In this document: positions 1-64,000 of the stretch, one piece after another
How the letters are laid out: each line of letters begins with the position of its first letter
Numbering within the stretch: the first letter of the stretch is position 1
Source: a virus
Lineage: Duplodnaviria > Caudoviricetes
Strand: one strand, 5' to 3'
Length of the DNA stretch: 64,000 nucleotides
Virus record (IMG/VR): IMGVR_UViG_3300025413_001239
The notes under the pieces: model-generated
Seen by the model: the letters and a program-made list of their open reading frames with translations, nothing else
What the model was told of the DNA's origin: nothing
The model's database searches: none
Position numbers and translations under genes: made by a program

Positions 1-1
1 T

Positions 2-1030
2 TCTGTTAAGGAACTTATTAAATCTCAAAAAAGTGGTTATACCGTATCATTGAAAGAAGTAGTTGATGGCAAATTGACAGGTAAAACTGTAAATAGAAAA
101 ATTGACGGTGCTACTACATGGACCCCAGGTGACAAATTGGCATTCGAGAGTCTTTCTGGATTCACTGATGTAGTTTCTACTAGAGATTTCAATAACCAAA
201 TGTGTGCTGTAATGGTAACCATTAAGGAATATGCGCTTAAGCATGACAAAGAAGTGTCGAACATACTTAAAGCGGCATATGAAGGTGGTAATCAAATCAA
301 GACAAGTGATGAATGGTTACATGCGGCTTCTGATGCGGTAGCTAAGACATACAACTTTGAAAATGGTAAGTACTGGTACGACATGTTTAAGGGTCAAAAA
401 GGTACTAAAGAAGGTCTTGATTATAGTGTTGGTGGTAGTAAGGTGTTTAACTATGCTGATGCTTTGCAATACTTTGGTATCTCTGATGGTGTTAATCGTT
501 ATAAATCAGTATATGACCAAATCTCTAAATACTTAGTTGAGTTAAATCCATGTGATTTCAATAAGACATGTAAATCTGGTCCATTAGCTTATGATGATGC
601 TGTTAATTTGTACTTCTTGAAGTCTATTAATGATGTTCATACAGGTAAAAAGGATAGTGTTAGTTATGCTGAAAATAAGACAACTGTAATGGCTGATGGT
701 AACTGGAAGATAAACTTTGCAACTGGTAGTTCAACTATTAGTGAATCATCTTCAAAGGACTTAGAAACAATTTACAACTTATTAATTCAAGCTGAAAATA
801 CTAAACTTAAGATTATTGGCCACACCGATAATGTAGGAAATCCAGATGCTAATTTGACATTGTCTAAGGGTCGTGCAAATTCAGTAGCACAATACTTGAA
901 AGATAAAGGGGTTCCATCTGAAAGGTTCCAATTAGTGGATGGTGCTGGTGATACACAACCTGTAGCTGATAATAGCACCGCTGCTGGTAAAAGTAAGAAT
1001 CGCAGGACTGAAATTCAATTATTAAAATAA
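2..1030 (+). CDS. ABC-type substrate-binding protein with C-terminal OmpA domain (5' truncated by window edge)
   Basis: Frame open to the window edge; C-terminal OmpA motifs IIGHTDNVG, LSKGRANSVAQYL, NRRTEI; lies upstream of ABC permease and ATPase. Confidence 0.8.
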   Translation, partial: SVKELIKSQKSGYTVSLKEVVDGKLTGKTVNRKIDGATTWTPGDKLAFESLSGFTDVVSTRDFNNQMCAVMVTIKEYALKHDKEVSNILKAAYEGGNQIKTSDEWLHAASDAVAKTYNFENGKYWYDMFKGQKGTKEGLDYSVGGSKVFNYADALQYFGISDGVNRYKSVYDQISKYLVELNPCDFNKTCKSGPLAYDDAVNLYFLKSINDVHTGKKDSVSYAENKTTVMADGNWKINFATGSSTISESSSKDLETIYNLLIQAENTKLKIIGHTDNVGNPDANLTLSKGRANSVAQYLKDKGVPSERFQLVDGAGDTQPVADNSTAAGKSKNRRTEIQLLK

Positions 1031-1067
1031 TTTAATCAGTTAATAAGTTAAAAAATAAGGTTAACCT

Positions 1068-1736
1068 TTAAAGGTTAACCTTATTTCTTTTTATATGTCT
1101 ATTGTAATAACTACACAGTGGTTGAAGATTACTATAATACCATAGTCTAATAAGTGTCTCTTCATCCTCAGCTAAACTTGTTGGAATTATATGGTCAATA
1201 TCCCAACCATAATTTAATTCACCATTGTATAGGCCATAGTTATCCCAATTCATCCATGATTCCCATTTAGATTCAATAAATAATTTAAATTGTTCACTTG
1301 AACATCCTAATATATCTATAGTTCTATTTTTCTTACTGAAATTATTGGTCTTAAATATTTTTTTTAAATTTGTTCTAATGTTTTCTTTTAATGCGAAAAA
1401 TCTATCTGAATGATATTTCTTTTTTCTTTTGATTGTTTCATTCTTATTAATTTTTTCTTTATTTTGTTTATAATATGTTTTACGTTTCTCTTTAATAATT
1501 TCCGAATTTTCTATATAATAAACTTTACGCTTCTGGCTAATAGTCTTTTTATTTTCAATATACCTTTTTTTTCTGTATTTGCTTATTTTTTCATCGTTTA
1601 AAATCGCTGTTTTTTTACTTCGTTCTATTGAGCATATTTTACAATCATTACGCCTACCATCAACAGCATCAAGTCTTTTATAAAAGTCGGTTAATGGTTT
1701 TTCAGTACCACATTTATTACATATTTTTGTTTCCAT
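1068..1736 (-). CDS. HNH homing endonuclease
   Basis: N-terminal CxxC, Lys-rich linker, C-terminal GCS..FK..IE...WMNWDNYG..WDIDHIIP..NLQPLCS motif. Confidence 0.85.
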   Translation of the reverse strand: METKICNKCGTEKPLTDFYKRLDAVDGRRNDCKICSIERSKKTAILNDEKISKYRKKRYIENKKTISQKRKVYYIENSEIIKEKRKTYYKQNKEKINKNETIKRKKKYHSDRFFALKENIRTNLKKIFKTNNFSKKNRTIDILGCSSEQFKLFIESKWESWMNWDNYGLYNGELNYGWDIDHIIPTSLAEDEETLIRLWYYSNLQPLCSYYNRHIKRNKVNL

Positions 1737-1738
1737 AA

Positions 1739-1906
1739 TTAAAATATTTTATCTATAGTCTTATTTTTTAATAAATCATCATAAATTAATTTCTCAATAT
1801 ATGCAGATTTATTTGGTTTAATTTTACCAATTAAGGTATCTAGTTCACGGTTTAATGTTACAGTAACCCGTACTTTTTTTTCTTCAGTTTTTAATTTTTT
1901 TCTCAT
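1739..1906 (-). CDS. Small ribbon-helix-helix (CopG/Arc-like) DNA-binding protein
   Basis: MRKKLKTEEKKVRVTVTLNRELDTLIGKIKPNKSAYIEKLI; ATG at 1906; paralogs precede the other two HNH genes. Confidence 0.6.
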   Translation of the reverse strand: MRKKLKTEEKKVRVTVTLNRELDTLIGKIKPNKSAYIEKLIYDDLLKNKTIDKIF

Positions 1907-2046
1907 ACTAATAAATATCTTGAAATAATAAAAAGTATGAATTTTTATTTGTATCATTAAAATAATTTTCGTACATTTACATAAACACCTTATTTATAAG
2001 TAGTCGAAATTACTCTATTAAAGTAATTCACTTAAGTATAAAATTT

Positions 2047-2075
2047 AAAGGAGACTGTAATGGTCTCCTTTTTTT
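2047..2075 (+). terminator. Intrinsic terminator
   Basis: AAAGGAGAC-loop-GTCTCCTTT followed by T run. Confidence 0.7.
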
Positions 2076-2089
2076 TTAACAAAAATAAA

Positions 2090-2120
2090 TTTGTTGGTAT
2101 CAAATTAAGTTATATATTTG
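2090..2120 (+). promoter_or_regulatory. Bacteroidota primary-sigma promoter (example of a class recurring dozens of times)
   Basis: TTTG (2090-2093), 19 nt, TATATTTG (2113-2120); the same CGTATATTTGCA-type motif precedes most transcription units. Confidence 0.85.
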
Positions 2121-2136
2121 CATTAAATTAAAAAAT

Positions 2137-2340
2137 ATGGAATTTACATTCGCAAACAACAGTCAGACATCAGTTTCTGTTTTTACAGTAGATGCACATT
2201 TACCGTTTTGTTTTTCAGTTAAGCAACAAACCAAAACAAAACGTGGTACTAGAATAAATACAGCTTATTGTGGCTTAGATAAAGAAGCTGCGATAAAATT
2301 TGCTAACAAGATTCTAGAATTAGCAAAAGAAATTAAATAA
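2137..2340 (+). CDS. Hypothetical protein
   Basis: ORF directly after promoter. Confidence 0.6.
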   Translation: MEFTFANNSQTSVSVFTVDAHLPFCFSVKQQTKTKRGTRINTAYCGLDKEAAIKFANKILELAKEIK

Positions 2341-2358
2341 TCAGTAAAAAAAGTAATA

Positions 2359-3132
2359 ATGAATAAAGTATTTAAGCCATTTGAGTTTATATCAGAAACC
2401 ACAAAGCGAACTATCATGCTTGGGTTTATCGGGTTAGTATTAGGGTTTTGGGTGGTAATGTCGGCAACATCAACAACTCATCTATTTCCCTCAGTTAAGC
2501 AAGTATTCGCAGGATTCTCAGACTTGTATGCTGATGGACTTGTGGTCCATGTATTTAGCTCATTAGGGCTGTTTTTAAAGGCTACACTCATCTCAATCAT
2601 AGTTTCTCTCATTCTTTGTTATTCTGCCCCAATTTCGGCTCTTAGACCCATAGCGGTATTTGTTTCTAAGCTAAGGTATTTACCATTAACAGGTATATCA
2701 TTTTATATTGCAATTTTGGTTCATGAAGCTAGGTCTGTTCAAGTCTGGATTCTAGTTGTGTTTATGACAACATTCCTCACAACTAGTCTTTTACAAATGC
2801 TTACTGATATTCCCGAAGAAGAATTAGACCATGCAAGAACACTTGGTTGCAGCCGATGGGAAATATTACTTGAGGTAGTTATAAAAGGTAGATTAGACTA
2901 TGTATTTGAAATGGTAAGACAAAATTTAGCTATGATTTGGATGCTTCTTGTATCAATTGAGAGTATACTTGCATCAGCTGGTGGTATCGGGTTTCTTATC
3001 AAAAATAATGACAAGTTAGGTGATAACGGCAAAGTAATTGCTTTGCAAATTATCATAATAGCAATTGGTGTTTTTTTAGATTTCACATTAACAAAACTAC
3101 GTAAATTAATCTTCAGATACTCAAATTTTTAA
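2359..3132 (+). CDS. ABC transporter permease (TauC/SsuC-like)
   Basis: Multiple TM helices; EAA-like loop EEELDHARTLGCSRWEILLEVVI. Confidence 0.9.
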   Translation: MNKVFKPFEFISETTKRTIMLGFIGLVLGFWVVMSATSTTHLFPSVKQVFAGFSDLYADGLVVHVFSSLGLFLKATLISIIVSLILCYSAPISALRPIAVFVSKLRYLPLTGISFYIAILVHEARSVQVWILVVFMTTFLTTSLLQMLTDIPEEELDHARTLGCSRWEILLEVVIKGRLDYVFEMVRQNLAMIWMLLVSIESILASAGGIGFLIKNNDKLGDNGKVIALQIIIIAIGVFLDFTLTKLRKLIFRYSNF

Positions 3133-3134
3133 AA

Positions 3135-3974
3135 ATGAATTATACATCAACCGATACAATTTTATACCTTGATAAGGTTAGCGTGGGTTATAAAGATAAA
3201 AATGACCACAGCAAAGTAAATATGATACTTAAAGACGTATCATTGGAAGAAAAAGACATTCACCGTGAAGGTCATTCAGCTACTGGTCAAACAATAGCCT
3301 TTATTGGTCGTTCAGGTCGTGGTAAATCAACACTTTTTAAGGCCTTAACTGGTCTGTTGAAACCTACAAGTGGTAAAGTACTTATCATGGATGGTAACCC
3401 TAATATTCATAATTCAGCTAAAGAAGTTGCTGAGGGCGATGTTGGATTTGTTGACCAGAAGTATACGCTTTTTCGTCATAAAACTCTCACCCAGATTCTA
3501 CATTATGCGATGCGCAAGATAAACAAGACCAAACAAGAAAAGGATGCTATTATTGATAGTTATTTAGCTGATTGGGGTCTTGCTGAACATAAGGATAAGT
3601 ACCCTTGTGAACTATCAGGTGGTCAAAGGCAACGTACAGCGATACTTGAACAGATGCTTACATCTAAGCACTTTATCGTGTTGGATGAACCAGCATCGGG
3701 ACTTGATGTTTACGCAATCGAAAAGATGAAATCGTCATTTAATAAAATTTTATCTGATGATGAATTGAATACTATTATCTTTAGCACTCACGACATTAAA
3801 TTAGCCGTTGAAATGGCTGATAGTATTTATGTAATTGGTCGTCCAGAAGGTGTGGAATACAGTACTATTTTAAGACATTTTGATTTAAAACAAATGGGTA
3901 TTGCTTGGCAAGAGTATGGAAATGCTCATAGACAATTAACTCAAGATATTAAAAGTTTATTACTTAATTCTTAA
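3135..3974 (+). CDS. ABC transporter ATP-binding protein (TauB/SsuB-like)
   Basis: Walker A GRSGRGKST, signature LSGGQRQR, Walker B IVLDEP, H-loop STHD. Confidence 0.95.
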   Translation: MNYTSTDTILYLDKVSVGYKDKNDHSKVNMILKDVSLEEKDIHREGHSATGQTIAFIGRSGRGKSTLFKALTGLLKPTSGKVLIMDGNPNIHNSAKEVAEGDVGFVDQKYTLFRHKTLTQILHYAMRKINKTKQEKDAIIDSYLADWGLAEHKDKYPCELSGGQRQRTAILEQMLTSKHFIVLDEPASGLDVYAIEKMKSSFNKILSDDELNTIIFSTHDIKLAVEMADSIYVIGRPEGVEYSTILRHFDLKQMGIAWQEYGNAHRQLTQDIKSLLLNS

Positions 3975-4762
3975 TTATCACGTTTGATATTACGATTGTG
4001 ATAACTACAAAGTGGTTGAAGATTGGAGTAATGATTTAATTTAATTACTTCGTCTTCAACTTTTGTTGTTTTAAGAGGTGTAATATGGTCAATATCCCAA
4101 CCATAGTTTTCAGTTCCGTTATAAAGTCCATAGTTATCCCAATTCATCCATGGTTCAAATAACCCCTCAAGATGCTGTTTAAACTCTTCAAATGTGCAAC
4201 CTAATATTTCGTATGTCTTAGATTTTTTTGTATAACCACCGTTTTTTATACTAACATTTATTCTATGTCGAATAGCATCTTTAGCTCGATAAAAAGGGTC
4301 TTTACGTTTTTCTATCAGTGATAGTTTTTCACGTTTTCTAACTTTATCCCAGTTATTTTTTCTATACTCTTTTTGTCTAATTTTTATACGTTCTTTATTT
4401 GCTTCGTAATAAGCTTTTAGTTTTTCTTTATTCTTTTGCGTATATTCGAAAGATTTTTGTTTTATCTTATCTTTATTCGCTTCTCGATATTTAAGTTTAA
4501 TTACTTTACTTTGTTCTTTAATACGGTCATTATTTTTCTGATACCATTGTTTTTTATATTCTTTTAGTTTATCAGAATTTAATTTAGCGTATTCTTTTTT
4601 TGTTACTGCGTATTTATCAAAGTTTTTTAAATATTCGGTGTGTTTCTTTTCTTTTTCACAAGACTTACAATAAGACCTTAATTTATTCTTAGTTTTATTG
4701 TATATTGTAAAACCAGATAATTGAATATCTAATTGGCATATACTACAAACTTTACTTTCCAT
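3971..4762 (-). CDS. HNH homing endonuclease
   Basis: Likely start MESKVCSIC at 4762; WMNWDNYG..WDIDHITP..NHYSNLQPLCS motif. Confidence 0.85.
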   Translation of the reverse strand: MESKVCSICQLDIQLSGFTIYNKTKNKLRSYCKSCEKEKKHTEYLKNFDKYAVTKKEYAKLNSDKLKEYKKQWYQKNNDRIKEQSKVIKLKYREANKDKIKQKSFEYTQKNKEKLKAYYEANKERIKIRQKEYRKNNWDKVRKREKLSLIEKRKDPFYRAKDAIRHRINVSIKNGGYTKKSKTYEILGCTFEEFKQHLEGLFEPWMNWDNYGLYNGTENYGWDIDHITPLKTTKVEDEVIKLNHYSNLQPLCSYHNRNIKRDN

Positions 4763-4910
4763 CTGACTTAAATTTATTGAAATATTCAACTAATAACCAG
4801 TTGATTAGTTTTGATTTGTTCTCTTGGTTTAATAATTGATAATTTTCCTCAGAAATACTAATACTCAGTTTTTTCTTTTTGTTCTCAGTAGACTTTTGTT
4901 TTCTTCCCAT
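4752..4910 (-). CDS. Small RHH-like DNA-binding protein (not in ORF track)
   Basis: 52 aa MGRKQKSTENKKKKLSISISEENYQLLNQENKSKLINWLL...; overlaps HNH start. Confidence 0.55.
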   Translation of the reverse strand: MGRKQKSTENKKKKLSISISEENYQLLNQENKSKLINWLLVEYFNKFKSDGK

Positions 4911-5186
4911 AATTGTGATGTTTATATATAATAAATATCACGAGTTTTCTGAAAAATTCGTATTGTTACGAATTTTATTTTTAAAATGTTCGGTAAGTAA
5001 TGAATCAATTAGTTTAGATTTATTAAATTTACCCTCATCTAATTTTTTAAGAATTTCTTGGTCTAAGGCAATGCTAATTTTTTTTGGGTTATTTTTCATA
5101 AAAATAAATATAATAAATTATTTGTCTAAGTCAATTAATGTTCGTATATTTGCATCCTAATCAATATTTATATAAAAAAAAAAGAA

Positions 5187-5354
5187 ATGAAAAGAGTTTT
5201 ATCAGCATTAGCGTTAGTCGCTTTAGTAACTTTGGCAGCTTGTGGTTCGGGAACCAGCCAAAATGACACAACAAATGACACTTTGTCATCTGTAGGACCT
5301 GATACGTCTTATGGTATAACAATTGATACTACCAAGTTAGATTCTACTAAGTAG
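5187..5354 (+). CDS. Small lipoprotein (not in ORF track)
   Basis: MKRVLSALALVALVTLAAC lipobox, Thr/Asp-rich tail, ends in TAG. Confidence 0.7.
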   Translation: MKRVLSALALVALVTLAACGSGTSQNDTTNDTLSSVGPDTSYGITIDTTKLDSTK

Positions 5355-5437
5355 AGTTAATAAGTGTTTCAAGCTAAGTGAATTACGGGTGTTCTTTTGA
5401 ACACCCAAAATTTACACCCGAATTAAAAATTAATGTT

Positions 5438-5872
5438 ATGGATTTATTTGATGATTTATTTAATGATTTTTTTAAGAATCGTAAACCGATTAAAAAAGTT
5501 GATGATAAGCCATTCATAAGTGAATTAAAAAGTCTTATGAATGCATTAAGTGATTTTAAAACCTTCGACCCAGAAGAAGGTGAAGAAATCCAAAATAAAT
5601 TGGGTGAACCAGATGAGGTTCAAAAATTTGTTGAAAATGACATGCACTTCACCAGATTAATCTGGAATACACCACATGGTAAATTCATTAAGGTTCTTGT
5701 TACAAATGACCCAGATTCTTTTGAATTACCAACATATGATAAGGAACCTAAATCTCTTCAAGAACAACTTGATGAAGCGGTTGAAGCTGAGAATTTTGAA
5801 TTAGCTATCAAATTAAGGGACCAAATCAACGGTACAAAAAAAGTTAAAAGAACTAGGAAAAAAGTTGAATAA
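5438..5872 (+). CDS. UVR (UvrB/C motif) domain protein
   Basis: C-terminal LQEQLDEAVEAENFELAIKLRDQI; likely start MDLFDD at 5438. Confidence 0.75.
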   Translation: MDLFDDLFNDFFKNRKPIKKVDDKPFISELKSLMNALSDFKTFDPEEGEEIQNKLGEPDEVQKFVENDMHFTRLIWNTPHGKFIKVLVTNDPDSFELPTYDKEPKSLQEQLDEAVEAENFELAIKLRDQINGTKKVKRTRKKVE

Positions 5873-5934
5873 AAATTTGTTAGTTTGAAATAACTAACGT
5901 ATATTTGCAGAGTAATTAAAAACAAAGCAAATTT

Positions 5935-6005
5935 GGTTCTATAGCTCAACGGCAGAGCTGGACTCTCTAAAAGTCTTGATGTTGGTTCGATTCCGACTAG
6001 AATCA
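5935..6005 (+). tRNA. Amber suppressor tRNA (anticodon CUA)
   Basis: Full cloverleaf: GGTTCTA/TAGAATC acceptor, GCTC/GAGC D stem, GGACT-CTCTAAA-AGTCT anticodon arm (CTA at 5967-5969), GTTGG-TTCGATT-CCGAC T arm, A73; own promoter at ~5900. Confidence 0.9.
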
Positions 6006-6053
6006 CACTTTACATTTTTTAACAATTATTGTATATTTATAAAAAAAAGAAAT

Positions 6054-6410
6054 ATGACACATTAGGTATCTAACACTGAGAAATTAAGAGTAATCACAAG
6101 AAGAGACTTGAGTTTAGGGTATCAAGCAACAATGGCATGTCATGCTGCAATAGACTTTCAGCACGAACATATAGCTGAGTCGATACAATGGCACAAGTCA
6201 TCTAATTATTTAGCCATTTTAACTGTTAAAGACGAACAAGAACTTATTGACTTAATGGTCAAAGTTAGTCTTAGAGGTATTAAGTATACCATTTTCCGTG
6301 AACCAGATTTAGAGAATCAAATTACAGCTGTGGCTTTAGAAGCTACAAATGCTAGTAAAAAAGTAACAAGTTCTTTACCATTACTTGGAAAGGAGGTAAG
6401 TTATGTATAA
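6054..6410 (+). CDS. Peptidyl-tRNA hydrolase (Pth2-like) with in-frame TAG at codon 4
   Basis: ATG ACA CAT TAG GTA TCT... continues in frame into KLRVITRRDLSLGYQA..CHAA..FREPDLENQITAVAL; conserved N-terminal strand lies upstream of the TTG used by the ORF track. Confidence 0.75.
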
Positions 6411-6753
6411 TTTACTAGAAAACGAAACTTGTAGTTTACAGGGTTGTTTAGCTGATAAAGCTTATGCTATTGTTGATTTATCAACGAAAAGGGTTCATAG
6501 AATAAGTTTCAGCAAATCATTATTAGAGCATATTATAGACACAACCGATAGTCCTTTTGTTGTAAAAGAGGTAACATTTGTTTTAGGTCGAAAATTGTTA
6601 AGTGGTGAAACTAGTTTAACGGGTATATATGCCTTGGTTAAGAGTAAAAATAATTGGACATTACGAATTTCTTTATTTAAAGATATTGCAAACTATCTTT
6701 GTGATTTTGAAACTAGAAGTCTTAGAGAGTGTATAATAACAAAAATTAATTAA
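6403..6753 (+). CDS. Hypothetical protein
   Basis: ORF overlapping the pth stop. Confidence 0.6.
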   Translation: MYNLLENETCSLQGCLADKAYAIVDLSTKRVHRISFSKSLLEHIIDTTDSPFVVKEVTFVLGRKLLSGETSLTGIYALVKSKNNWTLRISLFKDIANYLCDFETRSLRECIITKIN

Positions 6754-6757
6754 TAAA

Positions 6758-6965
6758 GCGCCTTTAGTTTAACTGGATAAAATATCCGAGTCGAATCGGA
6801 AGTGGTGTTGGCTTTTTAAGGTTGTGAAAGCTAGATTGAAACGTCAAAGGGAGGTTGCAACAGTACCGATGATTAGTAAACTAGTTAGTAATGGTAAACG
6901 GGCTAAAAAACGTATTTAGTCTCTTAACTGGTCAAACGGTGGGGGTTCGAATCCTTCAGGGTGCT
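6758..6965 (+). ncRNA. tRNA-like RNA with 6-nt anticodon loop and ~140-nt structured insert
   Basis: GCGCCTT/AGGGTGC acceptor, Arg-type D arm, TCCGA-GTCGAA-TCGGA arm, GGGGG-TTCGAAT-CCTTC T arm; insert 6801-6940. Confidence 0.7.
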
Positions 6966-7082
6966 CATTAAATAACAAATTAAAAATAGAAAAATATGAG
7001 ATAGGTAATCAGGGGTCCAACATGACTTTAAATTTTATAAAAAAAACATCAACAATAACAAAAAAAATAAAATTTAAAGAAA

Positions 7083-7382
7083 ATGAGTAAGATTAGTCAC
7101 AACCCAACAACAATGATAAAGAGCAAGTTCTCTAACGAAGTGCATAAATTAATTTTAGGCCCTAACATGGGTACAAAAACACGTGATAGGTGGCGTTTAC
7201 CTAAAAAGAAATTAACTGATGCTGAAAAGCTTGAGTTGTTTGATAAGATAGTGGAAGCGCATAATTCATGCACAGCTGAGTTAACAGCTTATCAATATGA
7301 TAGGCGAGAAAAGAAAAGAATCAAAAAAGCACGTATTGCTCGTGGCTGGGTGCCAAAAGTTAAGACAAAAAAAGTAGCATAA
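7083..7382 (+). CDS. Basic hypothetical protein
   Basis: 99-aa Lys/Arg-rich ORF followed by terminator. Confidence 0.6.
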   Translation: MSKISHNPTTMIKSKFSNEVHKLILGPNMGTKTRDRWRLPKKKLTDAEKLELFDKIVEAHNSCTAELTAYQYDRREKKRIKKARIARGWVPKVKTKKVA

Positions 7383-7385
7383 ATT

Positions 7386-7411
7386 AAAGGGAGAAGAAAT
7401 TCTCCTTTTTT
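7386..7411 (+). terminator. Intrinsic terminator
   Basis: AAAGGGAGAA-GAAA-TTCTCCTTT plus T run. Confidence 0.7.
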
Positions 7412-7471
7412 ATTTGGTAGTGTTAAGTAAATACCATATATTTGCATTTTATTAAACATAAAATTATACGC

Positions 7472-9442
7472 ATGAAAAATTTACTTACATTGATTTGCTT
7501 ATTAGTAACATTTCAATTAATCGCACAAGACACAATTAAGTCAAAGACTCTAGAACCAATACAAATTACTTGTGTTAGGGCTGATAAGAAAATCCCAGTA
7601 ACACAAAAAACGCTCTCCGATTCGGCTATTCAAGCGAATTATCAGGGTCAAGAAATACCTATGTTGTTAGGTTCTCAAACATCAATTTACACGAATTGTG
7701 ATGGTGGTCATAACGCTGGTTATAGTTACTTTAGCATCAGGGGTATTGACCAAACAAGAATAAACATAACTCTTAATGGTGTTCCATTGAATGAAGGTGA
7801 AGACATGGCTTGTTATACGTCTAATTATCCAAGTTTTACCAGCGCAATTCAATCTATGCAAATTCAACGTGGTGTGGGTACATCATCTAACGGCGCATCA
7901 TCCTTCGGTGGCTCATTGAACTTTCAAAGCAAGGATGGCCTTATTAAGGGTACTGATATTCAAATAGGTGGTGGTTCATTTAATACATCAAGATTTGACA
8001 TATCCACATCCACAGGTTTATCCAAACACAAATTAGCCTTATTCGCTAATATTGGTGGTATACAAACTGATGGCTTTAGAGATAATTCAGGTTGTAAGGG
8101 TGGTTCCGCTTTTGTGAGTCTTGGTTACTTCGGGAAGTCTAGTATTACAAAACTTAACCTATTAACAGGAATATCACAAAACAAACAAGCTTGGATGGGT
8201 TCAAGTGATTCAGCATTAGCAGCTAATTATCGTGATAACCCAAGAGGTGGTGATAATATGGATAATTTCAATCAAACGAATGTTCAATTGCAGAACATAA
8301 CAATGTTTAATACACGGTTTAAATTAACCAGCACTGCGTTTTATAATTACTTAGATGGTCACTATAATGTGTTTAACTTAAAGGATATACCAGTTAATAA
8401 TTATTTTGCATACGAAAGCCAGTATTCACGATGGATTGGTGCGGTAACTCAATTAGATTATAACTATGGTGATTTTAAGGTTACTTCAAGCCTTTCAGCC
8501 AGTACTTATACGAGGTTCCATAATGGTTATGAGATTTACGATACAACACTTACTGAATATCCCTATACTAATAGTGGTAAAAAGAATGATGCAAATGCAT
8601 TCATAAAGTTTAGTTATGACACTAAAAGAGTCTTGTATTATATCGACTTACAAGAAAGATTTGTTGATTATAAGTACTCTGGTGATACAAGTGTTTATCA
8701 AAGCTGGAAGTTCTTTAACCCAAAGGCTGGTGTTAAGTTCTTCATAAACAAGAGTTTGGATGTGTATTGGAGCGTAGGTTTATCTCATAGAGAACCAACA
8801 CACTCAATAATGCTTAATGGTTGGTTGTACTTAAACTCTTATAATCCGATTACAATAGTTAAGCCTGAGGAAGTAATTGATAATGAAATAGGTGTAAATT
8901 ACACGTCAAGTAAACTAAAATTACAAGCTAATGTTTATGTAATGAAATTTACGAATGAAATGATAGCTGCTGGGCCGATGGGTAATAACAGTCTTCCTAT
9001 TATGATGAATGTTCCTAATAGTCTAAGATATGGCTTCGAATTTGATTGTACTTATAAAGTAAATAAGTCGTTTACTTATGATATTAATTCAACATTATCT
9101 AATGGTCAGTTTAAAGTTGATAGCGGTACGTATAGCTACTTATTTAATCCAAATTTTATGTTTAAGCATTCGATTAACTATACACATAATAAGTTATTTG
9201 TAAGCCTTAATCAAGCATATATTTCAAGAGTTTACATTGATAAGGCTAATCAATTTACTTTGCCAATATCATCTACAATCGGTTTGAATCTTGGATATAC
9301 CTTTGGTCGTTATCAAGTATCAATTCAGGGTAACAATTTAACAGGTGAGAAGACTTATAGCAATGGTTCAGTTACTGGTGTTAGGTATAGAATACCTAAC
9401 GCTTTACAAAATTACTTCATAACCCTTAAAATACACTTATGA
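7472..9442 (+). CDS. TonB-dependent outer-membrane receptor
   Basis: Signal peptide MKNLLTLICLL..; plug motifs FSIRG, RINITLNGVPLN, IQRGVGTSSNG..GGSLNF; beta-barrel body. Confidence 0.9.
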   Translation: MKNLLTLICLLVTFQLIAQDTIKSKTLEPIQITCVRADKKIPVTQKTLSDSAIQANYQGQEIPMLLGSQTSIYTNCDGGHNAGYSYFSIRGIDQTRINITLNGVPLNEGEDMACYTSNYPSFTSAIQSMQIQRGVGTSSNGASSFGGSLNFQSKDGLIKGTDIQIGGGSFNTSRFDISTSTGLSKHKLALFANIGGIQTDGFRDNSGCKGGSAFVSLGYFGKSSITKLNLLTGISQNKQAWMGSSDSALAANYRDNPRGGDNMDNFNQTNVQLQNITMFNTRFKLTSTAFYNYLDGHYNVFNLKDIPVNNYFAYESQYSRWIGAVTQLDYNYGDFKVTSSLSASTYTRFHNGYEIYDTTLTEYPYTNSGKKNDANAFIKFSYDTKRVLYYIDLQERFVDYKYSGDTSVYQSWKFFNPKAGVKFFINKSLDVYWSVGLSHREPTHSIMLNGWLYLNSYNPITIVKPEEVIDNEIGVNYTSSKLKLQANVYVMKFTNEMIAAGPMGNNSLPIMMNVPNSLRYGFEFDCTYKVNKSFTYDINSTLSNGQFKVDSGTYSYLFNPNFMFKHSINYTHNKLFVSLNQAYISRVYIDKANQFTLPISSTIGLNLGYTFGRYQVSIQGNNLTGEKTYSNGSVTGVRYRIPNALQNYFITLKIHL

Positions 9443-9981
9443 TAGAGTTTATTGGTGCTTTATTCACGCTTTTATCAGCATATTATACTGTAAAAGAAAA
9501 GGTCATTTGTTGGCCGTTAGCGATAGCATCAACGATTATCTACATATATTTACTATATATTGAGAAATTGTATGGTCAGGTATTTGTCGATATATTAACG
9601 TTATTTCAATGCGCTTACGGTTGGTATTATTGGGATAAAACTGATAATAAGCAGCCTGAAAGACTTAAACCCATTAAGTTTGTTAGAGATATATTTCTTT
9701 TAGTTCTAATATCTAGTATTACAATATACTACATAAGAACATATACTAATAATCCACAACCAGTATCGGATATTACGTCAACATACTTAGCACTTTTAGC
9801 TAATTGGTATTTAGCTAAGAAGTTTATTGATGGGTTTTATGTTTGGGTTATAGCCGATATAATACTAGCGTATATGTTTTATTATCAACATATGTATTGG
9901 TCAATGGGTTTATTTATTATTTTAATAGGGTTCGCCCTTCAAGGTCAATTCGCATGGCAAAAGAGTTTAAAAACGGACTAG
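9439..9981 (+). CDS. pnuC: PnuC-family nicotinamide riboside/vitamin transporter
   Basis: TM pattern; WPLAI, LYGQ, YGWYYW, W-x-LAKKFIDGFYVWVIAD motifs. Confidence 0.9.
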   Translation: MIEFIGALFTLLSAYYTVKEKVICWPLAIASTIIYIYLLYIEKLYGQVFVDILTLFQCAYGWYYWDKTDNKQPERLKPIKFVRDIFLLVLISSITIYYIRTYTNNPQPVSDITSTYLALLANWYLAKKFIDGFYVWVIADIILAYMFYYQHMYWSMGLFIILIGFALQGQFAWQKSLKTD

Positions 9982-10955
9982 TACTTGGGAAATGTTTTCC
10001 ATTTCACTTAGGACATAAATATCTTATTGATTCAGCAATTAAGCAATGTGATACGGTTCACGTTATGGTTTGTTCACTTAAACGTGAAAATATAGCTGGT
10101 GAATTACGTTATGAATGGGTTAAAGAAACATATATGAATAACCCTAGTGTGAATGTTATTCATTGTGATGATGAAAATCCTCAACATCCACCAGAATGTG
10201 CTAGTGTTGATGAATTTTATAATAAGTATTGGGTACCGACTGTATACAAGCATGTTAAGGAACTGGATGTTGTATTTACTTCTGAGGATTACGGTGATGA
10301 ATTTGCCAGTTACTTAGGTGTTAAGCATGTGCTTGTTGATAAAGCTAGAACAGCTTATCCTGTATCTGGAACTTCGGTTAGAGAGAATCCTTATGCAAAT
10401 TGGGATTTAATACCTGATAATGTTAAAAAATACTTTATTAAAAAGATTGTTATTTTAGGTCCTGAATCTGTTGGTAAATCAACGATGGTTAAAAAGTTGG
10501 CTGAGCATTTGGGTTGTAAGTATATCGATGAGTTCGGTAGGACTTATACTGAATTAACTGGAACTGATAATCTTCAAATATTTGATTTTGAAGCGATAGC
10601 TCATTGGCATAATCATCATATTGAAAAGGCTGAAATTGATAAGTACTTAATAATTGATACAGAAGCGATTACAACTAAGATATTTGCTGAAATGTACTTA
10701 GGTAAACGTGAAAGTGAATCTAAATTCATAGATGAAATCATAAGTGAGCAACATTTCGATTTATACTTAGTGCTAAACGTTGATGTTCCTTGGGTTGATG
10801 ATGGTACAAGAGACTTTCCAGAGGGTCGTGAAGAGCATCTAAACACTATTATCTCTAATTTAGAGGAAAGAGGTTTAGAATACAAGCTTATTAGCGGTGA
10901 TAATTACGATGAAAGATTTGAAAAAGCCTTAGAAGAAGTTAAAAAGTTGGGATGA
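9954..10955 (+). CDS. nadR: NadR-like NMN adenylyltransferase / ribosylnicotinamide kinase (no HTH)
   Basis: GKCFPFHLGH nucleotidyltransferase motif, VSGTSVR, P-loop GPESVGKST, PWVDDGTR; likely start 9954. Confidence 0.9.
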   Translation: MAKEFKNGLVLGKCFPFHLGHKYLIDSAIKQCDTVHVMVCSLKRENIAGELRYEWVKETYMNNPSVNVIHCDDENPQHPPECASVDEFYNKYWVPTVYKHVKELDVVFTSEDYGDEFASYLGVKHVLVDKARTAYPVSGTSVRENPYANWDLIPDNVKKYFIKKIVILGPESVGKSTMVKKLAEHLGCKYIDEFGRTYTELTGTDNLQIFDFEAIAHWHNHHIEKAEIDKYLIIDTEAITTKIFAEMYLGKRESESKFIDEIISEQHFDLYLVLNVDVPWVDDGTRDFPEGREEHLNTIISNLEERGLEYKLISGDNYDERFEKALEEVKKLG

Positions 10956-10958
10956 CAT

Positions 10959-12194
10959 TTAAATAACAATTAAATCGTTATTTATTTGATTACGGACATT
11001 ATTGTTCATAATCACACTAGTGTAATCCAGTGGCTTTGTCATTGAAGCAAGGTGATTGTCGTAATATCTTTTCATTATGTTGATAGCTGAGTTTAAATCT
11101 CTATCTATTTCGACATTATCACTTAGTTTAACAGTTCTATCCTTTAACTCAACTTTATCTTTAAATAGCTTACCAGTAAGACTATTCAATTGAGTGGTGT
11201 ATTTTTCATCAATCTTAATTAAATCACATTGTTTATTTTGTGACTTATACTTAAGAAATTCTAAGAACATATTAATATTAGATTCATTAAATGATTTTCT
11301 AATACCCTTTTTATTCTTATTTACTCCTTCTGTTGACATAAGGGTTTTTACTGTTAAATCGCCAACTACAATTGTTTTGTAGTTCATATTCACTAATTTT
11401 TTACTCTGAATATGTAGAGTTTGTTTAATTTGACTATTCTTCTTATTATATAGTTTTCTTTTAACTTTATTTAATTTATTAAAGGATTTACTATTCTTTT
11501 GTTTTTTGCTTAACTTAGACTTAATCTTATTAATCTGTTTACCGAAGTACTGATTAATCCTCTTTGATTTATTTTTAAGAATAACAACGGTACCATTGTT
11601 ATCCACACCAGTACCTAAATTCTTTAGACCTAAATCAATAGCGAGTACTCTTGATTTAATTATTAAATCATCTGAGTAGTTTATTTTATCATCGACAACA
11701 ATATCACAAAGCCACTTATTATTAATAAATTTGACTCTAATTTCTTTAATATTTAATTCAGATAAGTTTGTTAAATGACTTGAATATTTAAAATTAATTT
11801 TATTTATTGAAATTATACTATTTTCTTTGAATATCCAACCATTTAGGTTAAAAACTAATGTATGATACTTTCCGAGTTCTTTTGTCTTTGGTGGTCTAGC
11901 TGTATTATCTTTTTTAATAAGTGTGAAGAAAGATTGGTATGATTGAAATATTTCAGCTGCCACAACTTGTGCTGCTTTTGCATTAAATTGTTTCCAAGAT
12001 TCCTTGGTTGAATATTTCAATGGTGGAATGAGGTTAATTAAATCAAACTTTGAGTATACCTTTTTAGTTGATTCATAGTGTTTTTGCTGAATATCAATAA
12101 GAGTGTTCCAAATATCCATACGAATATCAGACAACTGTTTTAGTTGAGATACCTGTTCTGTTGTTGGGTGTAACCTTATTGAGTATGTTTTCAT
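10959..12194 (-). CDS. tnpB: Solo TnpB-family RNA-guided nuclease with rearranged RuvC-II and no Zn finger
   Basis: YSIRLHPTTEQ N-terminus, AIDLGLK, VVGDL (G at canonical E), IDEKYTTQ, DRDLNSAINI. Confidence 0.85.
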   Translation of the reverse strand: MKTYSIRLHPTTEQVSQLKQLSDIRMDIWNTLIDIQQKHYESTKKVYSKFDLINLIPPLKYSTKESWKQFNAKAAQVVAAEIFQSYQSFFTLIKKDNTARPPKTKELGKYHTLVFNLNGWIFKENSIISINKINFKYSSHLTNLSELNIKEIRVKFINNKWLCDIVVDDKINYSDDLIIKSRVLAIDLGLKNLGTGVDNNGTVVILKNKSKRINQYFGKQINKIKSKLSKKQKNSKSFNKLNKVKRKLYNKKNSQIKQTLHIQSKKLVNMNYKTIVVGDLTVKTLMSTEGVNKNKKGIRKSFNESNINMFLEFLKYKSQNKQCDLIKIDEKYTTQLNSLTGKLFKDKVELKDRTVKLSDNVEIDRDLNSAINIMKRYYDNHLASMTKPLDYTSVIMNNNVRNQINNDLIVI

Positions 12195-12308
12195 TTAATA
12201 TATAATTAACTTTATTCTCTGTTATATATTATAAATATCAGGTAAAAATAAAAAAGACAATAAATTTCGAAAAAAGTTGGGATATTTATAATAAATATCT
12301 TAACAAAT

Positions 12309-13169
12309 ATGATTTCAAATATAAGAAAAATTTTAAGGGAAAACGTTGATAAAACGATAACTTGTCAGAAGTGTGGTTGGCATTGGAAAGAGTCTGAATC
12401 TTCAAAAGAAGAGATGTATAAGTGCCATAAGTGTGGCCATGATAATAAACTACCAAGACCATTTGTTGACCCAAACCAATTATCATTATTTGAATCGTTA
12501 AGGTCTAAAGTACTTAACAAAAAGCCTCTAAATGAAAAACTCTTATTAAAGAGTTGGGATGAATATGCTAAACTAGTAACCAAAGCATACGCTGAGGCAC
12601 CAGAATACGAATCAGATGCTGTAAGGCATTGGAACGCTCTTAATCAATCCAATTATACACTATTTAAAAGGCTTTTAAGTAAAATCAATGTACTTTTTGT
12701 TACGGTAGATAAATCTAAAGTTGGTGGTGTGAATATTCTTGGTAGAAACTATAAGATAATATATCAAGCTGGCGAACCATACGCAACTCAAAGTGAAATG
12801 AAAGCTGATTTACAAAAAACAGGGACACTTAAAATTAATATAGATTATTCTGACCATCCTATTTTTTCTGTTGAAGATAATATAGTATTTAGAACAGTAC
12901 ATGATTATATTGTTCATATCTTAGGTAATAAACAATTTGGTGCACAAGGTGAAATAGCTTCATATAATTTACACGCTAAATTAGTACCTAGAGAAGCTAT
13001 ACCAGCCATATTTACAGAGGTTGTTGGTCAAGCATGTACTAGGGTTGTAACTGGTAGTTTCCCAGTACAAAAAATTGCAATTCTTAAAGGTTTCGATTAT
13101 CTAAATATTGGTAAAGTTGAAGACTATGAAATAAAAAATAAAGAATTAGATTTGACTAATCCAAAATAA
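12309..13169 (+). CDS. Hypothetical phage protein with N-terminal Zn ribbon
   Basis: CQKCG...CHKCG; FRTVHDYIVH..GEIASYNLH motif. Confidence 0.6.
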   Translation: MISNIRKILRENVDKTITCQKCGWHWKESESSKEEMYKCHKCGHDNKLPRPFVDPNQLSLFESLRSKVLNKKPLNEKLLLKSWDEYAKLVTKAYAEAPEYESDAVRHWNALNQSNYTLFKRLLSKINVLFVTVDKSKVGGVNILGRNYKIIYQAGEPYATQSEMKADLQKTGTLKINIDYSDHPIFSVEDNIVFRTVHDYIVHILGNKQFGAQGEIASYNLHAKLVPREAIPAIFTEVVGQACTRVVTGSFPVQKIAILKGFDYLNIGKVEDYEIKNKELDLTNPK

Positions 13170-13260
13170 AGTCATATATTTGCAGCATGAAACAGTTTAT
13201 AAAGGATAGAGTTGAAGATACTTTTCGTATATTTCGATATATTTATTATAAAAGAAAAAT

Positions 13261-14124
13261 ATGCGAACATTTTGGAAGACTGAAGAAGTTGAATTATTAA
13301 AAGAATTGTATGAAAATCAAGGTTTGTCGATAAGTGAATTGTATCCGATTTTTAGTTTGAGATTTAATAGAACTTTAGATAGTGTTAAAGTTAAAATGGG
13401 TAAACTTAAACTAAAACATACTAAAGAACAAATAGCTAAATTAAAATCAAGGTTGAATTCTGGTGAATTAAATGGGATGTACAATAAAACATCTGCAATG
13501 AAGGGGTTAACTAAAGAAAATTCTGAAATTGTTAGATTAAAATCAGAAAAAACGTCTAAAACTAGAATAGAAATGTATAAAAAAGGATTATTACCAGATG
13601 TATCTGGGGAAAATAATCCAATGTTCGGGGCAACTCCTTGGTCGAAAGGTAAAACAAAATTTAATGATATTAGATTATATAATATTGGGATTAAAAGTTC
13701 AATTAGTAAAAAAGAATTGTGGTTAAAGAAAACTAATGAGGAAAAAGAAATCATAATAAGAAGATTAAATGATGCTATGATTCAAGTTAGGAAACCAACT
13801 AAAATTGAATTAAAAATGGTCGATTATTTAAGTAAATTAGATATTGAATTTATTAAAAATTTTAGAATAAAGAATTTTTTAGTTGATTTTTATTTACCTA
13901 ATAATAATTTAGTTATTGAATGTGACGGTGATTATTGGCATGCAAATCCATTAATTTATGAAGGAAAAGAGTTAGATAAGATTCAACTAAAAAATCGTAA
14001 CAGAGATAGAAAAAAGGAAGAAATGTTAATAAAATCCAACATTAATCTTGTTCGTTTTTGGGAATTTGATATTAAAAATCATTTTGAAAGTGTTGAACAG
14101 AAATTATTAACAATGTTAAAATAA
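13261..14124 (+). CDS. Homing endonuclease, NUMOD3-like repeats plus Vsr/DUF559-type nuclease
   Basis: GELNGMY, GENNPMFG repeats; VDFYLP..VIECDGDYWH..RFWE. Confidence 0.8.
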   Translation: MRTFWKTEEVELLKELYENQGLSISELYPIFSLRFNRTLDSVKVKMGKLKLKHTKEQIAKLKSRLNSGELNGMYNKTSAMKGLTKENSEIVRLKSEKTSKTRIEMYKKGLLPDVSGENNPMFGATPWSKGKTKFNDIRLYNIGIKSSISKKELWLKKTNEEKEIIIRRLNDAMIQVRKPTKIELKMVDYLSKLDIEFIKNFRIKNFLVDFYLPNNNLVIECDGDYWHANPLIYEGKELDKIQLKNRNRDRKKEEMLIKSNINLVRFWEFDIKNHFESVEQKLLTMLK

Positions 14125-14128
14125 ATAT

Positions 14129-15271
14129 ATGATAGATAAAATTGGTATTAGATATACGTTTAAGATTTCGGTACCACTAGATGTTTTAAAGATAAAAGAA
14201 GTTTTTACTAAGAATGGTCATCAACTATTTCTAGTTGGTGGTTGTATTCGTGATACCATATTAAATGTAACACCTAAAGATTTTGATTTAGTTACAAATG
14301 TTTCGCCAGAAGAGGTTATTAGAATTTTAAAGCATGAAAAGTTTGTTACAACAATATTAGAAACTGGAAAATCATTTGGTGTTATTAATGTTATAACTAG
14401 CGATAATGAATTTGAAATTGCTACGATGCGCAATGATGTGTTTAGTGATACACCAAATGGGAGGCATCCAGACCGTGTTATCTTTGGTGATATTTTTACT
14501 GATTGTATGCGAAGGGATTATACCATGAATGCGCTTTTTTATGACTTAGATACTAATGAAATAATTGACTTCGTTAATGGTGTTAATGATATTGAAAAAT
14601 CTTTAATTAAGGCGGTTGGGAATCCAGAAGAAAGATTTAAAGAAGATAAATTACGCAAACTTAGGGGCGTTAGGCTGGCGGCCAGATTTGGCTCTGAATT
14701 GGACCCTGAGATTGATGCCGCATTAAAAAGAGATGCCAGTCTGGAAGGTATATCTGGTGAAAGAATCAGAGATGAGTTTATAAAGGGTATCAAATCAGCT
14801 AAGTCAGTTGTTAAATTCTTGGAAATGCTTGATAGGTATCATTTATTTAATTGGATATTTAAGGGCTTACATGTAAATAAAGACTTTATTGAGGATAGAA
14901 ATGTTGTAGTTCTTATTGCTATTTTATTAAAGGGTAACAACATAGGTGTTATAGCTAAGCAATTGAACAATCTTAAGTATTCTGTTGATGAGATTAAATC
15001 AATCACATTCTTATTGAGTTTATTGCATTTAACACCTGAGACAGCAGTTGCTTTAAAGAGACAACAAAAGAACGCTTACACATCAAATCATCAAATAATT
15101 GATTTTGCTAACCGTGAAGGTTTAAATACAAGATTGATACATGCGTTTTTAAATTTTGAGTTGACCGTTACTGGCGAAGAAGTTATGCAAAAGTTCAATT
15201 TGAAGCAAGGCAAAGAGTTAGGTGATATGATAAATAAATTGGAATTGGATAATTTTAAAAAAAGTTTGTAA
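14129..15271 (+). CDS. cca: CCA-adding tRNA nucleotidyltransferase / poly(A) polymerase family
   Basis: LVGGCIRD, KDFDLVT, RRDYTMNAL, EDKLRKLRGVR, ERIRDE; tRNA genes in the window lack encoded CCA. Confidence 0.9.
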   Translation: MIDKIGIRYTFKISVPLDVLKIKEVFTKNGHQLFLVGGCIRDTILNVTPKDFDLVTNVSPEEVIRILKHEKFVTTILETGKSFGVINVITSDNEFEIATMRNDVFSDTPNGRHPDRVIFGDIFTDCMRRDYTMNALFYDLDTNEIIDFVNGVNDIEKSLIKAVGNPEERFKEDKLRKLRGVRLAARFGSELDPEIDAALKRDASLEGISGERIRDEFIKGIKSAKSVVKFLEMLDRYHLFNWIFKGLHVNKDFIEDRNVVVLIAILLKGNNIGVIAKQLNNLKYSVDEIKSITFLLSLLHLTPETAVALKRQQKNAYTSNHQIIDFANREGLNTRLIHAFLNFELTVTGEEVMQKFNLKQGKELGDMINKLELDNFKKSL

Positions 15272-15345
15272 AAAAGTTGTTTATTCAAAATAAGTTCGTA
15301 TATTTGCATTATAATTATAATTTTTAAATTTAAAAAGGTAAAAAG

Positions 15346-15570
15346 ATGAAGACAATCACGTTAGAACCGAGTACTAACACTCACACAATGACAGATGTTT
15401 TGGAATCAACAGCAATTGATACAAGCATCCTTAAGTTAAAAACAAACAAAAAGAGCAAGGTGGTTCACGGCGAACACGGCACTTTGGGTATCGAAAGCGA
15501 ACACGTAATCAAATACGTTCAGCAAGAACTTAACCCGATTACCAAGAAGTTGCAAAACGCTTGGGACTAA
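15346..15570 (+). CDS. Conserved small phage protein (paralog of 58956)
   Basis: HGEH..QQELNP..WD pattern. Confidence 0.6.
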   Translation: MKTITLEPSTNTHTMTDVLESTAIDTSILKLKTNKKSKVVHGEHGTLGIESEHVIKYVQQELNPITKKLQNAWD

Positions 15571-15696
15571 AAAATTTAGAAAAGAGAAAGCCAAAAACTT
15601 TCTCTTTTTTATTTTAAAAAAAAATTTGTTCGTTTCAAAAAAAGCTGTATATTTGCATTCTAAATAATTTATTAATAATTAAAAAAAAAAAAGACA

Positions 15697-16455
15697 ATGA
15701 AATTAATTTGGAGAGAGTTTAATTTTAATTCAGTTTATTACGACACTGAAAAAAAAGAAATGGTTAGTTGTACAACAGCTGAATTTCTTAGGTACTTAAA
15801 GGGTGTTTATACCAATAAGGAGCGATTCATTAATCGTTTCATTGATAGGCACAAAGCAACAATGGTAGAATATGACTTGAAGGGTCATAGTGAGCCAGAT
15901 TACAATATCTGCATTGAGTTCTTTGATAAGTTGGTAGCTGATTACGATGCTGCGAAACCATTCACTTTCAAGGAATCATTCGAGTTGGAAAACAAAGAGT
16001 TTCAAGCATTGGTATTCTCTTCAATTGATATTACCGATATGATTTCTCAATTGGGTGCTAAGAGAATTAAGACTGATGGTATTGAGTTGGACCAAAATAT
16101 CTATGATGATGATGGTAACCTTCTTGGTAAAGAAAAGAGGTCTAATATCTACGAGGTTCACGAAGTTGATGGTGAGAAATTGGGCTTGGAAGAAAAGTTG
16201 TATGTTGTTAAGTGCTGGTGTACAACAACAGATAAGGAACATTGGTTGTGGATTGATGATAAATACAAAGACGACCCATTAACAGCGATTGCCTCAACGT
16301 TCATGGTGCACGAAAATGTTATCCCACATATTAAGTGCTTAAAAAGACAAGGTGATGTTCTTTTGGCTGAAATGACTAAGGAAGTTACACCTGAGGGTGA
16401 GATTGTTTCTTTGACAAAAGACCAATACTTCTCTTTGTTAGCAGCACAAGCTTAA
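15697..16455 (+). CDS. Conserved phage protein, DUF6745-like C-terminus (paralog of 60528)
   Basis: CWCTTTDKEHWLW..AIASTF..RQGD..Y..LL.AQA. Confidence 0.55.
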   Translation: MKLIWREFNFNSVYYDTEKKEMVSCTTAEFLRYLKGVYTNKERFINRFIDRHKATMVEYDLKGHSEPDYNICIEFFDKLVADYDAAKPFTFKESFELENKEFQALVFSSIDITDMISQLGAKRIKTDGIELDQNIYDDDGNLLGKEKRSNIYEVHEVDGEKLGLEEKLYVVKCWCTTTDKEHWLWIDDKYKDDPLTAIASTFMVHENVIPHIKCLKRQGDVLLAEMTKEVTPEGEIVSLTKDQYFSLLAAQA

Positions 16456-16511
16456 AGTTTATTTTTTAATTTATAAAGGAGAGGGCAACCTCTCTTTTTT
16501 ATTATAACTAT

Positions 16512-16820
16512 ATGAATCAATTAAACGAAAAAAGTCAACCACATGGCTTATGGGTTGAATATTATAAAGACGGTAAAATACGTAGTGAGCATAATTGGTT
16601 AAATAGTGACCGACATGGTGTTTGTAAGGACTATCATGAAAATGGTGTCCTGTTTATTGATGCTGTGTATAAAAATGGCAAAAGAGTTACTTGGTCTAGA
16701 TATTTCGAAAATGGTAGTCTAGAAGTCTTTGAGCTTTATGATAAAATGGGTTTATGTTATATGAAATTTTTTAATCACAGTGGTGATATAAACCAACGTT
16801 TTCATCGTTTTTTACTTTAA
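16512..16820 (+). CDS. MORN-variant/YwqK-like repeat protein
   Basis: MNQLNEKSQPHGLWVEYYKDG..HG..YHENG repeats. Confidence 0.8.
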   Translation: MNQLNEKSQPHGLWVEYYKDGKIRSEHNWLNSDRHGVCKDYHENGVLFIDAVYKNGKRVTWSRYFENGSLEVFELYDKMGLCYMKFFNHSGDINQRFHRFLL

Positions 16821-16855
16821 CATTATTTGCATATATTTATTAGAAAAATAAATAT

Positions 16856-17206
16856 ATGGCAAAATATCTTGTAATTTTTAGTGATAATCACGGTGAAGAA
16901 TTTGATGTTAATGGCTTTAGACTTATGACTGAAAAAGAAGCTGATAAGTTTGAGGATTTAGCGAATAACATTAATTTTGAATTTCATTATTACGCAAACT
17001 CAGAGTCTTTATCTTATTCAAATGGTGAAGACTTCTTATCCAGAATTGAATTTAAGCAAGTATCTAACGAAGAGTACGAAAAACTTGATAAGTTATTTGG
17101 TGGTCAATTTGGAATCTTTATTGGTGAAGAGTACTTAAATATGGTTCTTAAAGGTGAATCAGATGATAACGATGAAGAAAACGATGATTATAATGACAAT
17201 TGGTGA
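16856..17206 (+). CDS. Acidic hypothetical protein
   Basis: ORF behind ATATTTATT motif. Confidence 0.6.
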   Translation: MAKYLVIFSDNHGEEFDVNGFRLMTEKEADKFEDLANNINFEFHYYANSESLSYSNGEDFLSRIEFKQVSNEEYEKLDKLFGGQFGIFIGEEYLNMVLKGESDDNDEENDDYNDNW

Positions 17207-17275
17207 AAAACTTTAAAAAAGATTTGTCTAATTCAAAATAACCACGTATATTTGCACTTCAAATAGCTAATAAAG

Positions 17276-18568
17276 ATGAAGTGTATTAAAACAAGGAAAA
17301 TTCAGTTGTTGCCATTAGGTGATTTTAATGAAACCTACAAATACGTTAATAATTTAAGTTCAGGCTTAGCGTCACTCGGTAATGAAATGATAAGGAGACA
17401 TGTTTTATCATTTTATGAAATGGACGTACTAAAAGATTCAACTCCAGATGCTAAAACTAGAACTAATCTAATGAAGGAAAAATACGGAATGTCACTCCAA
17501 AATATGGGTTATGATGTTTCAAAAAAGTATTCAGCCACAATTCCTTCGAATATTCGCACAACATTTAATCAAAAGGTCTTTAAAAAAATAAAAGACAGTT
17601 ATTTTGGTATTTCAATAAATAAAGAATCTATACCATCATTCAGAAAAGACTCAATGGCAATTCCATTTAGTTATGATAATAATATCAGTTTGAACGAATT
17701 TGGGGTGTATGATTTTAAATTCTTTAATAATGTCAATTTTAAATTAAACTTTGGACGTGATAGGTCTAATAATAAAGTTATCATTGACAGAATTTTATCT
17801 AATGAATATAAGCCATTATCTTCACATATAAAAATTGATAAGAAAAAAATATTCTTAGATTTAACATATTCTTTTGACTCAGATGAAAATGTTAACATAT
17901 CTAAAGATAAAATTGTTGGTGTTGATTTAGGTATAAATAGACCTATGACAATTGCTAGGGAAGATGGTACTTATGCAAAACAAATAGAAATCGGTGGTAA
18001 GATTCAATACTCTAGATTATCAATTCAAAAACAAAGAAGAAGCTTACAAAGTGCTTTAAGGCATTCATCTGGTGGTCATGGTACTGGTAAAAAAATAGCT
18101 AAATTAAAATCATTAAAAGATTATGAACATAATTTCATGAAAACCACTAATGATACACTAAGTCGTGAATTAATAAAATATTGCGTTAATGAAGGTGTTG
18201 GTGTAATTAAATTAGAAAATCTAACTGGTATAACAGAAAATGCTAATAATTTTCTTAAGTCTTGGTCTTATTATCAATTACAACAAATGATTGAGTATAA
18301 AGCTGCTGAATTTGGAATTACAGTATTATATGTTAATCCTAGATATACCTCTCAAACTTGTCCAACTTGTGGCAATATTGATAAAACTCAAAGAGATTCA
18401 AAGGATAAAACAAAATTTGCTTGTTCAAATGAAATTTGTTCTGATATTAATATAAATAAAGATGCTGATATTATTGGTGCCTTTAATATCTCAAAAAGAG
18501 ATGGTGTTATCGCTTCTAAAAAAATATTACAAGAAAAAAGTGATAAAAAGTTGTTAGTTTCAGAATAA
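17276..18568 (+). CDS. Compact type V CRISPR effector (Cas12f/TnpB-like, 430 aa)
   Basis: RuvC triad GVDLG, IKLENL, KDADIIGAFNI; Zn finger CPTC..CSNEIC; KTRKIQL N-terminus; immediately upstream of anti-repeat and CRISPR array. Confidence 0.85.
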   Translation: MKCIKTRKIQLLPLGDFNETYKYVNNLSSGLASLGNEMIRRHVLSFYEMDVLKDSTPDAKTRTNLMKEKYGMSLQNMGYDVSKKYSATIPSNIRTTFNQKVFKKIKDSYFGISINKESIPSFRKDSMAIPFSYDNNISLNEFGVYDFKFFNNVNFKLNFGRDRSNNKVIIDRILSNEYKPLSSHIKIDKKKIFLDLTYSFDSDENVNISKDKIVGVDLGINRPMTIAREDGTYAKQIEIGGKIQYSRLSIQKQRRSLQSALRHSSGGHGTGKKIAKLKSLKDYEHNFMKTTNDTLSRELIKYCVNEGVGVIKLENLTGITENANNFLKSWSYYQLQQMIEYKAAEFGITVLYVNPRYTSQTCPTCGNIDKTQRDSKDKTKFACSNEICSDININKDADIIGAFNISKRDGVIASKKILQEKSDKKLLVSE

Positions 18569-18589
18569 GTTCGTATATTTGCATAAATA

Positions 18590-18751
18590 AAAAAAGTTCT
18601 TTTACATATTGAGCCTAACGGCTGGGCTGGTTGTTCAGCCTTAAGGTGAATCCACGAATAAACGTGGTGATACTCTAGAGTATTGGAGGAAACTCACTCA
18701 CCAAATACCTTTAAATATAGGGTTTATAATGTCGTTAATGGTATAAACAAT
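18590..18751 (+). ncRNA. Putative tracrRNA
   Basis: Own promoter TATATTTG 18574-18581; hairpins GGCTG-GTTGTT-CAGCC and CCACG-AATAAA-CGTGG; anti-repeat ATACCTTTAAATATAGGGT 18705-18723. Confidence 0.75.
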
Positions 18752-18769
18752 TAAGAAATGCGCTATTCA

Positions 18770-19398
18770 GGTGTTAATGACCCTAATTTGAAAGGTATAA
18801 ACAACTAACGCTTGCAATGCAGTTCAGGTAGTGTTGGTGTTAATGACCCTAATTTGAAAGGTATAAACAACAGTATTATATAATTGTTGTTGCATTTGAT
18901 GGTGTTAATGACCCTAATTTGAAAGGTATAAACAACAGAGGTGTTCTAGCTTGACTTCACTAATATGGTGTTAATGACCCTAATTTGAAAGGTATAAACA
19001 ACGGACTGGCATCGTTAATGGTTGCTGGTCACGGTGTTAATGACCCTAATTTGAAAGGTATAAACAACAAAACTTTAATAGACCACTCTTAGGGTCTAGG
19101 TGTTAATAACCCTAATTTGAAAGGTATAAACAACCATAATATTATTTTTAATTCACCGCAATGTGGTGTTAATGACCCTAATTTGAAAGGTATAAACAAC
19201 GGGTTGAGTTAACTGGTCTGTTATTGTCATGGTGTTAATGACCCTAATTTGAAAGGTATAAACAACGAAACTGAACGTTTACTAAAAGACAAAGAAGGTG
19301 TTAATGACCCTAATTTGAAAGGTATAAACAACGAGACTGAACATTTACTAAAAGACAAGGAAGGTGTTAATGACCCTAATTTGAAAGGTATAAACAAC
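18770..19398 (+). CRISPR. CRISPR array, 10 repeats of 36 nt, 9 spacers of 29-30 nt
   Basis: Repeat GGTGTTAATGACCCTAATTTGAAAGGTATAAACAAC at 18770, 18836, 18901, 18967, 19033, 19099 (one G>A), 19165, 19231, 19297, 19363. Confidence 0.98.
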
Positions 19399-19559
19399 TT
19401 CGTCACTCAGGTACGTATTTAATTTTTTTTAAAGTTTTTAGTGAAAAAACTTGACAATTCAAAATAAGTTTGTATATTTGCATTGTAATTAAAAAATTTT
19501 ACACTTTTTAAAAAAGTGACATATTTATAACAAAAGGGAAACCCATAAACAAAAAGATA

Positions 19560-19643
19560 ATGATAAACGTTAACAACATATTTAATTTTAATTTTGAAGC
19601 AGCTGAGGCAGATTTTAGCCATCAGAGGGTTGAGGTATTGTAG
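19560..19643 (+). promoter_or_regulatory. Putative 27-aa leader peptide ending in TAG
   Basis: MINVNNIFNFNFEAAEADFSHQRVEVL*; lies between promoters and a terminator preceding the tRNA cluster. Confidence 0.45.
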
Positions 19644-19673
19644 TTAACGAATCGAAAGAAACATATTAAACGA

Positions 19674-19703
19674 AAGCCCTTAACCAAAAGTTAAGGGTTT
19701 TTT
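19674..19703 (+). terminator. Intrinsic terminator upstream of tRNA cluster
   Basis: AAGCCCTTAAC-CAAAA-GTTAAGGGTTT plus T run. Confidence 0.75.
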
Positions 19704-19712
19704 ATTTATATT

Positions 19713-19783
19713 CGAGGTGTAGTTTAGTGGTAAAATGCCGCACTGTCTATGCGGTGTCACGATTTCGATTATCGTCATCTCGG
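19713..19783 (+). tRNA. tRNA-Asp(GUC)
   Basis: CGAGGTG/CATCTCG acceptor, CCGCA-CTGTCTA-TGCGG, ACGAT-TTCGATT-ATCGT, G73. Confidence 0.85.
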
Positions 19784-19785
19784 CA

Positions 19786-19870
19786 CGGAAAAAATTCCTA
19801 GGGATAGGAACTATCTTGATAAAGATAAGTACTGCACGAATCATAATAAGTTCGAATCTTAATTTTCCGC
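19786..19870 (+). pseudogene. Degenerate tRNA-like element (6-nt loop TGATAA, long variable region)
   Basis: CGGAAAA/TTTTCCG, TTCC/GGAA D stem, TATCT/AGATA stem, TAAG-TTCGAAT-CTTA T arm. Confidence 0.5.
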
Positions 19871-19910
19871 AACGGAGAATCACAACTCTAAAAAAAATGT
19901 GAAACTGGAG

Positions 19911-19983
19911 GGGGGGTCATGTACCAAGGCTGGCGAGAAATACTTGCAATATTTCTGGAAGATTTCAATTATCTTACTCTCCA
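19911..19983 (+). tRNA. tRNA-Ala(UGC), atypical D arm
   Basis: Loop CT-TGC-AA in AAATA/TATTT stem; G3.U70 and A73 alanine identity elements; AAGAT-TTCAATT-ATCTT T arm. Confidence 0.7.
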
Positions 19984-20046
19984 CAGGTGTCACTGATATA
20001 CTGACCGAGCATGGGGATTAGTAATAATCCCTAGTATATCTAATAA

Positions 20047-20121
20047 GGTGCCGTAGCTGAGATGGTTTAGCGGTTGGTTGAAGCCCAGCGACTTACAAGG
20101 GTTCGATTCCCTTCGGTACCA
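20047..20121 (+). tRNA. tRNA-Phe(GAA)
   Basis: GGTGCCG/CGGTACC, GTTGG-TTGAAGC-CCAGC, AAGGG-TTCGATT-CCCTT. Confidence 0.85.
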
Positions 20122-20178
20122 GATAGTCAATGTTAATCCACCTGCACGTTGGTGATTATCGCACACTAGGAATAGTGA

Positions 20179-20583
20179 CTAAGTGATTAACAAAGTTCTT
20201 TGATTTATGATATTAGCAATAATATCAAGAAATTTTTTAGATGTATTTATTTTGAATTTTTGTTGAAATGATGTATCAATAATACATAAATCAATTTTAT
20301 TTTCAATACATGATTTAAATTTATTCTGGTCATTTATTTGTGTCTGGTTTAATTTATTAATACCGAAAATCGGTTCATAATGAAATATTCCATTCAATTC
20401 AAATGCTAAATTAAGTGACGGAATGTAGATGTCTAATTCAGAACCGATTGCATCCTTCTTATTATAGTCTATTTGTAGATTAGGGTAAAGAATTGTTAAT
20501 TGTTCTTCAAGATATATTTCGAGTTTAGAGCGTCTTGTGCCAGTTGTTTTATGTTTATTATAATTGTGAGTAAATTGAATAAA
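20179..20583 (-). pseudogene. N-terminally truncated PD-(D/E)xK (Vsr-like) homing endonuclease
   Basis: RSKLE..ELDIYIPSLNLAFELNGIFHY; no ATG between tRNA-Glu and the conserved part. Confidence 0.6.
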
Positions 20584-20586
20584 AAT

Positions 20587-20672
20587 GCTATGGTCGACTA
20601 GTGGCTCAGGTCGCATCCCTTTCAAGGATGTGGGGAGAAATCCCCTCACGGGTTCGAATCCCGTCCATAGTA
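20587..20672 (+). tRNA. tRNA-Glu(UUC) with long variable arm
   Basis: GCTATGG/CCATAGT, CATCC-CTTTCAA-GGATG, extra GGGGA-GAAA-TCCCC stem, ACGGG-TTCGAAT-CCCGT. Confidence 0.85.
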
Positions 20673-20994
20673 CAAATGTTTTAGTTATGATTAAGCGAAC
20701 AATTAGTGGTAGTTTTACTAATATGGTAAAACCTGACCCAAGTGTTATGAAAGATAGTGATTTTGATTTGTTATCGTTCTGATAGAACACTGGTTGTATT
20801 CACAATATGTAAGAGCGCATATACCAATTGCTGCTTTATGGGACAGAAAAGTTGAGGGGAAAGTTCGATTCTTTCGAAGGACACATTATTAACAAGTTAA
20901 AAAAAATGAGCGCAATGAAACAGCTGGACGCAATGTCACCAATCAGATAAGAGAAGAAAGAAAGGTTCTGATTGGTACGAGACAAACACGAAAA

Positions 20995-21387
20995 TTGAAG
21001 AAATATTCTGATAACTTCAATACAATTTTTACTTTCTTTCTAAAGTCTTATAGGAGTGGTATATTAACATTTAGTGGTGTTGATGTTCCTGTTCATTATG
21101 ACATAAATGGTCCTGAGGGTAAATTCACATTCCGAAAATTTGAGAATGGTGATTACGTTAAGGACATTATTACTTCATGTCACCCAAATATTATTAAGGG
21201 TGTAATAATTGCAAAAAAAAGTTGGGGGTTACACATAAAATTATGGAGCGAAGGTATTGCTGATTGGTGCTTTACCGAAGAAGAAATCCTGAAGCAATTC
21301 AGCGATAAGGGTATTCTTATTCCTGAACCTCTTTTAAACGACTTCAAGAATCACGTAAATAAGGCTAAACAAAAAAGATATGAATAA
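20995..21387 (+). CDS. Hypothetical protein (start uncertain)
   Basis: ORF track; TTG start. Confidence 0.55.
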   Translation: MKKYSDNFNTIFTFFLKSYRSGILTFSGVDVPVHYDINGPEGKFTFRKFENGDYVKDIITSCHPNIIKGVIIAKKSWGLHIKLWSEGIADWCFTEEEILKQFSDKGILIPEPLLNDFKNHVNKAKQKRYE

Positions 21388-21438
21388 TATTTGGTAATAT
21401 CAAATAAAATCGTATATTTGCACTCTAAATTATAACAC

Positions 21439-21684
21439 ATGAAATTAATACACATTGTTGAAACGATTGATGAAAAAGTATCATCAATATTGTCTTTTCC
21501 TGTTAAGGATGAATCAAAAGAAAAAGAAGTTGAAGAAGAAGTAAACGCTAAGTTTATTGAACTTATCAATCAATTTCAGTACCCAGCAACACTATCAGAG
21601 GATAGTGAAAAGCACTGGATACAACAAAAAATCTATCATCATAAAAATCATCTTCGTTTAGAAATCTCTTCATCACAAATATAA
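21439..21684 (+). CDS. Hypothetical protein
   Basis: ORF after promoter. Confidence 0.6.
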   Translation: MKLIHIVETIDEKVSSILSFPVKDESKEKEVEEEVNAKFIELINQFQYPATLSEDSEKHWIQQKIYHHKNHLRLEISSSQI

Positions 21685-21694
21685 ATTATAAAAT

Positions 21695-22258
21695 ATGATA
21701 CATACAATTGCCCATTTATTAGGTATTAAACTTGAAGGTTCTGAGTGTTCCGCCGAGATTGAAAAGAAAGTTGTTGAACAACTGGAGAAAGTTCCTTACA
21801 TTCAATACCCGACAGCTTTCCATACGGTAGACATCATTGCTACTCGTCAAGGTGAATCTGGTTTTGAATTGCTATTAGGTCGTAAACACAAATCCACTGA
21901 ATGGGTTTTCATTGGTGGTTTTGTTGAACCAAAACAAACAGCTGAAAGTGCTGCCTTGCGTGAATTACACGAAAAAACTAATATCCTTATCGAGAATGAA
22001 TCAAGACTGGTTTATTTAGGTTCTCATTTCATTGATGATGCAAGATACAAGGATTCTTGTCATAAGATTTCAACCAGCCTATTTACAATTCAATTAACCG
22101 ATGAAGAAGCTGCGCAAGCTAAAGGTGGTGACGATATTTCAGAAACCAAATGGCTTAAATTGGGTGAAATTGAAGTTAACTTAAAAGAACATCATAGAGT
22201 TTTGCTTTATAAGTTTTTAATTAGTACTTCAAAATGGCATCATTCACATAATCTTTAA
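21695..22258 (+). CDS. Nudix hydrolase (NadM-associated ADP-ribose pyrophosphatase-like)
   Basis: YPTAFHTVD, GGFVEPKQTAESAALRELHEKT Nudix box, GGDD..W. Confidence 0.8.
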   Translation: MIHTIAHLLGIKLEGSECSAEIEKKVVEQLEKVPYIQYPTAFHTVDIIATRQGESGFELLLGRKHKSTEWVFIGGFVEPKQTAESAALRELHEKTNILIENESRLVYLGSHFIDDARYKDSCHKISTSLFTIQLTDEEAAQAKGGDDISETKWLKLGEIEVNLKEHHRVLLYKFLISTSKWHHSHNL

Positions 22259-22316
22259 AAAAAAGATTTGTTAGTTCCAAATTAATTCGTATATTTGTAT
22301 TCTAAAAAAAAAAATT

Positions 22317-22832
22317 ATGAACCCTGTTTGGCATTCTGAGTCATCCGTTAGACACTTTGGTGGAAAATTAGAGGATTATTTAAAAATTCATGAAAAAATG
22401 GATTGTCATAAAGCATATGTTTCTGATAATCGTGCGAGAGTACTTACACATACAATGTTTTGGGTTATCGAAGTTATGATACCAATATTTGGTTCGTATA
22501 TAACCCTTGAAAGTGGTAGAAAAGTCTCTGTAAAGGATATATGTGAGCGACACATCCTAGAGGACTTTAAGATGAAATTTATCCCAACGCCACAAGATTT
22601 CATCCAAGAAATGGACTTCAAGTCTTGGATGCAAAATGGTAACGGTGTTTGTCCATCGGCTGCAAAGCTTTATAAGGAATTAGTTCCAGAAGAAATTAAA
22701 TCTGAGGAAGTTAAGCCTGAGAAACCTGAGATTAGAGTAGGTCGGCCATTTAGACCACTTCCAATGATTTTGGATGGTACTAAGCGTAATCGTGGTGGTC
22801 GTAGTGGTTATGAAAGTAAAATTTTAGATTAA
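22317..22832 (+). CDS. DUF6915-like protein (paralog of 59317)
   Basis: MNPVWHSESSVRHFGGKLEDYLKIH..HILEDF..FIPTPQD. Confidence 0.65.
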   Translation: MNPVWHSESSVRHFGGKLEDYLKIHEKMDCHKAYVSDNRARVLTHTMFWVIEVMIPIFGSYITLESGRKVSVKDICERHILEDFKMKFIPTPQDFIQEMDFKSWMQNGNGVCPSAAKLYKELVPEEIKSEEVKPEKPEIRVGRPFRPLPMILDGTKRNRGGRSGYESKILD

Positions 22833-22833
22833 T

Positions 22834-23142
22834 ATGACAATAAAAGAAAGATTCTCACCAGAGAACACGGAAGCCAAGCTCAGGGCTAAAATTGAGAAAA
22901 AATTCGGCAAAGAACACAATATCAAAACGGCTATCTTCAAGGCTGTTAGTGAGTACAATGACGAATACGATAACTACAACCCAATTCTTATCTTAATTGA
23001 TAAGGACTTTAATGAGGTTGACCATAACATTCAAGTTTTGGATTTATGTCCCGATATGGAAGACCAAGGTATTTTCGATGAAGAAAATAATTACGATTCA
23101 TGGGAAACGTTATCAGTTGAGGATTTAACCATTAAATTTTAA
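22834..23142 (+). CDS. Acidic hypothetical protein
   Basis: Coupled to upstream gene. Confidence 0.55.
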   Translation: MTIKERFSPENTEAKLRAKIEKKFGKEHNIKTAIFKAVSEYNDEYDNYNPILILIDKDFNEVDHNIQVLDLCPDMEDQGIFDEENNYDSWETLSVEDLTIKF

Positions 23143-23922
23143 TAAACATTTAACTCCATTTACTTTTTTTGTGTTTATTGTATATTTATAGTACATCAAT
23201 TTACAATGGATGAATTAGTTAAAAAATTTATAGGGGATAAATATAGGACTACTATTGACTTTGTATCTGTTATAGAATACCCAACATTAATTAATTATTC
23301 AAATTGGTAATTATGACCCCCACCTCTATCTACACCTTCATCGCAAAGCGTGACGGGATACCAACTAGCGAGGCACTGATGCAAATGCAATTAGACCGCT
23401 ATAAAAGATTAATAAAACACCCCCGTAGTGATAAGCATAAGACTTATTTAAGAGAGGGTATTTATAACACAAAAAAAGCATTAGGAAATGTCTAACATGA
23501 AACATTGTATGTTCGAAAATACATACGCAGACTTGAAAGATAGTCTTGAAAAAATGGACAATAACCACTACGATGATTTGTCAGAAACAGAACAAAAGTA
23601 TTTTAAGTTATTGGTGAAACTTTGTACTAACATAAGCGAAGGTTATCAAGAGCAAGTTAATAAACTTTTAAAACAAAAGAAATGACAAAAGAACAAATTG
23701 AGCAAGTAATACAAGACACGTTTACTCAGTTTAAGGGTAGTGATAGGGGTGCTAGGGTTCTAGCTTGTAGGCAAATATTCGAAACTTACTACACCCCACT
23801 AGAGGCAAGCCATAGGGACTTGGTGGAAGTGTTGGAAGGTATTAAAGATGCGCTTTCAACAATAGGAGTATCAGTTCCACCTACTACGCAATCAGTATTA
23901 TCTAACGCTAAAAAGTTAATCA

Positions 23923-24131
23923 ATGAATAACGGCGATGAAGTAGAAATATTAAAAGGACAATTTAAAGGTGTTATCGGGAAGATAATTAATGATGATATG
24001 TTTATATGTTTATATGTTCTTGTTGTGGACAGAAACCTTTATCAGCGCAAATAGAAATAAATTCAGAAACTCAAATATTCGTATGGAATAGATATTTGGA
24101 TATTAAAAAATTAATCAATGAAACAGAATAA
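23923..24131 (+). pseudogene. KOW-like small gene frameshifted by an 8-nt tandem duplication
   Basis: ATGTTTAT at 23998 and 24006; removing one copy gives an intact 66-aa ORF. Confidence 0.6.
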
Positions 24132-25556
24132 AGAAACCCCCACAATCGCTGAAATGAGCGAAGTAGTGGCGAAATATATGGGATGGGAAAAGAAGAAAAT
24201 AAGTAGACAACAATATGTTTGGGAGTTAAATGATTTCTTTCAGTGTTATGTTGGTGAAGAAAACTTTGATAAAGATTGGAACAGGCTTCACGAAGTTTGG
24301 GAGAAGGTGAGGGAAGAACCACAAGAATTATGGGACGGTGGTAGAATACAAAGTTCTATATTATGGGAAACTCCCCTCGAAACCCTCACAGCCCTATACA
24401 ACTGCATAATATTTATTAATCAATTAAAACAACAAGCAAATGGAAAACATTCTAACATTTAAAGATGATGTCACTTTTAATAGTGAACAAGTTTATTCAG
24501 TATGCCTTAGAGGTGCGAGACTGTATGACAAAAATAAACCTATGGTTATCTGGACTAAAGATAATTATAAGTTAGTTGATACACCTATTAGAATTGACCC
24601 CACTTGCACAGCTACAATAGTTTCACAAAATCATTACAAGTTTGATGATTTACGAGATACTGATTACATAGATAATTATAATATTTCAGCACGATTTTTT
24701 GATGGTTTATTAATAGCTATGGAAAATATTTATAAGGATTTTTCACCTAGAGAGATAGTAACTATTTTAAGATTTAAAATTAACTAATAATGCAAACAAA
24801 GACATTTAGTGTGAAGGATGGTACACTTAGACTAGAGAACAACAATATTAATCTTCATTTTGACGGGAAAGATAAAACCACATTACCGTTAGCAAGCACA
24901 GATAGAAGTAAAATTGATTTACCTTTATATATCCTCCCCTCCACCCTTATCCGCAAGCCAAAGACTGATGAGGAATTGGCAGGGGAAAAGTATCCATATT
25001 TACCTTTTCAGATAGGGATTAATCCAAAGGACAGTAAACCTATTATTGGCGATTACCATTTAGAACATAGGCAACATTTCCTCCATGGTCTTAAGGCTAG
25101 AGGTGGTGAGTTTCATTTGACAAGGGAGCAAGTTAATGAAATTTATAGAATGGGTTTTGATGATAGGCATATTGATTTTAGTAACTTTATCTCCTCACTC
25201 ACTCTCCCTATCTACCCTCACACAATCACAGTAGAACACGATGAAGAAAAATATTTATGGGAAACTTTAATACCTAGTTATGAATAACACACCACACACC
25301 CAACTTCCCGAAAACTTGATAGTAATTGATAGGGAATTATTGGAGAATGAAATAGAACGTACAAAAAGCGGTATTTATGATGCACACTTGGTATTAAAGT
25401 CTATTAGGGATAAGTCCTACCCTCTCACACCGATATTGGAGGATGCTTGGAGTAAAAGCTATCAGCGTTCTTTAGAAAATACTACATCTACAACTTGCCA
25501 ACAACACGATTTGGAAGAATATTCTTCACAACCAATAACACTTAAAAAGAAATAGT

Positions 25557-25892
25557 ATGACAAACTTAAATCTTACTCTTAAAGGTAAATGGTTCGATAT
25601 GATATTATCGGGCGAAAAGAAAGAAGAGTATAGGGAGGTTAAGGATTATTGGGAAACTAGATTAATAGTACCACACGAATCAGAAGATGGCGAATTTGAG
25701 CCACACTTTGTATTATTCAAAGAATTTAACACTATCACCTTCACTCATGGATATGCTAAAAACGCCCGTAAAATGATAGTAGAGTGTAAAGGTATTGATA
25801 TAGGTTCTGCACGTCCCGAATGGTCGGATAATTGGCAAGTAGATGTATTTATAATAAAACTTGGCAATATCATTAAAACTGAAAATATATGA
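25557..25892 (+). CDS. ASCH-domain protein
   Basis: L.LKGKWFDMILSGEKKEEYRE..YWETRL..ITFTHGY. Confidence 0.8.
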   Translation: MTNLNLTLKGKWFDMILSGEKKEEYREVKDYWETRLIVPHESEDGEFEPHFVLFKEFNTITFTHGYAKNARKMIVECKGIDIGSARPEWSDNWQVDVFIIKLGNIIKTENI

Positions 25893-27008
25893 GCAACTTA
25901 AATTTAATGGTAGGGGATTGGGTGATATTCAATACTAATAGTAACCCTATAAAAGTTACGGTTGATACATTGATAGATATTGAAAAGTATAAATATGTAG
26001 AAAATAAACCTTATGATTATGTTGGCATCTTCCTTTCGCCAGAAGTGATGGAGAAGATTGAAAATATATCTAAAAATGAAAATAGAGGTAGTAGATACGG
26101 TTTTTTAGATGGATACTATAACATAGATAGAGATACTGATTTAGTTGCTATTTTTGAAGATGATGGTTTATTATACATTTATACTTACGAATATTCACAC
26201 GAGCAATTTCAATTAGTTTGTACTTTCCAATACCTCCACCAACTCCAGCAACTAATACGATTATTCACAGGTAAAGAAATAGAAGTAAAATGGGAAAAGT
26301 AAGAAATTCTGATATAAGGCAATTTAATGCTTTAAAACAATGGTTAAGATATAGAGTAGACTTAAAGGCACATCTATCTATGTCACGCCTCAAACGAGTA
26401 GTGAAGGGTAGGCATTGGCGAAAGAATAGAAGGACTAAAATTTACAATCATTTTAAAGATTATTATAAATGTTACGCATGGAACAAACAATCGAACAACA
26501 AGCAGAAACGATAGTAGATAAGTATAAAAACTTATTAAAGACATCGGATTTACAAACTTGCTACACGGGAGATTTAGAAGATGAAACAAAGGTAACTGCC
26601 ATCCAATGCGCTATCACAGAAGTAAAGGCGTGTATAGAAACGGCGAATGATAGTATTGCATTTAAACAAACTAAACGTGATAGGCTTAATGATATTTTAG
26701 TACACTTAAAACAAATGTAAAATGTATATAGAACTAACAAAAAGCGGTAATAAACATTTTCTATCTGTTATGGCAGATACTCCTATTGGTGACTTAGAAG
26801 CCACTTGCTTATTTCATGAAGAAATAAACGAGAGTAAGTATAGGGGTGTTTTGAACTTATCTAATGTTATTGACAAAGAAAGTTTTATATTAAAATCACA
26901 AGAGTTCGGAAATGGCAATATCGAAATTGGTTGTTTTAAGGACAATATACCCTTATTTGATGATTTCGAAGGGTTCAAAAAATACTTTGTAAACAAATTT
27001 CATAAGTA

Positions 27009-27533
27009 ATGAGTAGTCTATTAAAAGATAAAAGAGCGATAGGTGTAATCATCGCTAGAATGCAGGTTCCGTATTTAACGGAATCACATAAGGCCACTAT
27101 TCAAACAGTATTTGATAGGCACACAAGGGTTGTAATTTTTTTAGGGGTTAACAATGACGGAATGACTGAAAAGAATCCGTTTCCCTTTGATTTCAGAAAG
27201 GAAATGATTAAACAAACGTTTCCTGATAACGACTTCAATATCATACCGCTACCAGATAATCCAGATAGTAATGCTGCTTGGGTTAAGCAATTAGATACGT
27301 TTACTCGTGCGTTTTTAACGCTTGATGAAACTGCGGTATTGTATGGTGGTCGTGATAGCTTTATCCCTTGGTATAAACTGGATAATGGTATCTATGATTG
27401 TGTTGAGTTGGCACCTAATGATTACGATTCTGGTACCGATTTAAGACTATTAGAGTCTATCAAATTACCTAAGTACACACGAGAATCAGCACAAGCTATT
27501 CTTTGGGCTATCAGAGTATCTAGCAAACGCTAG
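27009..27533 (+). CDS. NadM-like nucleotidyltransferase domain protein
   Basis: GVIIARMQVPYLTESH, VIFLG, NPFPFDFRKEMI, LYGGRDSF, SGTDLR. Confidence 0.7.
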   Translation: MSSLLKDKRAIGVIIARMQVPYLTESHKATIQTVFDRHTRVVIFLGVNNDGMTEKNPFPFDFRKEMIKQTFPDNDFNIIPLPDNPDSNAAWVKQLDTFTRAFLTLDETAVLYGGRDSFIPWYKLDNGIYDCVELAPNDYDSGTDLRLLESIKLPKYTRESAQAILWAIRVSSKR

Positions 27534-27581
27534 TTCATGGTAATTACCATTGGGTGAACTCCAACACACGCATACAACGAC

Positions 27582-28109
27582 TTAAGCAATAAACTTAAAT
27601 GAATTAACACGATTTAGCCATCCCTTAAGGAATTTACCTTGTGCTGGGTGGTGTGCAACGATGTCATTATAATACTTGGTCCTAGATGCTTTGATTTTAT
27701 CAAATAATTCGCTTTGATTAGCCTTATTGATAGCTTCAACACTTTTAGGTCCAAATACACCATCAGCAGTTATACCAAGGCATTGTTGCGTTTTGATAGC
27801 AGCAGTACCCACACCACAGTTATAAGCAAAATCTACAATCATTTCTGTAATTGATTGGTTAGTAATTGAATCCCCACGAAGTCTATCCCAGTAATGTGCC
27901 TTAGCGATGCTCATAGCATCTTCAGCTGTAATAAGTTTAAGGTCATCAACATCAATGTCACCATCACCGTCTTTATCATAACCCTTAGCTTTCCATTCGG
28001 AAAGAATCACACCATACTTAGTCTCTTTTCCATTGTCGCCAGGTACACATTCGAATGAACTTCCCTCAAATTGTACTAATTTAGGAAAATATTTTTTAAA
28101 ATCACTCAT
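27582..28109 (-). CDS. Endolysin, glycosyl hydrolase 108 with peptidoglycan-binding tail
   Basis: EG..D.G..TKYG, DFAYNCG, ADGVFGPKS, FLKGWLNR. Confidence 0.9.
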   Translation of the reverse strand: MSDFKKYFPKLVQFEGSSFECVPGDNGKETKYGVILSEWKAKGYDKDGDGDIDVDDLKLITAEDAMSIAKAHYWDRLRGDSITNQSITEMIVDFAYNCGVGTAAIKTQQCLGITADGVFGPKSVEAINKANQSELFDKIKASRTKYYNDIVAHHPAQGKFLKGWLNRVNSFKFIA

Positions 28110-29196
28110 TTTCTATATATTTAAATTTTTTATTATAAACACTATTTCTTTCACCTTTACATACCTTACAAATACTAGCTTCTTTTAAATTTAAGATATT
28201 AGCCGCATCCCTTATTGTATTAAATATCTGAATTATATTATTTTCATCATCTATTAATGCAATTTTTTTTCTTTTTGGTATTTTTGGTTTAGCACGTTCT
28301 TTATTGGCCCAATATTTATCCCTACCAATTTTTAATTTTTCAAGAGTTTCCTCTGTTTTTGGAACACCTTTATGTTTCTTACTAAGATTTTTAAGATGTT
28401 CTTTTCTTTTTTCAGTCATGATATATTCTTTTTTTATTTTAACTGGTTTTTCTTTTTTTAATCTGTAACCCTTGACAACATAATGAATTTCATTATTTAA
28501 ATTTTTTAAATTTAAATAATCGTCTTTACTAATATATTTCCAATCATAACCCATACCATTTATAGATTGCTTAGATAAATAACGTGTTATCGCACTTTCA
28601 CTAATATTTGTAAGTTTAATTGCCTCAGAAATTGATTGAAAAACATATATAACTCTATCATCTTTAAGTTGTGCAATACATCTACTAGTTGTATTATCTA
28701 TACCTTTAGGTGTGATTTTACCCTTGTTAGATAAACTAATTTTTAACTTTGTTTCTTGACTTAATATTCTACCCTTAGCTGATGGTGGTTTAAATCCAGA
28801 TTTTTTATGAGCTTCACTAATTTTTCGTTTAGCTTCTTCAGTATGTTTATACCCCTTATTCGCAACACTAATTTTTAATTTTATTTCATTGGTCAATTTA
28901 CTAGATTTTCCACCCTCTAAAATATTTAACATTTTATAACCTAAATCCTTATAGTGTTTGATATAATATATCTCGTATTCGTCAAATATACTCTGTTCAA
29001 TATTTAAGGGTAATTCTAGTATTATTTCAAAATTATGTGCATCAAACCCATATTTTTTAATTGAATTATATATTGCTGGTTGTTTTATTGTTTGTAATCT
29101 CCTGTAATTTGATTTTCTTTTAACAAGATTTCTAGTTTGTCCAATGTAAATTTTATTACTTGGCGATGTTATTTTGTAAATATAAGCTTTATTCAT
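28102..29196 (-). CDS. GIY-YIG homing endonuclease with NUMOD3/NUMOD1 repeats
   Basis: YIYKITSPSNKIYIGQT, HTEEAKRKIS, F.SISEA; likely start 29196. Confidence 0.9.
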   Translation of the reverse strand: MNKAYIYKITSPSNKIYIGQTRNLVKRKSNYRRLQTIKQPAIYNSIKKYGFDAHNFEIILELPLNIEQSIFDEYEIYYIKHYKDLGYKMLNILEGGKSSKLTNEIKLKISVANKGYKHTEEAKRKISEAHKKSGFKPPSAKGRILSQETKLKISLSNKGKITPKGIDNTTSRCIAQLKDDRVIYVFQSISEAIKLTNISESAITRYLSKQSINGMGYDWKYISKDDYLNLKNLNNEIHYVVKGYRLKKEKPVKIKKEYIMTEKRKEHLKNLSKKHKGVPKTEETLEKLKIGRDKYWANKERAKPKIPKRKKIALIDDENNIIQIFNTIRDAANILNLKEASICKVCKGERNSVYNKKFKYIENE

Positions 29197-29346
29197 AATG
29201 TTCTTTATTATAAATATCATAAGATTATATAATGTACAGTCAAAAAATAAAATCTATATAAATATTTTTTAAAAATTGCCATTTTAGTTGGTTCTAGGGT
29301 TGTTCTAAATTTTAATTAAATTATTAATTATTGGTAAATGTTTTAT

Positions 29347-29418
29347 TTAAGGGACACATTCAAATGAACTTCCTTCCCATTTAACGAGAGTGGGAAAATA
29401 CTTGTTAAAATTTGCCAT
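29347..29418 (-). pseudogene. Orphan 5' fragment of the endolysin gene
   Basis: MANFNKYFPTLVKWEGSSFECVP* vs endolysin MSDFKKYFPKLVQFEGSSFECVPG. Confidence 0.8.
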
Positions 29419-29646
29419 AATAACTATTTTATTATAAATATTTGATAAATTCAAAAAGGTTTCGTATATTTGCAAAAAATTACTTATTATGAATTTAGCA
29501 TCTGATTCTTTGTTACTTAATGCGCTTATGAATTCGATGTCAGGACAATCGAATAAATCACCGAAAGGTAATGACCCAACTAAATGGTTTTGGATTGGGA
29601 TTGGTATTGCTGTTGTAATAATTTTATTAACGCATAAAAAATAGAT

Positions 29647-30168
29647 ATGTTTAAAATTAATAGATTTTTTAGAAAGATTTGGAATTTGATTAGATGGTTT
29701 CCAATTATTTGGAAAGATGAAGATTTTGATGATTACTTTATATTTCAAATACTTAAGTTTAAATTAAAAAACCAATCTGAGTATATTGGTTATCATGATA
29801 GACACTTATCAGCAAAACGTGATGCTGAGAAAATGATGTTATGTGTTAAACTTATTGAAAGGGTTCAAGATGAATGGTATGGTGTTGAATATATGAGTTA
29901 TCATAATCCTCAATTTAATTGGATTGATTCAGTATCACATCCAGATTCATATGAATTGGATATTGTCGATGACCCTAATGATAATTTTGATGAATACTTT
30001 AAGAAGTATCCGTTAATTTATAAAAAAGTTATTAACGACCCTAAGCCAATTTTTGGTAATGATTCTAGATTTCGTATCGCTATGAATATAGCACATATAA
30101 ACGAAGAAAGAGCACATAAGTTATTATTCAATATTCTGCAAAGTGATATTCGTAAATGGTGGGATTAA
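29647..30168 (+). CDS. Hypothetical phage protein
   Basis: ORF track. Confidence 0.65.
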   Translation: MFKINRFFRKIWNLIRWFPIIWKDEDFDDYFIFQILKFKLKNQSEYIGYHDRHLSAKRDAEKMMLCVKLIERVQDEWYGVEYMSYHNPQFNWIDSVSHPDSYELDIVDDPNDNFDEYFKKYPLIYKKVINDPKPIFGNDSRFRIAMNIAHINEERAHKLLFNILQSDIRKWWD

Positions 30169-30329
30169 AATTTAAAGGATGATTTTTAGATTGCTTTCTA
30201 AATTAATTGATTTAACATCACATATTGTTAATCTAGCAATAAAACTCAGATGGTGGGGCTTAGTTAATAAGCTTGTCAATTTTAAGAAAAAAAACATAGC
30301 AGCTAATGCTAGAAAATTTGTTAAAACAC

Positions 30330-30707
30330 ATGAATAAGTTAAACGCTGATGGTGAAAGAGATGGCTATTGGGAGGAAACCACCGAATTTGGTTCTTTTGA
30401 TAAAAAGTGGTATATAAACGGTAAACTTGATGGTTTATTTGAGCAGTATTTCAGTAATGGTCAATTACGTTTTAGAATATTTTTTAAAGATGGTTTACGA
30501 CATGGTCCGTATGAAGAATATTGGAATAATGGTCAATTAGATAATCGTGGTACCCGTAAAAATGGTAACCTTCATGGTTTTTGTGAGTCTTATTGGTCTG
30601 ATGGTGAAGTTTATTTTAAGGGGTTTTTTAAAGATGGTGTCGAGTTTGGTTTTTTCGTTGAGGGGTTTGATTCATCAGACAAAATTTTTAACGTATTTTA
30701 TTTATAA
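30330..30707 (+). CDS. MORN-variant/YwqK-like repeat protein
   Basis: MNKLNADGERDGYWE..HGPYEEYWNNG..FYL; likely start 30330. Confidence 0.8.
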   Translation: MNKLNADGERDGYWEETTEFGSFDKKWYINGKLDGLFEQYFSNGQLRFRIFFKDGLRHGPYEEYWNNGQLDNRGTRKNGNLHGFCESYWSDGEVYFKGFFKDGVEFGFFVEGFDSSDKIFNVFYL

Positions 30708-30718
30708 AAAATTATATT

Positions 30719-31407
30719 ATGGGTGATATTGAATGTGGTAATTGTGATATTTGTAAAAAAGAAAATGTTGTTGGTATTGAAAGAACTTATTTTAGATATG
30801 AAGGTGTAAAGTGTGAATGTCATGGTAACTATCATTTTGAACTTGTTAGGCATTGTCCCACTTGCACCCCAAAAGAACCTGTTGAAACTAAAATTCACAT
30901 AAGGACAAGTTTACTAAGTAAAATTTCAATTGAAAAGAAAAAAGCTATGCGAAATGATGCTACAGCTATTTTCGAATTAAATAAAGGTTTTACATCTCAA
31001 ACAGATGACAACGCAATGAAAGCAGCATTAGATATGGCGGCGCATGTATTGTCATTAACCACAGATGTATAATTTTATAAAAAAAATAGGTGCTGGCTTG
31101 GCTGGTGGCGATTGGAATAGAATTAAAGTAATCATCCAGACTGAATTAAAGGATATGGATGTAACAGTTGTAATTTATAAACCGCAATAAAATGGCAAAG
31201 ACAACAATAACAACGACAATTGAGTTAACTACTGAACAATTAACGAGCCTGATTAAGGGCTATTTTAAGGATAAGAAGGGCCTCGATGTAACAAAGGTTA
31301 CCTATAAGGTATCTGACACATCTGATGACCGTTTTGGTGGTTATCCTTCGTATAATCTAACTAAGATTGAAATAATCAATGAGGTTAACGAAGATACTAT
31401 AATTTAG
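30719..31407 (+). other. Two small hypothetical genes (30719-31072 Cys-rich; 31192-31407)
   Basis: ORF track. Confidence 0.55.
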
Positions 31408-31455
31408 TTTTGGTGGATTAAATAAAATCCCTTACATTTGCTGAAAATAAAAATA

Positions 31456-33051
31456 ATGGAAAAGTATATAACAGCAATGTTCGCTTACCCATCTGGTAGT
31501 GGACTTCATATTGGGCATTGGTATAATTATGCCATTGTGGATTCATATTGCAAAGTACAAAAATACAAGGGTAATCAAGTGTTTCAACCGTTTGGTTGGG
31601 ATTCATTTGGTCTTCCTGCTGAGAACTACGCTAAAAAAGTTGGTCGTAACCCTAAAGAGGTTACGGAAGAAAATATTGTTTCGTTTGAAAATGAGATGAA
31701 ACGAATGAATACTTCATTCGATATTAAGTTCTCAACACATTCTGAGGAGTATCAAGAGCGCACTCAATGGCTTTTTAATAAGCTTAAAGAACATGGCCTT
31801 GCATATAAGGCTAAACGTGCGCAATGTTATTGCCCATCGTGTGAAACTGTTCTTGCAAATGAACAAGTTAAGAATACTAAAGTAGTGTCTGGTCTTCCTG
31901 ACGATGGCAACTGTGAACGTTGTAATACAAAAGTTACTGTCGTTGAAAAAGAACAATGGTTCTTTAAGATAACAGCTTATGCTGACCGTCTTATTGAAGG
32001 ACTTAACACAGTTGATTACCCTAATAAGACAAAAAAGCAACAAATAGAATGGATTGGTAAATCTGAGGGCTATGAAATAGACTTCGGTAACGGTGTCGTA
32101 GTGTTTACTACAAAGCCTGAAACAATCCTTGATGTTGAGTTTATCGTTGTACCTCTTGAAGAAGATGGTATCGAAAAACAAATAGGTGAAGCAACATGCC
32201 CAGTCAGCGGTAAAACTATTCCTATTTGGACAGCCAATTATGTTATTAAGGGTTACGGTACTGGTTACGTTATGGGTGTTCCTAACGATGATAAGAGGGA
32301 CCGAGACTTCGCTATCAGACATGCAATCGAATTTAATGAAGATAAAAGCAATATCTCAGATGAATCGTTTGTGAAGACTTTTGCTAAACCTAAGACTAAT
32401 TACAGACTTAAGGATTGGTGTGTATCGAGGCAAAGAAGCTGGGGTTGTCCTATTCCTGTTGAGGATGAAACAGATACGCTTGACACGTTTGTAGATAGTT
32501 CATTTTATACTATTGAATACGATAAGACAAGACCTGTTGATGTTTATGTTGGTGGTAACGAACACGCATGTGGTCATTTGATTTTTTCCAGATTTATCTG
32601 TAAATTTTTATTTGATATTGGTTATATTGATTTCGATGAACCATTTAAACAAGTGATTCATCAAGGTATGATACTTGGAACCGATGGTGAGAAGATGTCT
32701 AAATCTAAGGGTAATGTAATTAACCCTGATAGCTATTCACCTCAATTATTAAAAATGTATCTAATGTTTATAAACCATTATTTTGATGGCGGTAAATGGC
32801 AAGATAACGGATATAAAGGTTGTGAAAGATTTAAAAATAAATTATTTAACTGGCTTAATACAGCTGAGGATAACATTACCGATACAATTGATTTTTATAA
32901 ATTTGAATCAGTTATTTTAGACTATTGGGATAGATGGAAAACAAATAAAGTTGTTTCGGAATGGATGGTTTTTTATAATAACAATAAAGATAAAAAAATT
33001 AGCAAAGAGATGGCTACAAAAATAGAGTATTTCTTCAATACTTGTTTTTAA
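31456..33051 (+). CDS. leuS: Leucyl-tRNA synthetase, shortened form
   Basis: MFAYPSGSGLHIGH, GWDSFGLPAENYA, WCVSRQRSWG, DTFVDSS, YVGGNEHA, KMSKS. Confidence 0.9.
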   Translation: MEKYITAMFAYPSGSGLHIGHWYNYAIVDSYCKVQKYKGNQVFQPFGWDSFGLPAENYAKKVGRNPKEVTEENIVSFENEMKRMNTSFDIKFSTHSEEYQERTQWLFNKLKEHGLAYKAKRAQCYCPSCETVLANEQVKNTKVVSGLPDDGNCERCNTKVTVVEKEQWFFKITAYADRLIEGLNTVDYPNKTKKQQIEWIGKSEGYEIDFGNGVVVFTTKPETILDVEFIVVPLEEDGIEKQIGEATCPVSGKTIPIWTANYVIKGYGTGYVMGVPNDDKRDRDFAIRHAIEFNEDKSNISDESFVKTFAKPKTNYRLKDWCVSRQRSWGCPIPVEDETDTLDTFVDSSFYTIEYDKTRPVDVYVGGNEHACGHLIFSRFICKFLFDIGYIDFDEPFKQVIHQGMILGTDGEKMSKSKGNVINPDSYSPQLLKMYLMFINHYFDGGKWQDNGYKGCERFKNKLFNWLNTAEDNITDTIDFYKFESVILDYWDRWKTNKVVSEWMVFYNNNKDKKISKEMATKIEYFFNTCF

Positions 33052-33063
33052 AACATATGGGGG

Positions 33064-33807
33064 TTACCCCATATGTTTTGTTATTTCTTTAAACCAATTA
33101 TTTTTATTTGAAATAGTATATGCACTAGGTGAATTTTTTCTAAACTCTTCTTTAAGTTTATATTTATTTGCTTCCTCAATACATTTTTCAATTGTCCAAT
33201 AACCTACAGGTTTTCTTAATTCTGGAAATATTTTCATTATATCATTTAACCAATTATTTTTTTTTGCTGATGACCAAGCACCATGGTATTTTGTAATAAA
33301 TTCTTTTTTTGATTTACAATTTTTTGCCGCCTCATAACATTTATCTTTAGTCCAATATAATTTACCTGTCCCTAATTCACCACCATCACTTTTATTTAAT
33401 ACTGTCCAATTTAATTCTCTATATTTTTTTATTAATGACTTTTCAATTTGAATTGCTTCATCTAAATTTATATAATCGGAAATTTGAATTAAATTTGGTT
33501 CTAAACCAGTTTTCATAATATGTTGGTATACTGGACTATTAATTCTATGGTGGTTTTTATTTCGTTCATTTAAATTATGGGTTATACCAATATATATTGT
33601 TTTTTCACTAAACTCGTATATATAAACGCATCTAAATAGTTTATTACCTTTAATGTTCTCATAATTAGACCAAATTTCATTAACCCAACCATTTCTTCTC
33701 ATAGCCATAAATGCACCAGCAGCATTTTTAACAAAATCTTTTTTAGTTGAATATTTTTTTGATTCCTCAATACATTTTTCCTTTGTCCAATATTTTTTCT
33801 TTCTCAT
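33064..33807 (-). CDS. GIY-YIG-type homing endonuclease with YWTKEKC repeats
   Basis: VYIYEF..IYIGIT core flanked by three W-T-x-E-K-C repeats. Confidence 0.8.
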   Translation of the reverse strand: MRKKKYWTKEKCIEESKKYSTKKDFVKNAAGAFMAMRRNGWVNEIWSNYENIKGNKLFRCVYIYEFSEKTIYIGITHNLNERNKNHHRINSPVYQHIMKTGLEPNLIQISDYINLDEAIQIEKSLIKKYRELNWTVLNKSDGGELGTGKLYWTKDKCYEAAKNCKSKKEFITKYHGAWSSAKKNNWLNDIMKIFPELRKPVGYWTIEKCIEEANKYKLKEEFRKNSPSAYTISNKNNWFKEITKHMG

Positions 33808-34274
33808 ATTAATAAATATATGTAAAAATTAAAAAGAGCATAAAAATTTTGATTTGCACCTTATTTATTTTTAAAATAATTGTTTGTATCAAAATTTTTT
33901 AGTATCTTCGCATAAAAGTAAAGTAATATGACAACAGTATTCGCAATGTTGGCGGTTTTTATTAGTCTTTTTGGTAATAAAATACATGAATTATGTATTC
34001 ATATTGCTGTAAAATTATATTTGTATTTTAATAAAAGTTAAGTAATATGACAACAGTATTCGCAATTCTAGCATGGTTATTCTTAGCAAAGATTGTTTTT
34101 GAAAAACAATATAAGGCTTGTTTTAAAGCTGGTACGTATAGTAGTGATTCAGATAAACGATTTACAGCAAGATTATTTGCTATATTTGCACCATTAACTG
34201 TAATAATTTATGCAATTCGTGCAGTTTTTTTTGAAGATTGGATTTAATTCCATATCTTTGTTGAAAATACACAT

Positions 34275-35000
34275 ATGGTACAACAGTTATTGAGTTTGTT
34301 AGTTCTAGTAATACTAGAGTTGGTGTTAGGTATTGATAACCTTATCTTCGTGAATATTATCATTGATAACTCACATCATAAGGTAAGAACCAAACTAAGG
34401 AGGGTTTGGGCTATTTGTGGTGTTATCACTAGGTCAATCTTATTGTTTGGTTTAAGTTGGCTTTTATCACAGAAGGGTAAACCTATTATAACGCTTTTTG
34501 ATAAGGGTTTTGATTTAGCTAGTCTGGTTATGTTATCGGGTGGTTTATTCCTGATATATAAGACTGTATTAGAGATACATGAGAAGCTAGAAGGTGAATC
34601 AACGCATTCACATAGCAATCATCAAATGCCGTTTCATAAGGCTGTAATCCAAATCATTCTTATTGATATGGTATTTAGCTTTGATAGTGTGATAACCGCT
34701 GGCGGTACGGCAAAGGTACTATGGGTCATGATTTTGGCCGTTATTATCGCCATGATTGGCATGTTTTACTTTAGTGAAGCAATCGCCAACTTTATACATA
34801 AGAGGCCAACCCTTAAGATATTAGCCCTGTCGTTTTTGGTTATGATTGGGTTTACGCTAGTAGTTGAAGGATTCAGTAGTGAAGCTGCTGAAACACTTAA
34901 CCTAAAGAATTACGTTTATTTTGCGATGTTATTCTCGTTTGGTGTTGAGTTAATTAATTTAAGAATCAGAAAAAAGAAGAATTATGATATTGATAAGTAG
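34275..35000 (+). CDS. TerC-family membrane protein
   Basis: LELVLGIDNL, DMVFSFDSVITA, Y.YFAMLFS. Confidence 0.9.
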   Translation: MVQQLLSLLVLVILELVLGIDNLIFVNIIIDNSHHKVRTKLRRVWAICGVITRSILLFGLSWLLSQKGKPIITLFDKGFDLASLVMLSGGLFLIYKTVLEIHEKLEGESTHSHSNHQMPFHKAVIQIILIDMVFSFDSVITAGGTAKVLWVMILAVIIAMIGMFYFSEAIANFIHKRPTLKILALSFLVMIGFTLVVEGFSSEAAETLNLKNYVYFAMLFSFGVELINLRIRKKKNYDIDK

Positions 35001-35310
35001 TCCTTATAGTCACCCAGATGTGACGATTAAGATGGAAAGGGTTAAGAAGATTGCAATATTTGTTGATGCTGAAATCAAGAAAAGCAATTTGGTTTTCTCA
35101 CCAGTATTATATGGACTTAAGGTCTTACAATATGTGGATGGAATGGACGATTGGGCAACATGGAAAACATTTTGCGAAAACGCAATTTTGGTATCTAATG
35201 AAGTTTGGGTGCTTATGTTCGAAGGTTGGGATAAATCCACAGGTGTTAAGGCTGAGATTGAATTCGCAATAGCTAATAACATCCCAGTCAAGTATATAAC
35301 CATTGAGTAA
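34984..35310 (+). CDS. DUF1937-like protein
   Basis: ISSPYSHPD, VFSPV, GWDKSTGV.AEIEFA. Confidence 0.75.
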   Translation: MILISSPYSHPDVTIKMERVKKIAIFVDAEIKKSNLVFSPVLYGLKVLQYVDGMDDWATWKTFCENAILVSNEVWVLMFEGWDKSTGVKAEIEFAIANNIPVKYITIE

Positions 35311-36298
35311 TGTTAGAGTTCAAAAAGCCTATACCTGTTATCGTTGAAGAAGACAAAGAAGGCTACGCATTATATGTTACTGATAGTGGTCTATTAGAGA
35401 ATGACATTTGGTGTATTGTGTTATGTGATGGTGGTCATGTTAGACATTATCGTTCTGACCAAATTAAAATTCATGCAAACGCAACGTTTGGGATTAAAAA
35501 AGATAAAAATGAAAAAGATTAAAGGTTTAGTGTTAATTGTACTTGGTGTACTTATTTTTATGTCGGGTCTGGTTATACTTACATCAAGCACCGATAGAGA
35601 TAATAATTATTTTTATTACAGTCGTGGTTATACCTTAATTGAAAAAAATCAGGGTGGCCATGAGTATAAGGGTAGATACAATGGTGATTATTTCTTCACT
35701 GTACGGTATGATGACGATAAGAATACTTTTTGGACTAAAGAGGTTATAGTTAAATATATCTAGGAAATTTTATTAAATCTTATTATGTTTATCAAAAAAT
35801 GTAGGAAATCTAAATTTAAAAATAAAATAACCATTTTAACCAAGGTTAATTATTTAATTAAAAGTGGTCGATGGAATAACAAAGATAATAGCCATCGCAT
35901 TTACTATTGTGAAACTTGTAAAGCATGGCATATGACTTCTATGGTTGAGTCAGAATTTGACCCGACAATAAAGCCTGTTGATGTTACTGTTACATTCACT
36001 GATAGATGGGATGCATTACTAAAAAAAGATATATGATTTGGTTGTATATCATTTTAGGTTATTTCTTTTTATATAAGTTATTTTCAAACAGCAAATTACA
36101 TGATGAATAATTATGGGAAAATTAATAGTTAAGTACAATGGTGGGTTAAGCGCAATTTTATGCTCGTTGTGTGAAAAGATTATAAAGACTGGCAAGGACT
36201 ACACAGATGAAGAAGCAGCTTATTCTAGGGGTGAAATTAAGGATTTACCTGAACAGCATTGTGATAGTTGTAAATTACTTCTTGGTAAACCCAAATAA
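35310..36298 (+). other. Small hypothetical genes (35310, ~35510, 35785, 36113)
   Basis: ORF track. Confidence 0.5.
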
Positions 36299-36315
36299 TT
36301 TCGTATATTTGCAGC

Positions 36316-37050
36316 ATGTGTTATAAAAAGAAAATATTATTGGTCTTATTTACCCTTATATTCACATGTATAAGGGGTCAATTTAAAAGTACTAGCTCAA
36401 TTGGTGGTAATTATTCACAAGGAAATACTGGCCTTATGCTTGGTTCACTTCAATCTGTTTTACAGTTTGATTCAACTAAGTTTTATGCTAATGTATCACC
36501 TTACTTTTGTTATAGCCAAGTCATGTCTGGTGGTCAATGGGTTACAAAGCAACGTGAATCATACTTAACCACTTCATTTTTAAGAAAATTTGATGATGTC
36601 AATTTCTATGTATTTACAGATGTAGAAAATTCACTTCAAAAGAAATTCAATTTAAGAGCATCTGTTGGTGTTGGTTTAGGTAAATACATTGAAAATAAAA
36701 ATATACGTATATCAACTTCTTTAGGTGTTATGCCTGAATATTATAGTTCATTTTCAAATCAAATTGAAAAGTCCTTAAGATTATCTTTAAGATTACATAT
36801 ACAAACTAAAGGTAAAATGAATTTTAGCACTATAACGCTTATACAACCAGCGATTCTCATGGACCCATTCATAGGTTATAAAAATAACTTTAATTTGAGG
36901 TCAACAAATAACTTTAGTGTTCCGATAAGTAAAACGTTATCAGTAGGTTTACAAGTACTTGTAACAACATCTACGTTATCTGAATACACCAGTACAACGA
37001 TAAAAGCAACGGATATTACTTCATCATTCATAATAACATATTCAAAATAA
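36316..37050 (+). CDS. Putative outer-membrane beta-barrel (DUF481-like)
   Basis: Signal peptide, alternating beta-strand pattern, GGNYSQGN, GVGLG. Confidence 0.6.
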   Translation: MCYKKKILLVLFTLIFTCIRGQFKSTSSIGGNYSQGNTGLMLGSLQSVLQFDSTKFYANVSPYFCYSQVMSGGQWVTKQRESYLTTSFLRKFDDVNFYVFTDVENSLQKKFNLRASVGVGLGKYIENKNIRISTSLGVMPEYYSSFSNQIEKSLRLSLRLHIQTKGKMNFSTITLIQPAILMDPFIGYKNNFNLRSTNNFSVPISKTLSVGLQVLVTTSTLSEYTSTTIKATDITSSFIITYSK

Positions 37051-37267
37051 ATTTCATCAAAACGATAAAAAAACTAAAATAAATTTGTTTAATTCAATAA
37101 AATTAAGTATATTTGCAACATGAAAATAAATAGAAAGTTACTCGTCTTGATTACAAGCATTATCTTTGTAATCCCTTTTGTAATACTAGTTATATGTGCT
37201 ATTGATGCATCTCTTTATGGTCGTTCATTTGGTAGTACAGTTTTAGATAATTTAATAAATGATTAGC

Positions 37268-37756
37268 ATGAAAAAGTTATTCACACTATTTATGGTATTG
37301 ATTACCATATCTTCATATTCACAGAAATACATATCGTTCACGCCATCAATATTTACAAACGCTGGTTCATTCAATGATAGATTTAGCCCAACAATTGAGG
37401 TTGGACAACAATTTAAATCCTTTAGTCTTGGGTTAGACGTTGGTAAGCTAAATACAACACCACAAAATAGAAATGGTTATAAGGATAGCACTTTCTATTT
37501 TGAAGTTAGACCCAATCTGAATGTATTTCAACAAGATAAATTTACAAATACACTTACAATTGGTTTAGGTTATGTTGTTAATTCATCACAACCAATTATG
37601 AATGAATTTACAACTGGTATGGAATATACACCTAATGAAAGATGGTCTTATAATATTTACTTCGGTACTTATTACTTTAGTGGTAAATCAGCTGCTAGTA
37701 ATAGCAATTTTTTTGGCGTATCTTTTATGTATTTTCTTAAACCTTATAAATTTTAG
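37268..37756 (+). CDS. Putative small outer-membrane beta-barrel protein
   Basis: MKKLFTLF signal peptide, amphipathic strands, aromatic C-terminus. Confidence 0.55.
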   Translation: MKKLFTLFMVLITISSYSQKYISFTPSIFTNAGSFNDRFSPTIEVGQQFKSFSLGLDVGKLNTTPQNRNGYKDSTFYFEVRPNLNVFQQDKFTNTLTIGLGYVVNSSQPIMNEFTTGMEYTPNERWSYNIYFGTYYFSGKSAASNSNFFGVSFMYFLKPYKF

Positions 37757-37779
37757 ATATATATTAAATAAAAAATAAT

Positions 37780-40255
37780 ATGCTTTTACCAGTATATGGC
37801 GGAACGCTAATTAAAAAAGAAAACAAATGGTTTGTTACATTTACACGAACCATAAACACACCAACACTATTTCCAGAAGAGAAAGTTGTTGAAGAAGAAT
37901 TACAAGTATTTCCAGATGAAAAGTACCCTCTGGAATCGCTTGAAGCGAATGTGGATAAAATTGTTGATTTTACGGTAGCTAAGAAGTTTTTGGCTAAAGA
38001 AACTCTTTGGTATGCAAAGATAAACGTAACACCTAAAAAAGAAACTTGGGATGATTTGGTTGCTAAATTTAAGTCTGAGGTCAAATGGTCTTCTGATGTA
38101 AACGTTATGTTTATTGAATGGCTTAAGGAAACATATAAGGTCCCAAAAAAGAAGTAACATGAAGTTATGGCGATTATGGGCAAAGGCCCTTGGAGAGAAA
38201 GCTGGCAGCACAAATGAAGAGGCTGATAGGATAGCTATCATTAGAACAATTATTATTTTAATCTATCTTGGAACAAACATTTGTATTGTTGCTGGGATAA
38301 TAAGACATTGGTGAAATGGAAGAGAAGTTAAAGGCTAAGGAATTAGTTCAAGAGTTTTACAATATTATTAGCGAAGGTATGGAAAGAAATCCACCAGAAG
38401 AACATATGATTTCTCATATACTCGCACCAATGTATTGGGATAAAGCTAAAGAATGTGCTAAAAGAGAACTAGCTAATATCCTTCAAGTGATTGATGAATC
38501 CATACTTTACAAGCAAAAGAAAAGGGATTTCTGGAAAAACGTTGATAATGAAATTGATAAGTTATGATAACAGCAGAACATTGGGTTAACCAACAATTCA
38601 GTAAACAGATTATATCAGAAGATATCTATGCTTCTAAACAAGGTATTATTGAAGCTATGGTAATATTTGCTAAACTTCATGTTGAAGCAGCATTAAAAGA
38701 AGCTATTAAACAACTACCAGTTGATGATAAATTAAATAAGGATATTTTTGTTATGGAAAAAATAATAAATTGCTATCCACTAACAAACATAAAATAAAAA
38801 GTTATGATATATATTTTATTAACATTATACTTGTTGGGTGTGTTTATAACACCTATCATTTATCTAAATATGTCTTTTTCACTTAAGTATACACCGATAA
38901 CCAGCTTTTTCGGTTTGATTATCAGGTCTGTATTTTGGCCATTAGCTATAATTGAACGTATCTTTTTTTATTGAAAATATTAAATTATGAATATTAAAAA
39001 AGTCTTAAAAAGATTAGTTGGTGTTAACATATTAATAAATCTATTTGTTATACTAGTATGTTTGGGTGATACTCAAAACAAATATGGTAAGGTATTCATA
39101 GAGAAATATTCTTGTGTGTTAATTATTTGTTTAAAATCATGTTGTGTTATAGTATTAGCACTTTTATTGATATTTTTAATAGCGTGGTGCTTTGGTATAA
39201 CCGAAGAAAATAACGATGACGACAATAATTTTGATTATTATTATTAAATTATGATAGAAAAATACTAAATCACGAGAGTTTTATTCTCGTTCAATGAACC
39301 CAGTTGGTAAAGATAATATTATTAACCCATTAAATAAATTAAAATGACACCAAAAGAAAAAGCAAGAGAATTATTTGAAAAATATACAGATTATTCTGAC
39401 AGCCAAAAACAATGTGCATTAATTGCAGTTGAGGAAATATTAGGACATATGGGAGCTGATAGAGGTTATAAATTTTGGACTGAAGTTAAACAAGAATTAG
39501 AAAAGCTATGACACCAAAAGAAAAAGCTTGGGAGCTTGTATCTAAATTCGGCCAAATATACGTATGGGATAACAATATGCCTAACGAATTTAATGAAGAG
39601 TTCAGTGGAACAATGCCTAGGCAAATAGCCAAAGAATGCGCTTTAATATGTTGCAATGAAGTATTAGGTCATATGGGTGCTGATAGAGGTTATGCATTTT
39701 GGACCGAAGTAAAACAAGAAATTGATAGCTTATGAAATTAAAAATTAACACGCCATTAATTAATGGTGAATACGTTAAATTACAAAATAGAAAAGAAATT
39801 CAACATTTCTTCTCGGCAATTTCTGATAACGAATTACAAAATTATATTGACACAGCCGTTGATTTAAATAATTTGTATTCAAATTATTATTTTCAATTTT
39901 TTGATTCATTTAATGATTTTCGTTACTATATTTTATTTAAAACGTTTGAGATTAAGAAAAATATTTTACTTAGAGAGTTAATTTCAAACTCTTTAAAAAA
40001 GAAGTATAATCTTGATGATATTACTCCTTATTTTAAGGATGGTATGTTGTTAAATAGTGAGGATGAAAATGATTTTTATGTTATGATTCAAATTTTTAAA
40101 GATACAACATTAGATGATATGTTAAAATATTCTAATCTATGATAACAGACGTTAAGGATATTTTAGAGTTTGCTGAATGGCGGCATAATAACCGATGGTT
40201 CGATTATGACATCGAAGCTAATAAATGGCGACATACCTTTATGTGGGGTAAATGA
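37780..40255 (+). other. Run of small hypothetical genes incl. paralogs 38316, 39344, 39508
   Basis: ORF track plus 39344-39511 and 40139-40255 read by eye. Confidence 0.6.
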
Positions 40256-40257
40256 AC

Positions 40258-41624
40258 TGTTCATTAAAACTTAAAAAATATTAGTAAAAATTAGATAAAA
40301 ATAAATGCGTGTATTTTTGTCTTTTTCATTTTTTCAATATATTTATTATTAAGGGTGTAAATACATCCATCGTTAAATTATGTTAAGAGCAATTAAAATA
40401 AGACTTTACCCAAATAAAACTCAACAAAGTTATATTAATAACTTGATGGGTTGTTATCGTAAAGTATATAATCTATCTCTTAATTATAAGATAAACGAAT
40501 ATAACTTAAATGGTGAAAACGCTAATATGAAAAGTATTGGTAATCAATTTCATAATAATTGGACAAAATCAGATGATTACCAATACCTAAATAATCATAA
40601 CACAAAAGTTTTGAAACAAGCAATTATTAATATGCTTGATTCGTATAAAAGATTTTTTGTTAATGGTAATGGTTATCCTAAATTTAAATCAAAACATGAT
40701 AATAAACAATCATGCAGATTTCCATCAGAAGCAATATCTAAACGTAACGATTATTCATCATATAAACTAACACTTATATCACAATTAAAAGATATTAAAT
40801 TTAGTTGTTCTGAAGAATATTCAAAATACTTAAACAAGCATAAAGATAATATTAGGTCTGCAACATTAACCAAAAATAAATCAGGTGAGTATTATTTAAG
40901 TATCTTAATTGATGGAGATTTATTAAAATCATTAAACACACCAAGTAATCAATTTATTGGTATTGATTTAGGTATAAAGGATTTTATTATAACGTCTAAT
41001 GGGGAAAGATTTGAAAATATTAAGATAAAAAGGGGTAATGAAAAAAAGTTAGCTAGACTACATCGTAAGTTATCTAAAAAACAAAAAGGAAGCAAGAATA
41101 AAGAAAAAGCGAGAATTAAGTTAGCTAAATTTAATCATAAACTAACTAATATTAAAGAAGAATATTTACATAAGATAAGTAATCAATTATTAAACGAAAA
41201 TCAAGTTATTGTAATTGAGGACTTAAATGTGAAGGGTATGATGAAAAATCATAATTTAGCAAAATCAATACAAGAATTAAGTCTTTACAATTTTAAGAGT
41301 AAATTATTGTATAAGAGTAATTGGTATAATAGAACAATAATTGAGATAGATAGATTTTATCCTAGTTCAAAGTTATGTTCATCTTGTGGGTATAAGAATA
41401 TTGATTTAGAACTGAGTGATAGGGAATGGACTTGTCCATCATGTAAAACAAAGCATGATAGAGATTTTAATGCTTCTATTAATATTCTAAATGAGGGGGT
41501 AAGGTTATATAATAATATAATACCCATCCGTTGTGGGGAATTAACGCCTTTGGAGAGTAGTCAACAGACACTCAATGAATTAGGAAATCGGGATTTGCAT
41601 AATATTGTGTAAGTTTCGTTGAAC
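40258..41624 (+). mobile_element. Non-autonomous IS605/IS1341-type element carrying only tnpB
   Basis: TGAAC immediately before the left end and at the right end; excision restores ATG AAC GGT ACT.. ORF coupled to the upstream gene. Confidence 0.65.
40380..41612 (+). CDS. tnpB: TnpB RNA-guided endonuclease (canonical)
   Basis: AIKIRLYPN HTH, GIDLGIKD, VIEDLNVKGM, FYPSSKLCSSCG..CPSC, DRDFNASINI. Confidence 0.95.
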   Translation: MLRAIKIRLYPNKTQQSYINNLMGCYRKVYNLSLNYKINEYNLNGENANMKSIGNQFHNNWTKSDDYQYLNNHNTKVLKQAIINMLDSYKRFFVNGNGYPKFKSKHDNKQSCRFPSEAISKRNDYSSYKLTLISQLKDIKFSCSEEYSKYLNKHKDNIRSATLTKNKSGEYYLSILIDGDLLKSLNTPSNQFIGIDLGIKDFIITSNGERFENIKIKRGNEKKLARLHRKLSKKQKGSKNKEKARIKLAKFNHKLTNIKEEYLHKISNQLLNENQVIVIEDLNVKGMMKNHNLAKSIQELSLYNFKSKLLYKSNWYNRTIIEIDRFYPSSKLCSSCGYKNIDLELSDREWTCPSCKTKHDRDFNASINILNEGVRLYNNIIPIRCGELTPLESSQQTLNELGNRDLHNIV

Positions 41625-41767
41625 GGTACTGCTATGAGTAAAGCTAATTATGAAAAGAATTACATGAAAACAACTGAGGAATTAACTGAATTATTTCTTA
41701 AGGATAGAGAAAAAAATTTGGTGGTTAAAAAAGATTAACGTATATTTGCATTCATAAATAAATACAA

Positions 41768-44188
41768 ATGGAAATAATAGCAGGTAAATGGTATAAGAAT
41801 TCTCAATGGACAAGTTCAAATGACTTATGTAAAGCAACAGGTGTTGTAGGTTCTAATGTAATCCATTTTAATGAAAAAATTACTAATGGTAAGTTTAAAA
41901 AGGAAGATAATTTTTGGTGTTATTTATCAACTTGTGTAGAGGCTGAATATGAAGAGTATGGGAAATATTTACCTGATGGCCACCCAGATAAACGTAAAAC
42001 AAGAAAAATTGAGGATATGCCTGTTGAATTAGTTAATTTTCCATCAGAAGGTTATTGTGAAACAACTGATAAAAGACTTGTTAAGTACTTAATTAGTAGA
42101 CCTGAATCAATGGGTGGTAACCCCCTAAAAAGTGATGCGAAGGGTATCGCTTGGAATCCTACCAGTTATTGGTATGTCGTGGGTGTCTCACTTAAATCGG
42201 TCTACACATTAGAACATTTGGAAAAGTTCTTCACTGAAAAGCCTAAACCTATTAATGAATGGGGTTTAAATACCTATTTAGTAATCGTTAAAGAAGGTTA
42301 TTTAGATTATGGTTATAAACTTACCAATAAACCAAAAACTAAAATTGGTCACGTTGGTAGAATTGATTTTTTTCGTAATGATGAATCTGTTACAGGTGTA
42401 AGTGGTATTGAATGGGTATTTGAGAAGGACTTAGCTAAGTGGTTTGCAACCAAAGAAGAAGCTGAGGCATTTGCTAAAACACTTAATAAAGACTCAATGA
42501 ATAATGAATTTAAAAAGGGTGATTATATTGTTACTCTTAATGTAGGTGTTACAACTACTAGTTGTGGTAAAAATGGCTTTTGTTTTAAACAACGTGAGGA
42601 TGCTAACTATATAGAGCCAGTATGTGATTTAAAAAATAGTGACACTAATAGTCATTGGGGGTTAACATTTGATAAATCTAACCATTTAAAAGATTGGCGA
42701 TATGCAACTAAGGATGAGATTCAAATTTATAATGAGTTAAAAAAGCCTTTTGATGTAACTGCGTTGCCTAATGTTGGTAATTATATTACCGTTACACATA
42801 ATGATAATGAAGATGAAAAAATTATATGCAAGTATAATAGGAAATGGGATGCTTTAAGATGCTATGGTCCTATAATTAGTAATTTCGATTCTATTGGTAA
42901 ATTTACGTTTAACAATGATTTAGGTGTTTGTTTTATCGGTGATGATAGAAAGTATAGACCTTCGACTGATGAGGAGATTGCTTGGCTTGATGCTTGTGTT
43001 AAAAATGGTGGTATTGTTGGTGGTATAGTTGATATTATAGAACTTATTGATTTTAAAACATGCGCTGGTAGAATTGTTAAGGCTAAAAAGGACCGTCCGT
43101 ATTCCATACCAATAAAAATTGGTGAATATGGAACATTAGATGATGAATATGGAATTAAATTATCTAATTATAGCGGTACTTTTGGTTTTGTTGAGGACAC
43201 ATTTTATGAGGATTTTGAGGTAATGCCTAAGGGGTTCACGTTACCAGAACCTAAAGAAGAAATTGAGAAGGAACCTGAATATAAGGTTGTTGAATGTAAA
43301 TCACAAGCTGAATGGGACTTTGTATCTAAGAAGTTAGGTTATACATGGAATGAACCAAGATTTGATTATTGTAATGATAATTGCATTAATATTCAACGAA
43401 AATCTCGTAGTAATCTTGCTTTCTATAAAAAAGAAAATAGCTTAATATACTCATTCGATGAATGGTGTAAAAAGTTTAATCATACTTTTGATAAATTTGA
43501 TGGTATTGAGTATGTGGAACTAGATATAGATTTTTGTGGTTATAAAGAAGGTGATATAGCTAAAGTAATTAATACGGATGGTTCTGTATTTGAAATATTT
43601 GCACCAAATAGGAAATCGCAGTCAAGTTTTACTCCAAATGTATTTGCTAGTAGAACTTACTTAAATCCATCAACCAAAGAGGCGTATGATAAGCAACATG
43701 CTACGGTAACACTTGATACATCAGGTAGTATGGTTGGTCTTTATAAAGAAACACCTAAAACAGTTGATTTTAAGGTTGGTGATTGGGTTGTATTTGAAGT
43801 TGATAAATGCTTTGGTGATTTAAGTTATTGCAAGACTGTTGCTTGGGATAGAGATATGGTCCTTCAAATTGAAGGATTTGAAACTCGTGGTGGTAACCCC
43901 AAATTTACAGCTAAACAAATGCAAAATCGTTATCCTCACCATAATTGGGGAAGTTTTGATGGTGTAAATTCCTATGACATAGGCAATACTGTAAGTCTTT
44001 TCAGACACGCTTATTCTTGGGAAATTCCAAGTGAAACAACAAAAGATACAACTTATGAACTTAAACCAATTAGCACAGTTAAGACTTATCAATTGTTTAT
44101 TGAGAAAACACAAGCTAAGCCAGTTGTTGCTGATAAGCCAATTAATTTAATTAAAACAAGAAAGTTACAAATAAATTTGGTGGATTAA
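41768..44188 (+). CDS. 806-aa modular phage protein of concatenated small domains
   Basis: Recurrent WRYATKDEI / YRPSTDEEI / KGDYIV / KVGDWVV modules. Confidence 0.65.
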   Translation: MEIIAGKWYKNSQWTSSNDLCKATGVVGSNVIHFNEKITNGKFKKEDNFWCYLSTCVEAEYEEYGKYLPDGHPDKRKTRKIEDMPVELVNFPSEGYCETTDKRLVKYLISRPESMGGNPLKSDAKGIAWNPTSYWYVVGVSLKSVYTLEHLEKFFTEKPKPINEWGLNTYLVIVKEGYLDYGYKLTNKPKTKIGHVGRIDFFRNDESVTGVSGIEWVFEKDLAKWFATKEEAEAFAKTLNKDSMNNEFKKGDYIVTLNVGVTTTSCGKNGFCFKQREDANYIEPVCDLKNSDTNSHWGLTFDKSNHLKDWRYATKDEIQIYNELKKPFDVTALPNVGNYITVTHNDNEDEKIICKYNRKWDALRCYGPIISNFDSIGKFTFNNDLGVCFIGDDRKYRPSTDEEIAWLDACVKNGGIVGGIVDIIELIDFKTCAGRIVKAKKDRPYSIPIKIGEYGTLDDEYGIKLSNYSGTFGFVEDTFYEDFEVMPKGFTLPEPKEEIEKEPEYKVVECKSQAEWDFVSKKLGYTWNEPRFDYCNDNCINIQRKSRSNLAFYKKENSLIYSFDEWCKKFNHTFDKFDGIEYVELDIDFCGYKEGDIAKVINTDGSVFEIFAPNRKSQSSFTPNVFASRTYLNPSTKEAYDKQHATVTLDTSGSMVGLYKETPKTVDFKVGDWVVFEVDKCFGDLSYCKTVAWDRDMVLQIEGFETRGGNPKFTAKQMQNRYPHHNWGSFDGVNSYDIGNTVSLFRHAYSWEIPSETTKDTTYELKPISTVKTYQLFIEKTQAKPVVADKPINLIKTRKLQINLVD

Positions 44189-44219
44189 TAAACATCACAT
44201 ATATTTGCATCATAAATAA

Positions 44220-45728
44220 ATGGTTATGGTTGATTACAAAATTAAAGGAACGAAAATACCCAAATTAAGCGGTGTCGATGTTAGATTATCTCATTGGGGT
44301 GAATCATCAACAAATACTCGAAATCATGAATCATCATCATCTCTTGTTTCATACGGTTCAAAAGTTTTTAATGGTGAAGTATGGATAATTTGCGATTTAC
44401 CAAAAAGCACTGATAGTTACCATTATATGTTTAAATTGGTAGATATTGAAAAGCTGCTGCGGAATCAAGTAATAGTCCTGAATCAACCGTTTCCCAACCA
44501 CAAAATGGTGATGGTCCAATCAAATTAATTAAAACAAAAGTTCTTAAAATAAATTTGGTAGATTAAAAAATATCACGTATATTTGCATCATAATAACAAG
44601 GATAATTTTTAAACAAAAAAAACAAGTAAAATGGCAGACGCTAAAAGTAAAAAAGTAACCGTTAAGGGTGAAGTAAGTGAAGAAGTAGTTAAAGTGAATC
44701 CTTTCTTGGAGTCAGCGTTGGAAAACGTGAACAAGACTGAGGCAGATGTTTTGACCGAAAAAGTCACATTGTTCTTGGAAGAAGCGGCAATCGAAACCGA
44801 AATGCAAATTGCTGAGCGTACCACTGGTGCTATCCCAAGAAAGGAATTGGAGTTAAGAACCGCTACTCGCAACCTTGATAAGGCTGAGGTGGCTCTTGAA
44901 AAAGCTAAAGTTGCTGTTCCAAGCAACAGTAAATTGGAAACGTATTTGTCAAATTTGTATTCGGCTGAAAATGCTGTAAGACATGCAAAGGTAACCGTTG
45001 AGGCTATCGAAGGTCAAATCACTGACTTGAATAAAGAAGTGGTTAAGCTTGAAGAAATCCTTGCACGTTTCAAAGCGTAATTTTAGTCTAAGATGAAAAA
45101 CCCCAACAAAATAAATTGTTGGGGTTTTTGTTTTTATCAGAATTTATCTGTATATTTGCAATAAAATAACTTATATGAAAGTATTATTAACAACTTTATT
45201 ATTAACATTAGCTTCTTGTGCTTGTACAATAAAAAAACCAGCACCAGTTGAATTTGAAAAAAAGACTTTCATTGCAGATTCCGTGGTGTATCACGACTTA
45301 CAAACGGACAACATTGCTCAGGTGGACCCTTACACTCGAGTTCACTTAAAAGGAACCGATGTTTGGTTACAAATAAATGGTTTTGTTTGTGAAGGGCAAG
45401 AAGTTCAAGTTTTTGTCGCTAAAAAATAAACACTATGAGTTTTATACTTTTTGAATCATTTAGTGGTGTTGAACATAAGATTAATACCAATCAGATTACA
45501 CACCTTAAGATTCATCCTAATGAAGATAAGTGCATATTAACAGGTGTTAATCATCAGGATGCTAGAACGTTACCTAATTTTGAAATACGCTTAGCGTGTG
45601 GCAAAGTCATAGATAGAAATACACTAATCGGAGCCGCATCACCTAGCTTCATAAGGTTACAAGAATCTCAATACAGAACTGTAAGATTTGAAATTGAGGA
45701 ATTAATAAGAAAATTAAAAGACTTATAA
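44220..45728 (+). other. Hypothetical genes 44220, 44631 (coiled coil), 45175, 45435
   Basis: ORF track; terminator at 45096-45129. Confidence 0.6.
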
Positions 45729-45730
45729 GT

Positions 45731-46168
45731 ATGTCAATAACAACAGCATTTAAGAATGCTTTTATAAAAGCCAAACAACGAAATTGGCCTGAGATTTATA
45801 TCGGTGTGGACATTCATGATACCATGATTAAATCCAATTATAAGCATGGTGAAATACCAACTGAGTTTTACCCTTACGCTATCGAATGCTTACAAGCACT
45901 CTCAAAACGTAAAGACATCAAGCTTATGCTTTATACATGCAGCCACCAACATGAGATTGAACAATACATGGAACTCTTTAAATCCCATGATATACACTTC
46001 AATTTTGTTAACGAAAACACCGATGTTAAAACAGACTTGGGTGGTTATGGCAACTACGATAAAAAACCCTATTTTAACGTTCTACTGGATGATAAAAGCG
46101 GTTTCGATGGTGAACGAGATTGGCTGGACATTAAGATACTCTTAGATATTATTAACCCATTAACATAA
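45731..46168 (+). CDS. HAD-superfamily hydrolase-like protein
   Basis: IYIGVDIHDT, LYTCS, VNEN, KPYFNVLLDDK. Confidence 0.7.
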   Translation: MSITTAFKNAFIKAKQRNWPEIYIGVDIHDTMIKSNYKHGEIPTEFYPYAIECLQALSKRKDIKLMLYTCSHQHEIEQYMELFKSHDIHFNFVNENTDVKTDLGGYGNYDKKPYFNVLLDDKSGFDGERDWLDIKILLDIINPLT

Positions 46169-46208
46169 TCCAATGTACAAATCAAGATAAAATTAACGAA
46201 TTTTACTT

Positions 46209-47060
46209 ATGAATCAAAGAAACGATAAAGGCTTAAGAGAAGGTTATTGGGAAGTTTATTATCCAAATGGCAAATTGGGATGGTTTGGCACATATAAAAA
46301 TGGTATTTTTATTGGGTATTATGAAGATTACAACAAAGATGGAATCATGATTAATAAAGATTTTTTCTTATGAGTAATATAGTTTATAAAGAATACTTCC
46401 ATGAGAATGGTAAGATTTGGCAACGTGGTTATAAGAAAGAACATAGAAGAATAGGTCACTGGGAATGTTTTTACAATAATGGCAACTTGAAATGGTTTGC
46501 CACATTTGATAAGAATCACAATTTAGTTGGATATAGTGAAGATTACGATGAGGATGGTAAATTATGACTTAAAGAATTTTACTTATGAATCAATATAACT
46601 TAAACAGAAAAAGACATGGTCCATGGGAACAATACTACGAGAATGGTCAACTCTGGTATAAAGGTGAATTCATTGACGGAAAAAGACATGGTCCATGGGA
46701 ACGTCACATAAATGATGGTAATTTATTGGCTAAAGGTGAATATATTAATGATAATTACATCGGATTCTGGATATGGCATAATATTACAAATCAAGATAAA
46801 ATTAATGAATTTTACTTATGAATAAACTTAATGAAAACGGTGAAAGACATGGACTTTGGGAAAAATACCATACAAATGGTAAACATCATTATAAGGGCGA
46901 ATATATAAACGGTAAAAGAAACGGACTTTGGACATTTTATTGGTGGAATAATACCCCAAGTTATACTGGCTTCTTTAAAGATAATGCATTTATTGGTTAT
47001 TTTGTATTTCATTATAATTTTGCTGGTTTATTAATAAACTCTAAGAGTTTTTATCTTTAA
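46209..47060 (+). repeat. MORN/YwqK-like mini-gene block 1 (46209-46373, 46370-46567, 46585-46821, 46818-47060)
   Basis: Each MN..G.W/HG.WE..NG..F(Y/F)L; ATGA overlaps. Confidence 0.85.
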
Positions 47061-47107
47061 CATTTGTTAGTTTCAATTTATTAACGTATATTTGCAAAAA
47101 AAACACA

Positions 47108-47916
47108 ATGACAAAAGTACCTAAAGCGTATATTAACGCAAATTACACATTGGCAGTAAAGCCAACTGAAGAACAACTATTGGAATATTATAAGGATTTC
47201 GGCCACGATACTATAGAAAGTATCCTAGAAGAACAAGGTTCTTGGGAAGAAGTAATCCGTCAATGGTTCGTTAACACAATCTTCAATCAAGACTATAAAG
47301 ACTATCAAACAGCCAATAATATCTTCCAATATGAAGATGATGGTGAATCAATTGAAGTTGATATAGTTGATGATGATAAATGGGTAAGTGATGAAGATTA
47401 TATTTACTAAAAATTAAGTCATGGAAAAAATATATCATTTAAGAATACTCGATGGAAGCAGTCGAGGTTATACAATCTCTGTTACCAGTGACAGAGTGGA
47501 TAGTTATCAAGCTAATTACCATTTCTATAATATAGTTGATGGGTATAAAGTTGATGTGGCCTTTTATCCAAGTGGTCGTACAATAATTGAAAGAATTGAA
47601 GATGGAGAATAAAGAACTTTGTGGTTCGTGTGGTGTAAAAATGGCTCAATGGTGCTACCTATCAGGTTATGGGAACGGTGAAAGCCCTTACTCTTGTGAT
47701 GATTGTGTTACATCAGTAGACTACGATGGTTGTTCATGTAACTGGCACTACTTACAATACGAACAACCAGAAGGTATAGAAGGTAAAGACTTTAGATTCA
47801 TACTTAGTGAGGGTATAACAAAAGAAGATGGAATCTGGATTCGTTTAGATGAACAAGGAAGACCCTACCCTTGTGCTGAATACTGCTTCGATGAAGAAGG
47901 CTTCGATAAAGATTAA
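47108..47916 (+). other. Three hypothetical genes with own promoter (47108, 47421, 47587 Cys-rich)
   Basis: ORF track. Confidence 0.6.
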
Positions 47917-47920
47917 AAAT

Positions 47921-48692
47921 ATGAATCAGTATAACTCCGAGGGGCAACAACATGGTTATTGGGAATATTACTCATATGTTAAACTATCATCCAAAGTTGA
48001 ATACGTTAATGGTAAAATTCATGGTTTATTTGAGCGGTATTTCAGTAATGGTCAATTACATATTAAGGGAGACGTGTTTAATGATATACGAATTGGCTTC
48101 TGGAAACAATATAACTGTAATGGTGGGTTAGAAGTAACTGAATTTATACTATGAATCAACTTAATAAAAACGGCGTTAAGCATGGGCCTTGGATTGAATA
48201 CTGGGTTAACGGTGTAATGGATTATTCATGCGAATTTATAAATGGTCGTAAGCATGGTTTATATATCGGTAATCATCCTAATGGTAATCTACAATCTAAA
48301 ATTATGTATGATATGGGCCACAGAGATGGAAAACAAGAAACATTTTACGAAAATGGTAAACTAGGACATTCTGGAAATTTTAAACGTGGTAAACGATTCG
48401 GTTATCATATCATAAATAATGAAGATGGTAGTTTATTCATTAATTATTTTTACTTATGAATAAAAGAAATGAAAATTGTGAACCTCATGGACCTTGGGAA
48501 AAATACTACGAGGACAATATATTGAAAGCTAAAGGCTTATATGTAAATGGTAAAGCTCATGGTCAATGGGAATTTTATTGGGGTAATGGTAACTTTCAAT
48601 GGCAAGGCACTTATAAAATGAGTGAATTAGTAGGCTTCTGGATAGGGTATACTTATGAAGGTGATTTGGCTTCAAAAGAATTTTTTTTATGA
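47921..48692 (+). repeat. MORN/YwqK-like mini-gene block 2 (47921-48154, 48151-48459, 48456-48692)
   Basis: Same motifs and overlaps. Confidence 0.85.
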
Positions 48693-48771
48693 ATCAAATT
48701 TGCTTATATCAAATACCTTTCGTATATTTGCTGCCTATACTCTAGTATAGGCATTTTTAATTTAACATATT

Positions 48772-49469
48772 ATGAAAATAACAAAATTACTATTTGAAAA
48801 AAATTATAATGGTGAATACACTTGGTTGCCATTAGCAGATATACCAAAGGAGTTCTTGGTGCCTGAAAACATGATAATGGTTCATATTGAACATGGCTAC
48901 CATGATAGTAATGGTTGGAATGAAGGTCATACAAGAATTCAAATCGCTGAGGAAAGAGAGATGAATGAAAAGGAAAGAGAAGAACTGAGAACGTTTATCG
49001 CACAAAAAAAAGCTGAACGTAAAAAAGAAAGGTACGAACAGTATTTAGAACTTAAAAAATAAATAAAATGGAAAAAGAATTTATCCCTTACGAAGAAGCA
49101 TTAGCATTAAAAGAATTAGGTTTTGATGAACCTTGTTTTGGGTTTTTTAAAACTAATAAAGAATTTGAACAATACCATACCTTTTATAAAGGTAAATTCT
49201 TTGGATGTACAAATAAAATATTATCTAGAATGTTAGATGGTGAAAACGTCAATTCTAAAGTTTTATCACCAACATTCTCACAAGCATTCAGATGGTTTAG
49301 AGATAACCATAATTTACATGGTCAAGTAAATATTCGTACTTGGTTTATATATGAAACGTCTAATGGTAATTTAACCATGGTAGATTTATATGATAAGCTC
49401 AATAACTCTCACGAAGAATCCGAACTGGTATGTCTTAAAGGATTAATTCAAATAGTAAAAAATAAATAA
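48772..49469 (+). other. Two hypothetical genes (48772, 49068)
   Basis: 49068 has the ALALKELGFDEPC..PTFSQAFRWFR pattern typical of Bacteroidota phage proteins. Confidence 0.6.
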
Positions 49470-49534
49470 TGTTTGGAATAATAAACTAACTGGTAGCGAT
49501 AAAACATGGTGGAAAATAGTTAAACAGGCAAAAG

Positions 49535-52368
49535 ATGAATAAGATACTTAATGGCTTAAGAGAATGACCTTGGGAAATGTATAACCACATTGGTGGATTA
49601 TCCTACAAAGGAACTTATCTACAAAGTCAAAAGATTGGTTATTGGTATTTTGATTGGTTTGGTAAACGCAAAACAGAGTTTTACTTATGAATAAGGTAAT
49701 TAAAGGTTTAAAAGAAGGGCTTTGGGAACAATATTTTTCTGATGGTAGCTTATATTACAGGGGAAGTTATTTGCACGACAAAATGGTTGGTTACTGGGTC
49801 GTTAATTATTTAGTCCGTTTTAAGCATCGTAAACAAGAAACTGAATTTTACTTATGAATCAATTTAACGCTAGAGGTAGCAAACATGGTCATTGGAAAAG
49901 TAATATTGGCGATACGTATATCCATGATGGTTCTTATCTTAATGGCAAAAAACATGGCCCTTGGAAATCAACCTTCGCATTTTCCGATAAGTTAAGCTGG
50001 ACTGGTTTCTATAAAATGGATATGCAAGTCGGATTCTGGAAAAAGTATCAAAAAGGTAAATTATATAAAACTCTATTTTATATATGAATCAATTTAACGA
50101 GAAAGGGGAAAAGCACGGCTATTGGGAACGAAAAATTGGTGGAGTATTCACCCATAAGGGTTCCTATGTTAATGGTAAACAACATGGCTTATGGTTATCA
50201 GCATCTTGGGAAGAATATCATACTAATGGTAAATTACATTATAGAGGACAATACAAAAATGGAAAATACATTGGTAGATGGATATACTATTTTTCTAACG
50301 GCAAGTTAGCTTTTCTGGGTCATTACTTAAATGGTAATTACATAGGCTTCTGGATAGTTAATGATGATGATGGTCAATTAAAATATAAAGCATTTTATCT
50401 ATGAATCAAAGAAACGATAAAGGCTTAAGAGAAGGTTATTGGGAAGATAAACATGGTGATATGGTAATTTATAAGGGTTCCTATGTTAATGGTCAAAAAC
50501 ATGGCTTATGGTTATCAGCATCTCCAACTTCTAATCGGTTAAATTGGGCAGGTTATTTTGATATGGATACCAACGTGGGGTTCTGGTGTTGGTATCTTAA
50601 AGGTGAATTAAAAACAACACTAGAATTCTTTTTATGATTAAGCAAAAACTACATGAATTTGATAATAATTGGTATAGAGGACAATGTATAAATAATATAC
50701 CTGTTGGATTTTGGTTATTTAAGACTAATACAATTTTTGGTAAACATAATAAGATTTTTTACTTATGATATATTATGATAAAATGGACAGAATTAGTGAA
50801 TTATCTAATTATCTTCTCTACGGTTTCAATTTTACTGGCCGTTACATTAACGGATTTAAAATCGGATTTAAAATCGGATTTTGGGCCATAATTGATTATT
50901 CAACCGAATTAACGCATAAAGAATTTTACTTATGAAAATACATCATCATGAAACAACATGGTCTAAAGGCACACTTATTGATGGTGCGCAAATTGGTTAT
51001 TGGGAATACTATCACCACGTTAATCGTGGCAATTTAAAATCAATTAATAAAGTATTTCTTTTATGAAAGAACACTACAAATCAAATTGGGCAAAGGGTAC
51101 ATTTATTAATGGTGATTTTCATGGCTATTGGGAATTTTATCAGTATGGTAATTCTAAAATACTAAGCAATAAAATCACAATTAAAACATTCTTCATATGA
51201 AAGAATACGTAAATCAAACTTGGTATAATAGAGGTGGTAACTTAAAACGAGCTGAATTTTATTTATGAACGACAAAAATACAACCGAATTAATTGAAAGG
51301 TATTATCAAAACGGACAACTTAGTATCAGAGTTACATTAGTAAACGGCAAAAGGACTGGTGCTTGTGAATCATATTTCCAAAATGGTAAATTGGAATTTA
51401 AAGGACCATGCCTAAATAACGAACCCATCGGATTCTGGCTGGATTATCATTATAGCGGTAAATTAAATACAACAGAATTTTACTTATGAACGAATATATA
51501 CTTGAAATAAATTATTATAATAACGGAAAAATACGTTTTAAGTCATCTTATACGGATAATCGAAATAAGACTACAACCGAATGGTATTTCGAAAACGGTC
51601 AGTTAGACTTGATGTGTCATTACTTAAATTATCAACAAATAGGATTCGCTAAATCCTATTATCAATATGGTGGTTTACATACAACAGAATTTTACTTATG
51701 AATCAATATAACGCAAACGGTGAAAGACATGGCCCTTGGGAATTTTATCACAATAAAAAAATTGAATGCAAAGGCCAATACGTAAACGGACAAAAAGAAG
51801 GTCAATGGATATGGTATTACCCTAACGGAACAATAGCATTCAATTACGTAAACGGATTAATGCATGGCACGTTTGAAAGTCATGATGATAAGTCAATACT
51901 TGTTTGTAAAGGCCAATACGTAAACGGACAAAAAGAAGGTGAATGGTGGGAAACTAACATAACGAAAGCATACACATGGTTAAGAACTTATTCAAAAGAC
52001 CATATCAGATTTGAAAAAAAATATGAATACATGGGTCATTTAATACATAAAGCATTCTTCTTATGAATAAGAAAATTAATAGCTTAAAAGAAGAACCTTG
52101 GGAAACCTATTATACTAATGGTAAACTAGCCTCTAAGGGTGAATACATTAACGGCAAACATCACGGACCATACGAATCATTTTATATGAATGGTAACTTG
52201 TATTGGCAAGGCTATTTTAAAGACGGTATTTACCATGGCTTATTTAAAGTATTTTATAATAACGGACAAGTATTCTCTAAAGGTCAACACTTTAATGGTG
52301 GTAAATGTGGCATATGGGAATACTATCACGAAGATGGTCTAATAGATTATAAAGAATTTCACTTATGA
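49535..52368 (+). repeat. MORN/YwqK-like mini-gene block 3: 14 chained ORFs (starts 49535, 49687, 49854, 50084, 50401, 50634, 50765, 50932, 51063, 51197, 51265, 51486, 51698, 52063)
   Basis: Read codon by codon; 23-122 aa each, all joined by ATGA overlaps; first has an internal TGA. Confidence 0.85.
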
Positions 52369-52384
52369 TGTTTAACGAACTTAT

Positions 52385-52523
52385 GTGCCGTAGGCCAGAT
52401 GTCCAACGGACGAGTGTGCCGTAGGCCAGATGTCCAACGGACTTGTGTGCCATCGCCATGAAGGCTCTGGACGAGTGTGCCGTAGGCCAGATGTCCAACG
52501 GACGAGTGTACACAAAAGTGTTC
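52385..52523. repeat. Tandem 30-31-nt GC-rich repeats (4 units)
   Basis: GTGCCGTAGGCCAGATGTCCAACGGACGAGT x3 (one with 2 changes) plus a variant unit; then GTACACAAAAGTG. Confidence 0.9.
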
Positions 52524-52882
52524 ATGAAATTAGAAGTTATGGATAAATATAACAACATAAGACTCTTATTGTAAAAATTACTTAAAATTCCTTAAATTTA
52601 ATTCTATGTGTTCTTAAGTGTACCTAAAACAACCCGTTTACATTATTTGAGTTTTTTTTTGAATTTTTGGTAAAATGTGGTAAAAAGTGGGTAAATGTGG
52701 TAAAATCCAGACGTAAAAAACGGAAAATGGGGTTTTTAAGGCATTTTAAAGAGTTTTTTAAAATATAGCATTTTAGCCATTTTTGAAAAATCATTTTATA
52801 CCACCCACTAAAAATATTTTTTTTCGATATATTACAGGAAATTTTTATACGTCTATATACAGGGCATAAAACCGCTTTTATA

Positions 52883-52972
52883 TACACAAAAGTGTACATG
52901 AAGTCCAGAGCCTTCATGGCGATGGTACACTCGTCCGTATGTCCTCGTGACTACGGTACATAAAGTCCACAC
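52883..52972. repeat. Inverted member of the same repeat family
   Basis: 52903-52930 is the reverse complement of 52445-52472 with one mismatch. Confidence 0.85.
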
Positions 52973-53089
52973 ACAAGCCTGAATGTTCCACGTGAAACAT
53001 AAGATTTTGGCCAGGTTTTTACGGTACCCTTAAAGCTTAAATTTTTCATGTTCAGCCTTAAGAATTGTACCTGAGTACTTGTGGTTTAA

Positions 53090-53353
53090 TTAAACAGTTA
53101 TTTGCGCACTGGATGCGTCATATTTAATTGAACCATATTTACTGTACTGAATTCCAGATTTAAATTCAGGTTCCTTTAACCTAAGAAATTTGTATGCGTC
53201 CCATAGGGCCTTTTTAGCTTCTCTTTTTGTTTTAAATGTTATTGTGTATCCATAGAAGTTATTTCTAGTTGTTACAGAATTATGTGTTTGGATTGCTCTA
53301 CAAAGGGTACTGTTTCCGTTTATTTGACCCGTAATGTTAATAGTTGTTATCAT
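53090..53353 (-). CDS. Hypothetical protein with divergent promoter
   Basis: TACTTTTG motif on minus strand at ~53380. Confidence 0.6.
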   Translation of the reverse strand: MITTINITGQINGNSTLCRAIQTHNSVTTRNNFYGYTITFKTKREAKKALWDAYKFLRLKEPEFKSGIQYSKYGSIKYDASSAQITV

Positions 53354-53549
53354 ATATAAGTTATTTGATGAGCGGCAAAAGTATATGTATGTAAGTCACC
53401 GTAAAAGATGAATTTGGTTATGTGGTAATCTACTAGTATATTTGCAGTAGTTAAGTGGTTAATTGTTAAGGGTTTACATATAAATAAAATAAAAAAAGTT
53501 TTTGCCATATCAAAAAATACCCTTATCTTTGCATTCTAAATTAACAATT

Positions 53550-54323
53550 ATGGTATTAGAAAATGTTCAAAGTAAAAAAGTTATTAAAACAAGTTATGTT
53601 CGTGGTAAGTATCCTTTATTAACTCAAAACAATTACAAAACAATTAAGGGTGAAAAGTTGGGCATCAAAACACTTATATTGTATCTAAGTCCTTATAAGG
53701 ATAATAGTAAGGGTAAAAACTTATGTCCCAAGGCTAGTTTAGGTTGTAGCAAAGCTTGTTTATTTAATAGTGGTATGGGTGGTATGTATGAGCAAGTTGC
53801 TAATGGTAGACGTAATAAAACAGAATGGTTTCTCGAAGATAGGGAAAGTTTTGTTGGTACGCTTATTGTTGAGATTGCGAAAGCGGTAAAAAAGTATAGT
53901 GCTGATTGGCATTTGAGTATTCGCTTAAATGGTACTAGTGATATTGTTTGGGAAAACATTTATTATGGTGGTAAGAATATTTTCGAGCATTTTCCTGATG
54001 TAGATTTTTATGACTATACTAAAATTAGTAGTAGATTCAAAAAACAACTACCAAAAAATTACCACTTAACTTTTTCAAGGAGTGAAGAAAACGAAAGTGA
54101 AGCTTTAAGCTTATTGCGTAAGGGTTTCAATGTGGCTGCCGTATTCTTAAAAAAACCAACACATTACAAAGGGTTTAAGGTAGTTGATGGCGATTTATCT
54201 GATAACCGTATTGGTGACGAAAAGGGTGTAATTGTAGGTTTATCCTATAAGAACGCTACAGGTAAAAATGGTGGTGAATTAAACCAATATGCGAAGACTA
54301 GTGGGTTTGTAATATTTATTTAA
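53550..54323 (+). CDS. Phage Gp88-like protein
   Basis: NLCPKAS.GC..ACL, IRLNGTSDI.WE, FYDYTK, YHLTFSRSE, DGDLSD.R; likely start 53550. Confidence 0.75.
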   Translation: MVLENVQSKKVIKTSYVRGKYPLLTQNNYKTIKGEKLGIKTLILYLSPYKDNSKGKNLCPKASLGCSKACLFNSGMGGMYEQVANGRRNKTEWFLEDRESFVGTLIVEIAKAVKKYSADWHLSIRLNGTSDIVWENIYYGGKNIFEHFPDVDFYDYTKISSRFKKQLPKNYHLTFSRSEENESEALSLLRKGFNVAAVFLKKPTHYKGFKVVDGDLSDNRIGDEKGVIVGLSYKNATGKNGGELNQYAKTSGFVIFI

Positions 54324-54382
54324 AAATAAATTTTGTTAGTAATAAAAATAGGCTTATATTTGCATAAATAAAAATAATAATT

Positions 54383-55273
54383 ATGGATATTAAACAACAA
54401 GCACAAGACATTTTAAGTAAACATGGATTAGATTTTACAATTAGTAAATTACCATTAATAGCTATTGATGAAGGTGGTAATCAGTTGATAACACCTTATT
54501 ATGGTTTAGTCAATTCGAGTAATAACGAATGCATCAATACTTGCCGAGAAGGTTATACCATATCCCAAAACAGTGATGTTATTGAGATGGTGTTAACGGG
54601 TATGCAAAAGTTTGGTGATGAGTTAACAGTTAGCAAGGCTGGGTCAATTAATAACGGACGAAGGGTATTTGTGCAGTTGGAAGTTAAGGGCTTAAAAAAG
54701 ATTGGTAATGATACCATGAAGCAGTTTGTTACTGTTATTGATAGTAACGATGGTAGTACAGGTCTTAGTGTGGGTATATCAGATATTCAAGCACATTGTA
54801 CTAATCAGTTTTTCAGATTCTACAAAAAGGGTAATTCAAGGTTCAGGCATACTGCAACTATTACTCAAAAGATTCAAGAGATTCCTAGTTTAATTGAAAC
54901 AGCTCTGAATGAAAACCTAAGGCAGGTTCGTACATACGAGCGTTTCTTAAGTACTGAATTAAGTAAGAACTTAGCTGATAAGATGGTTAAGGAAGTGTTA
55001 GGTTATGATAGGGTGTTTACGAGCTTAGAAGACTTCGCAAAGATGACTAATCGTTCAACTGATATGATGGATACGCTTTATAACAATATTCAACATGAAT
55101 TTGGTGAGGTTGGTGAAAACTTATTTGGTTTGTTTAATGGTGTAACTAGATACACTACTTATCATCAAAGTACCCCTAAGCGTTTTAATGGGCATGATGA
55201 AAGTCTCATTGTTGGTTCTGGCTATAAGAAAGCCTTAACAGCTTATGACCTTTGTCTAGCTGAAATAAGCTAA
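54383..55273 (+). CDS. DUF932 (TIGR03299-like) protein
   Basis: GLDF, KAGSINNGRRVF, SNDGS, CTNQF, RHT, NLFGLFNGVT. Confidence 0.8.
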   Translation: MDIKQQAQDILSKHGLDFTISKLPLIAIDEGGNQLITPYYGLVNSSNNECINTCREGYTISQNSDVIEMVLTGMQKFGDELTVSKAGSINNGRRVFVQLEVKGLKKIGNDTMKQFVTVIDSNDGSTGLSVGISDIQAHCTNQFFRFYKKGNSRFRHTATITQKIQEIPSLIETALNENLRQVRTYERFLSTELSKNLADKMVKEVLGYDRVFTSLEDFAKMTNRSTDMMDTLYNNIQHEFGEVGENLFGLFNGVTRYTTYHQSTPKRFNGHDESLIVGSGYKKALTAYDLCLAEIS

Positions 55274-55276
55274 AAT

Positions 55277-55320
55277 ACTTATCCACACTTAGCTTCGGTT
55301 GAGTGTGGATAACTTTTTTT
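55277..55320 (+). terminator. Terminator hairpin whose arms contain perfect DnaA-box sequences
   Basis: TTATCCACA 55279-55287 / TGTGGATAA 55304-55312, T run follows. Confidence 0.65.
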
Positions 55321-57560
55321 ATACATGGGTAAAAAAGTAACGGGTAGGTCGGAGTATACCCCCGATGTCGTTTAGAACTATCGTCTTGTCTCAATGACAC
55401 TGCAAAGATAAGGGTTTCGTTTCATATAAAAAAACTTTTTTTATTTTTGTTTATGTGAAAATATAGTATTATATTTGCATCACAATAAAATTAAGTAGTT
55501 ATGAAAGTTGCAAAATTAGTAAGAGTGTCATTAGTTTGTCGTGTAATTTGTGAGGATACAGCTAGTAAACAGGATATTTTGGAATTGGCTATTCCTAAGT
55601 TAAGTGAAGCACTTATGGATAATCCGTATGAATCGGTTGAAGAAATTCTTGATGATACAGAATGTCCTTTTGATTTATCAACTGATGATTAAAAATAAAT
55701 TTTTTTATGTGGAGATATACTAGTATATTTGCAGTATATTTGCAGTATAAAATTTATTATTAACAATTAAACAACGAAGATGTCCCCGTTCAAAGGGCAT
55801 GTAGCTTATCGGACAATATTTCAAAGCGTGTACATTAGGCGCAAATGGTAAAACAGTTAACAAGTGGGTTTATTCGTGGGATTTCAATAATGGGCTTAAA
55901 TTAATGGAACATTCATTTATTGGCAATCCGTTTGTTTCAGCGGTTGAAAGTCTTATATGGAATAAGCCTGAACGTTTGGTATGGGCTGGTGATTATGCAG
56001 ATAAGTGTAAGCAACGTAAAAGTAATGTGTATGACCGTTGCACTGACAAAAACCAAGTTAAGCCTATTGCGATGGTATCTACAAAGGAAAGCAGGTTTAT
56101 TATAAACCATACTAAGGGCTTGTATGTGGATAAAAATAAAGTACCTAAAGACAAATCTCATTGGGGTTTGCAATTACATCCTTTGCCATTACTAACTTGT
56201 GAGGGCAATTTAAGAGGTGGGGGTAGTTTTAGTGGTGCTAAAGGTGCTGAATTTGTTGGTACATGGGCAAGAGATTTAATTTCAGTTAGTTCAAAAAAAC
56301 CTATTGGATTTAAGGAAATTACACCTAACTTTAGTGAAGGTTAATAGATTATTGGATAACCTTATTTTATATAAGGTTATCCTTTTTGATATATCTATTA
56401 GTATGTGAACATAATGGTTTTAATTTGCGTAAAGTGGTTTATTCAAATTATCACGATTGTCATAAGATACCTAAGCGTATTGATGAAGATGACGAAGATG
56501 TTAAAGAAGTGTTGGTTATCAGTTAAATTAAATGAGATGAATGTAGAAAAAATGTCAAGGTTTGATGTAATCCATAAGTTATTTCAATTGGATTTAGTAA
56601 ATGGGGATACTAACGGTTGTGTATCCTATAGTGAGTTTAAGAATCGTGCTAGTATTATGAGGTACGGGAAACAAAACAAAAATCAATTGAAGATTGTTTT
56701 TGTTGGGTTTCCTAAGGAGAATTTATTTGGATTCTATGTTCAATGTGATACTGACCCAAAGTGTATGAAACAAGCTTATGAGTGGTATTGCAAGTTAATT
56801 AAGGGTAAATTAGATTTTGACGATGTGGATATTCACTTTGGTAATTGTGGGTTTCCAATCACTTATGGTTATATTCGTTATATTGAATAATTATCACGTT
56901 TTATATCTCTATTAATTTTTGAACATAAAGGTTGAAGGTTAGTCGTATCAAAAAATACTAGTATATTTGCATCATAATTAAAAGTTTAACAAATGAAAAA
57001 ATTTAATGTTACTTCGGGAGTTCTTGTTGCTTCTGACCCATGTTACACGATTAACCCACCAACATGGTATCAAGGCATCATTGAGAATGTCAAAAACGGT
57101 GAGTGGATTGCTACCGTTGAAGAATACGGTGAGCGTATTGCTGAATTGTTTATATCGCATAAGGATACGCATTTGACCTTATCTGATATGTTTGTTGATG
57201 AAGTTGAATTTCCCTTTGCAGCTGCTGTTGATAGTGGGCAATTTGGCTTTTTTGATAAGGCAGGTTATCGTCAAGACTTATTGGCTAATGGTTTACCTAA
57301 GGCTGATTTTGGTGATGGTTACGATAGAGAAGAAGGCGACCTATGGTATCGTGCTGTTTGTGATTTGACTTTAGGTGATGAAGGTTGGGGTGTATTGCCT
57401 GACGGTGTTGCTTCAAGTTCTGGCTTTGGTGATGGTCGTTATACCGTATATGGTGTTAAGGATGGCAATGGTGAATGGGTTGGCTTACGGGTTGTCTTTA
57501 TCAATTTGGAAACAGATAAAGAAGACGAAGACGAAGACGATGAGTTATAAAAAAGATTTG

Positions 57561-57580
57561 GGGGTATAGAAATATACCCC
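57561..57580. repeat. Palindrome GGGGTATA-GAAA-TATACCCC (also 60470-60489, 61248-61267)
   Basis: Three identical 20-nt copies; two form the spacer of a TTTG..TATATTTG promoter. Confidence 0.85.
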
Positions 57581-57591
57581 TATATGGGTAT

Positions 57592-57655
57592 GTACACAAA
57601 AGTGTACTATACGTCACGAGGACGTTCGGACGAGTGTACTATACGTCACGAGGGC
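57592..57655. repeat. Dispersed GC-rich repeat family member
   Basis: GTACACAAAAGTGTAC, then GGACGAGTGTAC core with TATACGTCACGAGG x2. Confidence 0.8.
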
Positions 57656-58955
57656 AAAATAAATTTGGTAGTTTGGAGATATAGCCTTATATTTGCATCA
57701 AATTAAAAGTTATGAAGAAATTACAGTTTATTGTTACATTAGAGTTTGCTGATAAGATAAGCGATGATAATGAAATTATTGAAGTTGCTAAAAATATCGC
57801 TAGAGCGATTAAGAATGAAGTAAACCACGGTGAAGGTATTGCTCCTGACGATAGTGATTCGTATACTTTAGGCGGTGAAGTTAAGCCTCAATTTATTGAC
57901 GAGTTTGCACCTATTACAATTTAAATTAGGTTAAGTCCTTAAATACTAGTATATTTGCATTCTAAATTACGAAGCATGGCAAAGTTTTTTGTTGTTGATG
58001 GTTATTGGAAAGATGATAAGTCTTCCATTAATGGTTATATTGTTACTGATATGGATAGCAGTGTCGGTTACCCTGTTAATGGCTTAACAGATGAAGATAT
58101 ATTCTTTTATGGTTTAAATGAACTGGAGATTCAAGAAGCTATTGAGTTGGGTGAAGATACCGTTCAAGATTTTGTTATTACAACATATAGAGAATATTAA
58201 ATTTGGTGGTATCGAAAGATACTAGTATATTTGCATCAAATAAAACTTATAAATTATGACTTATATTGTAACTGATATTGAGTATGATACTGATGGTGAA
58301 GATGTTGATTTACCTGAAACGCTTAGTATAGATGTTCCTGATGAAATTGATAACGAGGATGAAATTTTAGATTATATTACTGATAAAATAAGTGATATAA
58401 CAGAATTTTGTACACTTGGTTTTATATTTGAAAAACACTAAAAATTTACAGATTATGCAATTGTATGGGGTTAAATTAAACGATGGTCACAAGGCAAGAG
58501 TTGACCAACAATTTGAGGGTTACTTAGGTAGCGGTTACATTGAATTTTACACTAGGGGTGAAGCCATAAAGAAGGCTAAAGCCTTCGGTGGTTCAATTAA
58601 ACCAATGGGTAAAAACTATACTGTTAAGTCCTTAACGGTTTTGCAGTTATCCAAAAAGGATATACATAAAGTAATTGTACAAAAACTTAAAGGCTTAGAA
58701 GCTTTTATAGATACAGAAGAAATTGATGAGCCTTTATATCAAGGCGATATATTCGAGCAAATTATTGGTGAGGTTTCAGAAATTACAAAAATGAAAGGTA
58801 CAACTTTTCCACCAAACTTTGAAATGGAGTTAAAAGTCTTAAATACGTTATGTTTCAATGCTGATTATATAATGTTAGTAGATTAAAAATAAATTTGCTA
58901 ATTCAAAATATAGTCGTATATTTGCATCATTATTAACATCTAAAAATTTACAATT

Positions 58956-59222
58956 ATGGGAATGGTTAAAAGACAAAAGCACACTTTGTTATTGGGTGAG
59001 GGTATTCACCAACACACTTTGTATGGTAACATTGAAGTTGAGGAAGAACGTAAGGACTTTTCAAAAGTTGTTGTTACAAGTGATGGAGTGTTAAGGCACG
59101 AAAAACCTAATGGTTCATTTGGTGAGCATAAAACTTTACAAGTTGAAAAGGGTAAATGGGTTCAAGGTAAGCAAGTTGAATACAATCCATTTAAGCAATC
59201 CGTATCACAAGTGTTTGATTAA
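58956..59222 (+). CDS. Conserved small phage protein (paralog of 15346)
   Basis: GEH..QVEYNP..VFD. Confidence 0.65.
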   Translation: MGMVKRQKHTLLLGEGIHQHTLYGNIEVEEERKDFSKVVVTSDGVLRHEKPNGSFGEHKTLQVEKGKWVQGKQVEYNPFKQSVSQVFD

Positions 59223-59316
59223 AATGAAAAGGGTAAATTAATTTTTACCCTTTTTTTGTTTATATCAAAAATAGTCTTATATTTGCACCAATATTAACAA
59301 TTTAAAAATTACAGTT

Positions 59317-59709
59317 ATGAACCCATTAGTCCATTCAAAGAGTTCAGTTAAACGTTGGGGTGGTAAAGTTGAAGATTACTTACCTATTCACATTTTACTT
59401 GATAGCCCAAAAGAAACTATGAATAACAATACAAGTAGATGCTTAACACATAATACTTGGTTTTGTTACCATATCATACCTAAGATATTTGGTTACAATA
59501 TAACCAATTCCGATGGTCGTAGTATTGATACTGTTGATATTGCTATGTTACATTGCTGCGAAGATTTTCGTTTTCGTTTCGTTCCTACACCACAAGACTA
59601 TTTGAAACACATGACTGTTGAAGCGTGGATGTGTAATGGAGTAAAGGATGTAGAAAATCCCGAAAGCATACAAGCAGCTAAGGATTTTTTAGAGAAAATC
59701 AGACAATAA
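59317..59709 (+). CDS. DUF6915-like protein
   Basis: MNPLVHSKSSVKRWGGKVEDYLPIH..EDF..FVPTPQD. Confidence 0.7.
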   Translation: MNPLVHSKSSVKRWGGKVEDYLPIHILLDSPKETMNNNTSRCLTHNTWFCYHIIPKIFGYNITNSDGRSIDTVDIAMLHCCEDFRFRFVPTPQDYLKHMTVEAWMCNGVKDVENPESIQAAKDFLEKIRQ

Positions 59710-59800
59710 ATTTGGTAGGTAAGTAATTTACCCTTACATTTGCACTCTATTAATAAATATCGGGATATTCCGAAAAAGTCATCTAATAAAATTTAAAGTT

Positions 59801-60457
59801 ATGGAACTAAAAGAAGCGTTACAAAGGTTTAAGGACTTAAACTTAGAGAAAGCAGTATTAACCTTTGATTGTGGTGGTGATAGTATGGGTGATACTAGTT
59901 GGGAGTTATTATTAGCTGATGGTGAAGCAGTTAAGGACGATGATTTGGAAAGTTACTTTGACGATGAAGTTTATAGGGAAGTAGAGTTCTATGTTAATTC
60001 CGATGGGTATTACAACGGTGAAGCAGGTACTGTTGAGGTTACTATTGAAACTGACGGTGAGGATGATGAATTTTTCAGTTATTATAAGGATGCTATGAGT
60101 GAGTTTACAGAGCAAACCACTAACATCATTGAGGTTAAATTAACGCCCGAAATGTTAGCTTTCATTTCTGAAAATGTATCAAACATTAATGGTGATGATA
60201 GTGGCTTTACTATCAATTACAAAAAAGACTTGCTTTTGACTGATGAACAAGAAACGCTTGTTGATGAGATTGAAAACTTGTTACAAAAGGAGTGTGAAGA
60301 ATATGAGCCTGAAATGGAAGGTGATGATTGCACACTTGAAGATTGGTTTAGTTATACCACAAATTCGGATAATGACGAATTAACTGAATTAACTATTAAA
60401 GACGATAACCTTTTGGTTATCCTTACTAATAGTTTCCAAACATTTAGTGAAAGTTAG
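59801..60457 (+). CDS. Acidic DUF6878-like protein
   Basis: FDCGGDS..N.DG..G motif. Confidence 0.55.
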   Translation: MELKEALQRFKDLNLEKAVLTFDCGGDSMGDTSWELLLADGEAVKDDDLESYFDDEVYREVEFYVNSDGYYNGEAGTVEVTIETDGEDDEFFSYYKDAMSEFTEQTTNIIEVKLTPEMLAFISENVSNINGDDSGFTINYKKDLLLTDEQETLVDEIENLLQKECEEYEPEMEGDDCTLEDWFSYTTNSDNDELTELTIKDDNLLVILTNSFQTFSES

Positions 60458-60527
60458 GAAAAAGATTTGGGGGTATAGAAATATACCCCTATATTTGCAT
60501 TATTAAATAACACATAAAATACAGATT

Positions 60528-61235
60528 ATGGCGAAAATTATTGTTGAAAATTACAAGTTCGATTTTGACTTGGGTTGCAGGCTTTTAAAGTTAAAGCACA
60601 CAGAATGTCCTTTTGTTCAGTTGGAAGATTTTTGGGATGAAATTAAGCCCTTAACTTTCAAGGAGATTGCACAGCTTGAAAACTTGGAGATGCGAAGGAT
60701 TGGTATTGTATGCTTGGGATTGGAAAGGCTTGTTGCAGAAGTTAATCCAAACAGATTAAGTGAGGAAACGCTTATCAAAAAAACTACTTGGATTGGTGAG
60801 GATGGTGGTTTAATTGAACACACATTTGAAGATACCTACGAATTGTTTGAGGTTGATGGGGAATACTTTAATAATGGTTTAACCGATTGGCGTAAGATGG
60901 GTAACTGTTACTTTGTTAAGTTCAAGGATACTTCAACCGATAGGGTTTATATGATTTGGGTTAATTTGTCAAGTGTTTGGAGTACAAACAATAAGCCAAA
61001 GGCTAATAGACAAAATTGGTTTATTGAAGAAGTTCATAAGCGAGAAATTTCACCTATTGATTGTATTGCTTGGACTTTGCAAACGAATGTTGCGAAGGGT
61101 AACATTGAGAAGATTATTAGACAAGGTGATTGCATTTTGGTTAAGCCAAAACACGCAAAGGATGTTACTGACGATAGCCCTGTTAGGCACTTAACAAGTG
61201 AAGAATACAGAAACTTGTTAGTTGCAGAAAGCTAG
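60528..61235 (+). CDS. Conserved phage protein, DUF6745-like (paralog of 15697)
   Basis: KDTSTDRVYMIWV..CIAWT..RQGD..EEY..LLVAES. Confidence 0.55.
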   Translation: MAKIIVENYKFDFDLGCRLLKLKHTECPFVQLEDFWDEIKPLTFKEIAQLENLEMRRIGIVCLGLERLVAEVNPNRLSEETLIKKTTWIGEDGGLIEHTFEDTYELFEVDGEYFNNGLTDWRKMGNCYFVKFKDTSTDRVYMIWVNLSSVWSTNNKPKANRQNWFIEEVHKREISPIDCIAWTLQTNVAKGNIEKIIRQGDCILVKPKHAKDVTDDSPVRHLTSEEYRNLLVAES

Positions 61236-61291
61236 AAAATAAATTTGGGGGTATAGAAATATACCCCTATATTTGCATCAAATTAATAATT

Positions 61292-62959
61292 ATGGCAAAT
61301 ACATTAGAACAAAGAACGGTTTATTTAAACGGTAGAATGGTTACTGTTGGATTAACGGGTGATTTAGGTTATATTGCCATAAACGATACAAACATATATC
61401 CTGACGCTGATAGTCGTGAACAGCATAAAGAAACAATCATACCGTTAATTAATAAAGCTGATTTAAAGGCTTTAAAGGTTGCGATTGACGAGGTGTTAAT
61501 AAATAGTAAGTAATATGAATATTAAGTGTACGCATTGTGGTTCAACTAACATCAAGGCTATTGATAACGAGCCATTAGACTTCAATAACGAGACTTTCGA
61601 TAACGAGTTATATGTTAAGTTCGATTGTAATAATTGTGGCAAAGAATGTACGAAAGTATTCGATTTGAAGCCACAACACAAGAAGCTTGATGAGCTTGTT
61701 GATAGGGTTATCCACCATATCGAAAAGGACTTTAGAGACAAGGACTTAACTGCTGTTGATGATTTGTTAAAGTGTTGCCCAGTTAAAAACCTTGTGGCTT
61801 ATTTGCCTGAAGAGGAATGGGCTGAATTTAAACACCTATTGTTATAACAGTTTAATTAAACAGATATGCCCGAAGTAATTAAAATAGTTAAGGATTGTCC
61901 TTGTTGTGGGGATAATACCAAAGTAAAAAAGGATTTTGATTTTCCTGATACAATGTTATGTTGTGATAAGTGTGGTGCTGATTTTACTAATGATGGCGAG
62001 ATTATACTTGACCCTCGTTTAATTAAATAGATGTACACATTAGTGTACCATACGAGCGTGGATGCAGAAATATTTGGCTATATCAAATAAAGTCCTATAT
62101 TTGCACTCTAAACAAACAGAATATGAGTTATAGTATAATCTACGACAGAGCCTTTATCAAGGTTGACGACAAAAGAACAATACCCTTTCTATTGATGGGT
62201 AGTAACAACTGTTACGACTTAAACAATAAACGTGCTAGGGATTGGGAAAATGCTAGTTTTCATAGTAACGGTATCATTGGTGATAACGAAGCTATCATAA
62301 AGAGCATTGATGATTATCGTGCCAGTTTAATTGAACGGTATGACGGTGTAGAACGTAGTGATGTTTATGACGACAAGCATTTCGGGTACTTTACAAGCCT
62401 TGCCTTTTATGGTAAGGGTACTTGGAAAACAACGTTTTCAGCTTATAGAAGCTACTTTGCTAATGGCATTAAGACAGCTAGAACGATTGAGGAATATAAG
62501 GCGTTATGTATAACTTTTGACGTTAAAGTGTATGTTTGGGATAAACAAAAGGACTTTATTGATAAGGGTATCGAATACAAGGAACGTGTTCATATAAACG
62601 ATACACAACACTTGATTGATACGGTTAAGGAGTTTGAAGATTACTACAAGCCTTTCGGTTATATGGTTTATATAACTAGCCATATAAGCGAATATACAGC
62701 AAAGCGATTAAAGGCTAAAAGAGTACCTAAGCAAAAAGAAGTTAAGGACTTAACAAAAGTATGGGTGTTAGAGTGTTTAAATGTTAATGGTTACTTTGTT
62801 AAGAATGGTCGTAGAAGTTATCGTTATTCACCTTGGAGTGATAATGCTAAGAAGTTTATAACTGAAAGACAAGCACAAGGATACTTAAATAAAATGCTTA
62901 GAAATAAAGATATGTTTGAAGTTAAGCCACTTGAAGGTAGCTTTAAGGTATTGGTTTAA
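61292..62959 (+). other. Hypothetical genes 61292, 61515 (Zn ribbon), ~61866 (Zn ribbon), 62123
   Basis: ORF track; CxxC pairs. Confidence 0.6.
62033..62065. repeat. Dispersed repeat family member
   Basis: GTACACATTAGTGTACC. Confidence 0.6.
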
Positions 62960-63026
62960 TTTCACATATATTCTGTAATACATACAAGGGAACGGTTTAT
63001 ACCGTAGCCCTTTTTTTTATACCTAT

Positions 63027-63073
63027 ATGTTCCGCTGTCACGAGGACAGCGGACGAATGTACTCAAATGTGTA
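63027..63073. repeat. Dispersed repeat family member
   Basis: GCTGTCACGAGGACAGC-GGACGAATGTAC. Confidence 0.7.
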
Positions 63074-63075
63074 TA

Positions 63076-63789
63076 TTAGACTTTATTTCGTTTAACGTCA
63101 CGATTGTAATAGCTACACAACGGTTGTAAGTTGGTGTAATGGTTCAATTGAACCACTTCTTGTTCGGTTAGTGCGGAACTGTTAGGTATTTTATGGTCAA
63201 TATCCCAACCATAATTTGGAGTACCATTATACAACCCATAATTATCCCAGCTCATCCATGACTCAAATTTAGATTCAAGATGTTGTTTAAATTCTTCAAT
63301 TGTACAACCTAGTATTTCAGTTGTTTTTGATGGTTTATTAAACCCTTTAAGACGTAAAGCGGTTTGGATTCTTTTCCTAGTGGTTTCTTTAAGCCGATAA
63401 AGAATATCAGTTTCATACCTGTTTTTACGATAATTATAGGCATACATTGTAACAGCTTCTTTATTACGTTTTTTATATTCATTACTATATGCTTTAATCT
63501 TTTCAGCGTTTTCCTGATAACGAATTTTATTATACTCACTTTTTTTAACCTTAGTTAGTTCATAGTATTGGTTTAATTTAACCGTGTTAGCTTCTCGATA
63601 CTTAACGTTATACTCACGTTTTTTATCCTTATCATAACTAGCTTTAGTACGTTTTAAAACTTTATCTTTATTAGCTTCATAATATTGCTTTGACTTTTCA
63701 GTTATAGATTGTTTATTAGCTTCATAATAGAGTTTTTTTCTTAGTTTAATAGCTTCTTTTTGTTCTGGTGTATATGTTCTTTTTGCCAT
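63076..63789 (-). CDS. HNH homing endonuclease
   Basis: GCTIEEFKQHLESKFESWMSWDNYG..WDIDH..NHYTNLQPLCS. Confidence 0.85.
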   Translation of the reverse strand: MAKRTYTPEQKEAIKLRKKLYYEANKQSITEKSKQYYEANKDKVLKRTKASYDKDKKREYNVKYREANTVKLNQYYELTKVKKSEYNKIRYQENAEKIKAYSNEYKKRNKEAVTMYAYNYRKNRYETDILYRLKETTRKRIQTALRLKGFNKPSKTTEILGCTIEEFKQHLESKFESWMSWDNYGLYNGTPNYGWDIDHKIPNSSALTEQEVVQLNHYTNLQPLCSYYNRDVKRNKV

Positions 63790-63791
63790 AG

Positions 63792-63962
63792 TTATAGTGG
63801 TATTTCAGTTATGTGTTTATTTTTAAATAAGTCTTTAGCGATTAAGTTTTCGATATACTTAGATTTGTTATTATATAGTTCATCAACTTTTTGCATTATT
63901 AATGGGTTAATTGAAACTGTTACAGTAACCTTTTTTTCCTTTTCATCTAGTTTTTTTCTCAT
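63792..63962 (-). CDS. Small RHH-like DNA-binding protein (not in ORF track)
   Basis: 56 aa MRKKLDEKEKKVTVTVSINP..NKSKYIENLI; clear paralog of 1739-1906. Confidence 0.65.
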   Translation of the reverse strand: MRKKLDEKEKKVTVTVSINPLIMQKVDELYNNKSKYIENLIAKDLFKNKHITEIPL

Positions 63963-64000
63963 AGTGTTCTTTATTATAAATATATTAAAACATAAGAAAA

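Follow-up and report, generated by a model that had tools for sequence, protein, structure and literature searches.

A shortened CRISPR repeat and putative guide fused to the tracrRNA of a phage-borne Cas12f locus

The window analysed here, that is, the whole 64-kb stretch taken from a giant lake phage of ~343 kb, carries a cas12f-like gene followed by a predicted tracrRNA and a CRISPR array, with a short repeat-derived piece and a spacer-like segment lodged between the two. The features of the locus are the following:

17276-18568, + strand: cas12f-like effector gene, 430 aa, with an intact RuvC triad (D217/E314/D398) and an intact four-Cys zinc finger
18551-18581, + strand: promoter of the Bacteroidota type, TTG and then the -7 box TATATTTG (18574-18581), overlapping the last cas12f codons
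18596-18607, + strand: conserved 5' motif GTTCTTTTACAT at the head of the predicted tracrRNA-array transcript, 14 nt after the -7 box
18612-18623, + strand: stem 1 of the tracrRNA, AGCC/GGCT
18625-18640, + strand: pseudoknot hairpin (R:AR-1), with stem GGCTG (18625-18629)/CAGCC (18636-18640) and loop GTTGTT (18630-18635)
18645-18702, + strand: scaffold core, closed by GGTGA (18645-18649)/TCACC (18698-18702), with compensatory changes in relatives
18652-18667, + strand: inner hairpin CCACG/CGTGG, enclosed by the GGTGA/TCACC stem beside two variable hairpins
18705-18723, + strand: long gapped anti-repeat (R:AR-2), ATACCTTTAAATATAGGGT
18740-18751, + strand: shortened repeat, GGTAT plus the tail AACAAT, able to pair with ATACC (18705-18709) and with the loop GTTGTT, the last pair being G-U
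18752-18769, + strand: fused guide ("guide 0"), spacer-like, 18 nt (19 if T18751 is counted), unique in the window
18770-19398, + strand: CRISPR array with ten 36-nt repeats and nine spacers (29-30 nt), none of which follows the last repeat

Effectors of type V-F are TnpB-derived proteins of ~400-700 aa that combine a RuvC D-E-D triad with a zinc-finger (TNB) insert, and Cas12f acts as a homodimer on one guide RNA, cleaving double-stranded DNA in a PAM-dependent manner. The 430-aa protein of the window matched the Pfam families Cas12f1-like_TNB (6e-19) and OrfB_IS605 (3e-9), with PF07282 and PF01385 above their cut-offs, as well as the NCBIfam family guided_TnpB (RNA-guided TnpB family; 2.5e-50), and its nearest solved structures were the "Cas12f" entries 9nzo/9nzr (1e-51) and AsCas12f (7wju/8j12; 1e-41). 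The NCBIfam Cas12f2 model reached 85.9 bits, below its 450-bit cut-off, and the effector was thus assigned to the Cas12f1-like branch rather than to Cas12f2. Judged from its sequence, the effector nests within the Cas12f family and is not a TnpB. The catalytic residues D217, E314 and D398 and the four zinc-finger cysteines are kept in the effector and in all clade members checked, and with this RuvC site intact the product of 17276-18568 is predicted to be nuclease-competent.

The setting of the gene is that of a phage, although at the DNA level the window matched nothing in the phage collection. The protein is present on contigs of up to 343 kb, its neighbours are phage genes and tRNAs, and its cellular relatives belong to Bacteroidota, e.g., Alistipes, Prevotella/Segatella and Bacteroides. 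Neither cas1, cas2 nor cas4 was found near the effector locus, and no rpoE gene adjoins the effector. The genes called in the identical locus L004 include no transposase family, and no element ends lie beside the gene.

The promoter at the end of cas12f is one of seven copies of a 63-nt promoter-like repeat family found between 15 and 23 kb in the window. A consensus scan for promoters matched at 18551-18579; the window's repeated motif, TTG ... TAnnTTTG, is of the Bacteroidota type, and a matching motif lies upstream of the tracrRNA in relatives too. The conserved RNA of the window begins 28 nt past the stop codon, the ORF being overlapped by the promoter only, and the array starts 202 nt downstream of the cas12f stop codon. 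As neither a promoter nor a terminator was predicted in the tracrRNA-array interval, a single transcript that spans tracrRNA and array would be the simplest reading. Among the viral contigs of IMG/VR, no exact protospacer was found for spacers 4 and 7 or, using a degenerate pattern, for spacers 8/9, and a PAM could consequently not be inferred.

Ahead of CRISPR arrays, boxA serves as an early signal on the array transcript and binds NusB-NusE. The first-pass annotation, which was made from the letters of the window, had placed a boxA-like sequence at the start of the transcript, and the sequence that it meant, GTTCTTTTACAT, is indeed present at 18596-18607. Its GTTCTT is invariant in the five closest loci despite a spacing to the -7 box that varies from 7 to 47 nt. 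GTTCTT also occurs in gut Bacteroidota relatives and, in L171, once per tracrRNA-array module, while the internal tandem scaffolds of L041-L045 are without it. This distribution suits a signal for the whole transcript, for which a boxA-like role is possible, but it would equally fit the 5'-NTTC motif with which Cas12f tracrRNAs start (bioRxiv 10.1101/2023.02.03.527072). A head-to-toe stem has been proposed for SpCas12f1 (PMC12255294), and GTTCTT would suit such a stem too.

Relatives of the effector were gathered from viral contigs, metagenomes, genomes and assemblies, and an RNA core motif was found downstream of the gene in most of them; Rfam had no family for the tracrRNA region. The structure that we scored comprised the hairpin stem, the loop:tail pseudoknot, the GGTGA/TCACC stem, the inner hairpin and the cis ATACC:GGTAT helix. 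Across an alignment of 36 related units, 98.1% of its pair cells held standard pairs and 12 pairs showed double changes. None of 500 shuffles was as good, and sliding the 3' partner by 1-3 columns left 23-48% of the cells paired. Taken helix by helix, pairing in the hairpin stem was preserved throughout (100%), and each of its 3 counted pairs showed double changes; the loop:tail helix was 97.7% paired, with double changes at 2 pairs; helices 3 and 4 were 99.4% and 95.0% paired, with compensatory changes; and the cis helix was 99.4% paired, a figure in which cis and trans pairing are not separable by covariation, since shortened repeat and array repeats share one sequence. Stem 1 is represented in relatives by differing hairpin sequences at the same place (GACTT/AAGTC in L020, GATA/TATC in L005 and GGCT/AGTC in L001), and a variable hairpin shows a compensatory change from ATAC..GTAT in the window to ATGC..GCAT in L173.

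The loop GTTGTT is the exact complement of AACAAC, the last six bases of the 36-nt repeat, as had been read at first pass, and loop and repeat tail co-vary among loci: GTTGTA:TACAAC in most, GTTGTT:AACAAC in the window, L018 and L173, GTTGGA:TCCAAC in L058, and GTTGTG:CACAAC in L118. On this co-variation the loop:tail pseudoknot is real, and it is an already known, ordinary feature of Cas12f. A pseudoknot formed by short repeat:anti-repeat pairing (R:AR-1) is known in the guide RNAs of Cas12b/f/g/l (PMC11246509; PMC12255294; bioRxiv 10.1101/2025.01.20.633832), and a pseudoknot with the 3' end of the repeat has been termed characteristic of Cas12 tracrRNAs (bioRxiv 10.1101/2025.01.20.633832). 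Guide RNAs of Cas12f have long and short repeat:anti-repeat pairings with a pseudoknot (PMC11246509, PMC12255294), and stem 1, pseudoknot and stem 2 are common to Un1, As, Cn and Sp Cas12f (PMC12255294). The gapped anti-repeat at 18705-18723, likewise recognised at first pass, was confirmed: it complements bases 11-29 of the repeat with a predicted duplex energy of -19.3 kcal/mol, and in L173 anti-repeat and repeat have changed together.

Between the anti-repeat and the array, the earlier reading had noted a truncated repeat at 18740-18750 (GGTATAAACAA). It is present, and its match to the 3' end of the repeat in fact extends to 12 nt, 18740-18751 (GGTATAAACAAT), the sole change being the last base, C to T. 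By chance, 0.74 12-mers matching with at most one mismatch would be expected over the window as a whole, yet this one sits in the 46-nt gap between anti-repeat and array, and chance is therefore not its explanation. The cis pairing that had been suggested for it is possible: ATACC can pair with GGTAT (18740-18744), and the local minimum-energy fold of 18698-18751 is this very hairpin, at -5.3 kcal/mol. The minimum-energy fold of the whole tracrRNA region does not show the cis hairpin. The shortened repeat offered in trans gave -6.9 kcal/mol, and repeat 1, which lies 18 nt downstream of the shortened repeat, could on these predicted energies displace the weak cis pairing (-19.3 vs -5.3 kcal/mol).

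The same arrangement recurs in relatives. In 40 distinct units, the anti-repeat is followed by a short variable linker and then by the last 12-21 nt of the locus's own repeat. A covariance model, R1, built from the fused units yielded 79 units in 81 loci and exactly one match in the window (18623-18751, 82.9 bits, E 1e-13). In the Cas12f tree, an aquatic, largely phage-like clade (34 rows, SH-aLRT 99) holds 26 fused, 2 canonical and 6 unclassified rows. Its sister group consists of gut Bacteroidota Cas12f, including the published uCas type, with repeats ending ATATCCAAC and an ordinary layout in which ~40-60 nt separate the tracrRNA from the first full repeat. Intermediate forms are graded, from a full first repeat abutting the tracrRNA (L007, L171, L015a) through a 16-21-nt piece to a 12-nt piece. 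As L007 and L171, which have the full first repeat, are clade members, and a few others (e.g., L036) have an ordinary pre-array gap, truncation is not obligatory. At the other extreme, L019b has a stand-alone fused unit, and L042 and L044 have four tandem units, each tandem unit in relatives carrying a different guide. On this comparative evidence, the fused shortened repeat and guide that the first-pass annotation had seen before a true array is a real, conserved and clade-wide variant of Cas12f guide architecture.

Could the piece nevertheless be the decayed end of an array, i.e., an eroded oldest repeat-spacer unit or a part of the leader that has no function, with the tracrRNA processed away from it and acting in trans only? 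The copy in the window would lend itself to such an account, given that its guide is short (18 nt), its tail has gone from C to T and its cis pairing is weak compared with that of full repeats; moreover, clade arrays such as those of L013 and L016 hold further 5'-shortened repeats. Erosion should be random, however, and yet loci with no more than 40-60% identity between their Cas12f proteins retain the same 12 nt, with the adjoining linker varying freely while the two tracrRNA-contacting pieces persist. The repeat piece also follows lineage-specific changes of loop and repeat tail, reading AACAAC in L018/L173, TCCAAC in L058 and TTACAGC in L050; the T of the window's tail, with its G-U pair, recurs in 9 of the 36 units. 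In addition, stand-alone or tandem units of scaffold plus guide exist without long repeats (L019b, L041-L045, L042/L044). A repeat piece that is nearly invariant next to a free linker, with tails that match each lineage, argues for selection rather than erosion, and we regard decay as an unlikely explanation.

What follows the shortened repeat behaves like a spacer. The segment before repeat 1 had been given as 19 nt; it measures 18 nt and reaches 19 only with T18751 included. In 18 of ~24 fused units that adjoin full arrays, the corresponding segment is 28-32 nt long, and in L015 and L016 the fused guides are of 19-20 nt. In the nearest relative with DNA, L173 (81% protein identity), the tracrRNA is nearly the same as in the window and the repeat piece, GAAAGGTATAAACAAC, is free of changes; it is followed by a 30-nt guide unrelated to the 18 nt of the window, and the fused guides of L009 and L010 differ although their Cas12f proteins are identical. 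Given the unrelated guide in L173 and these differences from locus to locus, the segment is by comparison a spacer and not a fixed regulatory guide. The window's own unit is, relative to L173, a shortened derivative, with a guide 12 nt shorter and the C-to-T change in the tail, which together could mark decay of this copy; for this phage the point is accordingly a modest one, since the fused guide is a shortened copy whose activity is uncertain.

A short regulatory guide was the alternative that the first-pass annotation had put forward for this segment. Spelled out along the lines of tracr-L, such a guide would bind without cutting at one fixed site (the promoter of the locus, for instance, or some gene of phage or host) and so tune expression. 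Its length would allow this, as would the 19-20-nt guides of L015 and L016, and natural single guides of 11-16 nt act so for Cas9 (tracr-L, vsgRNA; bioRxiv 10.64898/2026.06.01.729453) and for dCas12f (PMC13472631). The searches point the other way. Guide 0 has no second site in the 64-kb window of the ~343-kb phage, where its best match is 13/18, no partial target was detected there, and the longest match to its 5' end is 8 nt (9 counting T18751), the like of which shuffled guides also give. None of 19 fused guides, from the window and 18 relatives, has a 5'-seed match of at least 8 nt in its own locus. The guide is not kept in L173, where a 30-nt guide of normal length stands in its place despite 81% protein identity, and the nuclease triad is intact. 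Taken together, these results speak against the regulatory proposal, which we consider very improbable. The target search for the 18-mer, extended to IMG/VR viral contigs, likewise gave no target: two exact matches (L087 and L088) stand against a rough chance expectation of one to two, and their 5' flanks differ (CTGA/TGAT versus GTTA in the window), so that as candidate targets they were uninformative.

A further possibility is that the shortened repeat merely occupies the loop and the start of the anti-repeat as a placeholder in cis, chaperoning the tracrRNA or holding it inactive, with the segment behind it being incidental. The wide gap between the cis (-5 to -7 kcal/mol) and trans (-19 kcal/mol) energies is compatible with such a role, and gut relatives have a GTTGGAA...TTCCAAC hairpin between tracrRNA and array that likewise mimics the loop:tail pairing. 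This would leave unexplained, however, both the spacer length (28-32 nt) and spacer-like turnover of the following segment and the different guides in each tandem unit, and we hold it to be very improbable.

In IS200/IS605 elements, tnpB lies with transposon ends and often with TnpA, the DNA next to the right end serves as the guide, and the scaffold reaches into the 3' part of the ORF. The first-pass annotation had raised the idea of an omegaRNA-like tracr-guide fusion retained next to a true array, as a TnpB-to-Cas12 intermediate. In its full form, this reading makes the fused unit an ancestral relic, the original omegaRNA-like guide of a TranC-like transition, with the array acquired later. 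The layout is indeed that of an omegaRNA, with a single RNA in which a scaffold and a guide-adjacent pseudoknot precede a 3' guide. As with omegaRNAs, the scaffold of the L009/L015/L016/L017/L019 group begins within the ORF, ~55-60 nt from its 3' end, whereas in the window it does not overlap the ORF. The stand-alone unit of L019b and the fused state of L058, a long-branch basal row of the tree, are in keeping with such an origin, and TranC systems that use both RNA types have been published (Jin et al., Cell 2025, as cited in PMC13565253). To the extent described there and in bioRxiv 10.64898/2026.03.27.714800, TranC resembles the present case in the coexistence of fused guide and array, here known from DNA.

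Against a relic stands the protein, which, unlike TnpB and TranC, is a Cas12f-clade member nested in that family, with canonical-tracrRNA gut Bacteroidota as its sister group. The other basal row, L078, is canonical, and the tree does not settle the root state. Where TnpB takes flanking DNA as its guide, the guide here is a rapidly changing segment of spacer length behind a fragment of the CRISPR repeat of the same locus, and neither transposon ends nor TnpA or another transposase lie beside the gene in the window. The graded forms, some of which have a complete first repeat directly against the tracrRNA, would suit a secondary collapse at least as well. A retained TnpB-to-Cas12 intermediate was thus not borne out, and we judge it quite unlikely. 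From the same comparisons we moderately favour a later collapse over retention of an ancestral omegaRNA.

The interpretation that we prefer, and consider fairly probable, is that 18596-18769 encodes the tracrRNA, with a guide fused to it, of a nuclease-competent type V-F system borne by the phage, the fusion having arisen, probably, by collapse of a repeat-spacer unit. A single phage promoter (18551-18581) would give rise to one transcript comprising the tracrRNA, the fused first guide and the 9-spacer array. As covariation shows, the RNA folds as a Cas12f scaffold, with stem 1, the pseudoknot hairpin and the GGUGA/UCACC-closed core; its 19-nt gapped anti-repeat pairs with the middle of the crRNA repeat, and the loop GUUGUU pairs with the last six repeat bases beside the spacer to form the pseudoknot. 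Of the full repeat, the shortened one keeps just the parts in contact with the tracrRNA, namely GGUAU and the AACAA(U) tail, with an 18-nt spacer remnant after them. By means of ATACC:GGTAT and the loop:tail pseudoknot, the primary transcript may fold back on itself into a natural single guide, which could load Cas12f with guide 0 without annealing in trans. The full repeats, with pairing ~3 times stronger, would compete for the anti-repeat and supply the other nine guides. Under this scheme, the first repeat-spacer unit would have collapsed onto the tracrRNA, rather than a transposon omegaRNA having been kept.

The locus is close to those of type V-F1 (Un1Cas12f1, AsCas12f1, SpCas12f1 and CnCas12f1, and the gut uCas/Alistipes systems). 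It shares with them an effector of ~430 aa with RuvC triad and zinc finger, a tracrRNA between gene and array, and a long anti-repeat combined with a short, pseudoknot-forming one; as in uCas, the repeats are of 36 nt and cas1/2/4 are missing (bioRxiv 10.1101/2023.02.03.527072). Unlike here, the described type V-F1 systems are dual-RNA, and their single guides are man-made, engineered Cas12f sgRNAs joining these same parts by an artificial loop (bioRxiv 10.1101/2023.02.03.527072). In the window and most of the aquatic clade, by comparison, the first guide is joined genomically, via a 12-21-nt repeat remnant.

Chimeric single guides do occur in the Cas12f lineage (PMC13472631). They are used by nuclease-dead Cas12f of Bacteroidota, for which the dual guide was proposed to have "collapsed again", with repeat-spacer units as the source of the resulting single RNA (Hoffmann et al., Nature 2026, PMC13472631), and "omegaRNA-like arrays" were noted by Altae-Tran et al. 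(PNAS 2023), as cited in PMC13472631. The dCas12f-sigmaE systems are of the same protein lineage and host phylum, and have a scaffold with a 3' guide downstream of the gene, sometimes in tandem; they have lost the RuvC site, mostly lack arrays, carry 14-16-nt guides and activate transcription through a sigma factor (PMC13472631). In the present clade, by contrast, the triad is intact throughout, no rpoE adjoins the gene, a 19-nt anti-repeat is available for pairing in trans, a true array follows, the fused guides are mostly of 28-32 nt and the loci are phage-borne. By analogy, the clade fits as the nuclease-intact stage of the collapse proposed for Bacteroidota dCas12f. A search for the R1 scaffold, run under strict filters on a sample of 150 other genomes from the family to which G001 belongs (the genome with L089, titled as a Flavobacteriaceae MAG), returned none, and a link to the published dCas12f guide scaffolds was thus not made.

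Natural tracrRNA fusions with a repeat-like piece and a short guide are also known from type II systems, as tracr-L and viral sgRNAs (Workman et al., Cell 2021; bioRxiv 10.64898/2026.06.01.729453). There, the effector is Cas9, and the 11-14-nt guide of tracr-L is conserved and aimed at the cas9 promoter, whereas the guide here is not conserved and no self-target was detected in the window or 18 related loci. In the searchable literature, we found no description of a nuclease-active Cas12f with this fused architecture, and a full-text search for Cas12f together with a natural single guide returned nothing.

Taken further, the comparison leads to a tentative proposal, to which we give somewhat less than even confidence: a clade of nuclease-active, phage-borne Cas12f may stand midway between dual- and single-RNA guidance, with a tracrRNA that is fused to a privileged first guide and still serves the array in trans. 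If this is true, the clade would provide the missing nuclease-competent intermediates of the chimeric-guide collapse seen in dCas12f, and some of its members would have gone further, to tandem, complete sgRNA genes of ~90 nt and 13-nt mini-repeats, offering ready-made minimal natural sgRNA scaffolds. The passage from omegaRNA to split tracrRNA and crRNA and, in some lineages, back to single guides is an active question (TranC, Cell 2025; dCas12f, Nature 2026), and the clade would present both guidance modes on one predicted transcript behind an intact nuclease, making the transition directly testable. The bases kept upon joining in cis, namely 5 bp of the long duplex and the 6-nt pseudoknot tail, may likewise be useful in the design of minimal Cas12f guides.

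A minor observation concerns the linker between anti-repeat and shortened repeat. There, GTCGTTAATG (18732-18741) might be taken for the start of a repeat that has lost its interior, but L173 and, partly, L050 share a similar linker (TGTCGTTA in L173), so that the sequence, if a repeat remnant, would be an old one, indistinguishable from a conserved linker.

Tandem fused units, in which a tracrRNA scaffold is joined in cis to a shortened repeat and its own guide, were found in several of the related Cas12f loci gathered for comparison (L-numbers; coordinates within each locus), each time downstream of a cas12f gene with an intact RuvC catalytic triad:

L042:2011-3262, tandem fused units
L044:2581-3834, tandem fused units

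The same layout recurs in L038-L040, L041, L043, L045, L047, L048, L051 and L089. Each locus in this group carries 2-4 complete scaffold copies 3' of a cas12f with the triad preserved, every copy measuring 89-98 nt, with the pseudoknot hairpin at one end and the repeat tail at the other, and being joined to its own guide. The mini-repeats that follow each scaffold copy are just 13-14 nt (TAGTATATACAAC), with spacers of 17-30 nt, and none of these tandem loci contains 36-nt repeats. Their habitat is taken to be marine.

In another arrangement, shared by L009, L015, L016, L017 and L019, two guide modules surround a single cas12f gene:

L015:1978-2440 and L015:3857-4060, the two modules

The upstream module of such loci is a 6-repeat array directly abutted by the tracrRNA. 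The downstream scaffold starts ~60 nt inside the 3' end of the cas12f open reading frame, with a repeat piece of 12 nt and a guide of 19-32 nt fused to it. The downstream fused unit of L019 stands on its own, without an array.

Promoter-like sequences were found both in the window and within fused guides:

window 15263-22316, promoter-like element of ~63 nt, 7 copies
L026:2066-2095 and L052:2187-2216, fused guides containing the Bacteroidota -7 promoter motif (TATATTTGCA, CATATTTG)

The window element consists of TTG, ~19 nt and then TATATTTGCA, and its copies precede successive small genes, cas12f, the tracrRNA and the tRNA block, which fits a Bacteroidota host. The motif-bearing guides may be aimed at the promoters of a rival element, or may provide an internal promoter for the array.

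Two observations concern array ends:

L171:2810-4284, three successive modules, each GTTCTTTGA, tracrRNA and array
window 19363-19440, spacer-less last repeat, then a T-rich run

Each of the three L171 arrays is closed by a partial repeat: in place of the 3' half stand a hairpin (CCCCAATTTGGTGGGG) and an A/T-rich run, which may act as a terminator and also keep the guide-less last repeat from use. The last repeat of the window would yield a guide of non-spacer sequence unless stopped by transcription or processing; a further phage promoter copy lies beyond the T-rich run, at 19451-19478.

Three further features were recorded:

window 19267-19362, near-identical spacers 8 and 9
window 5935-6006, tRNA with anticodon CTA (amber suppressor), labelled tRNA-Pyl by ARAGORN
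L106:3735-3770, hairpin GTTGGAA...TTCCAAC between tracrRNA and first repeat

Spacers 8 and 9 differ at 3 of 30 positions and are therefore adjacent variants of one target; a degenerate-pattern search of viral contigs returned no match to them. The tRNA suggests TAG read-through or recoding in the window phage. The hairpin, also present in L095, L096, L109, L111 and L116 (all, like L106, gut Alistipes/Rikenellaceae Cas12f loci), has one arm that repeats the sequence of the pseudoknot loop and another that repeats that of the repeat tail; it could imitate the pseudoknot pairing or compete with it.

Follow-up and report, generated by a model that had tools for sequence, protein, structure and literature searches.

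Chains of overlapping genes for small MORN_2 proteins in a huge phage genome

Organization of the array and its operons

The window, i.e. the whole 64,000-nt stretch of DNA analysed, comes from a contig of a huge phage of at least 343 kb. A Bacteroidota-type promoter motif (TTTG..N..TAnnTTTG) occurs 37 times in the window against 5.7 expected, and the phage host is probably a member of the Bacteroidota. Between positions 46209 and 52368 there are 21 small genes (termed units) of 23–122 aa, all on the plus strand, as are the other features given below with start and end positions. They are grouped as 4 + 3 + 14 units in block 1 (46209–47060), block 2 (47921–48692) and block 3 (49535/49577–52368). 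Two solo mini-MORN genes lie elsewhere in the window: one of 102 aa at 16512–16820, which is in a syntenic position 3′ of a conserved 252-aa anchor gene (15697–16455), and one of 125 aa at 30330–30707, whose open reading frame opens at 30306. An earlier, sequence-only reading of this DNA had listed the three groups and both solo copies, and all of them are present where it had placed them.

Sequence signals place the 21 units at the downstream ends of three predicted polycistronic operons; each operon opens with a promoter followed by two or three non-MORN leader genes. Within the array, promoter motifs are found solely at the block boundaries (45127, 47063 and 48699). The array region is rich in accessory genes (tRNAs, TnpB-like and homing-endonuclease genes) and recognisable structural genes are far off. 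The phage also carries a suppressor-type tRNA, for TAG.

Operon A has its predicted promoter at 45127–45158 (motif scan), followed by two non-MORN leader genes at 45435–46168 that encode 97 aa (unknown family) and 145 aa (weak HAD-like matches). Next is a tail remnant of 12 codons without a start codon (46177–46212), which ends in TNQDKINEFYL and a stop and is a copy of the tail of the unit at 46585–46821 with 1 mismatch in 37 nt. Unit 1 (54 aa, 46209–46373) has a head (46213–46255) that is identical in 43/43 positions to the head of the unit at 50401. The head at 46176–46255 is chimeric, and at least one recombination has broken at the junction, which supports the recombinational shuffling suggested in the sequence-only reading. 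Unit 2 (65 aa, 46370–46588) has a premature TGA at 46565–46567, six codons before the canonical LKEFYL end; read-through would restore both LKEFYL and the ATGA junction. Unit 3 (78 aa, 46585–46821) is canonical, with an N-cap, three repeats and a C-cap, and is the unit that was modelled. Unit 4 (80 aa, 46818–47060) closes the block with TAA.

In operon B the predicted promoter (47063–47094, motif scan) precedes three non-MORN leader genes at 47108–47916, of 100 aa, 63 aa and ~104 aa (Cys-rich), for which a family search gave no matches. Units 5 (77 aa, 47921–48154), 6 (102 aa, 48151–48459) and 7 (78 aa, 48456–48692) follow. A start of unit 5 at 47849 was considered and rejected, the true start being 47921. 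After unit 7 there is a truncated head of a next unit, ATGAATCAAA (48689–48698), which abuts the operon C promoter.

That predicted promoter (48699–48730, motif scan) is followed by a terminator-like hairpin (48732–48753) and by two non-MORN leader genes (48772–49469) of 96 aa and 133 aa, the latter belonging to a widespread phage family (phrog_25117/12005). Unit 8 (49535–49690) begins MNKILNGLRE, and an in-frame TGA (49565–49567) then falls on a near-invariant Gly position of the N-cap, before PWEM; a 37-aa open reading frame restarts at 49577. Position 49577 was rejected as the start of this unit, as the real start is 49535 with the in-frame TGA between. The block continues with units 9 (56 aa, 49687–49857), 10 (77 aa, 49854–50087), 11 (106 aa, 50084–50404) and 12 (78 aa, 50401–50637). 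Units 13–17 (50634–51268; 44, 56, 44, 45 and 23 aa) are without the N-cap, but the C-cap and the ATGA chaining are retained; they are probably truncated copies. Units 18 (74 aa, 51265–51489), 19 (71 aa, 51486–51701), 20 (122 aa, 51698–52066) and 21 (101 aa, 52063–52368) complete the array.

Junctions, repeat architecture and fold

The coding frames of the array run through 1468 codons free of stops, while the remaining forward frames contain 87 and 217 of them. Paralogue identity within the array has a median of 37%, and the frames are nevertheless open. At 17 of the 18 within-block junctions the stop codon overlaps the next start codon by 4 nt (ATGA), with a frame shift of −1 each time; outside the array, an ATGA-type overlap is found in 4/18 neighbouring gene pairs of the same phage (gene calls of L002). 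TGA terminates 19/21 units versus 2/29 long open reading frames elsewhere in the window. The junction DNA varies at synonymous sites (TTT/TTC, TAC/TAT, TTA/CTA/ATA), so what is conserved is largely the peptide. Thus the stop that doubles as the next start, as originally described, holds true, but an identical DNA junction does not; the junction is kept mostly as a peptide plus an overlap constraint rather than as fixed DNA.

Each unit consists of an N-cap (MNxYNxxGxxHGxWE), one to five 24-residue β-hairpin repeats and a C-cap (K/T-x-F-Y/F-L/I). The two ends are the most conserved parts of every unit. The shared termini noted earlier are seen as an N-terminal MN in 13/21 units, F at position −3 in 20/21 and a terminal L or I in all 21. 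The units are of cytoplasmic type, 23–133 aa in length, with neither a signal peptide nor a fibre-attachment domain. Their pI values range from 5.6 to 9.9, and a role as DNA mimics was rejected.

Ten units were tested against the Pfam MORN_2 model (PF07661, a 22-residue repeat with a gathering score of 29.6 bits): six pass (33–44 bits), three are below the cut-off (22–28 bits) and one has no match. A profile derived from the units matches every unit except three short ones. Profile searches also gave hits to MORN1 and SET7/9. The AlphaFold model of unit 3 (pLDDT 94.9) has six strands and displays a single antiparallel sheet of consecutive β-hairpins, i.e. a MORN fold; its best structural matches in the PDB are MORN folds (the SET7/9 N-domain, MORN1 and RSPH1). 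The top Swiss-Prot structural match is Bacillus subtilis YwqK (P96723; E-value = 1.5e-4, TM 0.76), which superposes with an rmsd of 2.5 Å over 76 residues at 21% identity. The initial assignment as MORN/YwqK-like is upheld by these matches.

Recurrence, turnover and diversification in relatives

The chained layout recurs in relatives (metagenomes and IMG/VR) with 1 to >50 units per phage, as does the placing of promoters at block boundaries. The layout is characteristic of a clade of huge phages rather than unique to the window genome. In every relative examined a mini-MORN gene or chain is found near the 252-aa anchor gene, whose product gave no recognisable fold on search. Unit lengths change in steps of one 24-aa repeat (30/54/78/102/126 and 59/83/107/131/155/202). 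Two overlap designs are known: one of 4 nt, and one of 11 nt in sister phages, where units end in TAA and the overlap is in the +1 direction. The closest relative has a 2.1-kb chain of 9 units where positions 15616/15623 of the window are contiguous, and its MORN genes show 66%–72% nt identity to those of the window versus ~85% for flanking genes. Copy number, repeat number and sequence thus differ greatly among relatives, and the array is not invariant. Both caps and the scaffold residues (G, W, aromatic pairs) persist even between phages with only 50%–60% identity in their anchor proteins. No population-level variation was seen, because the 11 metagenome contigs of the window's phage are 100% identical.

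One IMG/VR relative with young duplicates will be used to show the substitution pattern. Here pS is 0.15–0.18 and pN 0.18 overall, with pN/pS ~1.2 (counting methods; gene conversion among paralogues can lower pS). In 11–14 hypervariable columns pN reaches 0.62–0.67, a value that is partly circular because the columns were picked by their own pN; outside them pN/pS is ~1 in the young paralogues. Along the 24-residue repeat, the hypervariable columns fall at one recurring register (p = 0.002 and 0.0002 by permutation), and this register is also the most variable in two other relatives. The periodic positions that selection would diversify are those following WE, preceding NG in YY-x-NG, and coming first after (Q)L. 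In the window array dN/dS is 0.7, which is uninformative because divergence among the copies has saturated dS. The description of the array as a diversifying library is supported in relatives, by turnover of copies, repeats and sequence, by pN/pS of ~1 or more in young paralogues and by periodic hypervariable residues. Part of the window array may be decaying, since two units have a premature TGA and five short ones have no N-cap.

Possible function and related systems

The array is a multigene family of tiny MORN_2 proteins, and we propose with moderate confidence that it serves as a panel of intracellular binders or inhibitors, which would be expressed early. The units lie on one strand with stop/start overlaps and without internal promoters. 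Because each stop overlaps the next start, terminating ribosomes could re-initiate on the next unit, and such coupling would suit a host without Shine-Dalgarno-led initiation. Changes in family size may come from tandem duplication, from unequal exchange between repeats, with altered repeat number as the outcome, and from recombination at the conserved junction; selection would keep the scaffold and diversify a few periodic positions. Each unit would be directed against one version of a protein that is polymorphic in hosts or competitors, e.g. a toxin or defence effector, and neutralise it. An anti-defence or antitoxin role of this type would parallel the binding of YwqK to the YwqJ deaminase toxin.

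YwqK is the cognate immunity protein complexed with the ssDNA cytidine deaminase toxin YwqJ (bioRxiv 10.64898/2026.09.29.755374). Like the units it is a small cytoplasmic all-β MORN_2 protein (PF07661 carries the label "YwqK family antitoxin"), and its mode of action is to bind and neutralise a protein toxin. It is however a single 154-aa gene beside the toxin gene ywqJ in a T7SS operon, whereas the phage has at least 21 toxin-less copies with their own caps, stop/start chains and variable repeat number, at 21% identity to YwqK. Searches of the operon leaders and neighbours (Pfam, PHROGs, NCBIfam, PADLOC) found no toxin, deaminase or LXG genes, i.e. no candidate for the cognate toxin gene beside which a YwqK-type gene is encoded. 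Defence or anti-defence families were not detected in or beside the array. A repeat scan of 45000–53600 gave no near-identical template/variable repeat pair of the DGR type.

Orphan immunity arrays of bacteria, such as the acquired interbacterial defence clusters of Bacteroidales, are many small, diverse tandem binders without cognate toxins. These contain mixed unrelated immunity families on bacterial mobile elements; the present array differs in consisting of one family, in a phage, with overlapping junctions. The MORN2 families of Fusobacterium share the Pfam repeat, local duplication and varying gene and repeat numbers with the array, and repeat-mediated recombination has been proposed to drive their expansion (PMC4222103). 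They are however bacterial and larger, 87% have signal peptides, and they are proposed surface adhesins (PMC4222103); stop/start chains or cap motifs have not been described for them. Giant eukaryotic viruses also have multigene families of repeat proteins (ankyrin, MORN, FNIP and others; PMC5753266), which are lineage-specific expanded paralogues thought to engage host proteins. The MORN sheets of Marseillevirus, Pithovirus and Orpheovirus proteins are structurally similar to the units, but these families have eukaryotic hosts and are monocistronic and much larger, with no translational chaining or quantised mini-units described.

The nearest viral structural matches are proteins named "MORN variant [uncultured Caudovirales phage]" (TM 0.93, 47% identity): A0A6J5M5J6 (84 aa), A0A6J5M5P7 (56 aa) and A0A6J5M6D9 (180 aa). 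These have automatic names only, on metagenomic phage contigs, and very likely belong to the same family because their size classes agree. A literature search found no published description of the array, its junction or its evolution. The initial remark that no such system had been described therefore stands for papers describing arrays, but not for the layout, which recurs, nor for single genes, which have been deposited.

The units may instead be structural subunits that co-assemble head to tail into hetero-oligomeric β-sheets, as an intracellular scaffold or virion decoration, with coupled translation giving matched amounts. We regard this as possible but rather unlikely. Both edge strands of a single-layer MORN sheet are open, the conserved ends would lie there, a C-cap and the following N-cap together resemble a stretched MORN repeat, and both overlap designs would keep coupled translation. 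Hypervariable periodic positions are however unexpected in structural subunits, as are the 1 to >50-fold copy-number differences among close relatives, with whole blocks present or absent, and the location behind host-type promoters in an accessory region rather than among structural genes.

It is improbable that the units are target-recognition modules or decoys (envelope-protein mimics or host-recognition adaptors) related to long secreted Bacteroidota MORN_2 proteins. Among cellular proteins, the unit profile indeed matches MORN_2 proteins of ~1,090–1,100 aa best, and one that was examined (1,104 aa, from a contig labelled as an uncultured Bacteroides MAG) has a hydrophobic, signal-peptide-like N-terminus. 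Phage adhesins (T4-type gp38) also have hypervariable positions on a fixed scaffold, resembling the units. The likeness to the long proteins is however one of general repeat consensus, and the small units lack the domains for export or fibre attachment and are far from recognisable structural genes.

A similarly low probability is given to a functionless or selfish expansion, in which duplicates from unequal recombination decay neutrally and frames stay open solely for downstream translation. The two premature TGA codons, the five truncated units, the tail and head remnants and the pN/pS of ~1 outside the hypervariable columns are consistent with it. On the other hand, with a median identity of 37%, neutrally evolving sequence of this composition would be expected to run into a stop within some twelve codons, and 19/21 units are intact; the scaffold residues and both caps are conserved between phages, and variability is periodic rather than uniform.

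Least of all do we expect one long MORN polyprotein, made by −1 frameshifting at the junctions or by TGA reassignment, as the uniform −1 shift, the bias to TGA terminators and the in-frame TGA at 49565 on a near-invariant Gly (with a suppressor-type tRNA present, though for TAG) might suggest: read-through of a junction TGA leads to an unrelated peptide and soon to TAA or TAG, every next unit starts at its own ATG with a conserved N-cap, the junction lacks a slippery heptamer (tRNA-Leu on TTA would probably re-pair poorly on CTT), and sister phages use TAA with an 11-nt overlap in the +1 direction. TGA as a sense codon does not lengthen the longest open reading frames, and one base change suffices to turn GGA into the stop codon TGA.

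Organization, junctions and genomic setting of the array

Positions 46209–52368 of the window display small + strand open reading frames of 23–122 aa in three blocks of 4, 3 and 14 units (46209–47060, 47921–48692 and 49535–52368). At 17 of the 18 within-block junctions the sequence is ATGA, where the stop codon of each unit overlaps the start of the next with a frame shift of −1. The coding frames of the array comprise 1468 stop-free codons; read in the two remaining forward frames, this DNA has 87 and 217 stops. Outside the array, ATGA overlaps are found in only 4 of 18 neighbouring gene pairs of the same phage (gene calls of contig L002). The chain of mini-genes proposed in the sequence-only reading is thus real and far from chance. 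TGA is the stop codon of 19 of the 21 units but of only two of 29 long open reading frames (at least 150 aa) outside the array (TAA 21, TAG 6); this usage in the array is dictated by the ATGA overlap. The same reading took the junction to be conserved as DNA; it is not fixed, as it varies at synonymous sites (TTT/TTC, TAC/TAT, TTA/CTA/ATA). What is conserved is therefore the peptide F-[YF]-[LI], together with a last codon ending in A.

The lone non-ATGA junction follows the unit at 46370, which is interrupted by an early TGA at 46565, six codons ahead of the canonical LKEFYL end and its ATGA. The true start of the first unit of block 3 is at 49535 (MNKILNGLRE*PWEM...), and an in-frame TGA (49565–49567) occupies the near-invariant Gly position of the family. 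A tail remnant of 12 codons (46177–46212, + strand) is present upstream of unit 1, and a truncated head, ATGAATCAAA (48689–48698, + strand), follows the last unit of block 2. Solo mini-MORN genes are located at 16512–16820 and 30330–30707, both on the + strand.

Directly after unit 21 is an element of ~590 bp (52377–52963). Inverted repeats with arms of 58 nt (81% complementarity) delimit it on both sides and are G+C-rich, unlike the A+T-rich surroundings; on the left side a 41-nt motif is present in three direct copies. A frame opened by the ATGA behind unit 21 extends into this element, a possible miniature mobile element that would have inserted at the chain end.

Metagenome contigs as long as 343 kb carry sequence identical to the window; the phage belongs to the huge phages. 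For the Bacteroidota-type promoter TTTG-N17-22-TAnnTTTG the window has 37 matches versus 5.7 expected, nearly always on the + strand and mostly just upstream of genes, and this excess points to a Bacteroidota host. The extended consensus, TTTGnTnGnTnCAAA...CGTATATTTG, is helpful for recognising both the host phylum and transcription units. Near the array the motif is found only at 45127, 47063 and 48699, and none is present inside the MORN blocks; thus the three blocks form the distal parts of three operons, each of which opens with two or three small unrelated leader genes that have no assigned function. The array region also holds accessory genes (tRNAs, TnpB-like and homing-endonuclease genes). 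From this location and the host-type promoters we infer that the array is expressed early.

Three TnpB/IS605-OrfB-like genes (phrog_506) are in the same accessory region, at 10959–12194 (− strand), 17276–18568 and 40380–41612. Rfam yielded four tRNAs only. One tRNA, at 5935–6006, has a CUA anticodon (amber suppressor type) and is labelled Pyl by ARAGORN. Alternative genetic codes were considered and rejected; the open reading frame statistics of the window do not indicate a general reassignment of TAG or TGA.

Protein family and predicted fold

An alignment of the window units with those of relatives gives the consensus MNxYNxxGxxHGPWE, followed by ~24-residue repeats and a terminal ...FYL; it has no conserved stretch of 7–10 columns. 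Six of ten units tested pass the gathering score of Pfam MORN_2 (PF07661). The AlphaFold model of a 78-aa unit (46585–46821) displays six antiparallel strands (pLDDT 94.9), and its best solved-structure matches are MORN sheets (SET7/9 N-domain, MORN1, RSPH1). The best reviewed match is the Bacillus subtilis immunity protein YwqK (TM 0.76); the best viral matches are small “MORN variant” proteins of uncultured Caudovirales phages (84 aa, 47% identity, TM 0.93). The assignment of the units as MORN/YwqK-like is borne out by these results.

No signal peptide was found in the units. Their pI is 5.6–9.9, i.e. neutral to basic, which rules out a role as acidic DNA mimics. NCBIfam, PADLOC and PHROGs provide no functional name, and single genes of the family in earlier-deposited entries carry automatic names. 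Among 1.84 billion protein representatives, the top matches to the profile were long MORN_2 proteins only; this search is uninformative on the mini-genes.

Related arrays, turnover and selection

Every metagenome copy of this phage is 100% identical over the array, so these copies show no population variation. The design is, however, common to several other contigs, in which small genes start with MN..N..G..HG.WE, end in aromatic-aromatic-L/I and are chained by ATGA. An ENA contig (L010) has 16 units. Two IMG/VR contigs (CheckV completeness about 26% and 33%) are of 77 kb, with ~26 matches in the record (L013), and of 115 kb, with 82 matches in the record and >30 distinct units in two loci (L011/L012).

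For a conserved 252-aa gene at 15697–16455, termed the anchor, there are 429 homologues on contigs as long as 348 kb, and a mini-MORN gene or chain is found near it in every relative examined (L177, L178, L179, L181, L182, L010, L012). With an anchor 88% identical to that of the window, L177/L178 carry 12 ATGA-chained units. L179, to which L180 is identical, has ~27 units (anchor 59% identical) and L181 has ~32 units of 56–65 aa (61%). L182 (62%) has a solo unit directly downstream of the anchor and one or two isolated mini-MORN genes beyond. In L179 and L181 the array extends from the anchor toward a GP88-family gene, and a gene of this family also follows the array of the window, at 53502. 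The anchor could be a partner of the mini-MORN family. AlphaFold models it confidently (pLDDT 91.3), but this model, made in search of a toxin-like partner, matches no PDB fold, and the sequence has no Pfam, PHROG, NCBIfam or PADLOC hit.

A second junction design is present in L009, L179 and L181. Units end in ...[FY]YA[RK] TAA and the next start lies 11 nt upstream, inside the unit (ATGCAAGATAA), with a frame relation of +1 as opposed to −1 for ATGA. The same bases of this overlap encode in two frames the Y-A-R/K end and the M-Q-D of the next unit. That two dissimilar overlaps lead to one outcome is an argument for selection on translational coupling as such. In bacteria that make no use of Shine-Dalgarno sequences, termination-reinitiation could be studied cleanly on this natural pair of designs.

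The leader gene at 49068–49469 was rejected as a marker of the system, since 158 loci (1.7 Mb) with its homologues showed no mini-MORN arrays. A scan of bacterial genomes gave only ordinary long MORN_2 proteins, GenBank phages had no match to the array (megablast) or to the anchor protein (tblastn), and one query with a single unit found nothing. As far as seen, the arrays appear to be a feature of one huge-phage clade. Within it the array content is not invariant, as related phages have from 1 to >50 units.

Unit lengths are quantised by one repeat: 30, 54, 78/79, 126, 151 and 198 aa in L177/L178; 54, 78 and 102 aa in L010 and L013; 59, 83, 107, 131, 155 and 202 aa in L011/L012; and roughly 54, 78, 102 and 122 aa in the window. 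Unequal recombination between internal repeats would give such lengths. In the closest relative, whose flanking genes have ~85% nt identity to the window, nine chained units take up 2.1 kb exactly at the point where the window is contiguous (15616/15623), and its MORN genes downstream of the anchor show only 66%–72% identity to window units. The recombinational shuffling that had been proposed is represented in the window by at least one example. Positions 46176–46212 are a copy of the unit 3 tail (one mismatch in 37) and positions 46213–46255 a copy of the unit 12 head (43/43); by sequence, 46176–46255 is chimeric, and the breakpoint falls in the junction. At 48699, a cassette of promoter and leader genes adjoins a truncated unit head, which suggests that it was inserted into a once continuous chain.

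The paralogues of the window have a median identity of 37% and are as distant from each other as from the units of other phages. Their dN/dS is 0.7, a ratio that says little as synonymous sites are saturated. Among young paralogues in L011/L012, pS is 0.15–0.18 and pN 0.18 (ratio 1.0–1.2 overall; obtained by counting methods, and gene conversion can depress pS). In 11–14 columns, which were chosen by their own variability, pN is 0.62–0.67, and in the remaining columns 0.11. These variable columns share the register of the 24-residue repeat (permutation p = 0.002 and 0.0002): the residue following WE, the one preceding NG in YY-x-NG, and the first one after (Q)L. The most variable positions in L013 and in L177/L178 are in the same register. 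By the strand assignment of the model they are near the NG hairpin tips, and they would be expected to form a row on a single face or edge of the sheet. The concept of a diversifying library is thus favoured by turnover and by periodic variable positions in the relatives, whereas the saturated ratio of the window is uninformative.

Proposed function and alternatives

The array may best be explained as a panel of miniature binders that share a fixed MORN scaffold, are chained in translation and are expressed early; this panel would be diversified by duplication, change of repeat number and junction recombination, and kept by selection for new specificities. The nearest functional precedent is YwqK, which neutralises the YwqJ deaminase toxin by binding it. 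An adjacent toxin gene is a defining feature of the YwqK family; none was detected in or beside the array with Pfam, PHROGs, NCBIfam or PADLOC. Of the suggested antitoxin/immunity link the structural likeness stands, and the units can be said to work like YwqK rather than to belong to its family. If the units are binders, they make up a library, supplied by nature, on a repeat scaffold that is among the smallest known (30–130 residues); the positions that tolerate diversification are already marked in it, which would be useful for binder engineering.

A wider proposal, which we regard as tentative and rather doubtful, is that phages of one huge-phage clade possess a germline-encoded repertoire of miniature single-sheet binders that keeps diversifying, comparable on the viral side to orphan-immunity arrays. 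Every unit would have its own target to neutralise, a particular variant of some polymorphic defence or toxin effector of the host. The two overlapping stop/start designs would have evolved independently and been selected because they allow all units to be translated from a single mRNA where the host lacks Shine-Dalgarno initiation; the anchor would be a possible partner.

The units may instead co-assemble head to tail into a structure, a reading favoured by conserved edge strands and coupled translation; turnover and hypervariability are at odds with it. They might also be decoys or adaptors related to the long MORN_2 proteins of hosts. Neutral expansion and decay appears to be partly true, for the two interrupted and five truncated units, but 19 of 21 frames are still open at 37% median identity, which argues against it for the window units as a whole. 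A single frameshifted or recoded polyprotein is rejected: read-through of TGA gives junk, the junction sequence speaks against frameshift fusion, each unit has its own ATG and N-terminal motif, and in sister phages the stop is TAA and the overlap +1.

As a binder panel, the arrays would be a handle on what Bacteroidota huge phages must neutralise in their hosts, and their fast turnover, from single units to >50 in related phages, marks a conflict locus that could serve to discover new host defence or toxin systems.

MORN_2 proteins and translational coupling are already known. The literature searched yielded no description of long stop/start-chained, capped and quantised mini-MORN arrays in huge phages, nor of periodic hypervariable positions and two junction designs in such arrays; the view that this layout had not been described agrees with this, single genes only having been deposited. 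Tandem MORN2 expansions are known in Fusobacterium (PMC4222103) and repeat-protein families in giant viruses (PMC5753266). Other viral contigs (L001, IMGVR_UViG_3300035208_006632; L014; L015) display tandem runs of 10–13 larger MORN_2 genes, mostly of 130–375 aa, with neither the conserved start and end motifs nor regular overlaps. Thus phage MORN_2 expansions are broader than the clade that carries the arrays.

What the first reader, a model, noticed from the sequence alone, without database searches (positions are those of the whole stretch)
52385..63073. Dispersed GC-rich repeat family centred on a gene-free region: candidate origin, terminus or protein-binding array
Seen: core GGACGAGTGT(G/A)C separated by 17-20-nt interchangeable segments (GTAGGCCAGATGTCCAAC, ATCGCCATGAAGGCTCT, ..GTCACGAGGAC..) and the palindrome GTACAC-N4-GTGTAC. 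Four tandem units at 52385 face an inverted set at 52883-52972 across ~370 nt of AT-rich DNA; further copies lie at 57592, 62033 and 63027, all intergenic. By eye the + strand looks more G/T-rich to the right of this site (not computed). Inference: iterons around a melting region, a genome-end or packaging signal, or sites for a phage DNA-binding protein bracketing the early region.
Basis: partly seen in the sequence, partly recalled or inferred. Interest (0 to 1): 0.7.

Follow-up and report, generated by a model that had tools for sequence, protein, structure and literature searches.

The report
Palindrome-anchored hairpin cassettes, phage early island
The GC-rich repeats are real, but they look like modular junction elements between early genes of an uncultured jumbo phage rather than a replication origin or genome end. 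They are built around a 20-bp palindrome shared by a whole clade of such phages, which marks where gene cassettes and selfish nuclease genes get inserted and which is probably also a regulator's binding site.

Summary
Observation confirmed. The family has three parts. There are 30-31-nt GC-rich hairpin units (CC-stem-loop-stem-GG, joined by a linker such as ACGAGTGTRC). There is a 20-bp palindrome, ATGTACAC-N4-GTGTACAT. There is a short tail, YATACGAGCGTG. All copies are intergenic and lie only at 52.4-63.1 kb.

I found no support for an origin or a genome end. GC skew stays positive on both sides, long metagenome contigs run straight through the site, and the same modules recur at three ordinary gene junctions.

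Comparison with strains and relatives shows three things.
- The elements sit after a gene's end and 24-26 nt before the -33 box of the next host-type promoter.
- Gene replacements between close relatives break inside these promoters, as with T4-type PeSL elements.
- The tandem unit number is polymorphic (4 versus 2).

The palindrome is conserved in sequence across many uncultured T4-like jumbo phages, at 2-5 copies per contig. It flanks small cargo genes in pairs. An HNH nuclease cassette is inserted exactly in it, with a 9-bp duplication. In 15 of 30 loci it precedes a small gene next to the phage sigma-factor gene. That gene's product has an XRE-type helix-turn-helix fold, so it is the likely binding protein (inferred, not shown).

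The 360-nt AT-rich centre is a conserved non-coding block of unknown role. The scan had already noted this stretch in an overlapping window.

The parts
52377..52507 (+). Left array. A degenerate core, then four tandem hairpin units in the order A, A, B, A (31/31/30/31 nt). It follows the last MORN mini-gene, whose stop is at 52368.
   Evidence: (D14). Strain L075 carries only two units.
52506..52525 (.). Inner palindrome of the left array (GTACAC AAAA GTGTTC, one mismatch).
52526..52879 (.). AT-rich non-coding centre. It holds a GTACC..CCCGTTT element (52620-52640), a T-run, and four direct GGTAAAAnGTG boxes about 10 nt apart (52667-52708; CCAC boxes on the minus strand). The block is conserved next to the palindrome(s) in relatives.
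52880..52899 (.). Inner palindrome of the right array (ATACAC AAAA GTGTAC, one mismatch). The same A-variant occupies the homologous place in relative G004.
52898..52972 (-). Right array. Units B and C plus a degenerate core, inverted relative to the left array.
   Evidence: (I1, I4, I5)
52984..52999 (.). Perfect canonical parS (TGTTCCACGTGAAACA). It is a neighbour of the repeat family, not a member.
   Evidence: No parS-like site in relatives G001-G004.
57556..57590 (+). Truncated promoter. The -33 box and the hairpin spacer are intact; the -7 box is cut after TATAT. It marks a cassette-replacement junction.
   Evidence: the 82% relative L188 has the intact promoter and a different downstream gene.
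57590..57655 (+). Perfect palindrome (57592-57607), one full unit C and one partial unit, ending 8 nt before the -33 box of the next promoter (57664-57695).
62031..62067 (+). Perfect palindrome (62033-62048) plus the tail CATACGAGCGTG. The -33 box of the promoter at 62073-62103 lies 24 nt downstream.
62985..63018 (+). Ordinary intrinsic terminator (hairpin plus T-run) of the 278-aa gene, lying upstream of the repeat element.
63029..63074 (+). Unit C (a perfect 8-9-bp hairpin with loop ACGAG) plus a two-mismatch palindrome. It abuts the 3' end of the nuclease gene.
63076..63962 (-). Selfish cassette. It holds an HNH/endonuclease VII-like gene (237 aa, 63076-63789) and a 56-aa gene (63792-63962), behind an ATATTTAT box at 63976.

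Best explanation
The repeats are the upstream half of composite boundary cassettes in the phage's hyperplastic early-gene island. They are a Bacteroidota-phage counterpart of the T4-type PeSL (promoter-early stem-loop) elements.

A full cassette reads, in order:
1. the gene end, sometimes with an ordinary terminator;
2. 0-4 GC-rich hairpin units;
3. the 20-bp palindrome ATGTACAC-N4-GTGTACAT;
4. the tail YATACGAGCGTG;
5. a host-type promoter.

Shown by comparison:
- The cassettes mark the places where genes were swapped between relatives.
- The palindrome is a clade-wide insertion point. Cargo genes are flanked by two copies, and an HNH nuclease cassette sits exactly inside one.
- Units are gained and lost in tandem.

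Inferred:
- The palindrome is a DNA operator for a small phage XRE-type helix-turn-helix protein encoded beside the phage sigma-factor gene. Because it is conserved, it is also the target or landing site of the nuclease cassettes.
- The GC-rich units act as stem-loops that stop or insulate transcription entering from the upstream gene.
- At 52.4-53.0 kb, two such arrays face each other around a conserved non-coding control block at the head of the island. Its role is open.
For: Anatomy.
- Units fold as hairpins closed by CC..GG. 91% of cells pair against 81% in shuffles (0 of 500 reach it) and 21-42% when partners are slid. Three pairs change on both sides.
- All seven cores read in the sense of the surrounding genes.

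Position.
- At five sites, in the window and in relatives L063 and L064, the palindrome lies 24-26 nt before the -33 TTTG box of the next promoter. At two of them it follows an ordinary terminator.

Junctions.
- At 57556 a promoter is cut inside its -7 box. From there on, the element, a new promoter and a different gene replace what relative L188 carries.
- The composite at 62033 joins the upstream half of one L063 promoter to the -7 box and leader of another. This removes about 3.4 kb.
- Such junctions and 'degraded' half elements are features reported for PeSLs (PMC4122927).

Strain polymorphism.
- Four versus two units, and the core variant GA to TT moves between units.

Palindrome.
- 57 unique perfect sites; the spacer is A/T-only in 54 of them.
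- It is the top recurring 6-4-6 palindrome in three relative contigs, with 2-4 perfect copies per 125-160 kb and none for the reversed control pattern.
- Pairs 200-480 nt apart flank unrelated small genes.
- In bacterial genomes it appears scattered, mostly one per genome, across phyla, as chance would give.

Candidate regulator (gene Y).
- In loci chosen only by their sigma-factor gene, 15 of 30 loci with the small gene Y carry the palindrome about 70-95 nt before its start.
- This includes the window's own population (L308, perfect site 36 nt before the ATATTTAT box).
- The C-terminal domain of Y resembles XRE-type HTH domains. Nearly all of the top 50 structural matches are of this fold, Z 4.6-6.5 over 57-68 residues.

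Nuclease.
- In L308 the HNH cassette lies between ATGTACACAAT and a complete palindrome, where relative G001 has one uninterrupted site.
- 8 of 31 distinct HNH copies have a palindrome within 260 nt, against 6.6% of random stretches.
Against: - No expression, end-mapping or binding data could be obtained.
- Only about 3 of some 17 early promoters at 53-63 kb carry the element, so it is not a general part of early promoters here, unlike many PeSLs.
- Neither the units nor the palindrome are followed by a U-run, so they are not classical intrinsic terminators.
- The link between Y and the palindrome rests on position alone. The fold match is middling in Z and the model's mean pLDDT is 73.
- The palindrome equally lies downstream of the preceding gene, so an RNA-hairpin role fits the same positions.
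- Compensatory changes in short quasi-palindromes can arise by template switching without selection.
- The most conserved piece of the tandem array is the linker, not the hairpin. This model explains that only loosely, as a half palindrome.
- Most HNH copies (23 of 31) are not next to a palindrome.
Confidence: 0.45

Rival explanations
1. Pure RNA elements. Both the units and the palindrome act only in transcripts, as 3'-end hairpins that terminate, protect or direct processing of mRNAs, like REP elements in E. coli 3' untranslated regions. No DNA-binding protein is involved.
For: - Hairpin covariation in the units.
- Sense orientation of all cores.
- Position right after stop codons.
- In one relative the palindrome forms the top of a longer GC stem followed by a T-run (G003 at 70586).
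- In other lineages a different, co-varying hairpin occupies the place after the sigma-factor gene (L109-L111, L122).
Against: - The palindrome's arms keep their sequence across phages whose proteins are 36-50% identical.
- Its variants carry uncompensated mismatches (A-C, A-A, G-A) rather than compensated pairs.
- The spacer is A/T-only in 54 of 57 sites.
- At two sites it lies after a complete ordinary terminator.
- There are no U-runs.
Confidence: 0.2
2. Replication origin at 52.4-53.0 kb. The 31-bp-spaced cores are iterons, or the inverted hairpin arrays are single-strand priming signals as in RSF1010 oriV (comparison from memory). They flank an AT-rich melting region with weak DnaA-type boxes. 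The dispersed copies would be secondary sites.
For: - Inverted arrays around 360 nt of AT-rich DNA.
- Core spacing of 30-31 bp, about three helical turns.
- Four direct boxes about 10 nt apart; two of them match TTWTNCACA with one mismatch.
- The central block is conserved in relatives, which carry their own lineage-specific short repeats beside it.
- A parS lies next to it, as at bacterial origins.
Against: - No sign change of GC or AT skew.
- No initiator-like gene next to it.
- The same modules sit before ordinary promoters at 57.6 and 62.0 kb.
- Unit number differs between co-existing strains.
- The variable parts of the units differ too much to be one protein's site.
- The DnaA-box resemblance is not above what AT-rich DNA gives.
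Confidence: 0.12
3. Selfish or scar DNA. The units are miniature mobile hairpin elements (REP/MITE-like), or repair scars left by repeated double-strand breaks at the palindrome made by the HNH nucleases. They would have no function for the phage.
For: - The GC-rich core occurs in no other IMG/VR contig.
- Presence, absence and copy number vary between close strains.
- Each unit carries a half palindrome.
- An HNH cassette is inserted exactly in the palindrome.
- The window holds three TnpB genes.
Against: - No target-site duplications or defined ends around the arrays.
- No core motif near the TnpB genes.
- No Y1 or RAYT-type transposase was seen.
- Similar 'TGTGC + small GC hairpin + GTACC' modules lie beside the palindrome in a distant relative (L009), which suggests constraint.
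Confidence: 0.12
4. Genome end or packaging (pac or cos) signal.
For: Repeat-rich, gene-free region. Several short metagenome contigs end inside it.
Against: - Contigs of 149 kb and larger cross it unbroken in several samples.
- The short contigs end inside the repeats or the AT-rich centre, as assemblers do at such sequence.
- T4-like phages package by headful, without fixed ends (established knowledge).
Confidence: 0.02

Closest known systems
PeSL elements (promoter-early stem-loops) of T4-type phages (Arbiol et al. 2010, PMC2839356; Comeau et al. 2014, PMC4122927)
   Same: - A stem-loop lies just upstream of a conserved early, host-type promoter.
- The elements lie between small variable genes of a hyperplastic region.
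- Insertions, deletions and replacements between close relatives have their junctions in or beside the element.
- Degraded half elements are left at junctions.
   Different: - The promoters are of Bacteroidota type (-33 TTTG, -7 TAnnTTTG), with no Shine-Dalgarno part.
- Only a minority of early promoters carry the element.
- The stem-loop part is a sequence-conserved 20-bp palindrome shared across a clade, plus amplifiable GC-rich hairpin units. In PeSLs it is a loosely defined stem.
- It also precedes late-type promoters, and it is an insertion point for HNH cassettes.
Palindromic operators of small XRE-family regulators, such as phage repressors and restriction-modification controller proteins with their C-boxes
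   Same: - A perfect dyad of 8+8 bp with a short A/T centre.
- Few copies per genome.
- One copy lies upstream of the promoter of a small gene whose product has this fold.
   Different: - Binding is not shown.
- The protein has an extra N-terminal helix and a disordered linker, and matches no Pfam or PHROG family.
- The phage looks lytic and T4-like, so this would not be an immunity switch.
REP/BIME mosaic elements of enterobacterial chromosomes (from memory, not tested here)
   Same: GC-rich imperfect palindromes in intergenic or 3' regions, combined with short interchangeable motifs into mosaic clusters of variable copy number.
   Different: - Found in a phage genome.
- About ten units, confined to one 11-kb island in this window.
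- Tandem direct units rather than alternating orientation.
- No RAYT transposase was seen.
Free-standing homing endonuclease genes of T4 (Seg and Mob families), which insert between genes (from memory)
   Same: Multi-copy nuclease genes in reversed orientation between early genes, with their own promoter. Insertion is at a conserved sequence, with part of the site duplicated.
   Different: - The nuclease family is HNH/endonuclease VII-like with a lysine-rich repeat N-terminus.
- The landing site is a regulatory-looking intergenic palindrome, not a conserved coding sequence.
- Cleavage specificity is untested.

Membership tests
PeSL (T4-type promoter-early stem-loop) | Stem-loop immediately upstream of an early host-type promoter | tested here: met
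   The palindrome ends 24-26 nt before the -33 box at 57592 and 62033, and at three sites in relatives L063 and L064.
PeSL (T4-type promoter-early stem-loop) | Lies in a hyperplastic region between small variable genes | tested here: met
   At 53.4-63 kb there is a row of small genes, most without a known family, each behind a copy of the promoter.
PeSL (T4-type promoter-early stem-loop) | Indel and replacement junctions between close relatives fall in or beside the element, with degraded half elements | tested here: met
   A truncated promoter at 57556 versus the intact one in L188, and a chimeric promoter at 62073 versus L063. Units are present or absent downstream of the 278-aa gene.
PeSL (T4-type promoter-early stem-loop) | Sigma-70 type -35/-10 promoter followed by a Shine-Dalgarno sequence | tested here: not met
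   Promoters are TTTG-N17-21-TAnnTTTG (35 in the window). Sigma-70-type matches are at chance level (55 versus 56.7).
PeSL (T4-type promoter-early stem-loop) | The stem-loop accompanies most copies of the early promoter | tested here: not met
   Only about 3 of some 17 promoters at 53-63 kb have the GC-rich element or palindrome.
Iteron-type replication origin | Direct repeats of one binding sequence in helical phase beside an AT-rich stretch | tested here: inconclusive
   Cores are 30-31 bp apart next to 360 nt of AT-rich DNA. However, the unit bodies differ (A, B, C) and the core itself varies (GAG, TTG, TTC, TCG).
Iteron-type replication origin | Strand-composition polarity switch at the site | tested here: not met
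   GC skew is positive on both sides, and the cumulative skew rises steadily over the 64 kb with only three brief local dips, none of them at this site.
Iteron-type replication origin | Initiator gene next to its repeats | tested here: inconclusive
   The neighbours are MORN mini-genes, 87-aa and 52-aa genes without a family, GP88 and DUF932. None is a known initiator, but several are of unknown function.
ParABS centromere | The repeats are parS sites or co-occur with the ParB gene | tested here: not met
   One canonical parS lies beside the array, but the repeats do not match it. The palindrome occurs in relatives G001-G004, which show neither a ParB homologue nor parS. These contigs are incomplete.
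Intrinsic (Rho-independent) terminator | GC-rich stem directly followed by a T-run | tested here: not met
   The scan flags ordinary terminators nearby (55279, 56354, 62992) but none of the units. The palindrome at 62033 is flagged only weakly, on the minus strand.
Operator of an XRE-type HTH regulator | Dyad-symmetric site next to the gene of a protein with that fold | tested here: met
   15 of 30 sigma-selected loci with gene Y, and locus L308 of the window's own population. For the fold, the top matches are nearly all XRE-type domains, Z 4.6-6.5.
Operator of an XRE-type HTH regulator | The protein binds the site | not testable with these tools
A gel shift or footprint is needed.
REP/BIME elements | Cognate RAYT (Y1) transposase and high copy number across the genome | tested here: inconclusive
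   Only TnpB-type genes were seen in the window, and the core is absent outside 52.4-63.1 kb. The rest of the roughly 343-kb genome could not be read.

The most novel reading that the evidence does not exclude
The palindrome would be a dedicated cassette docking site shared by a clade of jumbo phages. Endonuclease VII-like HNH nucleases would cut at it, or at the cruciform it can form, and break repair from co-infecting relatives would then copy in whatever lies between two such sites. That would explain the paired copies around unrelated cargo genes and around the nuclease genes themselves. The GC-rich hairpin units would be amplified by-products of this repair. The result would be a site-specific gene-exchange system in lytic phages, functionally akin to integron cassettes, layered on a regulator's operator.
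Probability: 0.2. Interest if true: 0.7.

Novelty: new variant of a known kind. Interest (0 to 1): 0.5.

Why it matters
Hyperplastic regions hold most of the unknown genes of large phages, and how they are reshuffled is only partly understood. PeSLs are the one described mechanism, and so far they are described for phages of Proteobacteria and cyanobacteria. Here the junction element has a precise, clade-wide 20-bp signature, a candidate binding protein and a candidate nuclease partner. Cassette boundaries could therefore be found by pattern in metagenomes. The model could be tested with two purified proteins and one oligonucleotide. The work also removes a tempting but unsupported origin call from the annotation of this genome.

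Tried and rejected
- Rfam: at gathering thresholds the window gives only four tRNAs. A permissive scan of 52.2-53.2 kb gives only chance-level matches.
- Cultured phages (INPHARED): no relative at DNA level.
- Whole genome: none is held for the window, and metagenome records cannot be scanned whole.
- GC-rich core in IMG/VR: no exact scan for the core, or for two cores at unit spacing, found anything. The units are specific to this lineage.
- ParB as the palindrome's binding protein: rejected. The palindrome occurs in relatives without a detectable ParB or parS.
- Host transcription-factor site: rejected as the main reading. In 185,579 species genomes the 20-mer appears scattered over all phyla, mostly once per genome.
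- DnaA boxes in the AT-rich centre: two boxes match at one mismatch, which is no more than AT-rich DNA gives.
- Coding repeats: rejected. A 31-nt period is not a multiple of three, and the minus-strand ORFs across the array overlap the MORN gene in antisense.
- TAG recoding, suggested by the CTA-anticodon tRNA: it opens no long frames.
- Literature: a search for the palindrome's half-sites found nothing relevant.
- One 73% relative contig would have shown the homologous non-coding region, but it has no DNA on file.

Full report
WHAT IS THERE

The window is AT-rich (about 31% G+C) phage DNA. It carries 35 Bacteroidota-type promoters (TTTG-N17-21-TAnnTTTG), nearly all on the plus strand. It also carries tRNA genes, TnpB genes and homing-endonuclease genes. 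Earlier notes of this scan call it an uncultured T4-like jumbo phage from lake water. A protein of the window is on record on a 343,332-bp contig.

- The core GGACGAGTGTRC has six exact copies, all at 52.4-57.7 kb. A seventh, with one mismatch, is at 63051. Chance gives 1.8 matches at two mismatches against ten seen.
- Four tandem units of 31, 31, 30 and 31 nt run from 52385 to 52507 and end in a one-mismatch palindrome.
- A one-mismatch palindrome plus two units lie inverted at 52882-52972.
- Partial sets lie at 57592-57655, 62033-67 and 63029-74.
- All copies are intergenic.

ANATOMY

Each unit is a small hairpin closed by CC..GG. Its variable body comes in three interchangeable kinds, A, B and C. 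Units are joined by a linker that contains GTGTRC, half of the palindrome.
- On an alignment of nine unit copies, 91% of cells pair, against 81% in shuffles (0 of 500 reach it) and 21-42% when partners are slid.
- Three of eight pairs change on both sides.
- Folding gives z-scores of -2 to -3.3.
- Caveats: the copies are few and related, I derived the structure from them, and quasi-palindromes can be perfected by template switching without selection.

The palindrome is really 20 bp: ATGTACAC, four A/T bases, GTGTACAT.

NOT AN ORIGIN OR AN END, ON PRESENT EVIDENCE

- GC skew is positive on both sides, and the cumulative curve shows no turning point at this site.
- Contigs of 149 kb and more from several lake samples cross the site unbroken.
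- Co-existing strains differ in unit number, four versus two, an exact 61-nt difference. A two-base core variant sits in different units in different strains.

WHERE THE ELEMENTS SIT

Downstream of the 278-aa gene, three related strains show three layouts.
- L063: an ordinary terminator, then palindrome, tail and promoter.
- L064: terminator, unit, palindrome, tail and promoter.
- The window: terminator, unit and a decayed palindrome.

At five sites the palindrome ends 24-26 nt before the -33 box of the next promoter. The element therefore lies between one transcription unit's end and the next one's start.

JUNCTIONS

- At 57556 a promoter copy is intact up to TATAT and then breaks off into the element. 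The element is followed by a new promoter and a 70-aa gene. The 82% relative L188 has the intact promoter there and a 166-aa gene that the window lacks.
- The promoter at 62073 shares its upstream half with one L063 promoter, and its -7 box and leader with another. About 3.4 kb of L063 genes are missing between them.
- Stem-loop plus early promoter, a place in a hyperplastic region, junctions at the element and degraded half elements are the features reported for PeSLs of T4-type phages (PMC4122927).
- Differences: the promoter type, the absence of a Shine-Dalgarno part, and the fact that only about three of some seventeen early promoters here carry the element.

THE PALINDROME IS CLADE-WIDE

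- An exact scan of IMG/VR found it in 55 stretches. Several AT-rich contigs of 50-250 kb carry two or more copies, often 200-480 nt apart.
- In four relatives read in full it has 2-4 perfect copies each, and none for the reversed control. It is the top recurring 6-4-6 palindrome in three of them.
- Among 57 unique perfect sites the spacer is A/T-only in 54. Nothing beyond the flanking AT is conserved.
- In bacterial and archaeal genomes it is scattered, mostly once per genome, over all phyla, as chance would give. It therefore looks like a phage matter, not a host regulon.
- The GC-rich core was found in no other IMG/VR contig. Other lineages do have their own short GC-rich hairpins and repeats beside the palindrome.

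RECURRENT CONTEXTS OF THE PALINDROME

First, pairs flank unrelated small genes: a 66-aa membrane protein, a 66-83-aa family, and a cytochrome c-like gene.

Second, one or two copies lie beside a conserved non-coding block.
- The block has three or four direct CCAC boxes, an A-run, then AAACGTGCT..GGTAC.
- It lies next to the GP88 and DUF932 genes in the window, G002, G004, L004, L009, L014, L028 and L032.
- The window's AT-rich centre is this block.
- Its role is open. It could be a control region, a small RNA gene or an origin-type site.

Third, the palindrome precedes a small gene, Y.
- In loci chosen only by their sigma-70-family gene, 15 of 30 loci that have gene Y carry the palindrome 70-95 nt before its start. 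That is 24-27 or 35-38 nt before an ATATTTAT box, which other notes of this scan read as the late promoter.
- The window's own population has this arrangement too.
- Y matches no Pfam or PHROG family.
- Its modelled C-terminal domain matches XRE-type helix-turn-helix domains almost exclusively: Z 4.6-6.5, 57-68 residues aligned.
- Variants of the site carry uncompensated mismatches rather than compensated pairs.
- Together with the A/T spacer and the conserved arms, this favours recognition of double-stranded DNA by a dimer. Binding is inferred, not shown.

Fourth, nuclease cassettes.
- The 237-aa gene at 63076-63789 has an HNH motif and a weak match to endonuclease VII.
- It is multi-copy in relatives.
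- In L308 a copy lies between ATGTACACAAT and a complete palindrome, exactly where G001 has one uninterrupted site. A second case in G003 has a decayed site, the gene, a half site and a perfect site.
- Eight of 31 distinct copies have a palindrome within 260 nt, against 6.6% of random stretches.
- In the window, the decayed palindrome at 63059 abuts this gene's 3' end.

ParB AND parS

A perfect canonical parS lies 12 nt outside the right arm, and a ParB-like gene starts just past the window's end. Relatives that have the palindrome show neither. I therefore treat parS and ParB as a separate, lineage-specific module.

READING

The best-supported account is a composite boundary cassette.
- Shown: position, modular make-up, strain polymorphism, junctions of gene replacements, paired copies around cargo genes, and nuclease insertion in the palindrome.
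- Inferred: the palindrome is the operator of the Y protein, the units act as insulating or terminating stem-loops, and the facing arrays shield the conserved central block.

I put this at 0.45. The rivals are a purely RNA-level role (0.2), an origin (0.12), functionless mobile or scar DNA (0.12), and a genome end (0.02).

Noticed in passing
window 52984-52999; L060:2240-3064: A perfect canonical parS lies 12 nt outside the right repeat arm. A ParB-like gene (274 aa; HTH_ParB and KorB domains) lies just past the window's end. Neither was found in four related contigs that do carry the palindrome.
   Followed up: partly
window 52620-52760 (and G002, G004, L004, L009, L014, L028, L032): A conserved non-coding block next to the GP88 and DUF932 genes in many related phages. 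It has three or four direct CCAC boxes about 10 nt apart, an A-run, then AAACGTGCT..GGTAC. Function unknown.
   Followed up: partly
window 63076-63962 (-); L308:2277-2864: A family of HNH/endonuclease VII-like genes with a lysine-rich repeat N-terminus. It has 5-7 copies in some relatives, sits behind ATATTTAT boxes, and several copies are inserted at the palindrome.
   Followed up: partly
L308:1439-3375; L079:10836-12178: A phage sigma-70-family gene is followed by the small gene Y. Y has an XRE-type HTH fold and matches no Pfam or PHROG family. In other lineages a different co-varying palindrome (ATGCTT..AAGCAT) follows the sigma gene.
   Followed up: partly
window 57556-57590, 60466-60497, 61244-61275: Three copies of an early promoter whose spacer between the -33 and -7 boxes is itself an 8-bp hairpin (GGGGTATA GAAA TATACCCC).
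   Followed up: no
window 55279-55312: An intrinsic terminator whose stem is made of two inverted perfect DnaA boxes (TTATCCACA). Another perfect box is at 56125.
   Followed up: no
window 5935-6006: A tRNA with anticodon CTA (amber suppressor type). Reading TAG as a residue opens no long frames in this window.
   Followed up: partly
window 10959-12194 (-), 17276-18568 (+), 40380-41612 (+): Three IS200/IS605-type TnpB genes. The GC-rich core motif does not occur near them.
   Followed up: partly
L027:1569-2045 (G003 about 42270-42762): A cytochrome c-like gene (CxxCH motif, 158 aa) carried as cargo between two perfect palindromes in a related phage contig.
   Followed up: no
window 49687-52368: A chain of MORN-like mini-genes linked stop-to-start (ATGA overlaps), ending right at the left repeat array.
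   Followed up: no
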